DNA from: Paramecium tetraurelia
Lineage: Eukaryota
NCBI GenBank assembly: GCA_000165425.1
Contig: CT868074.1
Coordinates: forward strand, 1-64,000
DNA: 64,000 bases
Direction of reading: 5' to 3'
Shown here: piece after piece, positions 1-64,000 of the stretch
Numbering within the stretch: the stretch's first letter is position 1
How the letters are laid out: every line of letters starts with the position of its first letter
Notes under the pieces: generated by a model
The model's input: only the letters and a program-made list of their open reading frames with translations
Database searches by the model: none
What the model was told of the DNA's origin: nothing
Translations under genes and position numbers: made by a program

Positions 1-249
1 AGGCTATTTTTTAGGAGAAATATTGTTTTGCCATTTAGTAAACAAATAGACTAAATTATGATAAAGAAATAATTAAATTGTGTCTACAAAACGTAATATT
101 ATTTCGTGAGCTTTTACATTAATGATGAAAGAAGATATATGAATTCCATTTATTGCAAGATAATTATGTAATTCAATAATATTATATTAGAAAATCATCC
201 TGTGTGAGCTATTATTTAGATTATAAATAACCAAAATTTTTAAGGGGAA

Positions 250-1250
250 AGAAATGGAGGAATATTGTGCTATTATATATGAAGATTTGATTTGTTAGAA
301 TATATGCATTAAAGGAATTTATAAATTTTAATTTGATCTTTTCTATAATTAAACAACTAGATTATTATAGAATCTGTAATTAATAAATTTAATAATGTTT
401 AGTTGCGAGATAGTTTTAATTTTCTCCTCAAATTTGAAAGAAAGGATACTGCAAACTTAAAATTGCTATAGTTGTTCTTGATCGGCTGATTATCACAAAA
501 TTAAAAGTACACACTTCTTTCCTGGTTAACAACTAAACTGCTGTTACTTATTTTTTGGAGTATTACTGATTCTGAAAGGTTATGACAATCACAAGATTTT
601 TCTTTCCAGAACGTATATTGTTCAGTTTATAAATCTCAGAGTTTATAAACTAATAAAGGAATAAATAAGTGAGTAATAATATTAGTATCGATAAGACTAA
701 TTTCTGGGTAAATAAGTTTAAAATAGTCTCGCTTTTATGAAACAGCCTCTTGCATCCTATCTTAATTAAGTCCTTTTATTAAATATTATGACTATTTGGA
801 GATATCTTAGCACTTCATTGACATATTCCTTTACCCTCTATTTCATTTACATACTTTAATTTCCATTGAAAATAAATGATTAAGAAATATATCGGAACAT
901 CTTCATTACTAGTGTGTTAAAATAGCAAACCTCTTCAATTCCAAGTTTTACTAGTATAAGGTACTAAATAGGATCCATATATATAGCTTTGGAGTAAATT
1001 TAGTTGAACGATAAATTTATTATAATATGAATTTACTACTACTGCTACAAAAGAAGACCTTCAATTACTTTTTGAATGCATATTTTGAGATATTAATGAA
1101 AGAAGCAAAAAACATATAAATATACAGTTTATTTCTTTTTAAGCAATTAATTGTATTGAGTCTTTTTGAATAGGTGGATCGATTTTAATTTAAATATTGT
1201 TCATTATTATACTTTGATATTTGGAGAATCGATTCTTCATTGATGAAATG
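250..1250 (+). pseudogene. Probable decayed protein-coding remnant, product unknown
   Basis: Protein-like stretches in code 6 (ETASCILSQLSPFIKYYDYLEISQHFIDIFLYPLFHL; LLLLQKKTFNYFLNAYFEILMKEAK) and intron-like GT..AG segments, but in-frame TGA in the frames examined and frame switches. Boundaries are approximate. Confidence 0.35.
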
Positions 1251-1352
1251 ATTATGAAAATTAAAAGTAATATTTGTTATAATGAATTGCTATTGATAAG
1301 GTTTTGAATAAATCCTTTTGAATTATTTTATTTTATTTTAAAAATCATACAT

Positions 1353-2041
1353 ATGTAAGTATCTAATATCAATGATTTATCTGACATCATTAAGGAGGCA
1401 GAGAAAGTTTACACATTTAGGAAACTAGAGAAGTAAGATGCTGCACCTCTAATGGTATTAATGACTGATGCATTTGTACATCATAACGATGCATTTTTGA
1501 TTGTCGAATCAATAGACTCAGATATGAGCAGCGAAGATATTCTTTAAGAATAGTAACAATTGTTTATATTTTAATTAGTGTGTTGATGATTTAGGAGGGC
1601 CTCTCTTTTGGAGCATTTCATGGAGATAAGCTAGTCTCAGCATGCTTAAGTTTCGATTTACAACGCAAGTCAGATATGCATGTAGATTCAGGGATAGAAC
1701 CCACCTAAGCAATGAAAGACATTGGAAAAATGATCAAAACTTTGCTTGATAAATATGCTGATACAAAAAGTCTTCCCAAAAATGAAATATCTTATCTGAG
1801 TCATTTGGCAACATTTTCAGATTACTGTAAACAAAATCTGGCCTTAATATGTTCCTATTTATCAGTCCTCGAGAGCAGAAAATAAGGATTTTAGAAAATG
1901 CTTACAGGAGCTGGACATGTGGCTACTTTTAAGGTGTTCACAAAAATATTCAAGGAGTATGAATTAGTCAAAGACATTGAAGAACTTCGAGAAAAACCTA
2001 TATTTATGAAATCCCTGATAGCAACAATAACCCCTTAATGA
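1353..2041 (+). CDS. GNAT-family N-acetyltransferase (arylalkylamine/dopamine N-acetyltransferase-like), 220 aa
   Basis: Code 6, one 26-nt intron (1553-1578). MQVSNINDL..YTFRKLEKQDAAPLMVLMTDAF..GLSFGAFHGDKLVSACLSFD..ISYLSHLATFSDYCKQNLALICSYLSVLESRKQGF matches GNAT motif A (L.T..DY.KQ.LA). Ends TAA TGA. Confidence 0.75.
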
Positions 2042-2699
2042 ATATCATACATTATAATCATACATGATAAAATTTAAGTTTTCTTATTCTATCACAGTAT
2101 TATCCGATATATTAGTTTAATAAACAAAACTTTGTATTTAAGTAATTAAAAATACAAATAATGACTTTCTGTAAGATATCAACGATAATAATACATGTTC
2201 AATAAATGAAGACTATTTTATTGTCATATTTTATTCAAGTTCTAAAATTAATGTTCAATTTCACATTTATTACATTCTATTGATTAAATTAATCATTATG
2301 TAATAAACCTGTTTGTTAATCAAAAGTTCTTTAAACATTTATTGGTCTAAATTCAATACTTATTTAATTAATCTTAGCAAAAATATATTTTGATTAGATG
2401 GTAAAGATCAGGTTCTTATTATTTTGCTTTCATGATAATTTAATTGTTGAACCACCTTTATAAATGATGATTTCATTTCTCAAATTTATTTCAAATATCA
2501 TAAATAAATTTCATGTGATAATCTAGGAATCACTTCATTCTTAAATATAAAATCCTTATATATTTATTTTTTCTTTAACCAAAACTCAAAAAGGGGAATA
2601 TTATATAAAATACTTAAAATTTGAAGCTTTTATTTTATTAAAAGAAAATAATAAATAAGTAGATTATTAGAGTAATGATTGATGAAAAAATGTGGGTAG

Positions 2700-3230
2700 A
2701 ATAGAAGAAGCTTGATATCTTGATATCTTTCTATCTATTTTAAAATTAGATGTCAATTCAGATGTTGAAATTGTTAAAGCAGCGTAATCCTCATTAGTTT
2801 AGTTGCAAGAACACATCCTTGTTTATCAAGTTTAAGACTACAATAATCAATCAATTTTTGATTCATCTACAGATTTTAACTCTCCTTTGTAAATCTAGAG
2901 GGGATAGTTGAAGAATAAGAATTGGAGGTAACATCAGCATAACATTTAACCATATAATAATAGCATTTTGATTTTAGAAGAATCGCATTCTGCTTAACTT
3001 GAAGCTGAATAAATATCTGAGGCAACAGATATAGTTTCATATGCATAACCTGTTTCAACTTCTTATAGACTGTTGTTCTTTTGATTATGTTATCTACAAT
3101 ATCAAACTTCACAAATCCATTACAAAAATTTGTTGGTAAGTAATACTGAAAGATTGGGTTGGTAGGTAAATAATATTTATATCCTGGTATAAACTAAACC
3201 CAGTAAAAGAGAAAGAAATTATTTTAGATT
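2700..3230 (-). pseudogene. Frameshifted remnant of a Cys-rich surface protein
   Basis: Fragments such as SASSQAECDSSK and KCYYYMVKCYADVTSNS lie in different frames; no continuous ORF. Boundaries are approximate. Confidence 0.4.
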
Positions 3231-3330
3231 ATGATACATCTATAACTGTTATCTTCAGAGTTTCACTACGTTTCTAGAATGTAAAATAGATGATAAAATA
3301 TAATTAAAATTTAATATTTTTATATTCAAT

Positions 3331-6300
3331 TCATATAAATAACTAACTTCTAGCACATTATGGCTTTTTCCTTTTGTATAACCTTTTCCATGCTTAATAT
3401 AAATCTTTGATGATAAATATTGTTTCTACTATAATACCTGTAGATAAAATGGTTATATGAATCCATCCCAATATTATTTTTTTCTCTTCATTAAAGTATT
3501 CATTACATTCTTAGATGTATAAGAATGAACTAAGCATAAAAGTCAATACAGATATCTCAACCACCATCTAAACAATATAATTCTTTCTTTTTTGAATATG
3601 CCTATAATTAAATAACAAACTAATCTAAAGTATATTTGTCATGAAGAGTAATCCTAATTATAATATTTGGGAATTTTGACAAAAAATCAAGTAGAATAAA
3701 AAGAAAAATTATCTACCATAAATTAAAATTTCAAACCTTTTCAACTTTGAAAATGTTTACTTACTTTTGAAACTATCTAGCAATATGGTAACATAAAGAA
3801 TTAGAAGTACACAGGTTATAATAAGTTGTACAATATCTAAGTAATTATTAGTTGAAAAGGTTCGTGTATACAATAGTATTTTAAATGTCATATCCCAACC
3901 ATTTAGAATTAAGGCTTTTTATAAACCTTAAAAAGACATATATTTCTTCAAATTTAGTAATTTTAGGCAAATTTTATAAAAGGATTCCTAACACTTAAAA
4001 ACTATTTTTGGATTTATCTATAAGGATAAAGTTTAGGCATAGTAAAAGTTCCTTTAACAAAATATCCATTTGTATATTACTTTTTTTATCAAATTACACA
4101 ACAAAATAAGAAATAAAAATATCAAGCATTATAATATTTGGAATGAAAGATTGATGATTAAGGTTGGGTTTTCTTAGTAAACAGCAAATTTTCCTTCAGA
4201 ATATGGTTATTAATTTTACTAAAGCTCAATTAATGAAAATATTTATGAAAAATCTATAAAATCTAATAGAGGTTAAATTGTTATCAAGTCATTAACAGAA
4301 AAATAGATCTCTAAATTTTATGGAAATTACAGATTAATGTATCTCAAATATTACTGGGATTGAAGGATTGCCAAAATTTCGATAAATAAATCTCCATTTC
4401 CTAATAGTAGATTTGCACAAGTAATACCAGACAAACCATAAATCAAATACATATTTAAATTTTTCAACTTGTAAGCATACTCCTTTTAAGTTTCTCCAAG
4501 ATATTATGGATATTGTAAAGTTATTGATTTTGTAAAGTCATCCAAAAAAGAATTATCATAATTAGCAACTGTCTGATTTACTTCAATTGTTAAGATAGGT
4601 CGAAATTCAAGTAATTATTGAATTTCTATTTCGATAATATATTCTCCAAAACTTACATCTGATCCCACATCCTAAATGATATATAAGCTGCTATTCCAAT
4701 TCTTCTTATTTAAATTTGATAAATTACAATTTATGGTTTCTGATAATTTTTAGGTTGAGTAAATTTTTACTTTTTAATTAAACTAGATACTTATGTATTA
4801 TGAATTTGAAGTCATGTTGAGATAAGAAATTACTAATTTTGGTGCTTAGATAAACGCGCATTAGCTAGGAGAATCTCTTATCATTGCGGTGCATATCCAA
4901 TTTTATTCAATCAAGCAATCCTTGCATCCATCAAGTACTTCTGAATTTCCATCATCGCATTCCTCTTATTACTAAAGCAATCCATCTCCACATTATAATT
5001 ATAATTTGCATTAATTTGAAATTAGTAATTAATATTAATCATTGCACTTTAAACAAATACCTTGATAGCATTCATAACAATTTTCTGGACATGAATAAGA
5101 ATACTTGCAATCAAAGCAACCATCAAATTAGATTTTATTGCCATCATCACAATCTTCTTCTTTTGTGACAATTTAATCACCACAAATAGAAAGGCACCTA
5201 TTATTAAGAAATCTATATCCATCTTCACATTTTAGAAGGCATTATCCTAGATAGCATATGTTGCAATCTTCAGCGCATTGAAACTTACATTCAAAGCAAC
5301 CATCATAAGGTTGTAAATTACCATCATCACATTCTTCGTATTATTAGAGAACGTATTTATCTCCGCAATGAGGAAAGCATGCATTTTCTAACAGTTAATA
5401 TCCAAGTTCACACACCAAGCACATTGAAAGTAGTTGACGCTTACAATTAGCTATTAATACAAATCTACAATCCTAACAATGATCCCATTCTTCATTATCA
5501 TTTAGATCGCATTATTCATCTGAATAAGGAACCACATTACCATCTCCACAAAAAGAAACACAATTTAAATCAGCATTAAGATCAAATCCAAAAACACATT
5601 CATAACAAATTCCAAATACACAAGTTTTGCAAAAGTTTATGCATGAATATTTGCATTAATAACAAGAATCATTAGATATTAAATTAGCATCATCACATTC
5701 TTCTTAACCTTGAATAATCCCATCACCACAAATTGGATGACAAGTCTCAAGAAATTTATCTTTAACCCAACCTTCTTTGCAGATCAGACATGTATTATCA
5801 ATTTACTCTAAACAACCCTCTTTCAATTTGCTTACTATTAATGCTGATTAAGGCTAAATTACTTTTAAAGAGCAATATTAATCTTCAATTGTTCCTTCAG
5901 GGCATATTGGATGACAAGTTTCTAGAAATTTATCTTAAATCCAACCTTCTTAGCAAATTAAGCATTTATCCTCAATTTACTCTTAACATCCTTAATTCAA
6001 ATAATTAACTAGCATTTTTTCTGGCAAAGTATAAAATACATCAAAATCTCTTATTTAACCATAATCACTGATTGGTTGAGTTTTAATCTTGAGTATTAAT
6101 ATAGGATCATAATGATTTTCTATTAATATTTCTACTTGCTAATAAAAGGAGCTAATAGTTTTTATGCCTTATTAATAGTCTACTATAATAGTATACCCAT
6201 CTGCTTTAAAAAACCTTATGAATACGTCTTTATGAAGAGGGAGTTTAGTAGAATATTGAATTTATTAATATAACAAATATTGGCAATATCCACAATAGTA

Positions 6301-6945
6301 ATGATCCGAATACTATGATACATATACCCATCCATCAAAATTTGTCAGATATTTCTAGGTAAATGAATATTAATGCAGTTTCCATTTTAAGCAAAATATT
6401 TATTAATTCTCTATGCATCCATCACAATCATACTAACATTTAACGGTACTTAATTTTAATGATATTAATCCTCCTCCATTAAATGTTTCAACAAACATCC
6501 AAACAGTTCGTCTATTATGCTAAATAATTAAAGTTGTCGACTAAATGTATTCTTATTGCGAATTTCCACAAACTTAATTTTAGGATGTAAAGGTTGACTA
6601 AAAATCAGGTCTTCTTCTATAATCTACTTCAAATACAGGAACAGAAGTGTCTCCATCAATACTTTCACAAAATAATAATATTTTTACTTTAATATTTAAC
6701 AATCTACTCTAATATGGGAATGATCTTCGGGGACGTCAAATAATTTACTATTAACAACAGTACCCCCCCAAGATGACCCAAAATATTGAATCCCTCCGCA
6801 AGAAGTAAAAATAGTATCACCTCCCAAATCCTGCCATCCTAAAGGATAATTATAAGAAATTACCATCCCTGTTGTATGAATTAGCATAAAACTAATAAAT
6901 CAAAGTTTGATGAGTTGTATAAATTAAAACAATCAATAGTCTCAT
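3331..6945 (-). CDS. Signal peptide + Myxococcus-type Cys-rich repeats (DUF4215, CGDG..EECDD.N) + C-terminal multi-pass TM region
   Basis: Starts MRLLIVLIYTTHQ. At least three 25-28 nt introns. Repeats such as CHPICGDGIIQGQEECDDANLISNDSCYQC. C-terminal LRYINLQFPQNLEIYF..LGWIHITILSTGIIVETIFIIK. TGA at 3331-3333. Confidence 0.88.
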
Positions 6946-9019
6946 AATAATTAATATCAATTATAGAATTTTATAATCTAATTTTAATAAAATGATAGAA
7001 TTATGTAATTTAAGACAGAATCATGGAATGAAATAAAAAAATTAAATAGCCTAATTGAAATTATTATTAAAACTGTAGGATAATATTACTATTTCAGATT
7101 TAATGGAAAGTTATATCCATTATTCTAATTATGATTTCTTTTTGGGAAATCCTTAAGTTTTTTGGGCATGATCTAATCAAACTTAGATTGAAAAACCCTC
7201 ACTTTCCTAATATTCAATTAACGAATATTAAAGGATTTCATCCAAAAAAAAAACATAAGTCCAATTCTTCTTTTCAGAGACAGTTTTTACCATATAATTT
7301 CAAATTTTTTGTACTAATTCTATTTCATTCAGTGTTATCTAGGTGGGGATATACATTTTGATTTATTATTTCTCTTTTGATTTATTGAGATTTTTCAAGC
7401 TTAAATATATACTTAGATTAATAAATACAGTTTGATAATAAGAAAATTAAGCCAAGAAAAACTTATTATGAAATAAATGTATTAATAAGAAATCAATGTT
7501 TAAAGAGGTTTAACTCTCAACAATTGCTCTAGAGGAATTGATTAATTTTATTAACTATTAGTAGATATTCTATCAATTCTTTTACACTTTTGATATTCAA
7601 TATTATAAGCGTCCTTCTAACCTTCTGCCTATTAATAATTTATTCTAAGGCCATCTTAATCATTGAACCATTACCTCTTAAACTTTTATATTAATTATTA
7701 CAAAAAGGCTTTGAAATTCTTATGATATTTTGATTCTTAATTATCCTTCCCTTCATTTTGAACACATTTCCTATCTACTATTATACAATCTTGGAAATTA
7801 GTATTTCAAGTAATTTATTTAACATCACTCCATTCAATTTATCAACCTATAATCATTTATATATAAAGGCTTGTAAATAATTTTAGAAATCTTTTCTATA
7901 TCCTTCTTGAAGTTCCACAATAATGCAGCTTAATTACATGATTTGCTCTAACCATGAATCTTCATTGATAGCCTCAATGTTATAATTATTTCATCTTATT
8001 ATATATTCATTAATATCTATCAAGGTTTCCAATACTCATTATCATAACTTTTCACAGCTCTTTCGATATTCACATTATTATTAAAGACTTTTATATTTAA
8101 TAAATTTTTAGATAATAATTCCTTTAACAATATAAATTTCAAAAGAAACACAAAACTGAAAATTTAGGCAGAGCTTTAATATTCAATATATTTTGCTCTC
8201 CATTTTACCCTGTACTTAGTTTGAAATTGGAATATTAAATCTTGCCAAAAACATTATTCAGAGGGAAATCAGAGAAAATTAAAATAACTTATTTGGAGGA
8301 ACTTCTATATTCTAGATTATGCGCAATGTTGGAAGAAGAACAATAGCAGTTGAGAGCTTTTGAGATATAAAAATTAGTATATATGACTATGGTTAAAGTA
8401 GTGTAAATATCTATTTCAGTTGAACCTTGATAATCAACATAAAAGGGAAAAGTTACTATTAAAAGGAGAGAAGAGGTAGATCTGTTATAAATTTAAAAAA
8501 GGGGCGGAATTTATTGGATTGCAAAACCCTGTTCTTCTAATAAATTTTACGAATAGTCTTAAGCAGACATATACTATATAACTCAAAGAAGTTCCCTGGT
8601 AATAACTCTATCATTATCATTGAAAATATTAAAAAAAATAACATAGAATTTACCTCATTTACTTTTAAGTCTTACATCAAGTTTTGCTTCAAAAATATAA
8701 TTGCTACTACTTTCATTATTAAATTAATCTGACACTTAGCCAGAAGATAGAGATGGATGATGACCACCAGCATAAATACAAATGTTCAAGAATTACCTAA
8801 TATAGATAATAATATTGTTTTACATCCTATTTGATATATATTTCAATTCAAATATTTTCTTCTTCGGAATTTTTTCATTATTATTGATATTATTCTATCG
8901 TATAGTTTAGATCACAATTTCGTTAAATTAAATGCAAATATTCATCAAATAAATGATAGAGTGGATAATCTAAAGAAATAAAGAATCAAATTTAATTATA
9001 AGAATTAAAAATATTTTAT

Positions 9020-11232
9020 ATGTCAGATGTCAACTTATGCAAAAAGCATTCTTAAATGACTATCATTTAGACAAATTTACAGGAAGTTCCAGATGACCAG
9101 AAGTTTTGTATTTAATGCCTAATAACTGGGAAGATGAATTTAATTTTAATCGAGAATGCATAAGAATAATTAATAAAACACAAGAAGTTGCTTATCAACT
9201 AAAAAACAAAAGAAGGGTAGAATAATCTTGACTAATTGATAACACTCAAAGAAAATCTATTATTATTGAAATAACAGATTTCTACTTCAATTGATAATTA
9301 TATTGATTTTATTTCTTAATAAATCAAAATCTTGGAGGATTTCTAAACAATGTCTATTAATGAAATTTCAAGTTTATAAACTAAAGATATTAATTAATAT
9401 ATAAAATAATATTTAGATATCGAAAAATCTTAAATCAATTTTAAAGAAAATAAATAGTTCTTTTTAAAAAACTTAAGCCGTATTTCAAATAATTAAATTT
9501 CCGTTTAAAAATACTAAGAACTTTTAGAAAGAATCAGAATTGGATTTCAGAATTATTCTAATAAATAAATAAATGAATTAAATTCTATGGATTCTCACAT
9601 ATAAAGTTAATAAAGAATTAATTTAACATGTTAGGATCATATTGGTTCATAAATTGTAATGGTTGATATAAATGAAAACAAAAAAGCAAAATGCAGAATG
9701 AATTGTGTTGATTGTATTGCATAATATCCTACCAATTATATTACCATGAATTAATTTGAATAAAGTCTATTTAATTTCTAAATCTAATTGTTGAATTATT
9801 ATAATGAATATAAACTCAAAATTTTTCATAAAAAATAACAACTTAATCAACTAAGTTTAGATTTCAAATAAAAAACTACTAATATTCTTAAGTTTAAGAA
9901 TTACCAAATAGATAAAAGTACAGAGATATTTTATCATAAGATATCTTATTAAACTAGACTAAAATAATTTAATTGGTCTGCATTATCAATAGCAGAAGTT
10001 AATTAAATTGCAGAAGATATTAGTAACTCTAATTTTATGAATAAATATTAAGAATTATTGAGAACTGAATTTGAAAACTGGAAGGGAGCATTCAATACAG
10101 AATACTAAGAATTATTGATTAAAAATAATGAACTTGATGAAATGATTTAGTAAATTGATTAAAAAAGCAATCAAATTCCAAAAAAACCGTGTCGTCAATT
10201 ATAAATTTCAAATGGCTAGATTTAAATATAGTAAATAATTAAAAGATAATAACTAGAGTAACAAATTAATTAATCATTTATATATTCTAAATTAGATGAC
10301 CTTTCTATTTAATAAAATGAATATTGTTATGCAATTGCTATTAATTCTGATTGTTCATTGATTGCGGCTGGATCCAATTCATTGATTAGAGTCTTTGAAA
10401 TAGAAGGAAAAACAATCAGATTAATCTAAAACTTAGATGAACATAAGAATGCTATATTCACTTTAAATTTTATGAAAAGATGTAATTCAATTATTTCAGG
10501 AAGCTGTGATTAATCAATTAAAATATGGAATAGAAATTAATAATCAGAATGGCATTGTTAATAGACACTCCAAGGTCACACAAGTTTTATATATTGTTTG
10601 ATATTGAATCAAAACCAAGATTTAATTATATCAGGTAGCGATGATAAAACAATTAAATTTTGGATTAATTAAAATGGATGGAATTAATCATAAACAATAG
10701 CAGTTCACACTAGTAATGTATCAGGGTTGAGTTTGAATTGTACAGAAAAGCAATTAATTACATGTGGTGATGATAAATTAATTTTAATCATAGAGAATTC
10801 AGACACATTTTAAAGCAAATGGAATGTAGTATAACAAATAAAAGTGGAATAATCTGGATATAGATTATGCTTTATAAATGATAGTATCTTTGCTTTTTAA
10901 CCTAATTCATCAACATTTATGGAAATATATTAATCAGATAATCACACTAGAATGTATAATAAAATTAAGATTGTAGAAGTAAAAAATGGAAATAATTGTA
11001 ATTACCTATTTCCTTAATAATTTATTAAAAAAAACTAAATCCTTATAAATAAAAACGGAAATAAGATTAATTTTTTGTATGTCTCACCAAACAACTAAAT
11101 TAATCTAGTTTCATTTTTAGACTTTGGCACTAAAAGTATTTTTGGTTAAATTAGTGAAACTGGTGAATTTCTAGTTACTTGGGATGAAAGTCAAAAGAAA
11201 TACAGATTAGGAAGTTAAGTTCATTATAATGA
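9020..11232 (+). CDS. Two Cys/His knuckles (B-box-like) + coiled coil + WD40 repeats; 1-nt frameshift near the 3' end
   Basis: CKKH..FCIQC and CQDH..NCVDC. WD40 motifs LDEHKNAIFTLNF..ISGSCDQSIKIW and LQGHTSFIYCL..ISGSDDKTIKFW. Span is 2213 nt, one base short of a codon multiple; adding one A at ~11193 restores the C-terminus seen in the 37173-39326 paralog. Confidence 0.85.
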
Positions 11233-12502
11233 ATAAATATATACATGCATAATTAGATAATAAATTTTTATTGACTTAAAGTATTAACGATATTAAGAAA
11301 TTATTATTATTAACTTTTTCCCATTAAATTCTAAGTTTTCCCAAAGAAATTCATTATACATAGAGGATCTAATATCAAAATTATATAAAAAATAAAAATA
11401 TTTATGTCAAGAAAATGATATATTTATAATATTGTACCTGACTATATCAGAATTAAATTTACAATAATAATTTGTAAATAGGTAAAGCAAATATTTAATA
11501 AACTAGTTTATTGATTAAATTTTCTTAGGATGAGTTAATAAATTTACTCCTAGCTAAAAATATTTAACATAATTGAGGGCTTAGTTTCGAAAATTATGTA
11601 AATTTATGAGATGATTTACTTACCTTAAAGGAAGAATGAGTATGGAGAATATTATTTAATTATTCTTGTTCAGTTTTATGATTCTAAACGAAGAAACTTG
11701 TGAAATATAATTATAGCATCAAAAAATTAATTAATTCCTAATTTTATCCTATTTATAGATTTAAATGTAAACTTGATATTTTTAACATAAAATTACTTCT
11801 AAAGTAATTTCTTATAAATAGTAATCCATTTTTACAAATTAATAATACCCGTAACTATCTTAAACTAATTATTTTGGCTACTCCATAAGAAATCATACGA
11901 ATAAATTAATAATAAATTTCATAGCACACTTGCTCTCAAAACAGAAATTGTTGCCATTCTAAAGAAATAAGTTTAAATTCTCAAACTAAGTTAATTACTT
12001 GTTTTTTGAACTTTCAACTCTATTAAATCTTTTTGTCTGATTACTTATTACTTATTATTTGGTTTTATCCTTGAATTGATTTCTTGACAATAACAACTTC
12101 TCACAATGAAGTTTTAATGACATGAACTATGATTTGCTTAATTGGGTAAAAAAAATAATTGTTTCAGGCACTTACATTAACTCAAAAGTCTTTTTTTTAT
12201 TTATAATTCTATCTTTCAATTCTCGTTACTGAAGTTAACTTGAACGCATTTAATCCATAATCTGAATGGCTCATGAATTTAAACTTTGGCAAAATTATTT
12301 TAATTTAAATTAATTATGATTATTTTAATCTAATTATAATAGCTGTTGCGAAGGTGAGTAATAATATTTTCAATTTCAATAATGCATAACTTGAAAATAC
12401 TTAAAGGTAATAATTAACAAGATAAAAACTATTATTACATAAAATGTAAAATTTTTTTTTGAGTGTATTTATAAATAATGAAAAATCCTTTAATTTTATT
12501 CA

Positions 12503-13306
12503 TCACTCCTAATAGATAACCTTTGGAAACTAAATTTGATTTATTAAATAAATACCTGATAAGCCATCAAGCAAGGCTATGAAGAAGTGAACTCTTAAAT
12601 TACTCCGGCAAAGTAATTCGGACTTTTCAATTTTACAATTATACCTGGACCCATAAGGATTGATTTGATTTCAATAGGAATTTCATTCTGCAATTTGGAT
12701 TTTTCACCTTAACATATTTAAAATAATGCTCCAGTATAATTGCATTCACTATAAAAATTAACACATGGAACAGCAAGTCTTAAAATAAAGTCTCTGAATC
12801 CCCAAGATTCTAGAATTAATTGAATTTATACCATCCCAAAGATCTTCGAACCACGTATCAGTTTGTAAGTTATCTTTTAACTTTATTGTTAAATCAGTTC
12901 CAGTTATTTTCAATCTAAATGAAAGAGGCTAAAATAAATCTTCCCATATCTCATTTCTACACATCATTGTTCCATCATGAAAACTCAATTTTAAATTTTC
13001 TATTTCAACATTGTTTGCAAAAATCTAAAATCCTTCACTGTCCCAAGAGTCTAATTTCCAAATACCAACTTTAAATTCTATTAAGTTGTTTGGGGGTACA
13101 TTCGTAAATGTCTTTGACACTATGGTTTAATATCCATAAGGTCCCATGAATAGGTTCTAAGGTTCGGTGCCACACCTATCTAATGTTGCGGAACTTAATC
13201 CAATAATTTAAAAATCTGAATATATACAATCAGCTGCATTGTCAGTTATGCAATTTTAATAAACTATCGATTTCAAAAACAATATCTTCAAAAATGAAAT
13301 CATCAT
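12503..13306 (-). CDS. Probable secreted protein with a WKLDSWD-type ciliate domain and a C-terminal beta/gamma-crystallin-like fold, 251 aa
   Basis: Hydrophobic N-terminus MMISFLKILFL; GIWKLDSWDSE..DESWGFRDF; CVNFYSECNYTG and IKSILMGPGIIVKL Greek-key motifs. Introns of 22 and 26 nt keep the frame. Confidence 0.75.
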
Positions 13307-13312
13307 TTGTGC

Positions 13313-13360
13313 TATATAAATTTATATTAAAATTAATATATAAATTTATATTAAAATTAA
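13313..13360. repeat. Perfect 2 x 24-bp tandem duplication
   Basis: TATATAAATTTATATTAAAATTAA at 13313-13336 and again at 13337-13360, 6 bp upstream of the ATG at 13306. Confidence 0.9.
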
Positions 13361-13923
13361 GATTAAAAGGAAATTAAAAGATGGGTGAAAAAAGCTTATT
13401 TGTGATAATTATTACATAAAGAAATCTTGCTTAAACTTATTATCAAATTAAAAATGATATCTATTTAAAATGTTTTAATTTTCATTAATATTTTAATATT
13501 AAGTAAAGCTATATTTGTTATTGTTTAATACACCATTTTGAAATTAGTTTTAAATCATTATTGAAATTAATATAAGGATTTTATTTTCTAACTTTATTTT
13601 TATAAATAATATATATCTTTTGGATGAAATTAATTGTTTGATTTATTAATCAATTTATTATTAATTTTAGTTAGACTGATTCAAGATATTAACCATTTAA
13701 ATTTAATCTTTTTACTCTGTGATTATAGAAGGTTGCTTAAATTAGCAAAAGCCTACTGCTAGATATATCAGTTTAATTTGTTTAACCTTACTGTTATTTG
13801 GTATAAATTAAATTATTATAGCCTAAGAACTAAAAGAAAAAAATTTGGTGATTGATATTAAATGTTGATATTTTTAAATAAACCCAAAATTTCTCATTCT
13901 ACGTAGTTGAGATTATAGTTCAG

Positions 13924-14100
13924 AAAATACCCTTGTGTGAAGTATTCACTTCGAAACTAAGCTTAGCATAAAAGGTATATCCAGCTAAATTATTAATCTA
14001 TAAAATAGTATAATTTAATCGAACCGTTGGGCCGTTCGGCCCAAAGCNNNNNNNNNNNNNNNNNNNNNNNNNNNNNNNNNNNNNNNNATCCTTAAGTATT
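13924..14100. ncRNA. Candidate structured non-coding RNA, interrupted by an assembly gap
   Basis: Intergenic. Hairpins TTGGGCC-GTTC-GGCCCAA (14028-14044), GAAGT-ATTC-ACTTC and CTAAGCTTAG. On the minus strand an 8-bp closing stem ATACCTTT/AAGGGTAT runs into a TTTT tract. No known family recognised. Confidence 0.35.
14048..14087. other. Assembly gap (40 N)
   Basis: N run directly after a GC-rich hairpin. Confidence 1.
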
Positions 14101-14277
14101 TAAAAAAATTTTTAGTTCTACCCTTTTCTATTTAGTGATTATTTTATTCAATATTATTCTTCAATGATTTTATCTAAGTAAAATAATAAAGAGATTAATC
14201 AAAAAAGATTATCATGTATTGGATACTTAAATGTTAAAGATGTAATTATAGTTAAATAATAATATCATTTTATATTT

Positions 14278-15445
14278 ATGGGTAACTCTTAGAGGAAGTC
14301 TGACTATGGGGACATTGCAATAAGAACAGAATAGCCTTTTTATTTTGCAGGTGACTTGGCTAGAGGTATATAATTAATATAATTTTAGGTAATATATATT
14401 TGAACATTTGCAAAACAGGCTATAAAGGAAATATCATTGAATTTACAATTGTAGGAAAAGAGAAAACTGAATGGGATGAGGGAAGTGGTGACGAGCAAAG
14501 AACTTATAGAGGGAAAAACAAATTCTATTCTTAATCAATTCCCATTTACACATTCTAAAATTAAATAGCTGAAATTGGGTAATATGTTTTTCCTTTTCAA
14601 TTTTAACTACATCCTTAAATTCCTGGATCGTTTGATTATAAAGGGCTTCATGATAGTGGCTATATAACCTACAAAGTTAAAGCAAAATTTAAATCATCAG
14701 AACCAAATAAACCAAGCATTAGAAACAAATAGGAATTCCTAGTTAGAGAACCAATTAAATAAGAGGTGATTGGGTAGCAGTAAGAAAGAATGAATAACAT
14801 TTATGTTTGTTGTTGTATTAATAAAGGGGTATTTATAAGAGCATAATAATTATGAAGACCTCGAGAGTAAAGAGTTTCTGTGATAAGAATCATTATCTGC
14901 AAGGAGATACTGCTAAATTGACTCTTGAGATAGATAATTCGAATTGCAATTTGAACATTGAATATTTTGATATTGAATTGTTAAAAGAGTTGATATTAAG
15001 GGCAAATGCTAATTCACATAAATATACACAAAGGATACTAACTTAAAGAATTCCAGGAATTTAAGCTGGATTTAAGCAAATTGGATCCGAAAGCAGAATT
15101 ATTGAAATAATTCTGATGAATCAAAAAAGACCTTAACTTGTATTAACTCCGACAACTAATGGCAAAATTGTGAATCAATAATATTATCTAAAGATTTCTC
15201 CTAAATTTTAAGGTTTCTTTCATTGATATTTATAAGGTTGTATTTGTTGTTCGGCAATACCAGTTATATAGTTCTAGATAGTAATGTTGTATCTAATTCC
15301 GCCTGATTACATTTAACCACTTCAGTAACCCTCTGATTGGAATCCTTAAACATTTGATCCTGTTTTGATAAAATTTGATCAGTAGCATTAGATGAACATT
15401 ACAAATAATATGTAATAAAATGGTCCTTTTATGAATAAATAGTGA
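14278..15445 (+). CDS. Alpha-arrestin (arrestin N and C domains), 363 aa
   Basis: MGNS..FYFAGDLARGNIYL..GKEKTEW..GQYVFPFQFQLHPQIPGSF..GYITYKVKAK..DKNHYLQGDTAKLTLEIDN..LTPTTNGKIV..PPDY. Introns of 23, 29 and 24 nt. TGA at 15443-15445. Confidence 0.92.
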
Positions 15446-15589
15446 TTCAAGTTTAAAATAAATAATTTATATGATAAAAATAGTTTATACTCATTTAATT
15501 TGAATCGATTAATAATTACTATGCATTGATTAAACAAACAGAATGTCTAAATTAACTCTACGACAGAAACGTAATTGAGAAATTAAAAG

Positions 15590-15800
15590 TTAAATAAAAG
15601 ATGAGGAAGTTTGTGCAAAATATTTGAAAGGGCCATGATAAAGAAATTCAAATTCTAAAACTGCTTAAATCTCACTAAATGGCATAATTAAAACTCCATT
15701 TCTTCTCTGTCCTAGTCTGCGAAAATAAAAAATAACAAATAATAATCGTTACAAATAGGATTATGGATTGAATAGATGTGATATGTTTTTAAGAATAGAT
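15590..15800 (+). pseudogene. Short WD40 gene remnant
   Basis: LK/GHDKEIQILK motif broken by a frameshift; no open frame. Confidence 0.35.
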
Positions 15801-15868
15801 AGGAAGCAAGTTTAATTTTGAAAGTTAAGATATTATTAACTCACATTTATTTATAATCACTTTATATT

Positions 15869-17970
15869 ATGAATGATTATAATTATATAATTTAAATTTT
15901 AAATTATTATTAATTATAATTCTATTTGAGAGTATAGTTATTTTTTTCTTCAATTGAATAATCTATCCATGTCAATAAACAATTCCCTTAATAGATTGAA
16001 ATAACTAAGGATTCATCCATTTTCGCATTTGGGGTTAAAGACTAGATGCTAAAATTTTATTAAATGAAAAACTTGAAAATGATCTCATAAAATTTTGTTC
16101 AATCAACTTGGATTTATCAACTAGATTTTGCTAAACGATCAAATTAATTAATAACAACATTTGAGAAAAATAGAAAAGATACCATCTAATTCTATTCAAT
16201 AGTTAATTTAAACTGTTGTAAGAGACTCTATGAAATTCGAATAAATTTGCTTTATTCAATAAAACTTAGTTATGATGAAAATTTAATCATAATTGGAGGA
16301 TCTGATTCAATTGATTTATTTAAAAATAAATAAGCAGTATGGTAAAAAACTTAATCAATAGAATTGCCAAATTGTTATGCGAAGGATTTAGATATAAATT
16401 AAGAATCCTCTATTTTAATAACTCTATCTGAGGAGTCAAAAAAAATATTTATACTTAATCAATCAGGCTTTAAATGGGAAATAGTTTAGGAAATAAAAAA
16501 TAAGGATTTTGGGAGAAAACTGTGTTTTATTACTAATGAATCATTCGTTGTGACTTTTTAATTTAACGGTATCCTTTTTTATTAATTCAACACTACAGAC
16601 TTAAAATTTTAAATGACTAAATAGATCTTAATTTAGAAATATTCATTAGAGGAATGCAAATTCTTAAAGTTTATTCAATCATAATAATTACTCTTACTTT
16701 AATATGGTTGTTATTGCAACTTCATTCAATTTAAAGACAAAGAATTAAATACAGTTGAATATAAGTGCAATATCGAATAGGGATCCATTAGACTAGTTTA
16801 AATCAGTGATGATGGAAATTATTTAGTTACAGTTAATCGGGATAATCAACTTGATTTAAGAAGATAAACTTATCCGAATTTCAATTTTAATCTTGTTCAT
16901 TCTTTTCCTTAAATTAATTAACCAACAGGAATGGTAACTAATCACGATGCATCAATATTGGTACTAACTTATAAAGGATAATTTCAAGTATTAAAGAAGG
17001 ATTGTTAACAATTTAATGTAATTTAAATAACAGATTTGCAAGATTTAAATTGCTCTTGCTTATATTTTATGAAAAACTCAAATCAATTTATAATAGGTAG
17101 CATAGATGATGAAATAACAATTTGGCTTTGGAATTCAATCGAATAGCAATATAAACAATAAACCAAAATAATTGGCCCATCATTTTTCATTATTATGAAT
17201 CCGATCGAGGATTTATTAATTTTTGCGAAAGATCGGTATTTAACTTTTTGGGAAAAGAAGTAGGATGGATTTAGCATGGTTTAGATATTAAGGAAATCTG
17301 AATATGTGCATTCTTAGTTAAGTATAAATGAATCTGGAACAAAACTATGTGCAGTTTAATATGATTGCTCTATTGTTATTATTATTTAAGAAGTTAATTG
17401 GAAATTGAAAAGAAAATGGATGTTTCATTCTAAAATTAAAACAGATGCTATTGGAATCTAATCTGCACTTCTTACAGAGACAAAACTCTTGATAAAATAA
17501 AAGAACATATCACTTTTAGATCTATATGAACTTAACAATGATAATAATTTGCTTATTAAAATTAAATAAACTTAATTAATTTAGAATATAGTTGATGATC
17601 AAATTTAATTTTTGCAAAGTTTATTTCATAAAATAATGATGTGAGTAAGATTTATGATAATTTTCAGAAAAGATAATTGCAATTTAACAAGTTAAAATCG
17701 ATTTTAGTGATTTAAAATAATAATGAAATCTACCTAGCTGAATATGATCAATGTAGTAATATANNNNNNNNNNNNNNNNNNNNNNNNNNNNNNNNNNNNN
17801 NNNNNNNNNNNNNNNNNNNNNNNNNNNNNNNNNNNNNNNNNNNNNNNNNNNNNNNNNNNNNNNNNNNNNNNNNNNNNNNNNNNNNNNNNNNNNNNNNNNN
17901 NNNNNNNNNNNNNACATATTACAATGAGAAAAACCAATTAAATATTTTTTAAATTCTTACTTAATCAAAT
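15869..17970 (+). CDS. Divergent tandem WD40/beta-propeller protein (3' end approximate; spans gap)
   Basis: Long code-6 frame from ATG 15869. ISDDGNYLVTV and FMKNSNQFIIGSIDDEITIWLW. Probable A-run frameshift at ~17631. After the gap it reads TYYNEKNQLNIFKF. Confidence 0.7.
17764..17913. other. Assembly gap (150 N)
   Basis: N run. Confidence 1.
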
Positions 17971-19019
17971 CTATCCAATTTACATAATTAATTTTATTAT
18001 ATTTAATATTACGTATTTATAATTCATCCATTTTTATTTCTATAGGTAAAGTAATTACTTCATAATTTTATATATAACGATGATATTCATTATTATAAGG
18101 GATTTAGGAGTATTTTTAGATATTATCATTAGCCACAATCCATTACCCAACCTTATATCATCTTCACTTTAATCCACTAATTTCTTTGAAAAAAACTTAT
18201 CACAAGGAAGGCAAATACTAAAATTGGAAAACCAAAAATAATAAACTTATTATAAAGTAAAAAAACTAATTAATTGATTTTTTTAATATAGTATGTGCAT
18301 TTTTATAGGATTAAAGAATCATAAATGAAATAACGATATGAAATGCATTTTGAGCCTTCACAGCTCTAATAATTCTATTGTCGATCATTTTCCTGTTTGG
18401 AGAATCTATTAAACCTTCATCTCTTTTGAAATTTTCTTAAATTAATGCAGTTGTTAGAATTTTAAGAAAAATCATAGGTAAATAGTAATAGTTTCTAAAG
18501 ATTAAAAGGACAGTAGTATAATGAATAAATGAGTTAAATACTAAATTGTGATCTATCTCAATAATATAAAGAAACAATGAACAATATAAATTTTGATGCT
18601 CATATTAAATAATTATATTTCACATAAAATCAAATTATTTTAAATATTTCCTGAAATTATATATTTATTATCAGTTTTACAAGTTACTAATATGAAATAC
18701 TGTTTATTTAAGTACAAAACTAATAAAGAACTATGATTCTACTTGCTAAATAAAGATTGTTGATTAGTTGGTTATTAATACTCGAATAAATTAACAATCT
18801 TAAAGGGCAAATAGTTGAAGAAATTTTCATAAAAACGATATTAAATTTACTAATAATATTATTATACTACCATTCCGATTTTGTCATTAATCTTTGAGAA
18901 ATTACTACCCTAAATTAATATTAGTATTAAATTGAATTTTAAGTATATTTAAGGAATATTCAAATTGATTCTTTAATTAATTCACTATTTTTTATAATAA
19001 AAACATCGAATAGACATTA

Positions 19020-22000
19020 ATGCTTATAAACATTTTTGACTTAATGCTCTTCATCTTATTATTTTAGTAAGCACATTATACTTATTATAGATGTGTACAT
19101 AATTATTGCTAATTTTCAACCTTCATGCCTCTCTTAAGTAAAAGCAACAACTAATTTTCTATCGAAGAAGCCTTACCTTAAGATATCATTTAAGGCAGGA
19201 CGAATAAAGGATTTGGAGTTTGGATGAATTATTAACCATTGACATAAATAAGTGAGCTATGTAAAGACAGAATTTATCATATTCTAGCTAATAGGGTCTC
19301 CTAGGATTCCAGTAGATTGAACGAATAAATTATTATAGAAGGAGGTCAATTTATTTATTCAATAGAGCAAAGCAATGATAAGTTTACATGGTTGGTTGTA
19401 TCTGCTGATATAGATTCAAATAAGTAAATAATTAACCACAAAGTGTTTTACTCTTTTAAGACTTCAATAAATACTTTATCCTTTGAATTTGATAATTTTT
19501 TATATGAAGGGTAATGGATATTGTTTTATTGTTATTTTGACAATATTTAAAAATAAACTGTTATAGGATTTTACAATTCTAGAGAAGCTTTATCGATTTA
19601 GGTTATAAAAGATTTACCAGAATACGTTTAAAAATTAAACCATAAGGTGGGAAATGTTTATTCATATAAAAATGAAGATGGTAATTTGATATTGTTAAGC
19701 CAATTCAAGGGCCCTCTCACTAGTACTTTTTCTGCTGACTCATTGAACGTTTTCTTAGATATAGACTCATGTGCTTCAAATTTTTATGAATATACATATT
19801 GCTATGGGATGAGTTATTAAATAGGTGGAAATAATCAATAAATGGATGGAAGTCATTATCTTAAAATAACCACAGAAGAAAATGATGCACCAAAATATGT
19901 TTTTAAAGGTTGGGTTATGTTAGCATAAAGCATATAAATCTTTTTGGAGACCACAATTTTTAGAATAACGGTGAATTCAGATTATGGAGATGACGTTAAG
20001 ATTGGAGATAGAGATCTACTGTTAAAGTATTTTTAGAGTAATGTACCTGCTGAGAATGGGTTTGAAATATCAACTTATACATATTAGTTTCCTATAAAAA
20101 AGAGATACAAGACAAATGAAGATGATCGAATTCGATAATTTGGAGACGAGTATTCAGTGTTGTTTATACAATGGCATTATTTTGTATATGAAATAGGAAC
20201 AATAAATAATAATGAATAGCCAATCTTTTCTATCTTTTTTCCTTCAATCAATTAGGTTCGCTCTTTTACTTGGAGTAAAACAATACGACATTTCTCTGGA
20301 ACTTAATTTTATGTTTTCTTAGGAGGTGATGATTACAATACAAATTATTTAAACGGATTTATTAGTGACGTTTCCTTAGATCTATTATGTGATCCATATG
20401 TAGATGTCAACACATTTACATGTCATTATTCTTGTTTGACATGTGATGGACCAACTAAATATAACTGTCTAACCTGTCCTGAGTAAAGCTTTAGACAACT
20501 TTCACAAAAAGAAAAAACTTGTGCTTGTTAATAAAGATATGTGGATAAAGATTAAGTTTAAGAATGCTAATCCGTGACTAAAGCATTTCCTCAGATATAG
20601 ATTTAAGAAGTAGAACTAAGTTGTTAGCAAATAGGCTATAGCAATTGCAATTCGGATAATATAGAATGCAACTTTGGCTATTTTTAATATTAAAATAATT
20701 GCGTATAATGGTATTTATGTAGTTACTATTAAGCCCCTTTAATTATGAAATCAATTAAGGTACATAAATGACTTGTTTAGATTGTTTGGTAGCACCAAAA
20801 TAATTTAGTATAACATTAACATGTAAAATGATGGCAATAACTTATAAATAAAATTAGAACTATGTGTTTTAAGTAAAATAAAGACACCAAAATGATTATC
20901 TATTTTATAACATGGTAACAAATGTAGATGGAATTCGCCAGCTTAAATTGTGTCAAGGTTGCGTTAGTTATCAAACATGCAAAGATGGCTACTATCTTAA
21001 AGATTAAGAATGTAAGCCTTGTATACTTGGATGCAAGACATGTTCGAATTCATTTGAATGTTCAAATTGCTTTTCCAATTATTATAAAGGTAAAGACAAA
21101 TTATGTTTTTAATGTGGTAATTGCTTAACTTGCTATACTTACAATGATGCATCTTATTTTTGTACTAGTTGCTAAGAGAATTCAATAAAAATTAATAACC
21201 AATGCAGTTCTTGTGGGGATTTTTGTCAGTAGTGTGATCAATCCAGATTCTGTAATTATTGCAAAGGATCACCATCGTAATATTATTTATCGATGGATGG
21301 GTAGAATTGCAGTTAATGTAAAATAGAAAATTGCATATACTGCTTTGATTATATTCTTAATGGTGGTCTATTACAAACAACTTTAGATATCAATTTTAAA
21401 GTATATAATTACAATTAAAGTTAAGTAAAGGTAGGGTGTGCTTTATGTAAAGAGAATTATCATTACAATTAAAATAATCAAAAGTGTGAATTAAAACAAG
21501 AAAATGACGATTGTTAAAATGCCATCATCTAAAATGAGGATTTAAAGAAAACTTGTCTAATTAGTAAAACCAGTCAAGATGCCGTTTAAGTATCGGATTG
21601 CATAGCGATTCCAAACTGTGTCTCATGTATTCACAATTACTTTGATAGTGATTCATTTTGTATAGTATGCGAGGACGGATATTATTCAGCACTCCTAACA
21701 GGTTAATGCATTTAATGTGGCTAGAGCTGCAAGACTTGCATTTAATAGAATAGCAAGTATAGAGATTATTGGAAATGGAGCATTAAGGCATTTTATAAAT
21801 TTGTTATTAATCATAATAATGATCATCCATTTGAAAATTATGCTTCAACTAATTCTGAATCAGATTTGAGTTTAGTATGCAAATCATGTCACTATGGTTA
21901 TATTTTATATGAATAACAATGTATAAAAGATTGTGATTAAACTTGCAATAAATGTGAAATTATTAATGGTAAAGCAACCTGTATTTAATGTTTGGAAACA

Positions 22001-25000
22001 ATTTCTGGTTTTATGAAAAGTTAGAATGAAAATGGGATTTGTCTGCAATGCCCGGCTAATTGTAGAGCATGTATGGATAGAAGCGAATCAGAAATATTAC
22101 AAGTTAATCCTTACTTTCTTTTAACCGAATAAAATAAATATTTGACTAGAATATGTTATGAAAAATCATAAGTTAAGAATGCACTAGAAAAATATTACTA
22201 AGATTCATTGACTTAAACCATTGTAGTTTGTAACAAATATGAATAATGTTATAACAAAATTGTTATTAGTTAAAACATTTATTGCCATCCTACATATTAT
22301 AATGAATAAAAATATGAATCAGGTGATTAATACTTTGAGAGAAAGAATATTCTTATTTTCAGATTTTTTGATTTTTGGTATTAAAGTGAATAAGAGTCCA
22401 CTTAACTTTTTGATTATCTTAATGATATTTCAGCAAGACAAATTTAATTTGAATATACTATAATTTAATCTGTTGATGAACCATGCTAATTTCGAGATTA
22501 AATAGAGGTTTTGTCTTCATTAGCTTAATAAGTTTTCTCAGTGCAATAAATGGACATTAAATTTAAGGGAAAATATGTATTATCAACCAATCCAATAAAT
22601 CTCTTGGTGCCTACTCAACTAATTATTAGTAACTTTACAACCATAAGTTTTGAAAATATCAACTTCTAATTTAGGAACAATGAAAATTCATAAACCAAAA
22701 ATTACATCTTTTCTCTAAATAATTTAAAAAACAAAATGACTTTGAATCTTAAAGACTGCAAATTTGAAAGTATAGGTGCTAAAAAATCTGGATAGATTTT
22801 TAAATTTGAGTCGAATATTCCTTATTCCCTTTACATAACAAACTTTGTAATTAGCAATATTAAACTGGAATAATCCAATATTTTTACTTTTATTTCCCCA
22901 AAAACTCATTCTAAAAATCAGATTCAAATATTTAATATGACAATTGTAAATTCTATATTTACTTATTCAACCATTTTCACATTCTTAGCAAATAATAATA
23001 ACCTCCAATATAAATCCAGCCTAAAAAATATAAGTATTATTGATTCTACATTCATATTCTCTAAATTTTTCATTTGCAGTGGCGTATTGGATTATACGAT
23101 TGGTACTTTACAAATTCATTAAACGTCTTTGCAAAACGTTTAGATTTTGAATAATTCAATTATTTTTTTCGTTCCAATTATGGAATCAGTTCTTGTTTCT
23201 AAGCTGATTTTATCAAATTCTCAATTAAAAGGCAACTCTCAATTCTATTCAAGCAATGTGATCAATCTATAGGATTGCCTTATAAATCAAACGCTTATAG
23301 AATCAAGTAGTTTAATTCATAATAAAGTTGATTATACTAAATCTTAAGTGGCTTTAAATTAGTCAAAGAAAATCCTCATTAAAAACTTTTAAGTATTACA
23401 CACTAATTATACTAATAAATAGCAAATCATAACGATTGTGAAGTATGCTGAAATAGATAAATTGATGTTTAATTTAACAAATTTCATAATGTAGGATTGC
23501 ATATCTAGCACGCAATTATAGAATACATAGGTTTCTTTTGATTAAGTCATGATATATATTGAATGTTAACTTTGTTATTTAGAAGAAATTTAAATACAGA
23601 GAGGATATGGATTCCCTGAAATGACCATTCTTAATTCAGAGACACTAGAGATAAGAAATTTTTAATTCTCCTAAAATCAAAAATATTTTTCAAAAGTCTT
23701 ACATTCATCTTTAGATTGTGTATCATAATTCACTATTATGGAACTATATTTCTTTCTTTATGTGGGTTAATATCAAAGCATTGTTATTCATAATTTAAAC
23801 GTACTAAACTGTTTAAGTTTCAATTCCCCCTTGATTATTTTAAAAGGTTATGATTTAATGTAAAAAATAGTGGATGAAACAATTCATGTGTAGGAATCCT
23901 AGTTTAATTCAAATTTATTAATAATTTCAACCCCTAATAAAAATACAGCCCTAATTTCCCTTGAATCAAAATAAAAAGGATTCATAACTTTTATCAATAC
24001 AAGCTTTTTCAACAACCATCTAAATTAATATTATTAAGCTTTGTCTTAGATTTCTTCCACTACTTTATTGTTACTTATAAAATTTGGAAGTGTTATCTTA
24101 AAAGGTTGTTAATTTTATTAGAACTTGGCAACAAACTCAACTGATTCAATTCTGCACATTGATTCAGAAAAGTTATATGTTCAGGATTCCAATTTTAAAA
24201 ACAACAACATTATGAATTACACATTACTGAGTAGATATACGATATTATCAAGCACTTAAGATACATCTGCAATTAACCTTCAATTGATATTTCCAATTAA
24301 ATCAAGCAGCGGCAATGGTATGATTATTTCAAATTCAATAGAGATTGAAAATATATAGGTAGACTCCTCTTTTTCTATTTACGGAGGAGGTTTTTATATA
24401 ATTACATCTGGAATTAGCATTATTAATATTAAAAATTCAGAATTTTCAAATACTAAAACAACGCTATCCTCCTTGTATTTTTCAAAAGGTGGCTGTTTTT
24501 ATATTGATGCATGTTAATCAACATTAACTCTAAAGATTAAGAATGTTACATTCGATACATCATTAAGCAGATACGATGGTGGTGCAATTTATATAAATCC
24601 GTCTGAAATTTCTAATATAATTGAGTTTGATTAATTATTTGTAAAGGATTGCTTTTCCATATCAAATTAATTTTTCTCATATGTTCTCTCCAAAAAAGAT
24701 ACCGTTTAATCATAGATAGTTTTTAAAAATATAGAATTCCTTTCAACAAAAGAAGGACTCGAAAATTTTTATTCATAAATAGATGGTATCACTGATGATG
24801 ATGCTTACAACATAATTCAATCAAATCCTTTGATTTTTGTTCAATTTGGAAATTTTAGCTTATATAATTGTAAATTCAAATCCATTTATATGTAATTTTT
24901 ACTTAAAATTGTACAAGCGTAAAACATATTGTTGTCAAATATAAAGATTACCAATTGCACAGTTGGATTTTCACCACTCTTCCAATTAAACTTAAGATAA

Positions 25001-28000
25001 TGTAATAATATTTTTGATATTCTTAGAATATGCTGGAAAATTATCAATATATGATCTTTAAATAACTTAAGTGGAACAATTTTCAATGACTGAAAAAAGA
25101 GAATGCCTACCAATGAATTCAGTATTTTTTTAGTAATTAGATTGTCCCCTCAAATTGACTCAATTAAATACTTAAATTACAGAACATATTAATAATTAAT
25201 AAATTTTAAATCAATTAATTTGTAATTAAGCTAAAATTTTTAAGGATCCCTCATTTACATTTAGTTTAATTGAAATTGAATAAATTAGTGTTGTGCACAA
25301 ATTAAAAATTGAGAAAATTGATATTAGAGGTGCAGAATGTACAAAATGTTAATTTGGTTTGATTAGAATTGCTGAAATCGAACAATTAGATACAGAAAAT
25401 ATTAAGCTTTCTTAAATTTTGATAAAAAATAGTAACTGTGGAAGGAATGGTTGTCTTTCAATATCTAAAAATAAAAATGACTTACTTATTTAAAACCCTG
25501 CACTAAATTATAGAATGTTGTAATAACACAATTACGAAAAACTTTTAAATAACATGAAATATTAGTTGATTATAAAATAAAGTTAATTTCTCAATAACTC
25601 TGCATCCTATGGAGGTCCACTTTTGATAATTGGAATTAATGCTATAATAAAAGATTGCATTTTTAAAAATAATGTTGCAGATTTTGGAGGTGCAATTTAT
25701 TATTCATCTGAGAAAGAAGAACTCTATATAGTGGATTCAAAAATTATTGAAAATAAAGCTGAAATTGCAGGAGGTATTTATCTAAGTTCTTAATCACTCC
25801 AGTTAACAAAGTAGTTAGATTTATAATTGGATTCTAACAATTCGACATTATATGGATCCAATGCTTTGCCGGGGGGAGCCCNNNNNNNNNNNNNNNNNNN
25901 NNNNNNNNNNNNNNNNNNNNNNNNNNNNNNNNNNNNNNNNNNNNNNNNNNNNNNNNNNNNNNNNNNNNNNNNNNNNNNNNNNNNNNNNNNNNNNNNNNNN
26001 NNNNNNNNNNNNNNNNNNNNNNNNNNNNNNNTAAAGCAATTGTTGAACAAATAATTATTAATCCATATAAGATTTTAGGTTCCTCTTCATTAAAGTATCA
26101 ATTAATATTACCTTCTGGAATAGCAATAACCAGTTACAGATACTTTGATCCAATCAAATCAGAGTTTATCCCTTATAATCTTACATTCAGGATCATTGCT
26201 TTAGATAAGTTTAAGGAATAAATTATGGGTTTGCCAGGATCTTATTGTACTTTATAACCAAAAGCCTTTAATTTAAGTTCTTAAAGAGAATAGTATAATG
26301 TCTAATATAGTCTATCCTAATATGATGTTGTATTTAACGAGACTACAGGGGATTATAATTTGGATAATCTAATCATTTACTTTAATCCTACTTATGAGTA
26401 GGATATTGCTCTTCGATTATCTATTTAATGCAATAGTGTTTCAGTTCCTTAATATAAAGAAAGTCCGCCGTTTTAAATTTATAATTATGTAAAAAATTAT
26501 AAATTATTTGTTGATATTCGGACATTTCCTTGTTAATTAGGAGAATTCTTAAATCAAACTTCTGGGGGATGTGTTCTATGCGACAGCTTTTAGAATTAAT
26601 ACTAAGTAACTTGGGCAGCGTAAAATTGTAGTTATAAAGATGATTCAAAAATTAAATCATTAGAATCAAGTATGATAGAACTAAGGGAACATTATTGGAG
26701 AGCATACTATTATAGTTAAACTATTGAACATTGTTATCATTTGGTGGAGAATTGTAAAGGCGGTTGGAGACCAGGAGATGAATCATGCATATAAGGACAC
26801 ATTGGAGCATTATGCGAATAGTGTGATTTATATGATTCTAGAGTGAGTGGATCTTACTCTGTAAGTTCCGCCTATTCATGTGGAAGTTGTGATTTAATAG
26901 CTTATAATGTAATGACGATAATATTTGTGAGCCCAGTGAGTAGCACGATAGAAATGATTGAAGAATTTGTAAAAGGTTTAAGCTTGAAAGCTTTTGGAGT
27001 TAGAGTAGCAATAAAAGAAGCTTAAACGGCTATTCTAATCAAAGTATTCACAAATTATCTTCAAATTATTTCGACCATTTCTACTTTTTAATTGCAAGTT
27101 CCAATTGGGATAGCTTCAGTTGTCAACACTGTTGGTAATCCTATTGAATCACTTGCTTATTCATTAGATTGCTTTTTAGCTTCGATCACAGATATTTTGA
27201 TAATATACTTCAGAATAATTTGGAGCCTGATTATGACTTCTACTTATATAACAGTTATTTTTAGTTTATTTGGAATTGCAATAATTATAAAGCAAATAAA
27301 GTTCAACTTTTCTTTTATTTCTACATCTTTGATATATTTATTCATATTTTTGTAGCCAAATTTGGTAGGAGGTATCGTTTCTTTATTATCTTACAGAAAG
27401 ATATCAGATGAATATTGGATTTAAGGGAATGTAGCCTATAGATACGACACAATTTTACATGCTAAATGGGTGATCACATTTTGCTTACCCTTATTATTCA
27501 CCTTTGGATGTATACTTCCTTGCTTTTTGTGGTATGGTGTCTATAAAAATAAGGACCACTTAGATTTTTCATCTGTAAGAAAGACTTGGGGATATTTGTA
27601 TAATGAATATCGGATTCATGCTTATTTTTGGGAAACCTTAAAGATAATGCAAAAAGAAATCATTATTATTGTTTTGGCCTATTATGATGATCATGTCCCA
27701 ATAAAAGCATCCTTAGTATTTCTTGTTTTATTTGGTTATACTTTTATAGCAATCAAACAGAAACCATACATGACTGGATAATTAAATCTAATTGACACCT
27801 AATCAACAGTCATTTGTGCCGTATCCATTATTTTAGCTAGTTCTATATACACAGCACAATAATAATAGCTGTATGAAATTGTATGGCCTTTTTATCTCAT
27901 AATTGGCTTTCTTAATGGCTTTTATATTCTTCGAATGTTAATATAGATTCTATTTGCTTATTTCAACAAGCTTAATGATAAAATAGATATTTTAAAAGAA

Positions 28001-28460
28001 ATAATATAAAATTACTTCCCGAATTTTGTGAAGTATCATCCCTTCTTGAAAAACTTCTTTGAGACCTACAAAAACAAACAATATAGAATTAGTCAAAAAT
28101 TCACAAAATTAAGAGAGTATCTAATACCATAAGCTCGTATGATTTTAGAGTTTAAAAAGTATAATTCATTTTTAATTTAGATTAAAACGATTAGAGTTAT
28201 CTTCAAAAAACACTGTTTCAAAAATGATAGATAAGGAACAACATGAAACTGAACAATTATTTTCTGCTGAAGTATTTAGTGTCAATAATCTAATCCATTT
28301 GAACACGTTATAACAAGTTCAAATAAAAAAAAATGAATTCTCATTTCCTAATACTAAATTAGAATAAACCTCATTTGCACTTTAATCCTAAAGAGATTAT
28401 GTTAAATAAAACTAAAACCCAGAGAAGGCATAATTAAATTTTGAGCAAAAAAATGATTGA
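19020..28460 (+). CDS. Giant (~3100 aa) membrane protein: signal peptide, ConA/LamG-like region, furin-like CxxC repeats, Pmp/pectin-lyase-like beta-helix, C-terminal multi-pass TM domain
   Basis: MLINIFDLMLFILLFQC; CHYSCLTCDGPTKYNCLTC; DGGAIY, FKNNVADFGGAIY and IENKAEIAGGIY; CIQGHIGALCEQC; WGYLYNEYRIHAYFWE. Several 22-27 nt introns; contains the 25882-26031 gap. Confidence 0.88.
25882..26031. other. Assembly gap (150 N) inside a CDS
   Basis: N run after GCCGGGGGGAGCCC. Confidence 1.
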
Positions 28461-29280
28461 TGTAAATATCTTCGCAAATAATATTTCCCAATTTTTTTTT
28501 CTTATAAATCATCCTGATCAACATATGCAATAATTTTTATTTAAAATTGAAATTTAATCTAATAATTGTAAGGTTTAGTATTAACTAAATTTAGACACAA
28601 AAAAATTAATATTATTTTTAAAATTAAATTGGTTTAAATGATTAAACAATTAACTTTTTAAAATATAATTATTTAGCTTATCAAATGAGTATTAATCTTT
28701 CAGTTTATTAAATTTATCATTTTTCATCACTATCCTTGATGATATAATTTGAGCTCAGTAAACCCTATTTAGATAATTATATTCAGGGATGAGATTCCAA
28801 AAATAGAAGCTACATTCTTTAATAAATCTTTTAATTAATCAACAACAATTATTATTATTATATTCATTCTACCTAATTGAAAAAATATTCTTAACAACTA
28901 CTAATTAAAGCATCATGTGTATGTAAAATTTAATGAAATCTCAAAAGTGATCATAAATTTTCAAATTTATAATAAATTTGATTTCGCAATTATTTAATAA
29001 ATTTAGAAAGTAGATATTTTAGATGTCAATTAGTAGTAGAAATTATTCATTAGTTAGGTTTATAAGTTTCTTGTTAAAATTTGAGATTGATTTTTAGATT
29101 CCAAGTTTAGGTAATGGTCCTTACAATATGTTTATTTGAAAATTAATTGGGTCAATAGAGTGGAATTTTATAAGTAAAAAAATTTATGGCAAGTTTAAGA
29201 AATAAATACTTCAAAGCTTGTTTAATAATATTGATAATAAAAATAAATATGTGATTTGCAAAATTTAATAATTTTTCTTT

Positions 29281-29598
29281 TCAACTTTACCATCTTAAAG
29301 GAAATAGGATTGAAGTAGGTTTTTCTTATATGACCATTTAAAGAGGCAGTGATAGACAAATCCCTATGGTGATTCTGAAGATTGCCTTCTTCAGTTTGTC
29401 ATACAAATTTTGCGTGCTTGAATCTTCACCCACAAGACAAGATCTGTCTCCAAAAATGCCAAAGCAAAAGGGAGCTATTCCTGATCCTTACTCTATGGCT
29501 TCCTTTTAACATCTCTTTTCCTTGAAAGCAAGGTTAACCTAATTAGAAACTGGTTGCACAATATATTCACAAAAATTTTTTATATAAGGCATTTCCAT
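29281..29598 (-). CDS. Small hypothetical protein, 105 aa
   Basis: Open ATG..TGA frame in code 6 with GC above the flanks: MEMPYIKNFCEYIVQPVSNQ..GSGIAPFCFGIFGDRSCLVGED..RITIGICLSLPLQMVI. Confidence 0.5.
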
Positions 29599-30389
29599 AC
29601 TTTTTTTTTTTTTATATACATAAATTAAATAAAACTAAAATATTAGTGAATTATAAAGATAATTATAAGGAATCAAAATGTATTAGAGTATTTGGGATAC
29701 ATAAACACAGTACTCTATCGAAGACTCTTATAATCTACCCAATAACTTTGCTTCCAATTACATAAATTTATCAAAAACTATATAAAATGTAAGTAAAATA
29801 TGTATTTAAAAATAAAAATGCACTTGAAAATACATTTGCTTAAAAATAAAATTCAAAATTAGCAAATACATCATTACTTATCAGAGTGGAGAATAAAATA
29901 TATGACTATAAATGGGAGCTTAACATTTCCTAAGTTAGACTTTTAATAAAGTCAACTTATAAGAGAACCCCAAAATTATGACTTCAAGCAGCTCTTCAAA
30001 TCTGCCTATACAGAGCATCCTTATTGAGAAAGACATCATTTTAGAACTAATATATTTGTGATGCTTAGTTGGAATGATCGATACTCCTCTCACATTTCAA
30101 GATCTATATCAAACCTAATACAACAAATTTTTAACAAAGTTTCTAGTTGAAGAGATTAAGCATATCAAAATGCCTTTTAAATTTTGTTTGATTTAGAATA
30201 AATTACTCAATCTTGTACTATTATTAAACTGTATTTTGTGTTATTGGATTTACTGAAGAGGATAACATTAGTAAGTTGAATTAATCTACTCTCTTAATTG
30301 TTTGAAAAACTTATTATAATTTAAATGACTTTTAGTTCTTAAATCATCATTAAATTAAATCGGTTAATCTTTTTATAAATGTATATTGT

Positions 30390-33300
30390 TCATTAATCAT
30401 ATTAAATTTCATAGACTTTGAATTTGGGGTTTGGTTGTCCAATCCATGTCACTAAATACTTTCCATTCTTAGAGATATTAAAGACTTTTGTATTTTCATT
30501 GCAATTTATGGAATTCTTTGGAATATTCTATAATTATAGACTAAATTGTGTAATAAAAAATATCTTTTAAGGATTTTTAATAATGAATAATTACCTCATT
30601 TCATTATAAACCAATTCGTAAGGGCTATTGCAAATCTTTTAGTGGCTATTAATGTCAGATCTTAAGTTATGGCTATAGAAGTTTTCATTATTCTTTTTGA
30701 TGAATTCTTCTATTTTTCCATTAGAAGTAAAAGTAATTATTTTGTCATTAGATTAAAAAAAAGCACTTAAGATTCTCGAACCTGAAGCATCAATTGACTA
30801 TGTGAAATTCCATAATCCTCTCTAATTTTTTGTCCAAATTATAATTTGATCATCTTCATCACATGATACCATAGTATCATGCGATTTACTTAAGCTTGCA
30901 CAATTTACTTATTTATTATGTTTTAACAAATTTTATATTTCTTCAACTATGTTTTCTTGCTAAATTATTTTGTAGATCCCTATTTTTCCTGTTGAACTAC
31001 AACAAATCAATTAGTCTTCTGCCTCATTCATAATTAGGTATGTAATCTTGCTTGAATTTAATTTTTTGGTTAATTTCTGCTACCAACCTTAATTGTCATC
31101 GCTCAAGTTCCAACATATTAAAAAAGAGTCATCACTTTCAGATACTAAATAATTCCGCTTTTTGCTTATAATTATACTTCTTATATTTTGTTCATGTCCT
31201 TTAAGTACAATTTTATTATCAATCATCTTATCCTATTGGAAATCCCATACTTTTAGATTTTAACCTTGACCAGCAATTATTTTAGAATTATCAAAATTAA
31301 AAGTTAAAACTTAACATAATTCTTGTTATTCGAATTCATATAATAATTTATGGTTAATCTCTTGATATTTTGGAGGGATATCCAAACTGTCGTTGAATTT
31401 CTAAATTAGATTTTAGAATTGTTATTATTCTTATTTAAGTTTCATTTAAAACTATTTAACAAATAAAGCAATTTACTCTTACATTTCTTTTTTTTCATTT
31501 TCAATCAGAAAATTCTCAGTTGCATTCATATAATCAATCTCTTTTAATAGACTAAAATAGTTTAGTTATTCTATTTAATTCTTGATTCTTTCTTCAAACT
31601 TACAGACATTTAATTGAAATTGCTCTAAAAAAGATTATAAATTTTTCGATTCTTTCTTCAAATTTTCAATCATTGAATTAAAATCATCTAAGTAGTATGA
31701 CATAAGACCCTAAATTTAATCTCTAGCTTTCATTTTTCTCTTAAAAATTTATTCTTTTCGAAATTCCAATTTCTCACAACATATTTTATCCATTTCATTT
31801 AGACATTGATCACATCCTAATTTTTCTTAACCTTTCAACTACTCATCACAAAAGACATAAGTTGCTTCTACATTGTGCTTTAAGCATAAAATCTATTATT
31901 ATTTTTCTGTCATATACATTTTTCTATCATCTAAAACAATATGTTGGATATTAGATAAAGCAGGTAAAACAGATGATGCAACGAATCTATTTTCATTTGT
32001 TTCAACTGGCAGGTTTTTAATAAAGCCATAATATTAAATAGAATCTTAGGTAATTTCTTGTTAATAAGATTCGTCATTTTTATAAAAATTGTTCAATTTT
32101 TATGCAATCAGATTCTATTATTAATTCATGATAGATTGTTGTAACAACTTCTTTTGTTTTTCATCTTAAGCTTAATTCATTTAACAATCGCCTTATTCTT
32201 TCAAATCTTTTTCAATCTCGTAAATGCATTATTCGTTTTACTTTGTAAGTAATTTAAGATTCTCTAAATTCAAGCAATCACTATTTTCTTATTCCCTTTC
32301 TGATATGTGCAATTAAGAATTATTTCCAATTGAATTACATTTCTAACTCTCTTTCATTTGCACTATCATTTACTTTGATCCTTTTATCCCTTGCCTAAAT
32401 ATTCTAGCAAACCCTAATTCTTTTAATCTACTACTTTAAGGTAAAAATGACATGATCACATGTATCCCTCCATTCTGTTCTAATTGTGCATTTATTTTTG
32501 TAATTATTAATAAAATCAATTGATATGTTGCAATATTTGTACTATAAGGTTCAATTTCAATTTTAGAGATCTTATCATTTTCTGTATATTTGATGATCTT
32601 TTAAGACCTAGATATTTCTCTATATATTTTATTCATTTCACCTTCACTTTAAGCAATGATCAACACAGCTTTATTATTTTATTTTTATTCTTATACTGCA
32701 TTAATAATATTATTAAACCATTCATGTTCAGATTTCATTGTTATTCCTTGTAATTCATCTATGGGATTTTGTGAATGAGCAGAAATTTATACACAGTCAA
32801 GATTGTACTTCTTTGCTAAAAAACTTTACTCTTCTGATCCTAAAAATCCTGTTAATCCCAACAATCTTTCTTAATAAAATAAAATATTTTATTAAAACTT
32901 AGTTTTAATTTGAATATATGAATCCGTTGAAGTGCCTACAGGAAATAAAGAATCTATCTCATCATTCAAAATAATATAGCCTTATACTCCATATTTATTA
33001 CTCTTTTGATGGCTCAAAACATCTCCATAAATGACTTAATTTTAATAACTAGAGCTCATTTATTCAGAATGCCCAATTTAGTCATTGATATTATAGGAAA
33101 CTGAAACATTACATAAATTATAAAATTATGTTAATTCTTTGGATTTTTGAATAGCCAAAGAATTTGAACCGATTATGATATAGACATTCTTTAGCTTTTT
33201 CTTTACTAATAGTATTGCTAGGAGGGCTGTAATCAAAGTTTTCCCTTCTCCAGGAGAAATTTCTGCTATTCTTCCTTTCGACCCATGCTCATATAGTTCT

Positions 33301-33860
33301 AGGACAACTAATAGTTAAGAGGGTTGAAGAACTTATTGAAATTGTTTTTTAACCAAATTCCAGAGAAGAATTGTGTCTTCTAACTCAATAGAGGAAGATG
33401 AAGAAAAATTCTATGTTTCATTAAATTACTAATCTTGTAATAGATGTAAAATAGTCTTTTTAATCTAGTTGATTGAATTTTCATTTTTACTTGTTTTCAG
33501 AGATTCCAACTTGTTTAAATAGGTAATATAATCATCATCCATATAAATTAGCTGTAAAAATTCAGCATTATTGTAAAAGTCAAATCCAAAGGCATGTTAA
33601 ATAATTGGAGAAAGGTGTTGATTTTTTTCAATGTACTCAATAATTGATTGTGAGTCTTTCTCATTTATTTTTTTTTCTTTGGTCAAATTTTTCACAAAGT
33701 TAATTTACTCTATTTATGTTAATACTTTGTTTTACTCTTTAGGTAAGAAATTTTATTGCATATCTACTTATGATAAATATGTGAGTTTTTTTGTTAATTA
33801 TTAATTTATACCAAAATGAATGATAGAATAATAAATATTTATTTTAATTGAACTAATCAT
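30390..33860 (-). CDS. SecA-like DEAD ATPase fused to Cys/His knuckle, coiled coil and WD40 repeats (~1156 aa, intronless)
   Basis: One continuous frame of 3471 nt. GRIAEISPGEGKTL (Walker A at 33237-33251), IILNDEIDS, FQQNILFYQERLLGLTG, NGGIHVI..RQGIKGS; then CLKH..LGCDQC, a coiled coil, and WD40 (LKVWD, LKGHEQNIRSI, GKYLVTW). Start could alternatively be ATG 33761 or 33911. Confidence 0.85.
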
Positions 33861-33943
33861 ATATAAATTATTTGATTGTATTTTTTTTGGCACAACTTTA
33901 GTTGTCACCATAATTTTGTTGTTGATATATTTTAAATATAATC

Positions 33944-35031
33944 TCATGATAATTTAGGAAATTCCTACTCATTATTTGTATCCACCTTCTGTTATTGTTT
34001 TTAGACAACTTTTGGAACAACGCCCTTTTGAACAAACTCAGTATCAGGTGCATTTTCATAAAATGATCTTTTCTCCTTAATCAATTCAATAGTTTAGTCA
34101 ATTTAAGTTGAATAAAATGGAACAGCCACTTTAATTTGATCGAAATATTGGAAAGTTGTTAAATCATGTTACAGGAATTATTCCTAAAAATAAGAATCAT
34201 TATAAATACCCCTTCCTTCTTTTCAAACTTTGTGAAGTAAGCAATCAAACTATCGCACAACTCTAAAATAAATAATACAATAATTTACTTATTAAGTGTT
34301 CTCTTAGTGTTTCATTATTTCCTTCATAACCTGACTCCTCCGTTATTTATTCTTCTTCATCTTCGATTTCTTGAAGGTTATTAGGATCATCTATTGCTAT
34401 AACATTGAAATGTCTTTCAATCTTTTTGGTATGCTTTTCTTCTGTCTTTTTGATCCTATCAATCTTTTAGAGGATATAGTCTCTGTGTTTTTAAAGATCT
34501 TCTGGATTCTCAAATTGATCCTTCATTTTAATGTAGGCTTAGATAAGGACTAAAACTCTTTAAGCAACTCCAAATTAGAATTGAATCTTCTCTCTCTCTT
34601 TGTTAATTATGAATTTTAAATTTTTTTGATTTTGTGTTATGTTATCTTTTGTTTACTATAACTCTTTCTTGATTTGATGGTACTTGGCGTGATCTTCAGA
34701 ATATTTTGCTAGCATCTATCTCAGAACTTGCAATTTTGAAGCAGCAAATTCAAATTCATCATGAACTAATTTAGTGCTGCCTAAACTTAATTGTTTTTAA
34801 GAGTCTGAAGCTTCTTAAAATAGCAATTCTACTTGTTGCTAATGAAATAGATGAAAAATTTACTAAAGCCTATCCAAACAGATCAATTTCCTTTTGTATA
34901 GCAGCTGTCCACTCCTTGCTTTTTAATTCATCAAGAGTCTTGTTTGGATGAATTTCTGGATGTGCCAATGCTACTTTTGAGGGCTTCTTCTATTTTTGAC
35001 TAGTTTTTGGCTGTTGAATATAATGATTCAT
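33944..35031 (-). CDS. Bfr1/proton-pump-interactor (PPI1)-like coiled-coil protein
   Basis: Three introns (25, 26, 26 nt) give a 336-aa frame. C-terminus ELCDSLIAYF..HDLTTFQYFDQIKVAVPFYSTQIDQTIELIKEKRSFY..EFPKLS resembles Bfr1/PPI1. The middle looks divergent. Confidence 0.55.
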
Positions 35032-35349
35032 AAAATAAATTAATTGGATATGGTAATGATAATCAACGCATTATTATATTGAATTTATTAATCTATTTTT
35101 TTTTAAATACCTAGCCAATTAATTTCAATTTCTGTAACAGTGTTATTCGCATAAATTGTGTTGCTTTATGTAAATAAGATTTAATTAAAAATAATAATTT
35201 AAATCCATTCACATTTTTTGTGAAAATCTGATTGGTTAAGGTTCTGCAATAAATAAATTATTCCTTCATTAAAATTTTATCTAATTATTAAGACTTATAA
35301 AAACTCTCATTTAATAATTTACAGCAAATTGAAAATTCCAATGTAATTT

Positions 35350-35595
35350 TTTACAATGCTCCTTTGTTATGATAAATTCACTTAATATAATCTCTTGGTG
35401 AAAATTATTCATTTTTTCTATTTCTCACCAGAAATCATCAATTGATCGATTGGCTTTGGTTCAAATAAATCTCAGCTCTCAGAGTTCTATGGAATGACTG
35501 CTTGATTTTTCTAATAAATCAACCACCTAATAGGGTCGCTAAATTTCAACCACCTTATAGGGTCGTTAAATTTCAATTTGATTAGAGTTGCCCAT
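35350..35595 (-). pseudogene. Remnant starting MGNSNQ, with a 27-bp in-frame duplication and premature TGA
   Basis: ATG GGC AAC TCT.. reads MGNSNQIEIQRPYKVVEIQRPYQVVDLLEK, then TGA codons or a frameshift. Repeat units at 35519-35545 and 35546-35572. Confidence 0.45.
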
Positions 35596-35986
35596 AATTA
35601 TATATTTTATTAAATAAATGTTAAGACCCAAATTTTATAATATCAATTTGTAATATAAGGTGAAGATACATTAATGTTTTTATGAATAAATAGAAAATAG
35701 TATATTCACAAATTTCATCCCAAGATTGAGAATTAATAATAAGAGACAAAAGTTCCTTAGAAATGTTGTTAATTTTGGAAATTTCGTCAGTATGGAGATC
35801 CATTTGCATATCATTTGGAATGGCTTTCAACCTAAGCTGATTTAATATTTATAGAGAATGAATACAACATATAAAGAATTAGAATTCAGAGTTTATGTGA
35901 GAGTATTTTAAATATTCAAATTCATAGATAATTATGTATTATTATAGATTTGAGATCTTATAAAAGTCAATCATCTGATATAGAAT

Positions 35987-36838
35987 TCAAATAATCCCTA
36001 AAAACAACAAGATTATTCCATATGATAAAAGCAGAAACATCTAGTTTTTACAAATTTCGCATTTTTCGCTATCTGGATTCCAAGCATATGAATATATGGT
36101 GTACGACAAGCACTAATTTTATTTTAATTTTTCTATATCTAAATTAGAACATTAGTTTTCTTTCCAAGTACACAATGTAACATTTTTCTAATCAAAGGAA
36201 AGATAATATTGGCAATTCTCCTCTGATAATTTAGAACAATCTAAGGATTTGCATGAACCATCCCAATAACAAGTACTCTTATCGCAAGTCTATTTTGTGT
36301 TATAATCAGCACAATTATTTATTTTTCTTGTTTCACAAGTTTTTGTTTACAAATTTTTGACACATAATAGATCTTCATCAGTTACAAGCCATTTACAGCT
36401 TTCATATGGAATTTTATCGCAATTGACAATACTCTTTGCGGAATCATTACTTCTGTCCATGCATTTGATATTCATAGATATAAAATCAATTGAATCAGGA
36501 TCAGCTTAGCATTTTATTAATTCATAACATCTATCAGCATAAGAAGCTGGAAAACTAAAATCAGAACAAGCTTTAAAATCTTCGCATTTACCAATTGTGT
36601 AATTCCAAACACAGTTAAATGGCTCTGGAACTGCTTGGCAATCGCCTTTAGTAAATTCTTCGCATTTTTTATTTTAGCACTCCTCATTTTCAATATCCCA
36701 ATTACAAAAATCTCGAAAACAATCTTATGGTGTTTTTAAGTTTTCACAGGTGCACTAATAAAATTAGGAGAGACTCAAAGTTGTGATTGACTATCCATTA
36801 ACCAATAATAGAAATCCAATCAAGTAATAGTAGATCAT
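35987..36838 (-). CDS. Cys-rich mini-antigen-like GPI-anchored surface protein, 283 aa
   Basis: Signal peptide MIYYYLIGFLLLVNG; periodic C..W..C repeats (CTCENLKTPQDCFRDFCNWD); hydrophobic tail MFLLLSYGIILLFLGII. Confidence 0.85.
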
Positions 36839-37172
36839 AATTTACTTTATATTACAATTTGGAAATATTATAACTTCAAACTATTAAAGGAATAAAATAT
36901 TAATAGATGAAAAATTATTCTACTTGATATTGGACTGGAGAGAATCTAATATCCGATTATTTTCATTTAACTTAATCTGAGATACGTAAAATAAATAGAG
37001 TAGAAAATTTTATAAAGAATTAAAATTAACCTTTAAATAGCAATAATCTATTATTCCTATTAAAGTAAATAATTAATACGAGTAATAAGAGAGGGAAACA
37101 ATAAATTAAATAAAATCCAATAACAATCTATCAAATTGCTATAAAAAAAATTAAATACATATTATATCTCAG

Positions 37173-39326
37173 TCATAAATTGTACTTTCTAACTTGTATT
37201 TCTTTTTATTTATCATCCCAAGTAATTAAATATTCACCATCATTGCTTAATGTACCAAATAGCTTTTTGGAATGAAATTCAATAGAAAAATCAAGGGTTA
37301 ATTCTGAATTAGGATGCATACTTAAAAAATTTAGGCTTGACCCGTTTTTGTTTACTAACAACTATTTTTATTTTATGAATTATTAAGGGAATAGACTATC
37401 ACAATCCTCTCCATTTTAAACTGAAACTTCTTTAGTCTTAGTGTATTATCCATTATTCATATCATAAATATATAATTTATTAAAATTTCTTGGTTAGAAA
37501 CAAAATGCACTGTTATTTATGAAACAAACTCTTATTCCAAATTACTCATTCATAATTGTTTAACAAAGATTCCAAGTATCATTTTACAATTTAAAAACCA
37601 ATATTTTATTATCCCTTCCGCTTGAAACTAATATATTTGACTACTCATTTAGACATAAGCCATAAACAATATTGGTATGATCTCTGATAGTTTATTTACA
37701 CATCCATAGTTTTTCTAGTGCCCAGATTTTAATAGTATTATCTGCACTTCCAGATATTATAAGGTCTTCTTTTCTCGAGTATATCAGACAAAATATACTA
37801 CTCTAATGGAAATCTAAATTTTATACGCAAGCCCAATAATTTGTTTTTTTTCTTTCCCAAATTTTAATAGATTAATCTTAACTCCCAGAAATAAAATTAT
37901 TAGATTTTTTAAAAAAAGTCAAACAATAAACATCACCTGAATGTTAATTAATGATTGTTTGAATAGGTATTAATTATCCATAATTCAATTAGAATATCTA
38001 TATTCTCTTCCTACATGCAGCAATTACAAGTGAGGAATCTTTATTAATAGAAAGTGCATAACAAGTCTCACATTGTTTGATTGAGCATTATTACAATAGT
38101 TAATATTTAACAACCTTTTTTTATTCTTAGTTTGTAATTATTTATTATGTTTCTCTCTTGCTAACTTCAGCTTTCCTCTCATTTGTGTTAATTAGTTCTT
38201 ATTCCAAAAGTTAATCACCAGACTTTAATCTCTTTAAGATATCTTAACAATTTATGATTAAACAATCAAAATTTTTTTTCTGAATTTCCTCTAAACTTTA
38301 CAAGTCCTCTTTTAATTTATCATCTACCTATTCTATGTAATTTGGTTAACTCAGTATGTTTACAATTGTACTCATTCCTTATAAGTTGTCAGCTGACCAT
38401 ATTTCTTAAGTTGTCTTTTTTTTTTATCTAATATTATCTATTTAAATATTAAATTTCTGGTTCTACTCTCTTTTGTGTTGCTATATCAATTATGAGATTT
38501 TATTTTCGAAATCCTCTAGTGATTTGTTTTTGGCTTCTTATTATTGAATAGTCTATTCAATTTTCATATCAAAGCTTTTTACTAGATTTGAATAGTAGAT
38601 TGACTTTAACTCAAGAACTCTTTCAATTCTTGTAAATTTGATTTAATGTTGCTCAACACAAGACAAGCAAACCAATCTGCTTTGTATTGTACTCTTCTCA
38701 TTTAAGTCTGCCATAACTATGCTGCTTTTATGTATTTTACATTATAAATCGATTATATTTTGTTTTACCAGATTTGATTATGCTAACTTTGGAGGTACGA
38801 TATTTTAATCCTAACTTAATTTATTTATTTTTTCTTGTAATTTGTTGAAGAATTCTTTTGAGTCTAGTATACTCAGTTAGGTCTAGAGATTCTTTTTTAT
38901 CTCTGAAAGGTTAGGAGTATCACTTGCAAGTTGTTTACATGATTTACTAAATAATTGAGAGTCAGCCAAAGAGAGTTTCTTTATTGTATGAGAAAACTTC
39001 GCCATTTAGGTTTGGAATAACCCCCCGTATTGATCAATAGTCTCTATATATTTGTTAAACGAAGTCTTAAATTGGTTTTCAAACGAAAACAGATCTTATT
39101 TTATCTCCTCTAAAATTGACATACTGTTTTAATATTCTAACTCTTTTTCCTCCTGCATTTCGGTTTATTGTCTCTTTAATTCTAATTGCCTGTCCTCTAT
39201 CAATATCAAATTATTGTCCATTTGGACTATGCAATTTTTGCACAGATTTCTTTAATTTGGATCAGACTAATTTGGCCTCTAGAATATAACTGATTCGTTG
39301 TGAATAGGACACTTCTTTCTCTCCAT
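37173..39326 (-). CDS. Two Cys/His knuckles + coiled coil + WD40 repeats, 717 aa (paralog of 9020-11232)
   Basis: CPIH..LCKNC and CKIH..VCLSC; ISGSQDQSIKIW, ISGSADNTIKIW; ends GTLSNDGEYLITWDDKQKEIQVRKYNL. Intronless, 2154 nt. Confidence 0.9.
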
Positions 39327-39621
39327 TAGAATAATATTTTTAAATAAATATAAAAATTCCTATAATTTGAAAACATTTCTATTACTCCTTCTTGATGCTT
39401 TTAGTTACGATATTGAATTTAAAACCAAATTTTAGCATCAACTGAGAATAGATGAATTTCTTCCCATTTATTTTTTTATTTGAATGAATGAAAATAAATT
39501 CAAATTTTTCTCATTCACTCAATTAACTATTCAATTAATACCCCAAATATTGTATGTGAGAGAAACTTAGGTTATCTTATTATAGTATATTATCATTATA
39601 TACAAATAGAAATATAAATTT

Positions 39622-41193
39622 TCAATTTATTTGATATATTTTAAATTATTTTGTTTCGTAACTCCAAATCACCAAAAAATTGCCATCATTGGTGATTGTT
39701 CCATAATTAAATCTGGAATGAAAATGAATGGGTTCTCCATAAATTCTTAAAGTATTTGTGTTATCTCGCTTTAGAATGTATACACTTTTATTATGCTTTT
39801 GAATTAAAATCATTTTTTTGTTATTGAATATAGATGGGAATAGTTGAGTTCCATCTTATTTATTCTATTATTGCAATCTAACTTTTAATTCAGGAGCCTC
39901 AATCAATCGTCCATTCTCAATCATAAATATATGTAGAATTCCTTAGTTATCTGATTAGTAAGTAAAAGTCGAATTTGAGATGAAGCAAATTCTGTTTCCA
40001 CAATCTTTCTAAATTCTATCAATTGTACATTAGTAGGACCAATTGTTAGGAGATTGCTTAGACCAAAGAATAATTTTATTATCTTAAGCGCTTGAGATTA
40101 AAAAGGTTGAATCGTTGTTAACACAAATGAATTTGACATTCGATTGGTGCATCTCTAATGATTATTTGAATGATATAGTGTTTTGTTCAATGTTTAGGTT
40201 CCATAACTTAATTTTTGAATCATGACTTAATATAAGTTGATCTTCAGCTGGTGTTAAGATCAAGTTTTAAATATCTCGTTTACCTGTGTAAAGTACTTAA
40301 TTCTGTTGCCATTTATTTAAGCTAACTTGATTCCAACATATAATCTTTTCATCTAATCCCCCAGAGACTAACCAATTCTACCTTTTGCTGAATGTCAAAC
40401 ATTAAACAAAATCAGAATGCCCTTCTAATATTATTCCAGAATCAACCAACTTCTTATCTTAAAAATCCCAAATTTTGATGTTCTCCTCACATCCAGCAGC
40501 CATGATTGAATCGGAATAATTAAATGCTATGGCCCAACAAGATTTCTATTGCTTGATTTCTTAAACTTACGTCTGACCATCATTCTATTTTTTATAATTA
40601 TTAATTTATGTAGAAATTTGGTTGAATATTGTATCAAACTCACTTTATACATCCCAATCCTTTATTATCGTTTATAATGTCAAGGTTATATTGCTGATTT
40701 TTGATGAATAAGAGCGATTCAATTATTAAATCTTATTAGAATCGCTTAGAAACTATTCTTTTAAAATAAAATTCGGAGATTTATTAAGAGTGTCCAGTTC
40801 TTTGATTAAATCGCAATTATTATATTATTCTACCAAACTATCCAATTCACCTTGGAATTAATCAAATTTTGAATTTAAGGAGGAAATTAATTCATAAACT
40901 TTAGATTAGAGAGATTGAGTTTTTTCTTTCATTTTTGCTAGCATCTAATTCATCAAACTAACTAAACTCAAGATCTATTATTATGATTAGCTCTTTAAGT
41001 CCTCCACCCTCTCCCTTGCTTCTGAAATTGACATTGCAAAACAAAGCCCTCTCGAATTCACAATGCATTCATGGCACATCAGTCTTTCATTTCCATGGCA
41101 TCCCTCTTCAACCTTAATTTGAATGATTTGATTTCCTGAATGTTGAGCGCAAAATGAATTAGAAATACCAACATTAATTTTGGATTAGATCAT
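39622..41193 (-). CDS. Cys/His knuckle + coiled coil + WD40 repeats, 523 aa
   Basis: CAQH..RLMCHEC; CWAIAFN..AAGCEENIKIWD; LEGHSDFVQCLTF; GTITNDGNFLVIW. Intronless, 1572 nt. Confidence 0.9.
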
Positions 41194-41273
41194 AATTAAT
41201 ATTTCTATAAATGTAGAAAAATATTCTAATCTATTACGCATTTATGTAAAATAGATTTAAACTTAAATCATAT

Positions 41274-44200
41274 TCAAATTATCAAAAATGCTGTTATCAA
41301 CATAGATATGATCATGGCTATCTTCGTTTCACCTGGATTTTAAGGTGTGGCTCCCTAAAAACAGGCTTCACAATGATTAGTATTGGAATTCCAAGTGTGT
41401 GTTTAGACTGATTTGATAAAACATGCTTTAGATTCTGAAATGGTCTTAGGGTCGCTGGTAGAGCAGTTTCCATTTTGTAACAAGCATATCGTATATTTAG
41501 TACCATCAAAGCTTGGCACTGGATTACAGTTTAAGCCATTTGAAAAAGTTTGGCAAGTTTAATCAACACATGTATTTTAATTCCAATAACAAGATGGATT
41601 GGTATTGCATGTATGCTCATCCTATTCTGCATCTGCACATGAAGAGAATGTTTTACAAGAACCAATTTGAGAGTTTTTTTCATTGGGTTTGAATGCACAA
41701 ATGGTTTATTAGTCACTTTCAATACCTCCTCCTTAACAAGCTGTAAGAGTATTGTAAGTACTGCACTTTGCTTTTGGAATACAATTGGTACCATTTGAAA
41801 CACATTATTTACCAGGTATGAATGTCAAGCAGTTTTGATTACTTTGTTCATGATAAATATCCTGACATTCTTTGACTCTACAAGATTACACTGTACTATT
41901 TCCTTTAATTGGGAGACCAAAAATGCATAGACCATCAGTTCCTTAGTAACAAGAAGATTATCTATAGGAGGAGCAAGTTGATTATTATATGCAAGTAGTT
42001 CCATTGGTAGTGCATGAATTATTTGCTTTGTAACATTCAAGATGGCTTTAATATTGATAATCTTCACAAGTTTTTACTTTGCAATTTGTATCTGTTTAAT
42101 CCCAAGTACAAGGGCCTTCCTTTGAAACATTCAAACATGCATTGGCTGTTTTATACATGGAACATTGTTAAACTACTTCAACGCATTGATACCCGTCAGA
42201 CACACACTCTTAATGATATAATCTACAAATATTATTATCACTAGATTTTAAATCTGAGCAGGCTTTGAAGGATTAGCATTTTTCATTCCATCCGCATTAT
42301 TTGTCTAATCCGTAGACACAGGAATCAAGTTTCTCATATTGAGCACAAAAAGTAATTGGTATACAATTTGATCCATTAGTTGTACAATATTTCGATATGT
42401 TTTGGCATTCTTAAAAGGTTTTGAGTTTGGCATCTTCACATTTAGAATAATTAATGCATGCATTCTAAACCCACAAACAAGGTCCCCTTTTGGAGTGAAT
42501 ACAGGAAATTTAGCTAATATATTCATCACATGAATCTCCAGAGATACAATTAATACCATTTGATAGACATCCATTCAATTATGACTCACACTCAGCAACA
42601 GTTTTACCTTAAAAATCAATACATTTGATGTCTCTACAACCATTTTCTTTGCGATCCCAAATGCATTTTCGTTCTCCATAAGCATAAAGACAGATCTAAA
42701 CTACTTTATAGGTAGAACACCAGCCAAAGGTAATACAGCCCATCCCACTGGTTGTGCATTTCGGATTTAATTAATGACATACACTATGAGATGAAATATC
42801 ATGAGGTAAATCCTCACAATTTTAAGAACGACATTGAGCAGGGTTATCAGTGAATGCACAAATTTCATTTTTTACTTTTGAATTGAAACAACTAGTTTAG
42901 CTAACCTCTTTGATTTAATCACAGCTTTCAAATTATTAATTACAAAAATGAGTCCATGAACATGATGCATTACCCTCACAAGCACTTTAAGTAATTATAT
43001 TATCGCATTGTTTAATAGATGTACATCCATACCCAGTAGTGTAACATGATGGATGATATTTCTAACATTCTATATCAGTTTTCAATGTGTTAGGTGCATC
43101 ATTACAGACCCGTGTTGTGCAACTACTAGTTTTGAAATCATCCATGACTGTTGCTTTACATGGTCCATCAATGGCAATAGCGTTGGCACAACTAATATGA
43201 TTACCCTAGAATTAAGTGCATTGCAATCCATATTTAACACACTTTGATCCATCAAATATACAAGTGATTGAATCAAATCTCTAATTACATGATTAGTTAT
43301 CTACACCATTAATATCACTGCATTCCAATTTCCTACAGGATGTATTCACTCCACTACTAAAGCAAAGATCCTTGCCATAATTTCCTTTAAACTTTAAGCA
43401 AGCATCGTAATTTCCTTGATATTGTGCACATGAAGCTGATTCTTCAATACATCCTGCTCCTTTTGTTCGGCATCCTTTTAGAAAATATGAACACTCTTCA
43501 TCTGAAGTTGCAGTAGTGTTATCTGAACAAATTTTCACTTTACATTTGCTAGTTGATTGATTTGTTACATACCCAGAACAATACACATATTCCTTATCTT
43601 TCAACTATTTGAATTATTCACATTATATTTTAGTACCTCTATATGAAGTACAAGGTTCAGTATTTGGAATACATCCAAGTCCTCTGGTTACACACCCATG
43701 CATGAACTCATTGCATTCAGTGTCTGATTAGGCACTTATATTATCATAACAAATTCGATTTTCACATCTTCCACTAGTTTAACTTGGTTCATTAGATATA
43801 CATTTGTCAACTCCATTCGGGTCCAAGTAATTTCCACATAATTGCTTAGTTGTTCTTATCTAATTACAATCCTGACTCATATCAATACATTTGGTTCCAT
43901 CAGTTTTACAAGTAGATAGGTACTATTGACAATAGAAATCTGTGTAATATTAAACATCACTGCAACTTCTATTTGAACATCCAGTCCCATTCCATTTACA
44001 ATACACTCCACTTACATTTTGTACTTTTTCACACCATAGCTACTATTGCTCAGGATTATCTCCTATTGGCTAATACTAGGAGCATTGTTGTTTTTTAAAG
44101 CATTTTTAGTTGTAATAATAACATCCCTTACTATCATTTAAACAATCATTTATTCCTAAAATATCTTCACATACTTATGGTTTGCATTTTCTGATTTGGG

Positions 44201-47200
44201 TTCCATCTTTACTACAACGAATATTGTTTAATGATTTAACTAATAAGCATTGTGCATCTTCTTGACCTTATTATGGGCCCTTTTGGTTATCTGCATTACC
44301 ATCATATCCTGAACAACTTTTTTACGTCACACAATTATTGCCCCAAAGGTAAGTGCAACTTTATAGGGATTCATCTTACAATTGATTGCAAATTTCCAAT
44401 TTATTTACCACATTTTCAACATTATATGATTCACAAGTATTTACCTTGACACAATAATCACCTCCCATATATGTGCATGGAAAATTTTAATTTCTAACTT
44501 AACTACAAAAGTATTTAGGGTTTTCCTTTGAAACAAGTATTTGACTACAAGTATTCTAGTAATTATAACAAGTTCCTAACAAATAATAGCATGTGGTTTG
44601 GTTTACCATAGTGTTACAATCTAATTGAGATTATGGATTCACTGCGTCTGAGCATTTGGAATCCCTACAATAATTTTCAGTTCCATTATATTTGCATTAA
44701 AATCCTTTGAGATTCTTCTTAACTTAACAAAAATAATATTTATCAGCAATTCCCTTGGGAACTATGTAATTAAAACAAGACTTTTGAATAGATACACATC
44801 TATTTTAAGTGTCACTGAATTAATCATAAGTGCATTTGACGCTTCTATTCTTATTTTTGAACAATTCACAATAACTAATCTTTTCACTGATGGATGACCC
44901 AATTAGCTCCTGGGAAAATGGAACCTTCGAAACATTACTACAGTCATCTTGAGTAGTTATGCTACCAACTGCTATACATTTTCCAAGTAAAAATATACAA
45001 CCTTTGATATGATTATCACAATCACCTTGAGAGTGAGGTGATGGAATGTGTTCACAAGTTCCTGCTTTGCAATTGGTTCCATTATCACTAATGCATTGAG
45101 TAGTTCTTGTTTTATCAGTATGAACTAAGCAAAATGTATCGACATTCGTAGGTTGTTTATCCCAAAATTCTGGAATGGGATCAACTTAAACACATAAATT
45201 ATATGAACTTTCTACACATCCAGTCTTGGCTTAATTGAGAACGCAGTAGTTTTAACCATCTGAAGTTGAAATTAACATACTGTTACAAAAGAGGGATTTC
45301 AAAGAGTCAGAAGTTAACTCAATTGTGAAGAGTACATCATTACATGAAGAAACCGCATTGTAGCATCTTTTATTGTAATAGCCACATTTGTAACCGTATG
45401 CCTCACAGTCTTTGTGAGAAGTTGGATTGTAAATATCTGAACATTAAAGGATATCTTAACAGGTTAATCCATCTGTATATGTACAGGGTATATAGGGACC
45501 ATCTGACTTATTTGATAAATCCACGACTTTCAAACTCCTACAGAAATCCAATTTTTGATTATAGGTTAAAAGAGTAGGGATTGTGTAACTAGAGCAAACA
45601 TAAGCAGTAGTATAGCAACGAGAGTTCTTAGTTTTTTAGCATTGGCCTCCTTTCCATCCCAAGGTGTCATTGCATTATTTTGTATCTGTCGCACTGATTA
45701 TAGTTTCACAGGAATCTTAATAACTGCATTGGGAAAAATAAACAGTGTTGTAAGCGCATTATATTCCTTTAGTGTTTTTGAGTGATACACAGAACTTCCA
45801 CTTCTCTTCAAAGGTTAGTAGATCAAATGGAACCATATAATAAAAGCACTCCGTCAGAGATGCCAAACAAGATGAACCAGCCAACATACAAAATCCACTT
45901 CCGGTGGTTTTCCCTTCCTGAATGAATGAGGAACACCCAGAAATTTACCCATTTACAATTTGTTAGCAAGTCCTTATGGAGCAGAATTATCCTATGTCCC
46001 AGCCACAATACAATCCCATTCGATCTTTAATATTAGCACAATACTAGAATCTTTTTTAATCTGTGTTAGCAGTATTGGGGATTTGATAGCCAGTACAATC
46101 ATTAGCCATTATACAAGGAGTGCCTTTTAGATAAAATCTACAGGTGGATTTATAGTTTGTACATTCCTCAGGAGTGTTAGGACTCGCTATGTCTGAACAT
46201 TGTCTTTATTAACAATTTACTTTTCTGGTACATTACGTCTAAGACCATTAATTATTTATTTGAATTCCCCCATAATAGAGTTAACAAGTTCCATCAGTCC
46301 CAGATTAGTCAGAACATGTTACAGTAGTTTAATCCACACATCCTGTATTCTTTAATAAGCAGTCTTAACGAAATAGATTACAATCTGAGTTCTTCTATGC
46401 TATAGATTTATGATAACATTCTCTCTTCACACACTATCCTTTGGTTGAAGTGCCGAAACAATATTTTTTTGAATTTTGCCCAACTATGGCTTGTTCGCAA
46501 AATAGATCATTTCCATAATAAGATTCACAAGTAGCCTAATTAGGATCTACACACCCTTCTTTGCCATCATAAAGACAACCATTTAAAAACTCTAAGCATT
46601 GCTAATCATTTTCCATTTATTCTGCCACAGAACAAGATTTTACCATACAAAAAGATAGCATATTTGCATGTTTTATATTGTAACATTGGATAGTAGTGAA
46701 ATTCTACTGTGATCCATTTAAGTACCCAAAGAATTGAATACACTTGCTTTAATCGCCTTACATTTGAGAACAACTAGTTCCATATTTAACACATCCTCTT
46801 CCATTAGTAACACACCCTGGAAAGTAATCGTTGCATTCTTGATTAGTTGTCAACTCAACATTATCTTAACATTGTCTAGTAATGCAAGGGGAGTTATCAT
46901 CTGCACTTTCAACATTAGTACAATACCCTAGATATCCAAAACAGGTCTGTTTATTCCCATAGAGTTTGGAACAGTCATATTTATTAATGCATGAGTTTTT
47001 CATATCACTAATACAAATTGACATTTCATTTTTACAATTTATATCGTCTTTATATTACGATCCTATTAATTCATCACAAGTTAACTCTCTACATCCATTT
47101 GCTGTCCAAGTGCATTTTACTGACTCTAGTATTCCATTTAATACTTTCTTAGCCTTTGTATATCTACAAGTAACCTCACTCTTAAACTTAGAACAATCAG

Positions 47201-48704
47201 AACCATCAATACAACCTGACTACCAAAAACACCCTTCAGTGCCTTCACAACTTGTTTAACTAATGGTCTTTTGACATTGTGTCTTCATTATACATCCATC
47301 CCCATTACTCACACAACTTTACTTCCACTCATTACACTTCTAATTAGCAGGAGCTTATTGACAATCTCTTGCTGTACAGAAATTTCCACTTACCCACATA
47401 CAATTCCCATCAGAACCTACAAACTTCAAGCATTTCTCAGAGTCTCCTTCATAGTTTGCACATGATTTCCTGTCTATCTTGTTAACACATCCAAATCCAG
47501 TTGTTACACAATTTATCTAATAGTCATTGCACTCCTCGTCTGTACTATAATTAATAGGTGCTTCATTGCAAACTCTGACCATGCATTGCTGGCGATTCTC
47601 CTTATCCTTCTCATCACCTTTGCACTTACCATCTCTACCCTTATAAGAAAGACATAATTTAATATTTCCTTTATAATTACTACAAAGGTCTAAATTCTAA
47701 ACGCATCCCACTCCATTAGTTATACATTTAGGCTAATATACTCTACACTGTTCATCAGTGCTATAATTTGGAGAGTCCTCACACCTTCTCGCTCTGCAAT
47801 TAGTTCCATCTTGAGTCCCTTCACATTGTCCATCTGATCCAATATATCTTTGGCAACTTGAATTATCTCCGAAATAGGCTGAACACAAAGGCTTAACAGT
47901 CCCAAATATGCATCCCTTTCCATTTGTAATGCAACCCTTCTAATATCTCGAACAATCAGAATCCGTATCATATTCAAATGGAGCGTTTAAGCATTGTTTA
48001 GCTGAACACATTTCGTCTTAGCCTTATTCACAATACCCATCAGAACCAATGTATTAATCACATTTCTTTTCATTACCTCTATAACTTGTACACGGAGGCA
48101 ACGGGGATTCCCAACAACCAATTCCTCTTGTTATGCATCCTTTTAGCCATTAATTGCATTGCTCATCTGTTATTAATTTCTCATCGCTGTCAGAACATTT
48201 ATAATCTCTACAAATATTTTCTATACTATCCCATTTACACATTCTTCTACCGAATAAACTTAGTGAAACATTACATATGTCTACAGGATAATCCTTGCAT
48301 TCTTTAAAGTTAATGCAAGAATTTCCGTCACTTATACATCGATATGAGACTGCTTAGCAATCATCTGTCCTTTAATACCTATATGCTGAACAACCAGCAA
48401 AGATTACACATTTCTTATCAATGTAAGCACAACCATCTGTTAAGTGACAGTTTGTTTCTTATTATGTTATCGATTCACAATAGGACTTATATGTAACATC
48501 AGGATTCTCCTAAGTCAGTTTCTTTTAGCACTTTCCTCCTATTGTGGTTGAATCCTTAATCCACTCACAATCTTATTGATCCTGTTTCCCAATCTCACAA
48601 TCGATCTACGATTTTAATTGGTTGCATTGATTGCATTTATCACTTCGATTGACTTAATAACATGAAGCTATCACTAATAAGCAAAAGAATGCACAAGATT
48701 TCAT
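41274..48704 (-). CDS. Paramecium surface (immobilization) antigen-family protein, ~2476 aa, predicted GPI-anchored
   Basis: Signal peptide MKSCAFFCLLVIASC; dozens of periodic Cys repeats (e.g. CSDNTTATSDEECSYFLKGCRTKGAGCIEESASCAQYQG); hydrophobic tail MIISMLITAFLII. 7431 nt is 2477 codons, consistent with no introns. Confidence 0.92.
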
Positions 48705-48884
48705 AAAATTTAATTTTTATTTTTTATTTAATAGAAGCAAAAATAGGCTCTATCAACCAAGTTTATCTGGATTTTCAAATTTAATATTAATTTTAAAACT
48801 TGTCTCAAATAATTTCATTATATACCCACTTTTAAGAGTCCCATTAAATTAACGTTAATAGAATATAAAAGTTCAAAATTAATA

Positions 48885-51102
48885 TCAATACTCATTTAGT
48901 AATTATCTCCAAATTAAGTTTATGTTTTGAAAATCCCGTAGACGTAGCTCAATAATTGCTTTCTTTAATAATTTCTACTCTCTTAAGGCTTGAACTTAAA
49001 TTTAATTTTTATATAAACCTAACTACGACTAAAATTCTTCTTAATATCCACTATAACTATTATTGACACCTTATTTCCAACACTCAATAACTTATTCGTA
49101 TTTATTTTATTTTTATAAAGCGTTTACTTAACTATTTAAATACTAATACTTTTTAATTGGTAAAACATAATGTTACCCTAATTATTTTCAATTCCTAAAT
49201 CCAAAACTTGCATTATCTCTTTCTCTTTCATTTCTCTGTTGCTTTCCAATAAGTATTTTTCTAAATCTCATACATATTTCATACGTATCTATTTGTAATA
49301 AATCTCTTGATTTGTGTTATTGTTTATTCCACTCATCCAACATTCAAGAACTTCATCTGATCTTCCTAATTAATCTAAAATCTTAGCTAATAAATGTAAT
49401 CAAATAACCCTACCTTTCTTTCTGTAAAAATAATCGTCATAAATATTATTTTAAATCCCTTAATCCCACAACAATATTAATTCATTTATTCTTCCCAATT
49501 TATTTAAAATAATTGCTAACAATATATTCTTGACTACCTTTTTATTTATAATAAAACTTCCTTTGAATATTATTTTAAATTCCTTCATCCCAACACTTTA
49601 AGGCAGACTCAAAGTCTTCTGCCTTTTCTAAAGTATATGCTTTAATAATCAACAAGAATTCATACCTTTTTGTTAATAAAAATATTAATTTTTCTTATTG
49701 TTCTCTATCCCTTTATTCCAGCAATCAACTATTTACTAATATTAGCCTTATATTTCTAACAGATTCACTAAACAAATAATTTCTCCTTTTACCTTCCTCT
49801 TAATAAAATAATTCTGAATTTGTATTAAATTTTATCCCTTAATCCCATAAATCAATAGCCTCTTGTATTCGATCTAGCTTTTGTAGTAAGTATGCTATTC
49901 AATTTTAGAATGTTTAAATGCTACCACATCTTTAATAAAATTTGTAATTATTTTTATTATTATTTATAGCTTGATACCAGCAATTGATCATCTCGTCAAA
50001 TTTTCCAACTCTTTCTAAGAAAGACACTAAAATAATTGAATCATTCTCATACATAATGATTCATAGTAATTGCTACAGCCTTTATTATTCAAGATGGCTT
50101 AATTCCAACAATCTATGATCTCGTCGGTTTTACCTTACTTCTCTAACGCCATAGCTAAAAATTTTATTCTAAAATACCTTTTTAAGTATAGAAGTTTTCA
50201 TTCTAAGTATTGGATTAGATTCCAATGTCCCAACATTCAATCACTTCCTTAAATCTCCCAAAACTCTCTAAAACCTAAGCTAAAAATACTTGTATTATTA
50301 TTTACTTTTTTGTACATAGAACGATAAATCTTTTATATTGTTCTTTATTCCAAACTCCCAACAATCTAATGATTCTTCAATTCTGTCCTATTTTGTTAGT
50401 GCATTGGCTATAAAAATAATAGAAAGTTGAACATTTTTAAATATAAAAGTCGATGTTTTTTTTATTATTTTCAATTCCTTGTTGCCAACATTCAATAACT
50501 TCTTAGAGTCTATTAAACTTATTTAATGCTTATGCTGAAATAATCATAATAAATATCTACCCTTTTTATCATAAAAATAGAAAGCATTCTTATTATAATT
50601 AATTGCTTAATCCCAGCATTATATTACTTAATCTTATCTTCCCAGTCTTTCTAGAATATTTGCTAATAAAATAACTCCAAATAATTTTGTACATTTCTTC
50701 TCATAATTAGATTTGTTCTTTCTGTTCATATGAATAGCGATATTCCAACAACTTATTGCCTCTTCGAATTTATCTAGTTTCTCTAATGCAAAGGCTAATA
50801 ATTAATATATATAGATACAACATTGTTACTCAATTAAATATAATATTATATTGGCATATTCATTTTTTTTACAGTAATAATAAACAGTTCCTTGATACCT
50901 CACAGAATTGGGTAATGCTTAATCTACAAATTTTAAGGTTGCTTACTAAATTATTTTTCGTTGTTTTTCAATGCTACTTCACAGTAAGATAACATTTCTT
51001 GGAACTTCATCTAGTCTTTTAAAGCCTAAACTGAATTATAAGTCTTGAATAATAACTTTCCTCTTCCATTTGAGCAACATTTAGTTGAGATTTAGAATTC
51101 AT
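48885..51102 (-). CDS. TPR-repeat protein, about one 34-aa repeat per exon
   Basis: Repeats of the form A..LEK..R.EEAI.CWD.GI..N.....FY..K. 16 introns of 22-30 nt, with 12 consecutive exons of exactly 102 nt. Confidence 0.88.
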
Positions 51103-51259
51103 TAATATAAGGTTTAATTTATTAACTAATCATTTGGTTAGTATTTTATAAAAGCAATAAAGCAATAAAGTAATAATGAATAAATAAGATAACCATTGGA
51201 TTACAGTTATCATAAAAAACAAAAAATTATATAATAGATTGGTATAGTAAATAATTTTG

Positions 51260-52383
51260 TCAATATTTGATGTCCTTAATTGATTTAATTTATTTAGTAT
51301 TGTATTTTCCTACTAGATTCGAAACAAGAATAATAGTTTTTTCACTTCCATTATTGTTGTGTTCTAAAAGTATTTCTTCAAAATTATCACAATTTGTTAT
51401 TTTTTAAATCTCTGAATCTTCTAGATAACTTTGAGTAGGAGTGCAAAGCGACTACTGTTAATCTAATTTGAATTAAATAATTGAATTATTGGATGCTTAG
51501 ATCATGTGCTTAAATACTTCTCTAATGTATGAATAATCTGGTATTTGATTATAGTGTAATTAATTTATGTAGGACATAAAAACGGAGAAATGATTAAAGG
51601 ATTTGCATTGCAAAATGAGGGTTTTAAAAAAGGTTAACTTTGATTGTTTAATGAGTTCAAAATCCTAAACAGAAAAAGTGTAATATTATTAATGAGACCA
51701 AGGCAAAGTCACTATATTATAAAACAAATAAATTACAGTCTTTTAAATAAAATAATACATATAATAAACTTTCTAGATCGTCTTTATACCCAAGAGGTGA
51801 ACCATCATGGGAAGATCTGCTTGCGAAGTTTAACGATCCGATAAACACATCTTACAAACCTTCTGAGTTCTCTTCGTATAATTGCGATAAACCAAAATCG
51901 ATCAATTGGATGAATCCATCTTTTTCGATATCGGATTCCTTCTCAAATGCTTAAGATATCATTATATTTTCTGGTTTTATGTCAAGATGTAGAATGTTTT
52001 TTTTGTGTACTTGCTCCAATATTTCTATAACTCTTAACCCTATTCTCATAATGGCGCTTTAAGAAACTTTTCTACCCTTTACTAACTCTAACAAATTGCT
52101 ATGTAATAGTGGAAGAACAAAATAACACCTTAATTTGATTATTAACCATAAATTACTTATTTTCTTATGCTACTCCAATTTATTTTATTTTCGGAATTCC
52201 TTCAATTCCTTTTAATTTCTAAAGGACTTTGATTTCGTTCTCTAATTGGCCTAATTGAGGATTTTTTTCTATTTTTATGGCAAATGATTTAGAGCTCGAT
52301 TTTTCCTTGGCCAAATATACCTGATGTTAGGATCCGCATCCAATTTTCGATAGGACGGTGTAGTCTGGGAATTGTATCTACAT
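51260..52383 (-). CDS. Casein kinase 1-like Ser/Thr protein kinase, 356 aa
   Basis: KIGCGSQHQVY, FAIKIE, HLDIKPEN, LIDFGLS, FIGSLNFAS..YKDDLESLLY..LPW..PDYSYIR. Introns of 28 and 25 nt. Confidence 0.93.
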
Positions 52384-52878
52384 AAATATACCAAAATTTA
52401 TAATGGAAAGTTTTAGGAAATAATAATTGGCTATTAAAAAGTGAAATAAAAAGGGGGTGGAATATGTAGTTTTATTTATTTTATTATTAATCTAATACTT
52501 AATGCATTATTAAAAACATCCAGTGAGTATGGTTACCTATAAATTATAGGTCTTGTAATTTTTCTAATCTCCTTAAATTATTTTGCTTACTTTTTATTTT
52601 AAGAATATAATATTAAACTTAGTAATGTAAACCAATATAAAAGTACACAATTATAAAAAATGAAAAATTAGAAAAATTCTAAATTAAATTAGACCATCGT
52701 TATTTAGAACTCTTCGCTTTATTTGCAAAGTAAACATTATATAAATAGACATTTTAATTTTCATTTTTTAGTTAAAATAATAATAATTATTAATTCAAAA
52801 CCATATATTTATCTCAAAAATGAGTTAATTTTTTGAGTATTAAACGTTATATATATTTTAAATTAATTCGATTTTATA

Positions 52879-53928
52879 ATGAAATAGAAAGGAAAAAAAG
52901 GGAGAGAGGACTTGTTGGAGTAACTAAAATCTAATCTAAACATTATGGGTCATAAGATGAGTATTTTAATATAAGGTGCAGACGGATAAATATATTTGAA
53001 GGAACATTTATCATCCAAAGGACATCAACCTTATGATGATCAAACCACAATTCATATCGCTTCTGGATGCAAATGGATTGCCATGACTGTAATAATGAAG
53101 CTAGTTGAATTAGGATTATTAAGTCTTGATACTAAGGTGATCGATATATACCCAGAATTTAAGAGTTCAAATCCTAATTTATTGTTAAAGCATTTGATGA
53201 CTCACACTTCAGGGTATGTTTTAGCAGATGAATGGATATTTGATTTGGATATCTCTTTATAGGAATCTGTTATTGGAATAGCAAAAGGAGGAAAGTACCC
53301 AGCGAGTAAGGTTAGTTTTCAGGGAGGTACTAAAGTTGGCTATAGTGATATTGGAATGTAAATAGCAGGGGGAATGGCAGAAAAAGTGACAGGAAAATCA
53401 TTCCATCAATTATTTAATGAGTTCTTAGCTTAACCTCTAGGAATGTAGAATGCTCAGTTTACAGCTTTTGATGGAGAGAAAGGTTAAAATATTGCAATTG
53501 CTGATGGTTTTTTAGTGAGGATGATTGACTATGGTAATTTTCTACGAATGCTTCTCAATCATGGTTCTTTTAATGGCATACAAATTCTAAAGGCATCAAC
53601 TGTTGAATAAATGCTCTAAGATTACACTGATGACTTGCCTGTATCAGTAAAGGTCATGAAAGAAGTAGTAGGAGAGGTATCGGATTCTTATGGTTTTGGA
53701 ATTGGCTCTTGGGTTTATGATACCAATGATAAGGACGAACCAGTGATCTTTTCGAGTTCTGGCGTGCATGGATTTGAAAATTGGATTGATATTGAGAATG
53801 GATATTTGTGTATATTCTTCCTAAGAGCAGATGTTGAAAAAGAACCATAAATTTCAGATCTTAGTGAATCCATGAGACCTGAAATTTTGGAATTCTACTT
53901 GAAAGAGAGCAAATAAAAAAATAATTGA
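52879..53928 (+). CDS. Beta-lactamase-family (AmpC/CubicO-like) serine hydrolase, 349 aa, intronless
   Basis: SxxK = ASGCK; LLLKHLMTHTSG; YSD triad (GYSDIGMQIAG); PLGM; YGFGIG.W; SSSG in the H/KTG position. Confidence 0.92.
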
Positions 53929-54509
53929 TAAATGATATCATTATATAATTGTAGGTGTTCTTTATTATTATTTGTGTATTTTCTAATTTAATATAATTTT
54001 TTAGTTCTATTTTATATTTCAGAGCAGCTAAACAAATGACAGAATTAGAAATTGGAACCAGAATACTACTGAGTTCTCTTTTAATTATGTTTGATAACTA
54101 ATCCCTTAAAGATTTAAATAGATAAGGTCATTTACAAAAGTATATATAATTTAAAAATAATATGAATTTAAAACTTCTTGTTAAAACTACACATATGTTC
54201 GAGCATCTAAATATATGATAATCTTCTCACATTTTGGCTTATAATTTTTGTATCCTTATATATATAGTTATAGAATTTATATTTAGGTTTTATTTATTTT
54301 AAAAACCTAAATAATGAATTCAATAACTATATTTTGAAATAGCTAGGTCAACTGATATACAAGACTTCCCAATTAGTATATTGATAATTAATTCCTAATC
54401 ATTAGTAAAAAAAAATGGTAAGAAATATCTTCAAATTTGTATTATATATTTCGAAATATTTAAAGATTCTCTAAAATTAATATTATAAATTATTAAACTA
54501 AAAATCAAA

Positions 54510-55041
54510 ATGTTTGATTTTAATTTATTTGTTTATTAGGTTTTTATATTATTGATTTGCGTGAATAGCTAGTGTACAGGAATAACAAATCAACAAGAAT
54601 GCAATACAAATGAGAAATGTGAATGGAATTATTGGAAACCCTCTTTATGTCAGACCATGTGCAGTTCATTAACTAATTAATAAAGTTGTAATGAAGCAGG
54701 AGATTGTAAATGGCTTGCAGATTCATCTTCTTGCTTTATTAAAAAGTGCTAAGAAGAAAACTCCGAGGCCACCTGCCATCTAATTGTAATTTGACTAATT
54801 AATTAAGGTTGCTTGCTATTGGTACAATGGGCAATGTTGGGATTCATCATGCATTTAATTATAAGCTGAAGAAAGGGGAAAGTGCCCAGTGGCTTATTGC
54901 ATATGGTAGGAAAAAAGAAAGCTGTGCTATGATAAGAAATGCTCAGATTACACTAACGAATATGATTGCTAATAAATGTCATTTTGCTCTTGGTTTAAAT
55001 ACAAATGTATAGATAATGGTTAGAAGAAACTTGATTTTTGA
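54510..55041 (+). CDS. Small secreted Cys-rich (PSI/mini-antigen-like) protein, 169 aa
   Basis: Signal peptide, then five C..C..C.W..C units (CTGITNQQECNTNEKCEW..). One 22-nt intron; no hydrophobic GPI tail. Confidence 0.8.
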
Positions 55042-55459
55042 TAAAACTTTATAAAACCTTAAATTATGTCTTAGTATTATAGCGAAAGAAGAAATAAATG
55101 GCTCTAATTTTAGTTATATATGATTAAATCTTTGAAATATCTTTCAAACAATTATTTTTCTTGTAATTAAGATTATAAGTTATTTACATTACAATTATTT
55201 AGAAATAATAATAAAAAACTAAATATGAACTTTAAAACTAATCTTATTTCACATTTTTCAAAACACCTCTCATTTAAATAGAATTGAATTGCTTTAACAA
55301 TAAATCAAATGTTGAATTTATTATTTTGGTATTTTTCAATGATCCGATTACTTCAATTATAATTTATGCATTTAATATAAATAAATATTCCATACAGATT
55401 TTTAGATGAAAGATATATATGGTTTTATTAACTTATTAATAGAAAATTGTTAAAATAAT

Positions 55460-56390
55460 TAATATAAATGACAAAAATCACTTAAACTCCTTGATTATTT
55501 GTATTTGCAACATAAAATTGTCATCACAATCCTTGGAGTCATTATTGAGTTGTTATTTGCATTAGATACAAAATTATCTTGCTTAAGATTTATGAGAATC
55601 TCAAATAATTAATAAATTAAAAGTAACAGAATTGAGCCAGTTTTAATTGACTGAATTGAAGTAGTAAGAATTAGTTTAATAAGGCAAGTAAATCAAAATT
55701 GAATTACAATAAAATCAGAATTTATTGAAAACTCTTTACACCTAAAACTAGTATTTGTAGATTAGTATTTCTTATTATATATAGAGGTAAAATACTTAAT
55801 TATGTAATTCATTCCATAATAAACGACAAATATAATAAATTTAAACTATCGTTTTAATGTTGACTTTTTCAATAGTAAAATCATTATTACTACAAGTATC
55901 ATTTAGTAGAATCAAATCATTTTAATTCTTTGATGCTTTCGGGTATATTAAATTATTAAAAGGTGAATATTTAGGAGGGATGTGAAGATTAGGGTAGGAA
56001 ATTTCAATTAAATAATTTTGAAAAAGCTCTAAATTACTTTAATAAAGCTATTGATATAAACCCAAATGTCTCTTGTAATTCCTATCTCAAAAGTTTAATA
56101 AATAAATAATTATAGATAATTTGGATATTTAAATTACAAAAATATTTCGGAAGCCTTGATAGGATAGAGAAAGGTCTTCAATTAAAATCTAATATAACCT
56201 ATATTTAAATATTAAGAGTAGGAATATTTTAATTAATTAGATGTAATCCTAATGGCCCTAATATTTGACTTTTACTTATTAAAACTAAACAGAATCCCAG
56301 AGGTAAGATATTAAACCAATAAAATAAATGAATTAACAATCACCATATTAAATTGATTATATCTATAATATGAAGTTATATTGAACTAAA
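55460..56390 (+). pseudogene. Decayed TPR gene
   Basis: NNFEKALNYFNKAIDINPN TPR repeat and introns at 56093-56115 and 56218-56240, with frameshifts and in-frame TGA. Confidence 0.6.
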
Positions 56391-56537
56391 CTTTAGCTAA
56401 TATCATTTATTCTTTCTTTTTCAAGTTATATTTTGCGTTAAGCAAGTTTGTATCTTTAAAATTAATTTAATTTTGAATTGAGAAAATAATATGATAAAGT
56501 AATATGATAATATATACAATTAAAATATCAACATAAT

Positions 56538-59414
56538 TCAGTAATTATATCCTTTGAATTGTAATAATGTTTCTAACACTACTTTCAATTCAATTGGATT
56601 AACAGGTTTTGGAAGAAATGTATTGATTCCCAATTTAGAACCTTTAATATAATTTTCTTAAGTATCATAAGCAGAGCAAATAACTATTGTAGATTAGTTT
56701 TATGTCAGTTTTAGAATCTAGATAAATTGAATAAGTTTACTTGTTTGCTTGCTTAAAATCCATCCATCCCAGGCATTTCAATATCCATAAAAATTACTTG
56801 GTATGTTTAACAATGCTGCTGTAATTTTTGTTTAACTTTTTCGATTGCTTGAAATCCATCAAAAACTGAATCAGCTTCAAGATTATAATGCTTAAGCATC
56901 ATTTTTAAAGCAATTTAATTAAATGGTATATCATCTACAACTAAAACGTGAGAGCACTTTTAGCAAATTAATTTTTATTTTTAAACATTAGGTTATTCTT
57001 AATCCAATTCTTAAAAATCTTTACAAGACGAAATAAATTTATGAGGAAAATATTCATGACTAACAGGCAAGAGGATTTCTTTTTGGATTTCAAAATCATT
57101 CAATCCGGAAGTAGCTTTATAAGTTTCTGAATTTTATTCTAAATTATCTTGATCATCTTAAATTTAAGAAAAAGTGTTATTTATTTTATTCTACATTTTA
57201 TCGTTATTCTTTATTTTATTGAATGTATAAAATATTTCGGATTAATTAAACCTTCCTGTTTATTGAGTAAATAAGTTCGAGGACTATTGATACGAATTTT
57301 ATATAATTTGTAAATTTTCAACTTGAAACGAAACTGAAGTTCCTTAATGTTTTAAAGAATTAATAACTAATTTATTATCTTGGGCCTAAGTTAAACCTTG
57401 CACAAGTTTTGCTACAATGCTCAATCCTAAGCCTTTTTTCTTAATTTCAGCATTTTATTTTAAAATAGCACCAAATTCGCTGGTATCATATAAACTACTT
57501 CGAATTAAATTCAATTGGTCTTCAGCAATACCTATCCCATTATCTTTAACTTCAATATTTATGCAAAAATATTCTTTTTCTGTAATGTTTAAATGAATGC
57601 AACCTCCTTCTTTCGTAAATTTAATTGAGTTATTTAATAAATTAATTAATATCTATAATATTCTCTACTTGTCATTACGCATCATTATATCTTTTAAACT
57701 CTTTGAAATTAGAATCTTAAATTTAATTTTTTTTAATTTCATTTAACATTTATACAATTCTTCTATTTCGTTTATAATCAAATTAAATGGGAATTATGTA
57801 ATGTGATATGAAAATTGATATGATTATATGGCAGCATAATCTAAAATGTCGTTGATTTGATGAATCAATAATTGTATCGAATTCTAAGCTATTCCAAGAC
57901 AAGTCTTAAAATCTTCTTCGCTCTAAAATTGCTAGATTAGATTTAACATGTTCTAACAACTATTCAAAGGAGTTCTCAATTCATGAGAAAATGATTTGAT
58001 AAGACTATGATGAATAATTTACTCATCTCTTATCTATTAGAATTTATGTTTATGAGTAATATTTTTAATTATTATGAGAAGTACAGGATTATCAAAGTCA
58101 GTTGTTGGTTGAAAAACAACTTTACTGCTACTTTGAATTTATGATTGAGATTAAAAGTATTCTTATTATTGAACTGTCATCGAAGTTGGGATAATTATTA
58201 ATTTCAAGCTTTTTTTAAGAATTAGAAATATTAAATCCTGGTTTGATAAACCATTCATAAATAAACACCTACGACATAAAACTTAAATAATTGTCTCCGT
58301 AGCTTGAGCCTAGAACGTTCGAATATTTTTATGGCTATATCATAATATCCAATACATCAACTGCAATGTTTCTATTTGATAAAATACTTATTATTTATTT
58401 TAAAATATGATAATGTATTTATTTTTGGTGTTGCTTTGCTTGAAAACTACTCAAATCATCTATTTAATAATGTTGCATTTTCGCATTATTCACACAAGTC
58501 TTTATTTTTTCTAATACTTTTTCTGCTCCTTAACACTCTAACAGTTTTTCACATTTATTGTTCATATAACTAACTTATTAGGAGGAATTTAAAATCAAAA
58601 TTCCTTAAGGAAAAATGTTAAGCAAGTTTTAATAAAATGAACACATGGACTAGTCTGATTTTTCGAAACTTTTATTTAACTTCTGACAATTAGTCAAGTT
58701 AGAATATTGAATCAATTTTATCTCACTAGGAAGATCTCGTAAAAATATACTCATGTTGTGTTAAGGGGTAAGGTTGAGTGATACCTTACTTTACGATTGT
58801 ATTTAAGGAAATATCTATTCATTTTACGGCAGAGGAGTAGCTTCTCTTTCCTCTTTAATTGCCAATTGATATTTAGGAAGTTTTTCTTAAAAATTATTCT
58901 TAAATGAATTATAAAGCTCAGTCGTGTATTTTATGAATAATAAACCTAATATTATCAAGCTTTCCAGCTGATAGATTTTAAAATCAATAATTACTGTACA
59001 TAGCACTCTAATGATTAGATAAAATGCAATCCCCAATCTGCAAATCAAACTTTATTTACACATTGCTATTTTCAAGTACTCAATATAAGTAAAAATGATC
59101 AATAAGCAATTAGAGAGCGATTATAAATTGTGATTCATTTCCATATGTAAAAAGGATTCAAAATATATTACATAATATAACAAGGATACTATATGAATAA
59201 CAAAATTAAGCCCATATTCTTTTGAAATTAAAATTTGCTACGAGCACCTCAAAAAAACACAAGACAATTGCAGTATTAATACTAAATAATTGATTGGCTA
59301 TTTTAACCATATAGTGTTAGAAGCCCACCATATGCCTTAGACGAAATTTGCAATAAAAATCGAGTTAAGCCATAACATTTCCAAGAATTTTCTAACATTA
59401 ATTTACGGGTTCAT
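56538..59414 (-). CDS. Hybrid histidine kinase (N-terminal TM helices, HisKA, HATPase_c, receiver)
   Basis: H-box SFSHELRTPLN; N-box QILINLLNNSIKFT; G1 VKDNGIGI; G2 GLGL; receiver VLVVDD..IFMDIEMPGMDG..CSA..LPKP. Confidence 0.93.
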
Positions 59415-60533
59415 ATTGCTGTATTAAATTAAATTAAATAATATGCATAAAACACAAGTACATTACATTCTAATTCTTAAATAATTCAAAACCATGTACT
59501 ATTTTTGACATTTTTCTTTCATTCTCCAATTTCTTAGCAGATTTTCAACTATAAAAATTTTATTCAGGAAAAAACAAAATTAGAGTCGAAAATAGAAACT
59601 ACGATAGTGTCAATACTTATCAAATCTTTAGAAGCAAAAACCATCTAAATTAGAAAATCTTGTTTAAAGTATCAATATTCTGTTGATTTCTTTTCTAGAA
59701 ATGCCTTTCCGACAAAGATGAAATATATAATTACATATGTAAATTAATTTAAATACTAGGTATATAAATTTAAAAATAAAATGTCAATATTTTTATAATT
59801 GTATTGACTTTTCTATGTTTGCTAATCATCATCTAATTATGAAAATCAATTAATCTCTCCAATGAAATTCTCCTTAAGATATATTTAAGCCATAATATTA
59901 TTTCATATTATAAAAAATAAAAAAGATGATTTTAAAGACTACTCAAATAACGCTAACATGATTTCTAATTATAAAATGAAGGAAAATTATAGCTAATACT
60001 AAAAAAGTCGTGAAAATATTTTACAAGAACCTATTTATAAAAACGAGAATCAATCGAGGAACAATAATATTTTATAAAGAATTAGATTTATTTTGACCAT
60101 CTATATGATAGTTAAAGTAACTTTATCTTTCATTTCATAATTCATATATATTTAGAAAATTGTTTTTAATTAATAACAGTAATATTTTATAAATATAATT
60201 AATCATTATATGATAAAAATTATTTTATAAATTTTTTTGATTAGAATAATTATGATATAATTATCAATTTATTTTTGTTTAATTTTAAACTAATAATTAG
60301 AATATGCTTATCGATTCTAAATTTTTGAATATCATTTATACATTGAGTAATAACCATAAGATGATTTTATAAATAATAATAATCTTATTTTAGGTGTTAA
60401 AATTTGATTAGAAAAATTTACCCCGATTGTTCTAACCTTTAAACAATTTAATTACTGTTTATAATATTATTAATTAATCACATTTAACAAACAATTTATT
60501 AATATGAATTATAAAATCTGATAGTATATTATT

Positions 60534-63500
60534 TCATGATATAAATTCAAGTTTTTCTTTGTTAGAATAGTTTAATATTTTTATGTTCTATTGGATCTTC
60601 ATTAATATTTCCTTCAATTTATTTAATCGGCATGTATTCACTATCTAAATTTAAATCTGATTAAGATTTTTGCTTTTGAGCAACTTGAATCTTTTTCATT
60701 TATTTTTGTTCTTTTTCTTATTCTTCCAAAGTTTCAAAGTTCATCTTAAGCTATTTCTCCTCTCTAACTTTATCCTTCCCTTTGAAATTTGCAATTCTCA
60801 TTCTTTCCTCTGTTTTTGTTTCAACAAATTTAGTTATTCCCTTCTTTTATTTAATTTGTAATTGCTATTAATCTGATTCAATTCCTATTTTTTCTCTTCT
60901 TCTCTAATCTAAAAATTGCCTAATAAAATATATTGCTAAAATAATCAACAATAAAGCTGTGGTTGATCCTGTAAATAGTAGGCCATATATATAATTTGAA
61001 GTAAACAATATCAAGATGGCACCAATGTAAACCTAAATTTAATAGAAAATTTTACAGAGAAAACTATAATGAACAGAAATAGTTCAATAATATTGAACCA
61101 ATCAATAAGGCACGGTTTCATCCTCAAATAAAAGATAATAATGAAAAGCATAATGCAGGAAGCAAAAATTAATTAAAATATAAAGGAGTTAGAGTCAAAA
61201 TTGGCAAACAACGAGCTTAATCCGAGTATTAATAGTTTGCATTAAACGTAAACAACTAAGTAAGTGGATCTGTACTTTAAATCTAATGAATGGTCATTAA
61301 ACTAAAAGATAGGTTGCATATAGGTAGTTAATGGATAATAGATGCTTACTCCTAAAAATGCTAGTCCCATATAGATATAATGTTATTCACTTAAACATTC
61401 CACAGAATGGTCTCTCACTAAGACATAAGAAACTGAGCCAACAATATCATAGTCACAAACAAAAGCATCAATAAACGATTTCATTATTCTAAGGAATAAT
61501 CCATTTAAGATTTATATTGCTTTTGTCAAATACCATTATGGATGAGTATAACTGGCTGGTAACCCATTCAAAGTATTTTGGCCAAATGTATTTTATTTTA
61601 CATGATGAACAGCTATCCTTCCTAAAATTCCATACAACACAGAAGCAAAAAGGGATGCATAAAAGTAAAACGCATATGAATCATAAAATGCAGCTCCATC
61701 AACAACATCTTGCCCTTACACTGATGAAGCAGAATCATTACCAAACCAAGAGACATTACTGTTAAAGGTTAAAGCTGCTAAACCATATACATCATAAAAT
61801 CTTGTAGAAATAGCAATGATGTTACTTAATGTAGGTCTGAACTATTTTACAACTAACTTTTTTTTTTATTACTCTTCGTAAATATTGATTTATCTGAAGA
61901 GTTCTTCAATACCACCTTTTGCAACTTGTTTCCAGTCTCTCATCTCTAGTCTAGCTTCATTTACTCTTTAAGCCCAACCTTTTCTAACAGGCTTTTTCTT
62001 CTAATCCTCAAAGCCTCCTAAAATAGTTTTCCAGCACGCTCCTAATATTTAACAAAACACTAAGTTCAGGCATCTAAGAAAACTATAACAACACTTTTTG
62101 CAACAAGATAATTTGTTATCATATTTATGTTCTACCTCCTAAACTTTCTCTGCATATTCAAAGTTAAGTTGTTTTCTTGATTTCTTTGGGAATTTAATAC
62201 TGTTAGCCCTTTTAATCTGATTATTTTGAGAGTTTTATCCGTCATTAATTTGAAGTAACAACATGCTTTATTCATCCTACATTTCTTACTTAGTTTGTTT
62301 TCTTCCATCAAAGTTTTCTTAACAAAAAGGGTATAATTTTGGGTCAAGTACATTATTGAGAAGCAATCTATTGGTTTCTTTTAAATTACTATAGAGTGAT
62401 TTTATAGATTTAATTAAACCTGGATAAATATTACTTAATGTTAATTGCTTTAGTTATTAATATTTATCAACAGAGTTGTTTGGCAAGGCAGATTTGAGCA
62501 AATTTGCAAAATCTAATTCACTTAAACTATAAGTTTAATTTAACCATATTTATTTAGCATGAGTTGTATATTCTATGATTCCAAAATTTAAGTCTGTTAA
62601 TCTACAAAATTCCTTGAAATCATTATAACAAATTGAGGGAGGAAGTCCTTCTTCTTAATTACTAAACTCCATAAAAACCTCATGCATAAATTATGGAAAT
62701 AAATTATTATCCTGTTGTAGTGATTAATAATAATCAGTTGATGTTATTTTACTTATTGCTTTATTTGATATATCTTTTCTTTCCAAATTTCTAAATTTTT
62801 CTGTTTTTGAGGATACTAATTACTCAACATCAATATGTTATTTTTTTTAAGCTAAAATTTGAGCAGTTGGTTCTAATTCAAAGTTTAGGAGTAATCCTGT
62901 CTTTTCATTATCATCCATCAACTTGTAGACGCTTGAAAATTCTGGAATTAATTATTCCATCATTTAGCCTTATTCTTCATCCATTTTATAGATGTCTCTT
63001 AGTAAAATAATTTCATTTTCCTTATCTTTTTCTAATTATTCTATTTCTTCTAATCCACATTTACATTGAATACATTCCCAAAACATCATTAAACATTAAT
63101 TTTGTTTTTTTTCTTTTTCTTCAATCTTTTTCTATTCTATTGCCTTTGTAAATTTGTCATAATTAAGTTTTGAAACTAACTATTTATTGCATTCCAAATC
63201 TTCTCCTAAATATTCTATAGGACCAACAGGTTTGAATTCTTCGATTAAATCTTTAACTAATATTTGTTTAATTTCTTATTTTTGATTGATTTCCTTATTA
63301 TTTTTATCTTGAAGCCCAGGTTTCTGTTATTTCTTGACTCTCCTTTCCACAACATTACCAATAATCAAATATCTCATATAGATTAAAGAACATACTGCCA
63401 TATCACTATAAACATGCTCTTTATAGAAATAAGCTATCAATCCTTCGACAACAAATCGTTTTTTCCTCTCAAATTCTTCTTTATTAAGTAAAATAGAGAA

Positions 63501-64000
63501 AAAGAGAGAAGTACCAGTCACACCAAAAATGCAGATAAATAAACCACTTGCAACTGCGATTTAGGCAAAGGTTTGAAAGTTCTCTGAAGTGTTAACAAAT
63601 TCAATTGATAGCATAGGCACAATGACGCCAAATGGAAAAATAACACAACACCATAACAATGAGCTTACAAAGGAAGAGAAAAAGTTTTCATATGCTTCTG
63701 ATTGATTCTTAATATATGTTAAGACTTTATATAGTAGGAATATTAATGGTAACCCAAAAGCCAAAGCCATAAAGAAGGTTGAGAATATTTCATTTGATAT
63801 TATTGCACCAAATGGTATAAAGACCACAATCGGACATATCAAACCAGTTAGCACAGTATAATTCTATATTTTGAGGGCTTTCATTTTTTTTTCATTTTCA
63901 ATTTATTCGATTTTTTCCATGTCTAGATTTGTAATTTCAAAATCATTTTTAATTTACAATGATCTGCCCGATAAGGCTAAATTTGTTAAGAAGAATAAAA
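60534..64000 (-). CDS. Large multi-pass membrane protein with coiled-coil segments (5' end outside window)
   Basis: Long code-6 frame with TM clusters (LTGLICPIVVFIPFG..; LAALTFNSNVSW..; CLIDWFNIIELFL) and charged coils. TGA at 60534-60536. Confidence 0.75.

Follow-up and report, generated by a model that had tools for sequence, protein, structure and literature searches.

A gene on the minus strand of the first 64,000 nucleotides of the Paramecium tetraurelia contig CT868074.1, the stretch analysed here and referred to as the window, is real and transcribed. Our overall reading, which we favour with some reserve, is that this gene joins a stripped SecA-type motor, derived from PPXD-bearing Paramecium members of the giant SecA-like family, to a knuckle/coiled-coil/WD40 unit, and that its product is a non-translocase that would act as an ATP-binding switch or adaptor. 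The anatomy and the descent described below are the parts of this reading in which we have great confidence.

The gene and its transcription

Read with translation table 6, the minus strand holds a single open frame of 1185 codons (30390..33947), in which 88 in-frame TAA or TAG codons are read as Q and TGA is found at the end only; the remaining five frames carry 14 to 65 TGA each over the same stretch. An upstream ATG at 33947 opens the longest ORF, and an inner ATG at 33761 (M63) is the likely translation start, since the 1123-aa model in the database and the P. octaurelia relative start there too. The gene contains no in-frame GTA..TAG intron-like segment, and no splice joints were seen over it in the reads of three oligo-dT RNA-seq runs. 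The original prediction of one intronless code-6 gene is thus borne out; of the span that it gave, 30390..33860, the gene stands, and the end at 33860 falls between the two ATGs.

The features discussed in this work are the following, in window positions:

30390..33761, minus strand: protein-coding part of the fusion gene, 1123 codons followed by the TGA at 30390-30392 (RNA reads and contig)
33327..33761, minus strand: N-terminal helical region, residues 1-145 in the 1123-aa numbering (AF2 helices 16-141, pLDDT mostly 75-95)
32862..33326, minus strand: NBD1, residues 146-300, with Q-motif Gln149, Walker A GEGKT and Walker B DEID (Pfam SecA_DEAD, invariant columns, SecA fold match)
32898..32948, minus strand: 17-residue connector at the PPXD insert site, which holds ~140 residues in relatives (alignments; AF2 low confidence at 277-279)
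32352..32861, minus strand: NBD2, residues 301-470, with motif III TGF for TGT, motif V TYQLILL (32508-32534) and the three Arg of motif VI (32376-32417) (alignments, fold match)
31887..32351, minus strand: scaffold remnant, one long helix 513-562 and, after it, a Q/N-rich linker modelled at low confidence (phmmer, AF2, fold alignment)
31803..31886, minus strand: CxxH...CxxC zinc knuckle, C626, H629, C650 and C653 (all six aligned family members have the four ligands)
31332..31802, minus strand: presumed coiled coil of two long helices, one of ~68 residues (H43-110) and one of ~44 (H127-170) in the AF2 C-terminal model (pLDDT ~40-65)
30393..31331, minus strand: seven-bladed WD40 beta-propeller (Pfam WD40 and propeller families, PDB WD40 matches, 28 AF2 strands, pLDDT ~80-90)
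39622..41271, minus strand: stand-alone gene that, within the window, comes closest to the C-terminal module; 549 aa, with knuckle, helices and WD40 (BLASTP, alignment)
37173..39326, minus strand: local family member, 717 aa, two knuckles (sequence comparison, alignment)
9020..11533, plus strand: local family member, 837-aa ORF, two knuckles (sequence comparison, alignment)

A motif search located all 12 of the searched strings, among them every one that the original prediction had named, in the ORF:

33309-33326, minus strand: QPSQLL
33237-33269, minus strand: IAEISPGEGKT
33153-33185, minus strand: VYIIIGSNSLA
33024-33035, minus strand: VIYG
32949-32963, minus strand: DEIDS
32847-32897, minus strand: FQQNILFYQERLLGLTG
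32508-32534, minus strand: IATYQLILL
32454-32471, minus strand: GGIHVI
32394-32417, minus strand: LGFARIFR
32376-32396, minus strand: RQGIKGS
31875-31886, minus strand: CLKH
31803-31817, minus strand: GCDQC

Reads from the three RNA-seq runs lie all along the gene, with the first mate almost always on the plus strand, at a very low overall depth (0-2.5) that falls to zero raw RNA reads in the bins 31933-32073 and 33484-33765. A contig from run X3, presumed to be RNA, covers 30363..32870 (2508 nt) with 0 differences and bridges NBD2, the linker, the knuckle, the helices and the propeller, so that it spans the junction at 31900-32400. The thin coverage and the gap at 31933-32073 leave some room for an artefact, in which a mis-assembly or two neighbouring genes would be read as one ORF. 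However, the 1123-codon frame is unbroken, the contig crosses the junction without a difference, sampled words of the gene are present at 100% in four sequencing runs, and the identical fusion is found in the assemblies of two further species. We consider an artefact scarcely credible.

This fused architecture is known from three Paramecium proteins: the window protein, P0003 of P. octaurelia (76% identity to the window protein) and P0004 of P. primaurelia (51% identity). NBD1 is the most conserved region of the protein, with 86% and 62% identity to P0003 and P0004, respectively, compared with 67% and 39% for the linker and 61% and 27% for the helices. We found no description of a SecA/WD40 fusion in the literature on SecA-like proteins in Paramecium or ciliates.

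The SecA-type half and its descent

The proposal that the N-terminal part is of SecA type is confirmed by both sequence and predicted fold. In the NTPase part, Pfam finds SecA_DEAD (E 1e-10, 41.8 bits for a cut-off of 24.6) and DEAD, and nothing else, and all 15 PDB sequence matches of the N-terminal half are SecA. The AF2 model of this half (pLDDT 76.3, pTM 0.72) is SecA-like: its residues 86-542 superpose on SecA residues 15-619, and SecA or SecA2 accounts for every one of the 31 Foldseek rows listed to rank 35 (E 2e-20 to 3.5e-12), the fold matches beyond SecA being SF2 helicases. The single long helix of the scaffold aligns to the start of the SecA scaffold in the model, and homology to full-length paralogues is detectable to about residue 523. 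The N-terminal helical region is common only to Paramecium SecA-like paralogues, as judged from phmmer blocks to P0032 and P0004.

Neither SecA_PP_bind (PF01043) nor SecA_SW gave a Pfam match at E<=1 in the window protein, and several lines of evidence agree that the PPXD is missing, as the original prediction had it. The ~17 residues that it counted between DEIDS and FQQN are exactly 17, LFPVGTSTDSYIQIKTK. BLASTP aligns the window protein to the full-length paralogue P0005 in two blocks (180-345 to 237-413, and 345-542 to 556-758), leaving ~143 residues of P0005 unmatched, including its SecA_PP_bind match at 493-545; ~140 residues are absent relative to Bacillus subtilis SecA as well. Among the 166 proteins with both motifs, of 178 examined, a spacing of 38-40 between Walker B and motif III is found only in the window protein (38) and its two fused relatives. 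Two proteins have a spacing of 90 and the other 160 range from 147 to 355, with a value of 165 in the 14 canonical bacterial SecA among the matches. We rejected the possibility that the PPXD site holds an unspliced in-frame intron, because GTA..TAG candidates and splice joints are both absent.

The two proteins with a spacing of 90 are P0063 and P0148, the latter an Anopheles arabiensis gene model; neither has a SecA_PP_bind match, and loss of the PPXD is thus not unique to the fused proteins. In these two cases, the absence may reflect an exon skipped in automatic eukaryotic gene models.

The original prediction compared the protein with canonical SecA only and thereby missed its closest relatives, since Paramecium species also encode PPXD-bearing SecA-like proteins of ~1000-1670 aa (P0005, P0031 and P0032, 1021-1668 aa). 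A quick maximum-likelihood search on 47 rows placed a Paramecium clade (support 99) inside the giant SecA-like family, with a fused clade (100) next to a sister clade of full-length proteins (99), and separated canonical SecA by a branch of 2.81+0.51. In the NBDs, the window protein is 38-46% identical to the full-length paralogues, with which it has family-specific residues in common (GF.R in motif VI, HVIMSFLP). Tree and alignments point to the full-length Paramecium giant SecA-like proteins as the direct evolutionary parent of the fused form. The stem of the fused clade measures 1.14, versus 0.32 for the sister clade, which suggests relaxed or altered constraint.

The parental family is of the giant effector type and was at no time a housekeeping or plastid translocase. 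Of the best 150 representative matches, 148 are other proteins, whose lengths run from 403 to 4728 aa and mostly exceed 1000 aa. When an alignment was used as the query, the bacterial loci nearest to the full-length form (29-39% identity) came from intracellular lineages, namely Rickettsiaceae, Rickettsiales, Legionellaceae, Midichloriaceae, Wolbachia, Cardinium and Chlamydiae; the search with P0005 alone as query returned no relatives. Ten of the 17 relatives scanned have SecA_PP_bind at E<=1e-4, OTU, Ntox46 and TPR tails are present, and an HNH-like end is a further tail type in the giant family. Published surveys describe giant SecA-like proteins among Amoebophilus effectors (PMC3482391), among actinobacterial giant toxins (PMC8195603), in the eukaryotic association module of phage WO (PMC5062602) and among Omnitrophota giant genes (bioRxiv 10.1101/2023.11.21.568195).

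A plastid or mitochondrial SecA was also considered as an identity for the window protein and was rejected on its NCBIfam SecA score of 17.6 bits, for cut-offs of at least 725, and on the long branch to canonical SecA.

The C-terminal module and the proposed function

Pfam assigns WD40 to the C-terminal part of the window protein (42.3 bits, cut-off 27), and the 28 modelled strands correspond to seven blades. The knuckle regions gave chance-level Pfam matches only, with no B-box at E<=10. The original prediction attributed the fusion to a member of the local WD40 family. The stand-alone neighbour at 39622-41271 matches residues 701-1181 of the long ORF end to end (25% identity, E 1e-41, BLASTP), and since the homology extends along the whole module, fusion with a member of this family is well founded; at 25% identity, the local copy cannot be demonstrated to be the donor. 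A word-indexed search with the C-terminal module returned one weak match among shorter proteins and, among those of near length, the three fused proteins and four weak WD40 matches; it is little guide to the size of the family, since even the 25%-identical neighbour was not recovered.

The motif comparison covered 44 aligned rows, 3 fused and 41 non-fused, in the 1123-aa numbering. G171, E172, G173 and K174 of Walker A and D267, E268 and D270 of Walker B are invariant columns, and R445, R453 and R456 of motif VI are R in 44 of 44 rows, the window protein among them. Together with Q149, these residues form the nucleotide-contacting set that is kept, in the 51%-identical P0004 as well. Motif VI, which had been called degenerate, is therefore not so, since its three Arg are retained, and the Phe of its GFAR is the usual residue in the giant SecA-like family. 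The parallel claims, that motif V is lost and Walker A/B intact, proved correct. All 41 non-fused rows keep T170, T306, N413, G416 and G418, each of which is altered in all three fused proteins; the last three of these positions lie in motif V. R417 is R in 41 of the 44 rows, the exceptions being the window protein, P0003 and the bacterial SecA P0009; the fused P0004 retains it. The Walker A Thr preceding GEGKT is Pro in the window protein and Ser in P0004, and the change to Pro might weaken nucleotide binding.

In SecA and DEAD-box proteins, it is through motifs III and V that the gamma-phosphate is connected with domain closure and the binding of substrate. The fused branch has lost the PPXD clamp and its stems (~140 residues) and, beyond the first scaffold helix, the parental TPR-like region, glycine-rich membrane segments and tail have given way to a knuckle/coiled-coil/seven-blade WD40 unit, the complete module of a gene family located in this part of the chromosome. 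Residues by which the two motor domains are coupled to hydrolysis (the Thr of motif III and, in motif V, Asn, Gly and Gly in three fused proteins and Arg in two) are gone, and the nucleotide contacts (Gln149, Lys174, Asp267/Glu268, Arg445/453/456) are retained. Of the readings considered, the likeliest is that NBD1 and NBD2 have kept ATP binding and turn ATP over slowly or not at all; the nucleotide-dependent closure of both lobes would provide a switch or a stable fold, and the coiled coil, probably as a dimer, and the WD40 propeller could recruit cytosolic partners. It is highly probable that the window protein is not a translocase, since a polypeptide could be neither clamped nor pushed; that it is an ATP-binding switch or adaptor is a more tentative proposal.

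We also weighed whether the SecA-derived half has given up nucleotide binding and persists as a structural or docking domain for a WD40 protein. The five positions altered in all three fused proteins, with R417 in two, the Walker A Pro, the long stem of the fused clade (1.14 versus 0.32) and the NCBIfam SecA score, far below its cut-offs, all agree with such a pseudo-ATPase. Nevertheless, the nucleotide-contacting residues are invariant, also in the 51%-identical P0004, which would otherwise be hard to explain and favours bound nucleotide, and we judge this alternative unlikely.

The catalytic Glu and the three motif VI Arg are kept, which is compatible with a motor still turning over ATP. A clamp-less NBD1-NBD2 pair might then hydrolyse ATP for a remodelling, unfolding or helicase-like activity, on a substrate delivered by the WD40 domain. 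We find this rather improbable, as hydrophobic residues stand in the place of motif V in each of the three fused proteins, the Thr of motif III is gone, the PPXD, a two-helix finger and a SecA_SW match are all absent, and the long stem suggests relaxed or changed constraint.

A role in conflict with bacteria was the last alternative. As a decoy or guard, the SecA-like half would mimic the module of the giant effectors of intracellular bacteria, or of the host's full-length paralogues, and would pair with effectors, paralogues or their targets, and the knuckle/coiled-coil/WD40 part would signal or dispose of the complex. The best bacterial matches of the parent family are symbionts and parasites of protists and invertebrates, this family carries toxin-type tails (OTU, Ntox46, the HNH-like end), SecA-like modules have been described in effectors and giant toxins in the surveys cited above, and canonical SecA dimerises, according to PDB titles. 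On the other hand, PADLOC matched 0 families in the window protein, and the local WD40 family has no known tie to immunity; we regard this role as quite doubtful. Its most specific form, a host integrated decoy in which an effector SecA-like module was captured, disabled in its clamp and hydrolysis coupling, and wired to the knuckle/coiled-coil/WD40 unit, we hold to be very unlikely. If true, it would bind effectors or host targets and trigger a response, and would represent a class of sensor built on an SF2 secretion motor and not on a STAND NTPase.

SecA is the textbook bacterial export motor and, to our knowledge, only bioinformatic surveys of giant effectors and toxins of bacteria have recorded SecA-like modules that lie outside the Sec pathway. 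Here, a eukaryote retains such a module under constraint, minus the clamp that defines a translocase and plus a protein-interaction scaffold. The fusion gene, which is lineage-specific and has no known phenotype, offers a natural minimal SecA motor for the study of NBD1 and NBD2 alone, a dated case of domain fusion after a probable bacterium-to-ciliate gene transfer, and possibly a handle on the conflict of Paramecium with its many intracellular bacteria.

Comparison with known systems

Canonical SecA (3JV2 of B. subtilis, 2FSG of E. coli) has in common with the window protein a DEAD-like NBD1 with Walker A/B and the motif VI Arg. In contrast, the window protein has no PPXD, no SecA_SW (scaffold/wing) match, no motif V and no motif III Thr, reaches only 17.6 bits on NCBIfam SecA (cut-offs of at least 725), and is eukaryotic, cytosolic-looking and fused to WD40. 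The giant SecA-like proteins, which occur in Paramecium, Rickettsiales, Legionellales, Chlamydiae, rotifers and others, combine a PPXD and motif V with a TPR-like region, membrane segments rich in glycine, and enzymatic tails; the window protein lacks all of these and has the knuckle, coiled coil and WD40 in place of the parental tail.

SecA2 and secondary SecA_DEAD proteins are also SecA paralogues minus domains, with SecA_SW absent or fragmentary, and probably handle special substrates, according to the sections at hand of the survey that describes them (PMC4452313). As presented there, they are bacterial, linked to secretion genes and keep a working motor layout, and those sections describe no WD40-fused or PPXD-less case (PMC4452313).

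The domain order of the window protein invites comparison with two other groups of proteins. TRIM/RBCC-like proteins likewise run from a small zinc knuckle through a long coiled coil to a propeller at the C terminus, a likeness according to which the coiled coil could mediate dimerisation; unlike them, the window protein has no RING and no B-box match (E<=10), and its knuckle consists of four ligands only. STAND/NLR sensors (Apaf-1-like NB-ARC plus WD40) have the same layout of N-terminal helices, an NTPase and C-terminal WD40, and no Pfam match to NACHT or NB-ARC was found in the window protein. The likeness to NTPase-repeat sensors put forward in the original prediction thus stands for the layout and fails for the class of NTPase, which is an SF2 RecA-pair motor and not a STAND P-loop.

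The fusion gene and its expression

The fusion gene lies in a single open frame from 33947 to 30390 on the minus strand (1185 codons, ciliate code), whose sole TGA is the terminal one and in which 88 TAA or TAG codons are read as glutamine; the remaining five frames of the same stretch hold 14 to 65 TGA. No intron-like GTA...TAG segment was found in frame in the coding sequence. The database model has 1123 residues and starts at ATG 33761, and the residue encoded there aligns with residue 1 of the P. octaurelia relative. We take the gene as 30390-33761 (minus strand) and number residues in the 1123-residue protein unless the long ORF is named. All 12 motif strings searched for were located, including every one quoted in the original prediction, and the connector between DEIDS and FQQN is exactly 17 residues, against the approximate count of 17 in that prediction. 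Three features mark the source as a Paramecium of the aurelia complex: a G+C of 22-34%, a nearby ORF with the surface antigen domain of Paramecium, and Paramecium proteins as the closest database relatives.

Three oligo-dT RNA-seq runs with the same species label were mapped to 30100-34300. The runs contributed 118, 116, and 85 reads, the majority falling on the upstream gene; depth inside the fusion gene is 0-2.5. The fusion-gene reads cover the propeller, helix, linker, and motor-domain (NBD) parts, with the first mate nearly always on the plus strand; a few reads lie on the opposite strand, at 30664-30945 and 32920-33201. In these runs, no read across the gene contained a joint and none fell in 31933-32073 or 33484-33765. 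Run X3, only guessed to be RNA, yielded a contig over 30363-32870 with 0 differences and a word depth of 31.7, against 1.4-4.3 immediately past the 3' end and no more than 4.7 further towards 5', a pattern that we infer to fit 3'-biased cDNA ending about 27 nt past the stop codon. Four further runs contain all sampled words of the gene. With this contig crossing 31900-32400 and no joints, the reads speak for one gene where a split or a mis-assembly had been considered.

The upstream gene (33907-34300, minus strand) is transcribed about ten times as strongly as the fusion gene; loose ends of reads at 34262 are consistent with a short intron of the Paramecium kind at about 34263-34286 (GTA...TAG), and many molecules end near 34022. 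At 33953, a T in the window, most reads of the three RNA runs carry C (11/14, 14/19, and 12/15), which may be a strain difference or editing. Reads in the same runs match 33938-33970 over these 33 bases only, with flanks on both sides unlike the window, which could reflect a paralogue or a micro-exon.

Other features of the window
3331-6498, minus strand: 1055-residue ORF, five DUF4215 cysteine-rich repeats (E 7.4e-52), hydrophobic C-terminal half
56705-58258, minus strand: hybrid histidine kinase (HisKA, HATPase_c, Response_reg)
58098-59522, minus strand: hydrophobic ORF, upstream of and overlapping the kinase ORF, with which it probably forms a single gene, interrupted by a short intron or a frame change
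14048-14087, 17764-17913, and 25882-26031: N runs of 40, 150, and 150 bases (scaffold gaps), the last interrupting ORF 25086-26675

A SecA-type half without its clamp

Pfam SecA_DEAD matches residues 145-308 of the long ORF (E 1e-10; 41.8 bits, cut-off 24.6; profile positions 21-172 of 290), and WD40 and a series of propeller families match the protein too. There is no match at E<=1 to SecA_SW or to SecA_PP_bind, the preprotein cross-linking clamp (PPXD) that the original prediction had called missing. In a PDB sequence search with the N-terminal 498 residues, all 15 matches are SecA; query 162-240 aligns to 94-169 of Bacillus subtilis SecA and query 287-471 to 355-543, and about 139 SecA residues have no counterpart. 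An AlphaFold2 model of residues 1-638 (input alignment of 44 sequences) has a mean pLDDT of 76.3 and a pTM of 0.72, with the two motor domains mostly above 90 and the chain unstructured past residue 569. In a Foldseek search of the PDB, the 31 rows listed as far as rank 35 are without exception SecA or SecA2 (E 2.0e-20 to 3.5e-12); T4 UvsW, at rank 37, is the highest-ranked other protein. By the model and these matches, the N-terminal half is made up of the two motor domains, NBD1 and NBD2, and the first long helix of the scaffold (513-562); it has no clamp and is of the SecA-type fold expected. Since the PPXD, the two-helix finger, the wing, and any membrane segment are all missing, a translocase role, already rejected in the original prediction, is ruled out to the extent that sequence alone allows.

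A complete search of 1.84 billion representative proteins yielded 1223 relatives of this half at E<=1e-3, of which 593 reach E<=1e-10. The best 150, the window's own protein and P0004 (the fused protein of P. primaurelia) aside, have 403-4728 residues, most over 1000, and almost all of them align as two separate segments, interrupted at the site of the connector. Among 17 relatives scanned with Pfam, SecA_DEAD matches in 16, spread over 342-453 residues and hence containing an insert, SecA_PP_bind is present at E<=1e-4 in 10, and the tails include OTU, Ntox46, and TPR. The distance between Walker B and motif III was measured in 178 proteins, 166 of which have both motifs: it is 38-40 for the two versions of the window protein, for P0003 (the P. 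octaurelia fused protein), and for P0004, 90 in P0063 and P0148, and 147-355 in the remaining 160, with 165 in the 14 canonical bacterial SecA among the matches. P0063 and P0148 have no SecA_PP_bind match either; both are automatic eukaryotic or UniParc models (P0148 from Anopheles arabiensis), and their short spacing may be a real second PPXD loss or an exon skipped by automatic modelling.

The nearest PPXD-bearing relatives are Paramecium's own proteins. Aligned to P0005 by BLASTP, the window protein matches in two blocks of 46% and 38% identity, separated by about 143 P0005 residues that contain the SecA_PP_bind match of P0005.

Nearest PPXD-bearing relatives
P0005: P. sonneborni, 1668 residues
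P0032/P0179: P. pentaurelia and P. primaurelia, 1625 residues
P0031, P0033: P. tetraurelia, among the nearest

A maximum-likelihood tree, with topology from a quick search, was built from 47 rows: the Paramecium members minus fragment P0033 and duplicate P0002, P0006-P0008, P0034-P0069, and four canonical SecA; P0038 and P0058 were left out because they have a duplicated or partial NBD2 only. The Paramecium proteins group together in a single clade (SH-aLRT 99). Within it, the fused trio (100) and the full-length proteins (99) are sister groups, the stem of the fused group measuring 1.14 changes per site and that of the full-length group 0.32. Canonical SecA is separated by branches of 2.81 and 0.51.

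In prokaryotes (one genome per species, family alignment as query), 574 of 585 candidate stretches were confirmed as relatives. Those that match the full-length Paramecium protein best are 29-39% identical to it and extend beyond NBD2 to about residue 930; their contigs are labelled Rickettsiaceae, Rickettsiales, Midichloriaceae, Candidatus Bandiella, Wolbachia, Legionellaceae, Legionellales, Tatlockia, Coxiellaceae, Cardinium, and Chlamydiae, and also Saccharibacteria and Bacteroidota, and some may be mis-binned since many are metagenome bins. Lower rows (24-29% identity) are ordinary SecA. A SecA-like match of the giant family, with 36% identity to the Paramecium protein, lies on a 5.7 kb contig binned as archaeal and labelled as a Methanobrevibacter MAG (L011); this contig may come from a eukaryote or a symbiont and have been mis-binned. 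Further eukaryotic members occur in rotifers, a hemichordate, a glomeromycete fungus, a nematode, and mosquitoes.

The WD40 half and its local family

The AlphaFold2 model of the C-terminal 501 residues (shallow alignment of 6 rows, pLDDT 73.8) contains a small knuckle, a pair of long helices (68 and 44 residues, modelled with low confidence), and 28 strands (pLDDT about 80-90), hence a seven-bladed propeller. The knuckle ligands Cys, His, Cys, and Cys are invariant in the six-sequence alignment, and no Pfam family covers the knuckle.

Local cluster of WD40 genes, all seen as uninterrupted ORFs
9020-11533, plus strand: CxxH...CxxC knuckle (duplicated), long helices, WD40
15869-17644, plus strand: propeller only
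37173-39326, minus strand: CxxH...CxxC knuckle (duplicated), long helices, WD40
39622-41271, minus strand: CxxH...CxxC knuckle, long helices, WD40

Long-ORF residues 701-1181 align without large gaps to the entire 549-residue product of 39622-41271 (25% identity, E 1e-41), a gene on the same strand about 6 kb off; the propeller part also matches the two larger neighbours that have a second knuckle, 37173-39326 (E 3e-13) and 9020-11533 (E 2e-14). In the fusion, therefore, a SecA-like gene, cut at some point between residues 523 and 626, became joined to an entire family member. The proposed fusion with the local WD40 family therefore stands as end-to-end homology to a family member, but at only 25% identity the donor cannot be called the local copy. 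Directly adjoining 39622-41271 is a 2476-residue cysteine-rich ORF (41274-48704, minus strand) that carries the surface antigen domain of Paramecium (PF01508, E 5.8e-67).

State of the motor and possible roles

Conservation was scored in an alignment of 44 rows, 3 fused and 41 non-fused. Invariant throughout are G-E-G-K of Walker A (171-174), D267, E268, and D270 of Walker B, G302, G305, R445, R453, and R456; Gln149 of the Q motif is likewise retained. Five positions constant in the non-fused rows are altered in each of the fused proteins: T170 (to Pro, Pro, and Ser), T306 in motif III (to Phe, Tyr, and Ser), and N413, G416, and G418 of motif V. R417 is Arg in 41 rows including P0004, and Leu in the window protein, P0003, and the bacterial SecA P0009. 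Motif V of SecA holds an arginine reported to be essential for ATPase activity, and in SF2 proteins it is through motifs III and V that hydrolysis is coupled with domain closure. Motif VI had been aligned correctly and misread as degenerate: it retains its arginines, and a Phe at this place is usual in the family.

Identity of the window protein to P0003 and to P0004
NBD1: 86%, 62%
Propeller: 82%, 60%
Knuckle: 80%, 58%
NBD2: 79%, 56%
N-terminal region: 76%, 44%
Linker: 67%, 39%
Helices: 61%, 27%

From these identities, the remodelled motor is the best-conserved part of the protein and is not decaying. The retained nucleotide contacts, taken by themselves, would suit an active motor still turning over ATP, and the altered coupling motifs a pure pseudo-ATPase; the contact set kept together with the coupling motifs lost points to a module that would bind ATP with slow or no turnover. 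A third rival sees in the protein a decoy for SecA-like effectors, the type of protein found among its non-fused relatives. We consider the slow-turnover module the likeliest of these readings. A probable coiled-coil dimer would link this ATP-binding module to the WD40 platform.

Only three proteins with the SecA-like/knuckle/WD40 fusion were found, all from Paramecium, and our literature search found no published description of it. SecA-like ATPase modules as such are noted in Amoebophilus effectors (PMC3482391), in giant actinobacterial toxins (PMC8195603), in giant genes of Omnitrophota (bioRxiv 10.1101/2023.11.21.568195), and in the eukaryotic association module of phage WO (PMC5062602).

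Follow-up and report, generated by a model that had tools for sequence, protein, structure and literature searches.

One-repeat-per-exon TPR-like genes in Paramecium tetraurelia: 102-nucleotide exons, phase-1 introns and a predicted IES footprint

Analysis of a 64,000-nucleotide stretch of Paramecium tetraurelia DNA (contig CT868074.1, positions 1 to 64,000, hereafter the window) revealed on the minus strand, between positions 48885 and 51102, a transcribed and spliced gene for a TPR-like protein of about 590 residues, which probably originated by tandem copying of an exon cassette long ago and belongs to a family that likely varies its binding groove for changing partners. Twelve consecutive exons are each exactly 102 nt long and bounded by AG and GT, and the 11 GT..AG introns of 22-30 nt between them are all in phase 1 and leave the frame open (NCBI table 6), as had been claimed in a preliminary description of this DNA. 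The longest chain of AG-102-GT units in the 64-kb window has 13 members; the maximum is 3 for 30 other exon lengths between 90 and 120 nt in the same window, and also 3 in 30 block shuffles. Flanking exons of 105 and 111 nt had been proposed as well. The downstream one is indeed 111 nt long, but the upstream one measures 102 nt in the RNA contigs, so that the run comprises 13 exons of 102 nt, the first of them a degenerate repeat. The complete model (Table 1) encodes 594 aa from the ATG at 51102 or 583 aa from the ATG at 51069; the start codon and the 5' intron are predicted, and one RNA contig ends exactly at 51030.

Table 1. Coordinates of the TPR-like gene and of its predicted IES junctions (positions in the window)
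Feature	Position	Strand	Remarks
Whole CDS span	48885..51102	-	18 exons, 17 introns, all phase 1
5' intron	51031-51056	-	predicted, as is the start codon
84-nt exon, shortened N-terminal cap repeat	50947..51030	-	RNA contigs and gene model
102-nt exon, degenerate repeat	50822..50923	-	RNA contigs and gene model
27-nt intron after degenerate-repeat exon	50795-50821	-	
102-nt TPR exon 1	50693..50794	-	
102-nt TPR exon 2	50561..50662	-	
102-nt TPR exon 3	50433..50534	-	
102-nt TPR exon 4	50306..50407	-	
102-nt TPR exon 5	50178..50279	-	
102-nt TPR exon 6	50053..50154	-	
102-nt TPR exon 7	49925..50026	-	
30-nt intron with in-frame TGA	49895..49924	-	retained in contigs of 2 of 4 runs (X4, X6)
102-nt TPR exon 8	49793..49894	-	
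102-nt TPR exon 9	49666..49767	-	
102-nt TPR exon 10	49538..49639	-	
102-nt TPR exon 11	49414..49515	-	
27-nt intron with in-frame TGA	49387..49413	-	retained in contigs of 3 of 4 runs (X4, X7, X13)
102-nt TPR exon 12	49285..49386	-	
111-nt diverged repeat exon	49150..49260	-	
108-nt diverged repeat exon	49019..49126	-	
Last exon	48849..48994	-	contains the stop; poly(A) site 48849
Stop codon TGA	48887-48885	-	
Span of the 17 TA dinucleotides	48984..51021	-	
Predicted IES junctions, upstream half	51021, 50914, 50785, 50653, 50525, 50398, 50270, 50145, 50017	-	TA footprint
Predicted IES junctions, downstream half	49885, 49758, 49630, 49506, 49377, 49251, 49117, 48985	-	TA footprint

The proposed splice junctions were borne out by RNA: contigs from four of four runs, belonging to four studies, align perfectly (0 mismatches), with the predicted introns missing, and one of them ends in a poly(A) tail at the site given in Table 1. 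Nine intron gaps were listed directly, the others being obtained from gap totals and bin depths that the gene model reproduces; the RNA nature of the contigs was judged from their alignments, as no run was recorded as RNA. Three RNA runs of about 1.1-1.3 Gb each contributed 49, 32 and 16 raw reads on the gene, every first mate mapping to the plus strand, which is what most stranded libraries would give for a minus-strand transcript; at this thin coverage, no splice joint reached the reporting threshold in these reads. In run X22, three reads connect position 49150 with 12 nt of the next exon, after which come 16 letters that do not occur in it.

The possibility that alternative splicing by exon skipping creates isoforms with different repeat sets had also been raised, and the frame would survive such events, all exons being symmetric (phase 1-1). 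However, the contigs of all four runs contain the 12 exons in order, with intron retention as the sole variation, and no skipping joint was found in the four contig sets or the 97 raw reads, a low depth at which contigs also drop rare forms. Tiny introns are, moreover, generally recognized by intron definition, which makes skipping rare, and we regard this explanation as very improbable. The two introns found retained (Table 1) have lengths divisible by three in addition to their in-frame TGA, and a third intron with these same properties is spliced in four of four runs. Introns of 3n length are under-represented in Paramecium generally; they are likewise under-represented across the arrays fetched in this work, with 99 of 420 introns, 13 of the 99 containing an in-frame stop.

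The gene combines a 34-residue period with a Pfam TPR match. A 120-aa read-through piece, which includes intron-coded residues, scored 33.3 bits against TPR_2 (cut-off 27) and 27.8 bits against TPR_1; a relative from P. sonneborni reached 62.4 bits against TPR_1, and a single 33-aa exon gave no Pfam match. The canonical TPR consensus is W4-L7-G8-Y11-G15-Y17-A20-Y24-A27-P32. The repeats of this gene represent a Trp-type variant in which the hydrophobic pattern is kept, with Y4, mostly Ala or Ser at position 8, L11, W24 and G27, and P32 mostly missing; Y4, L11, W24, I28 and N31 are invariant within the gene. From the residues singled out in the preliminary description, a "fixed CW pair" and an intron "after FYxxK", the Trp is present in 12 of 12 repeats but the Cys in only 10, and F/Y-Y is usual but the Lys closes only 8 of 12. 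Similarly, each exon corresponds to one repeat period of 34 aa, as proposed, but not to one structural TPR, since the intron splits the codon of position 8 (Pfam numbering) in helix A; each exon extends from position 8 of one repeat to the same position of the following one and is thus a permuted repeat. In a wider TPR set, the split codon specifies Gly at 250 canonical junctions and Ala at 93.

Family membership leads us to expect the helix-turn-helix superhelical fold for the product. A single-sequence structure model of the relative P0002 was uninformative (pLDDT 34), and the best sequence matches in the PDB were designed consensus TPRs, over short stretches only. The 594-aa model is made of repeats end to end: no domain beyond TPR-like repeats was detected in the pieces scanned, and an NB-ARC/STAND P-loop switch domain is absent from the 594-aa model and the Pfam-scanned pieces. 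The product is likely a soluble repeat superhelix without an effector domain.

Since an excised IES leaves behind one TA, the exons were tested for a TA held at a fixed place. Exon nucleotides 10-11, in the codon of Leu-11, are TA in 17 of the 17 exons of this gene that follow an intron, and an invariant TA in otherwise saturated exons would constitute a germline IES footprint readable from somatic DNA. Across the Trp family, TTA or CTA encodes Leu-11 in 72 of 72 cases, versus 102 of 181 for the other Leu codons (p=5e-15); the corresponding figures for young arrays are 236 of 236 versus 269 of 504, and in intronless TPRs 8 of 20 Leu-11 codons are of this type. Seven arrays of at least five exons (L017, L021, L029, L038, L044, L056 and L060) mostly lack Leu-11 and largely lack the held TA, demonstrating that the phase-1 intron exists both with and without the TA footprint. 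This lineage, of which L017 is a young 23-unit array, is probably free of the Leu-11 IES, and it should be useful for dating the intron relative to the IES.

Published IES data allow a direct comparison. A total of 1135 IESs has been reported in P. tetraurelia TPR genes, one figure placing IESs at the 5' end of TPR exons, and Table S2 of the same study contains, for several TPR genes, mostly 26-30-bp IESs every ~125-131 nt, as judged from 72 of the 270 matching rows (PMC6771405). The IESs of PTET.51.1.G1150169 are spaced exactly as are the exons of the Trp-type array L002, and 8 of 9 published IES points coincided with the Leu-11 TA once this array had been anchored at the start codon given in the publication, two units being without a listed IES (gaps of 265 and 247 nt). 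For L016, matched to G1170001, 5 of 5 IES points among those listed fell on the Leu-11 TA; four other published IES series had no full match to any fetched array. We predict IESs at the 17 TA sites of the gene in the window, and the germline unit is likely composed of exon, intron and IES.

Two single-exon searches and an architecture pattern identified at least seven Trp-type loci in Paramecium tetraurelia, the pattern giving 23 matches on 5 contigs and its reversed control 0. Five of these loci match deposited P. tetraurelia proteins exactly over the exons, and the older deposited models of these five proteins retain introns or shift frame; such mis-splicing of the TPR genes may be why the pattern was missed. 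A profile search yielded five Trp-type paralogs together with a P. sonneborni protein showing no clear orthology to any of them. Read-through and alignment queries found no ortholog of the present gene, a result that is no evidence of absence given the insensitivity of these queries; the alignment query returned only P0057 and one P. pentaurelia protein and missed proteins in its own alignment. No ohnologous block is evident around the gene. At L006:3330-3810 (+), four non-Trp 102-nt TPR exons lie directly upstream of a Trp-type array, either as part of a fused gene or as a neighbor.

The exon architecture extends to the wider TPR family. The best 150 of 1354 candidates from a Pfam TPR_1 search were scored, many of them recurring at a 127-133-nt period, and the 66 stretches fetched cover 144 of the 150 scored hits, so that counts of loci are not a census. 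Adjacent TPR junctions in 67 stretches numbered 493, of which 420 carry a GT-AG phase-1 intron in the position-8 codon, a proportion that is likewise no census as the scoring matrix was trained on intron-bearing arrays; 50 are intronless, most of them belonging to a small number of TPR genes whose repeats are contiguous, and the remaining 23 are of other kinds, some with GC-AG. GC-AG introns at the same TPR position were noted in arrays L009, L033, L044 and L060. The resulting array set comprises 503 exons in 50 arrays, with a fixed exon length equal to the repeat period and introns of the same phase. An initial count, with AG and GT on either side of 106 of 144 TPR hits, was discarded, since K7-G8 codons produce AG/GT even where there is no intron; three chains were rejected as non-TPR, one overlapping chain was dropped, and one of the rejected chains is a WD40 array in which the supposed 24-nt introns are coding sequence. 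Young repeats (P0003, P0004 and other profile hits) are 55-72% identical to near-consensus archaeal or bacterial TPR arrays, one of them from Methanomethylovorans, which may reflect either convergence on the consensus or transfer.

Duplication of exon cassettes, put forward for this gene in the preliminary description, is seen at the level of the family, where young arrays copy the exon together with its intron. The nearest exon is found in the same gene for 17 of 17 exons in C483, 23 of 23 in C115, 16 of 17 in C678, 12 of 13 in C60 and 16 of 20 in C447, and the C60 array shows block duplications with two identical units. Over the array set, the more similar the exons, the more similar their introns, whose identity goes from about 0.55 up to 0.94, indicating that exon and intron were copied together. 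An origin of the shared intron position by repeated independent gains, at the AG/G proto-splice site of K7-G8 codons, is hardly credible as the general explanation: some old introns could be parallel gains, as intronless junctions often read AG/G there and the similarity among introns of Trp-type genes (0.51-0.59) does not exceed background, but near-identical introns track exon identity in young arrays, every junction of the present gene has an intron, the TA at +10 is common to the units too, and conserved TPR genes with the same site are mostly without an intron. For young arrays, independent gains are largely refuted.

The arrays are concentrated toward contig ends, with 17 of the 28 on contigs >100 kb lying within 30 kb of an end versus 5.1 expected. 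Twelve more are located on contigs under 45 kb; small P. tetraurelia scaffolds can be partly redundant (PMC3464196), and no identical exons were found between contigs (maximum identity 0.96). Recombination in P. tetraurelia has been put at 420 cM/Mb (PMC13085455).

Older arrays, by comparison, appear stable, as evidenced by the C26/C11 pair, which is collinear over 19 units (p=0.0005), and by a P. pentaurelia protein that is collinear with the Trp-type array L004 and 55-73% identical to it in 4 of 8 exons. The gene in the window looks like an old member of the family. Its units, 55% identical on average and 67% at most, carry no trace of recent copying, and its exon tree is without resolution (3 of 68 branches starred). 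Hence, recent exon duplication or exchange was found for young arrays and not for this gene, and the suggested shuffling of its exons is not shown; at the Trp-type paralog L004, the only cross-species ortholog found is the collinear P. pentaurelia protein. Gene labels showed no overall clustering in the exon tree, values as low being reached in 89 of 200 shuffles, exons were slightly more similar within a gene (0.527) than between genes (0.515; p=0.0002), and none of 21 pairs of Trp-type genes was collinear at p<0.05, a comparison of low power in which a short 95%-identical pair failed too.

TPR positions 2, 5, 9, 12, 13, 33 and 34 make up the concave ligand face (PMC1261162). In 154 close exon pairs from 15 young arrays, codon positions 1+2 differed at a rate of 0.34 at TPR position 9, 0.32 at position 12, 0.30 at position 2 and 0.26 at position 5, compared with 0.207 in introns and 0.164 at fourfold sites of the same pairs. 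Core TPR positions differed at near 0.01-0.06, pN/pS was 0.07-0.16 at TPR positions 11, 20, 21, 28 and 7, and positions 13 and 33 showed no excess over introns. This counting test is suggestive of a faster change at groove positions 2, 5, 9 and 12 than in introns of young arrays, although the pairs are non-independent and gene conversion could inflate the excess; the variability of groove positions in all TPRs counts against a special selection here. The earlier idea that the exons diversify a binding surface finds suggestive support in young arrays, the units of the present gene being too diverged for such a test.

Alternatively, the arrays might reflect recombinational turnover with no adaptive role, whereby symmetric units duplicate harmlessly, the IES rides along, and the products are low-expressed generic scaffolds under relaxed selection. 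Such an explanation would account for the low read counts of this gene, the frequent retention of two stop-containing introns, the lack of an effector domain in the pieces scanned and the frequent location of arrays at the ends of contigs or on tiny ones. It is nonetheless rather unlikely, considering that structural positions are strongly conserved while positions 2, 9 and 12 exceed both intron and fourfold rates, that the frame is open across 18 exons of the gene and that a Trp-type gene has been kept in P. pentaurelia.

We favor adaptive variation of the groove on a germline cassette, consisting of a 102-nt exon, a phase-1 intron and a short IES at exon base 10 (predicted for this gene), that would have been copied in tandem long ago. 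Copying may proceed by unequal crossing-over between units, favored near chromosome ends. New arrays would arise mostly near chromosome ends, vary in unit number and order, and change their groove residues, and some, such as the present gene, would persist with a fixed unit order. Since helix A is interrupted by the intron at position 8, an exchange of units would pair groove residues 33-6 of one exon with residues 9-13 of another. The family likely varies its binding groove in the germline to recognize changing partners. By analogy with the Ectocarpus and Tetrahymena systems, the ligands could be foreign proteins, for example of bacterial symbionts or viruses, a suggestion that we offer tentatively and would not put at even chances. 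The young arrays are candidate recognition proteins of a model ciliate, and the weight of the finding rests more on the family and the IES layer than on this old gene.

Genes with one repeat per exon are already known from Tetrahymena LRR and Ectocarpus TPR genes, as are IES-rich TPR genes in Paramecium. The Tetrahymena LRR genes, mentioned in the preliminary description as having fixed one-repeat exons, contain arrays of 90-bp exons and resemble the Paramecium arrays in belonging to a ciliate, in having one repeat period per fixed-length symmetric exon, in comprising old and young cohorts with the young ones near chromosome ends, and in copying exon and intron as a unit (PMC6564038). They differ in the repeat (LRR rather than TPR), in intron phase (2 rather than 1) and in number, with nearly 50,000 exons in ten species (PMC6564038) versus about 500 counted here. 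In addition, the Tetrahymena IESs lie in introns or flanks and involve the REP retrotransposon (PMC6564038), whereas the Paramecium IESs are short and lie in the exon, at a fixed codon. Paramecium LRR genes were reported to be without a 90-bp peak, and the available text of that study gives no exon structure for Paramecium TPR genes (Xiong et al. 2019, PMC6564038). The TPR arrays may thus be regarded as the Paramecium counterpart of the Tetrahymena LRR expansion, with another repeat and another intron phase.

The NB-ARC-TPR genes of Ectocarpus resemble the Paramecium arrays in having a single TPR in each exon and in showing signs both of turnover of exons and of diversifying selection, and they have been proposed to be pathogen receptors that undergo somatic recombination (Zambounis et al. 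2012, PMC3341825). In contrast to the Paramecium genes, however, their functional exons measure 126 nt, those of 102 nt being called truncated; their TPRs are joined to an NB-ARC switch, none of which was found in the Paramecium gene; and their introns hold spare inactivated exons, for which the Paramecium introns are too short (PMC3341825).

The IES-rich TPR genes described in P. tetraurelia, with up to 10 IESs per kb, belong to the same family (Vitali et al. 2019, PMC6771405), and multi-copy IESs have been attributed to expansion of the TPR repeat (PMC6771405; Arnaiz et al. 2012, PMC3464196). The available parts of these reports are silent on the 102-nt length and the phase, on the IES codon and the co-duplication of introns, and on the age classes and the selection at groove positions (PMC6771405, PMC3464196). 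A search of openly available text gave no description of 102-nt phase-1 Paramecium arrays or of an IES located in the Leu-11 codon. What is new is the TA held at exon nucleotides 10-11, on which all but one of the published L002 IES points fall. A single IES insertion, likely copied along with exon and intron, would explain why TPR genes are the most IES-dense in the species.

The in-register geometry of the IESs would also permit somatic diversification, in which PiggyMac would excise everything from the left boundary of an IES to the right boundary of another further along, with in-frame loss of whole exon-intron units, so that repeat number varies and each new macronucleus obtains its own binding-surface set. 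A 130-bp 'IES' of one unit length (IESPGM.PTET51.1.100.774) shows a retention of 0.34-0.63 in all samples, and genes whose IESs are incompletely excised at 18 and 32 C include a disproportionate number of TPR genes (PMC6771405). Conversely, the 130-bp element lies out of register and could stem from a collapsed assembly; no unit-exact deletion in an identifiable TPR gene was recognized in two of the about five parts of the published deletion table, where one deletion measures 122 bp and occurs at 2-3%; and the RNA of the present gene contains no unit-sized joint in the four contig sets or the 97 raw reads. We consider somatic loss of units improbable, and germline variation of the groove remains our preferred reading. 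If somatic loss did occur, it would represent somatic diversification in a single-celled eukaryote via programmed DNA elimination, and the geometry makes receptor diversification of this kind testable in a unicell with existing kinds of sequence data.

Lastly, the gene has several neighbors in the window. A cysteine-rich open frame of about 2,476 aa (41274-48704, minus strand), which needs no introns, starts about 145 nt after the poly(A) site of the TPR gene and contains Paramecium surface antigen domains, its first 901 aa scoring 137 bits against PF01508. At 52837-53928 on the plus strand, an uninterrupted frame encodes a serine hydrolase of the beta-lactamase family (PF00144, 88.5 bits) that is possibly of bacterial origin. 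Directly upstream of the TPR gene, at 51660-52384 on the minus strand, lies a protein kinase gene (PF00069), which looks similar to casein kinase 1 and whose best match in its own genome, at 72%, is located on C27.
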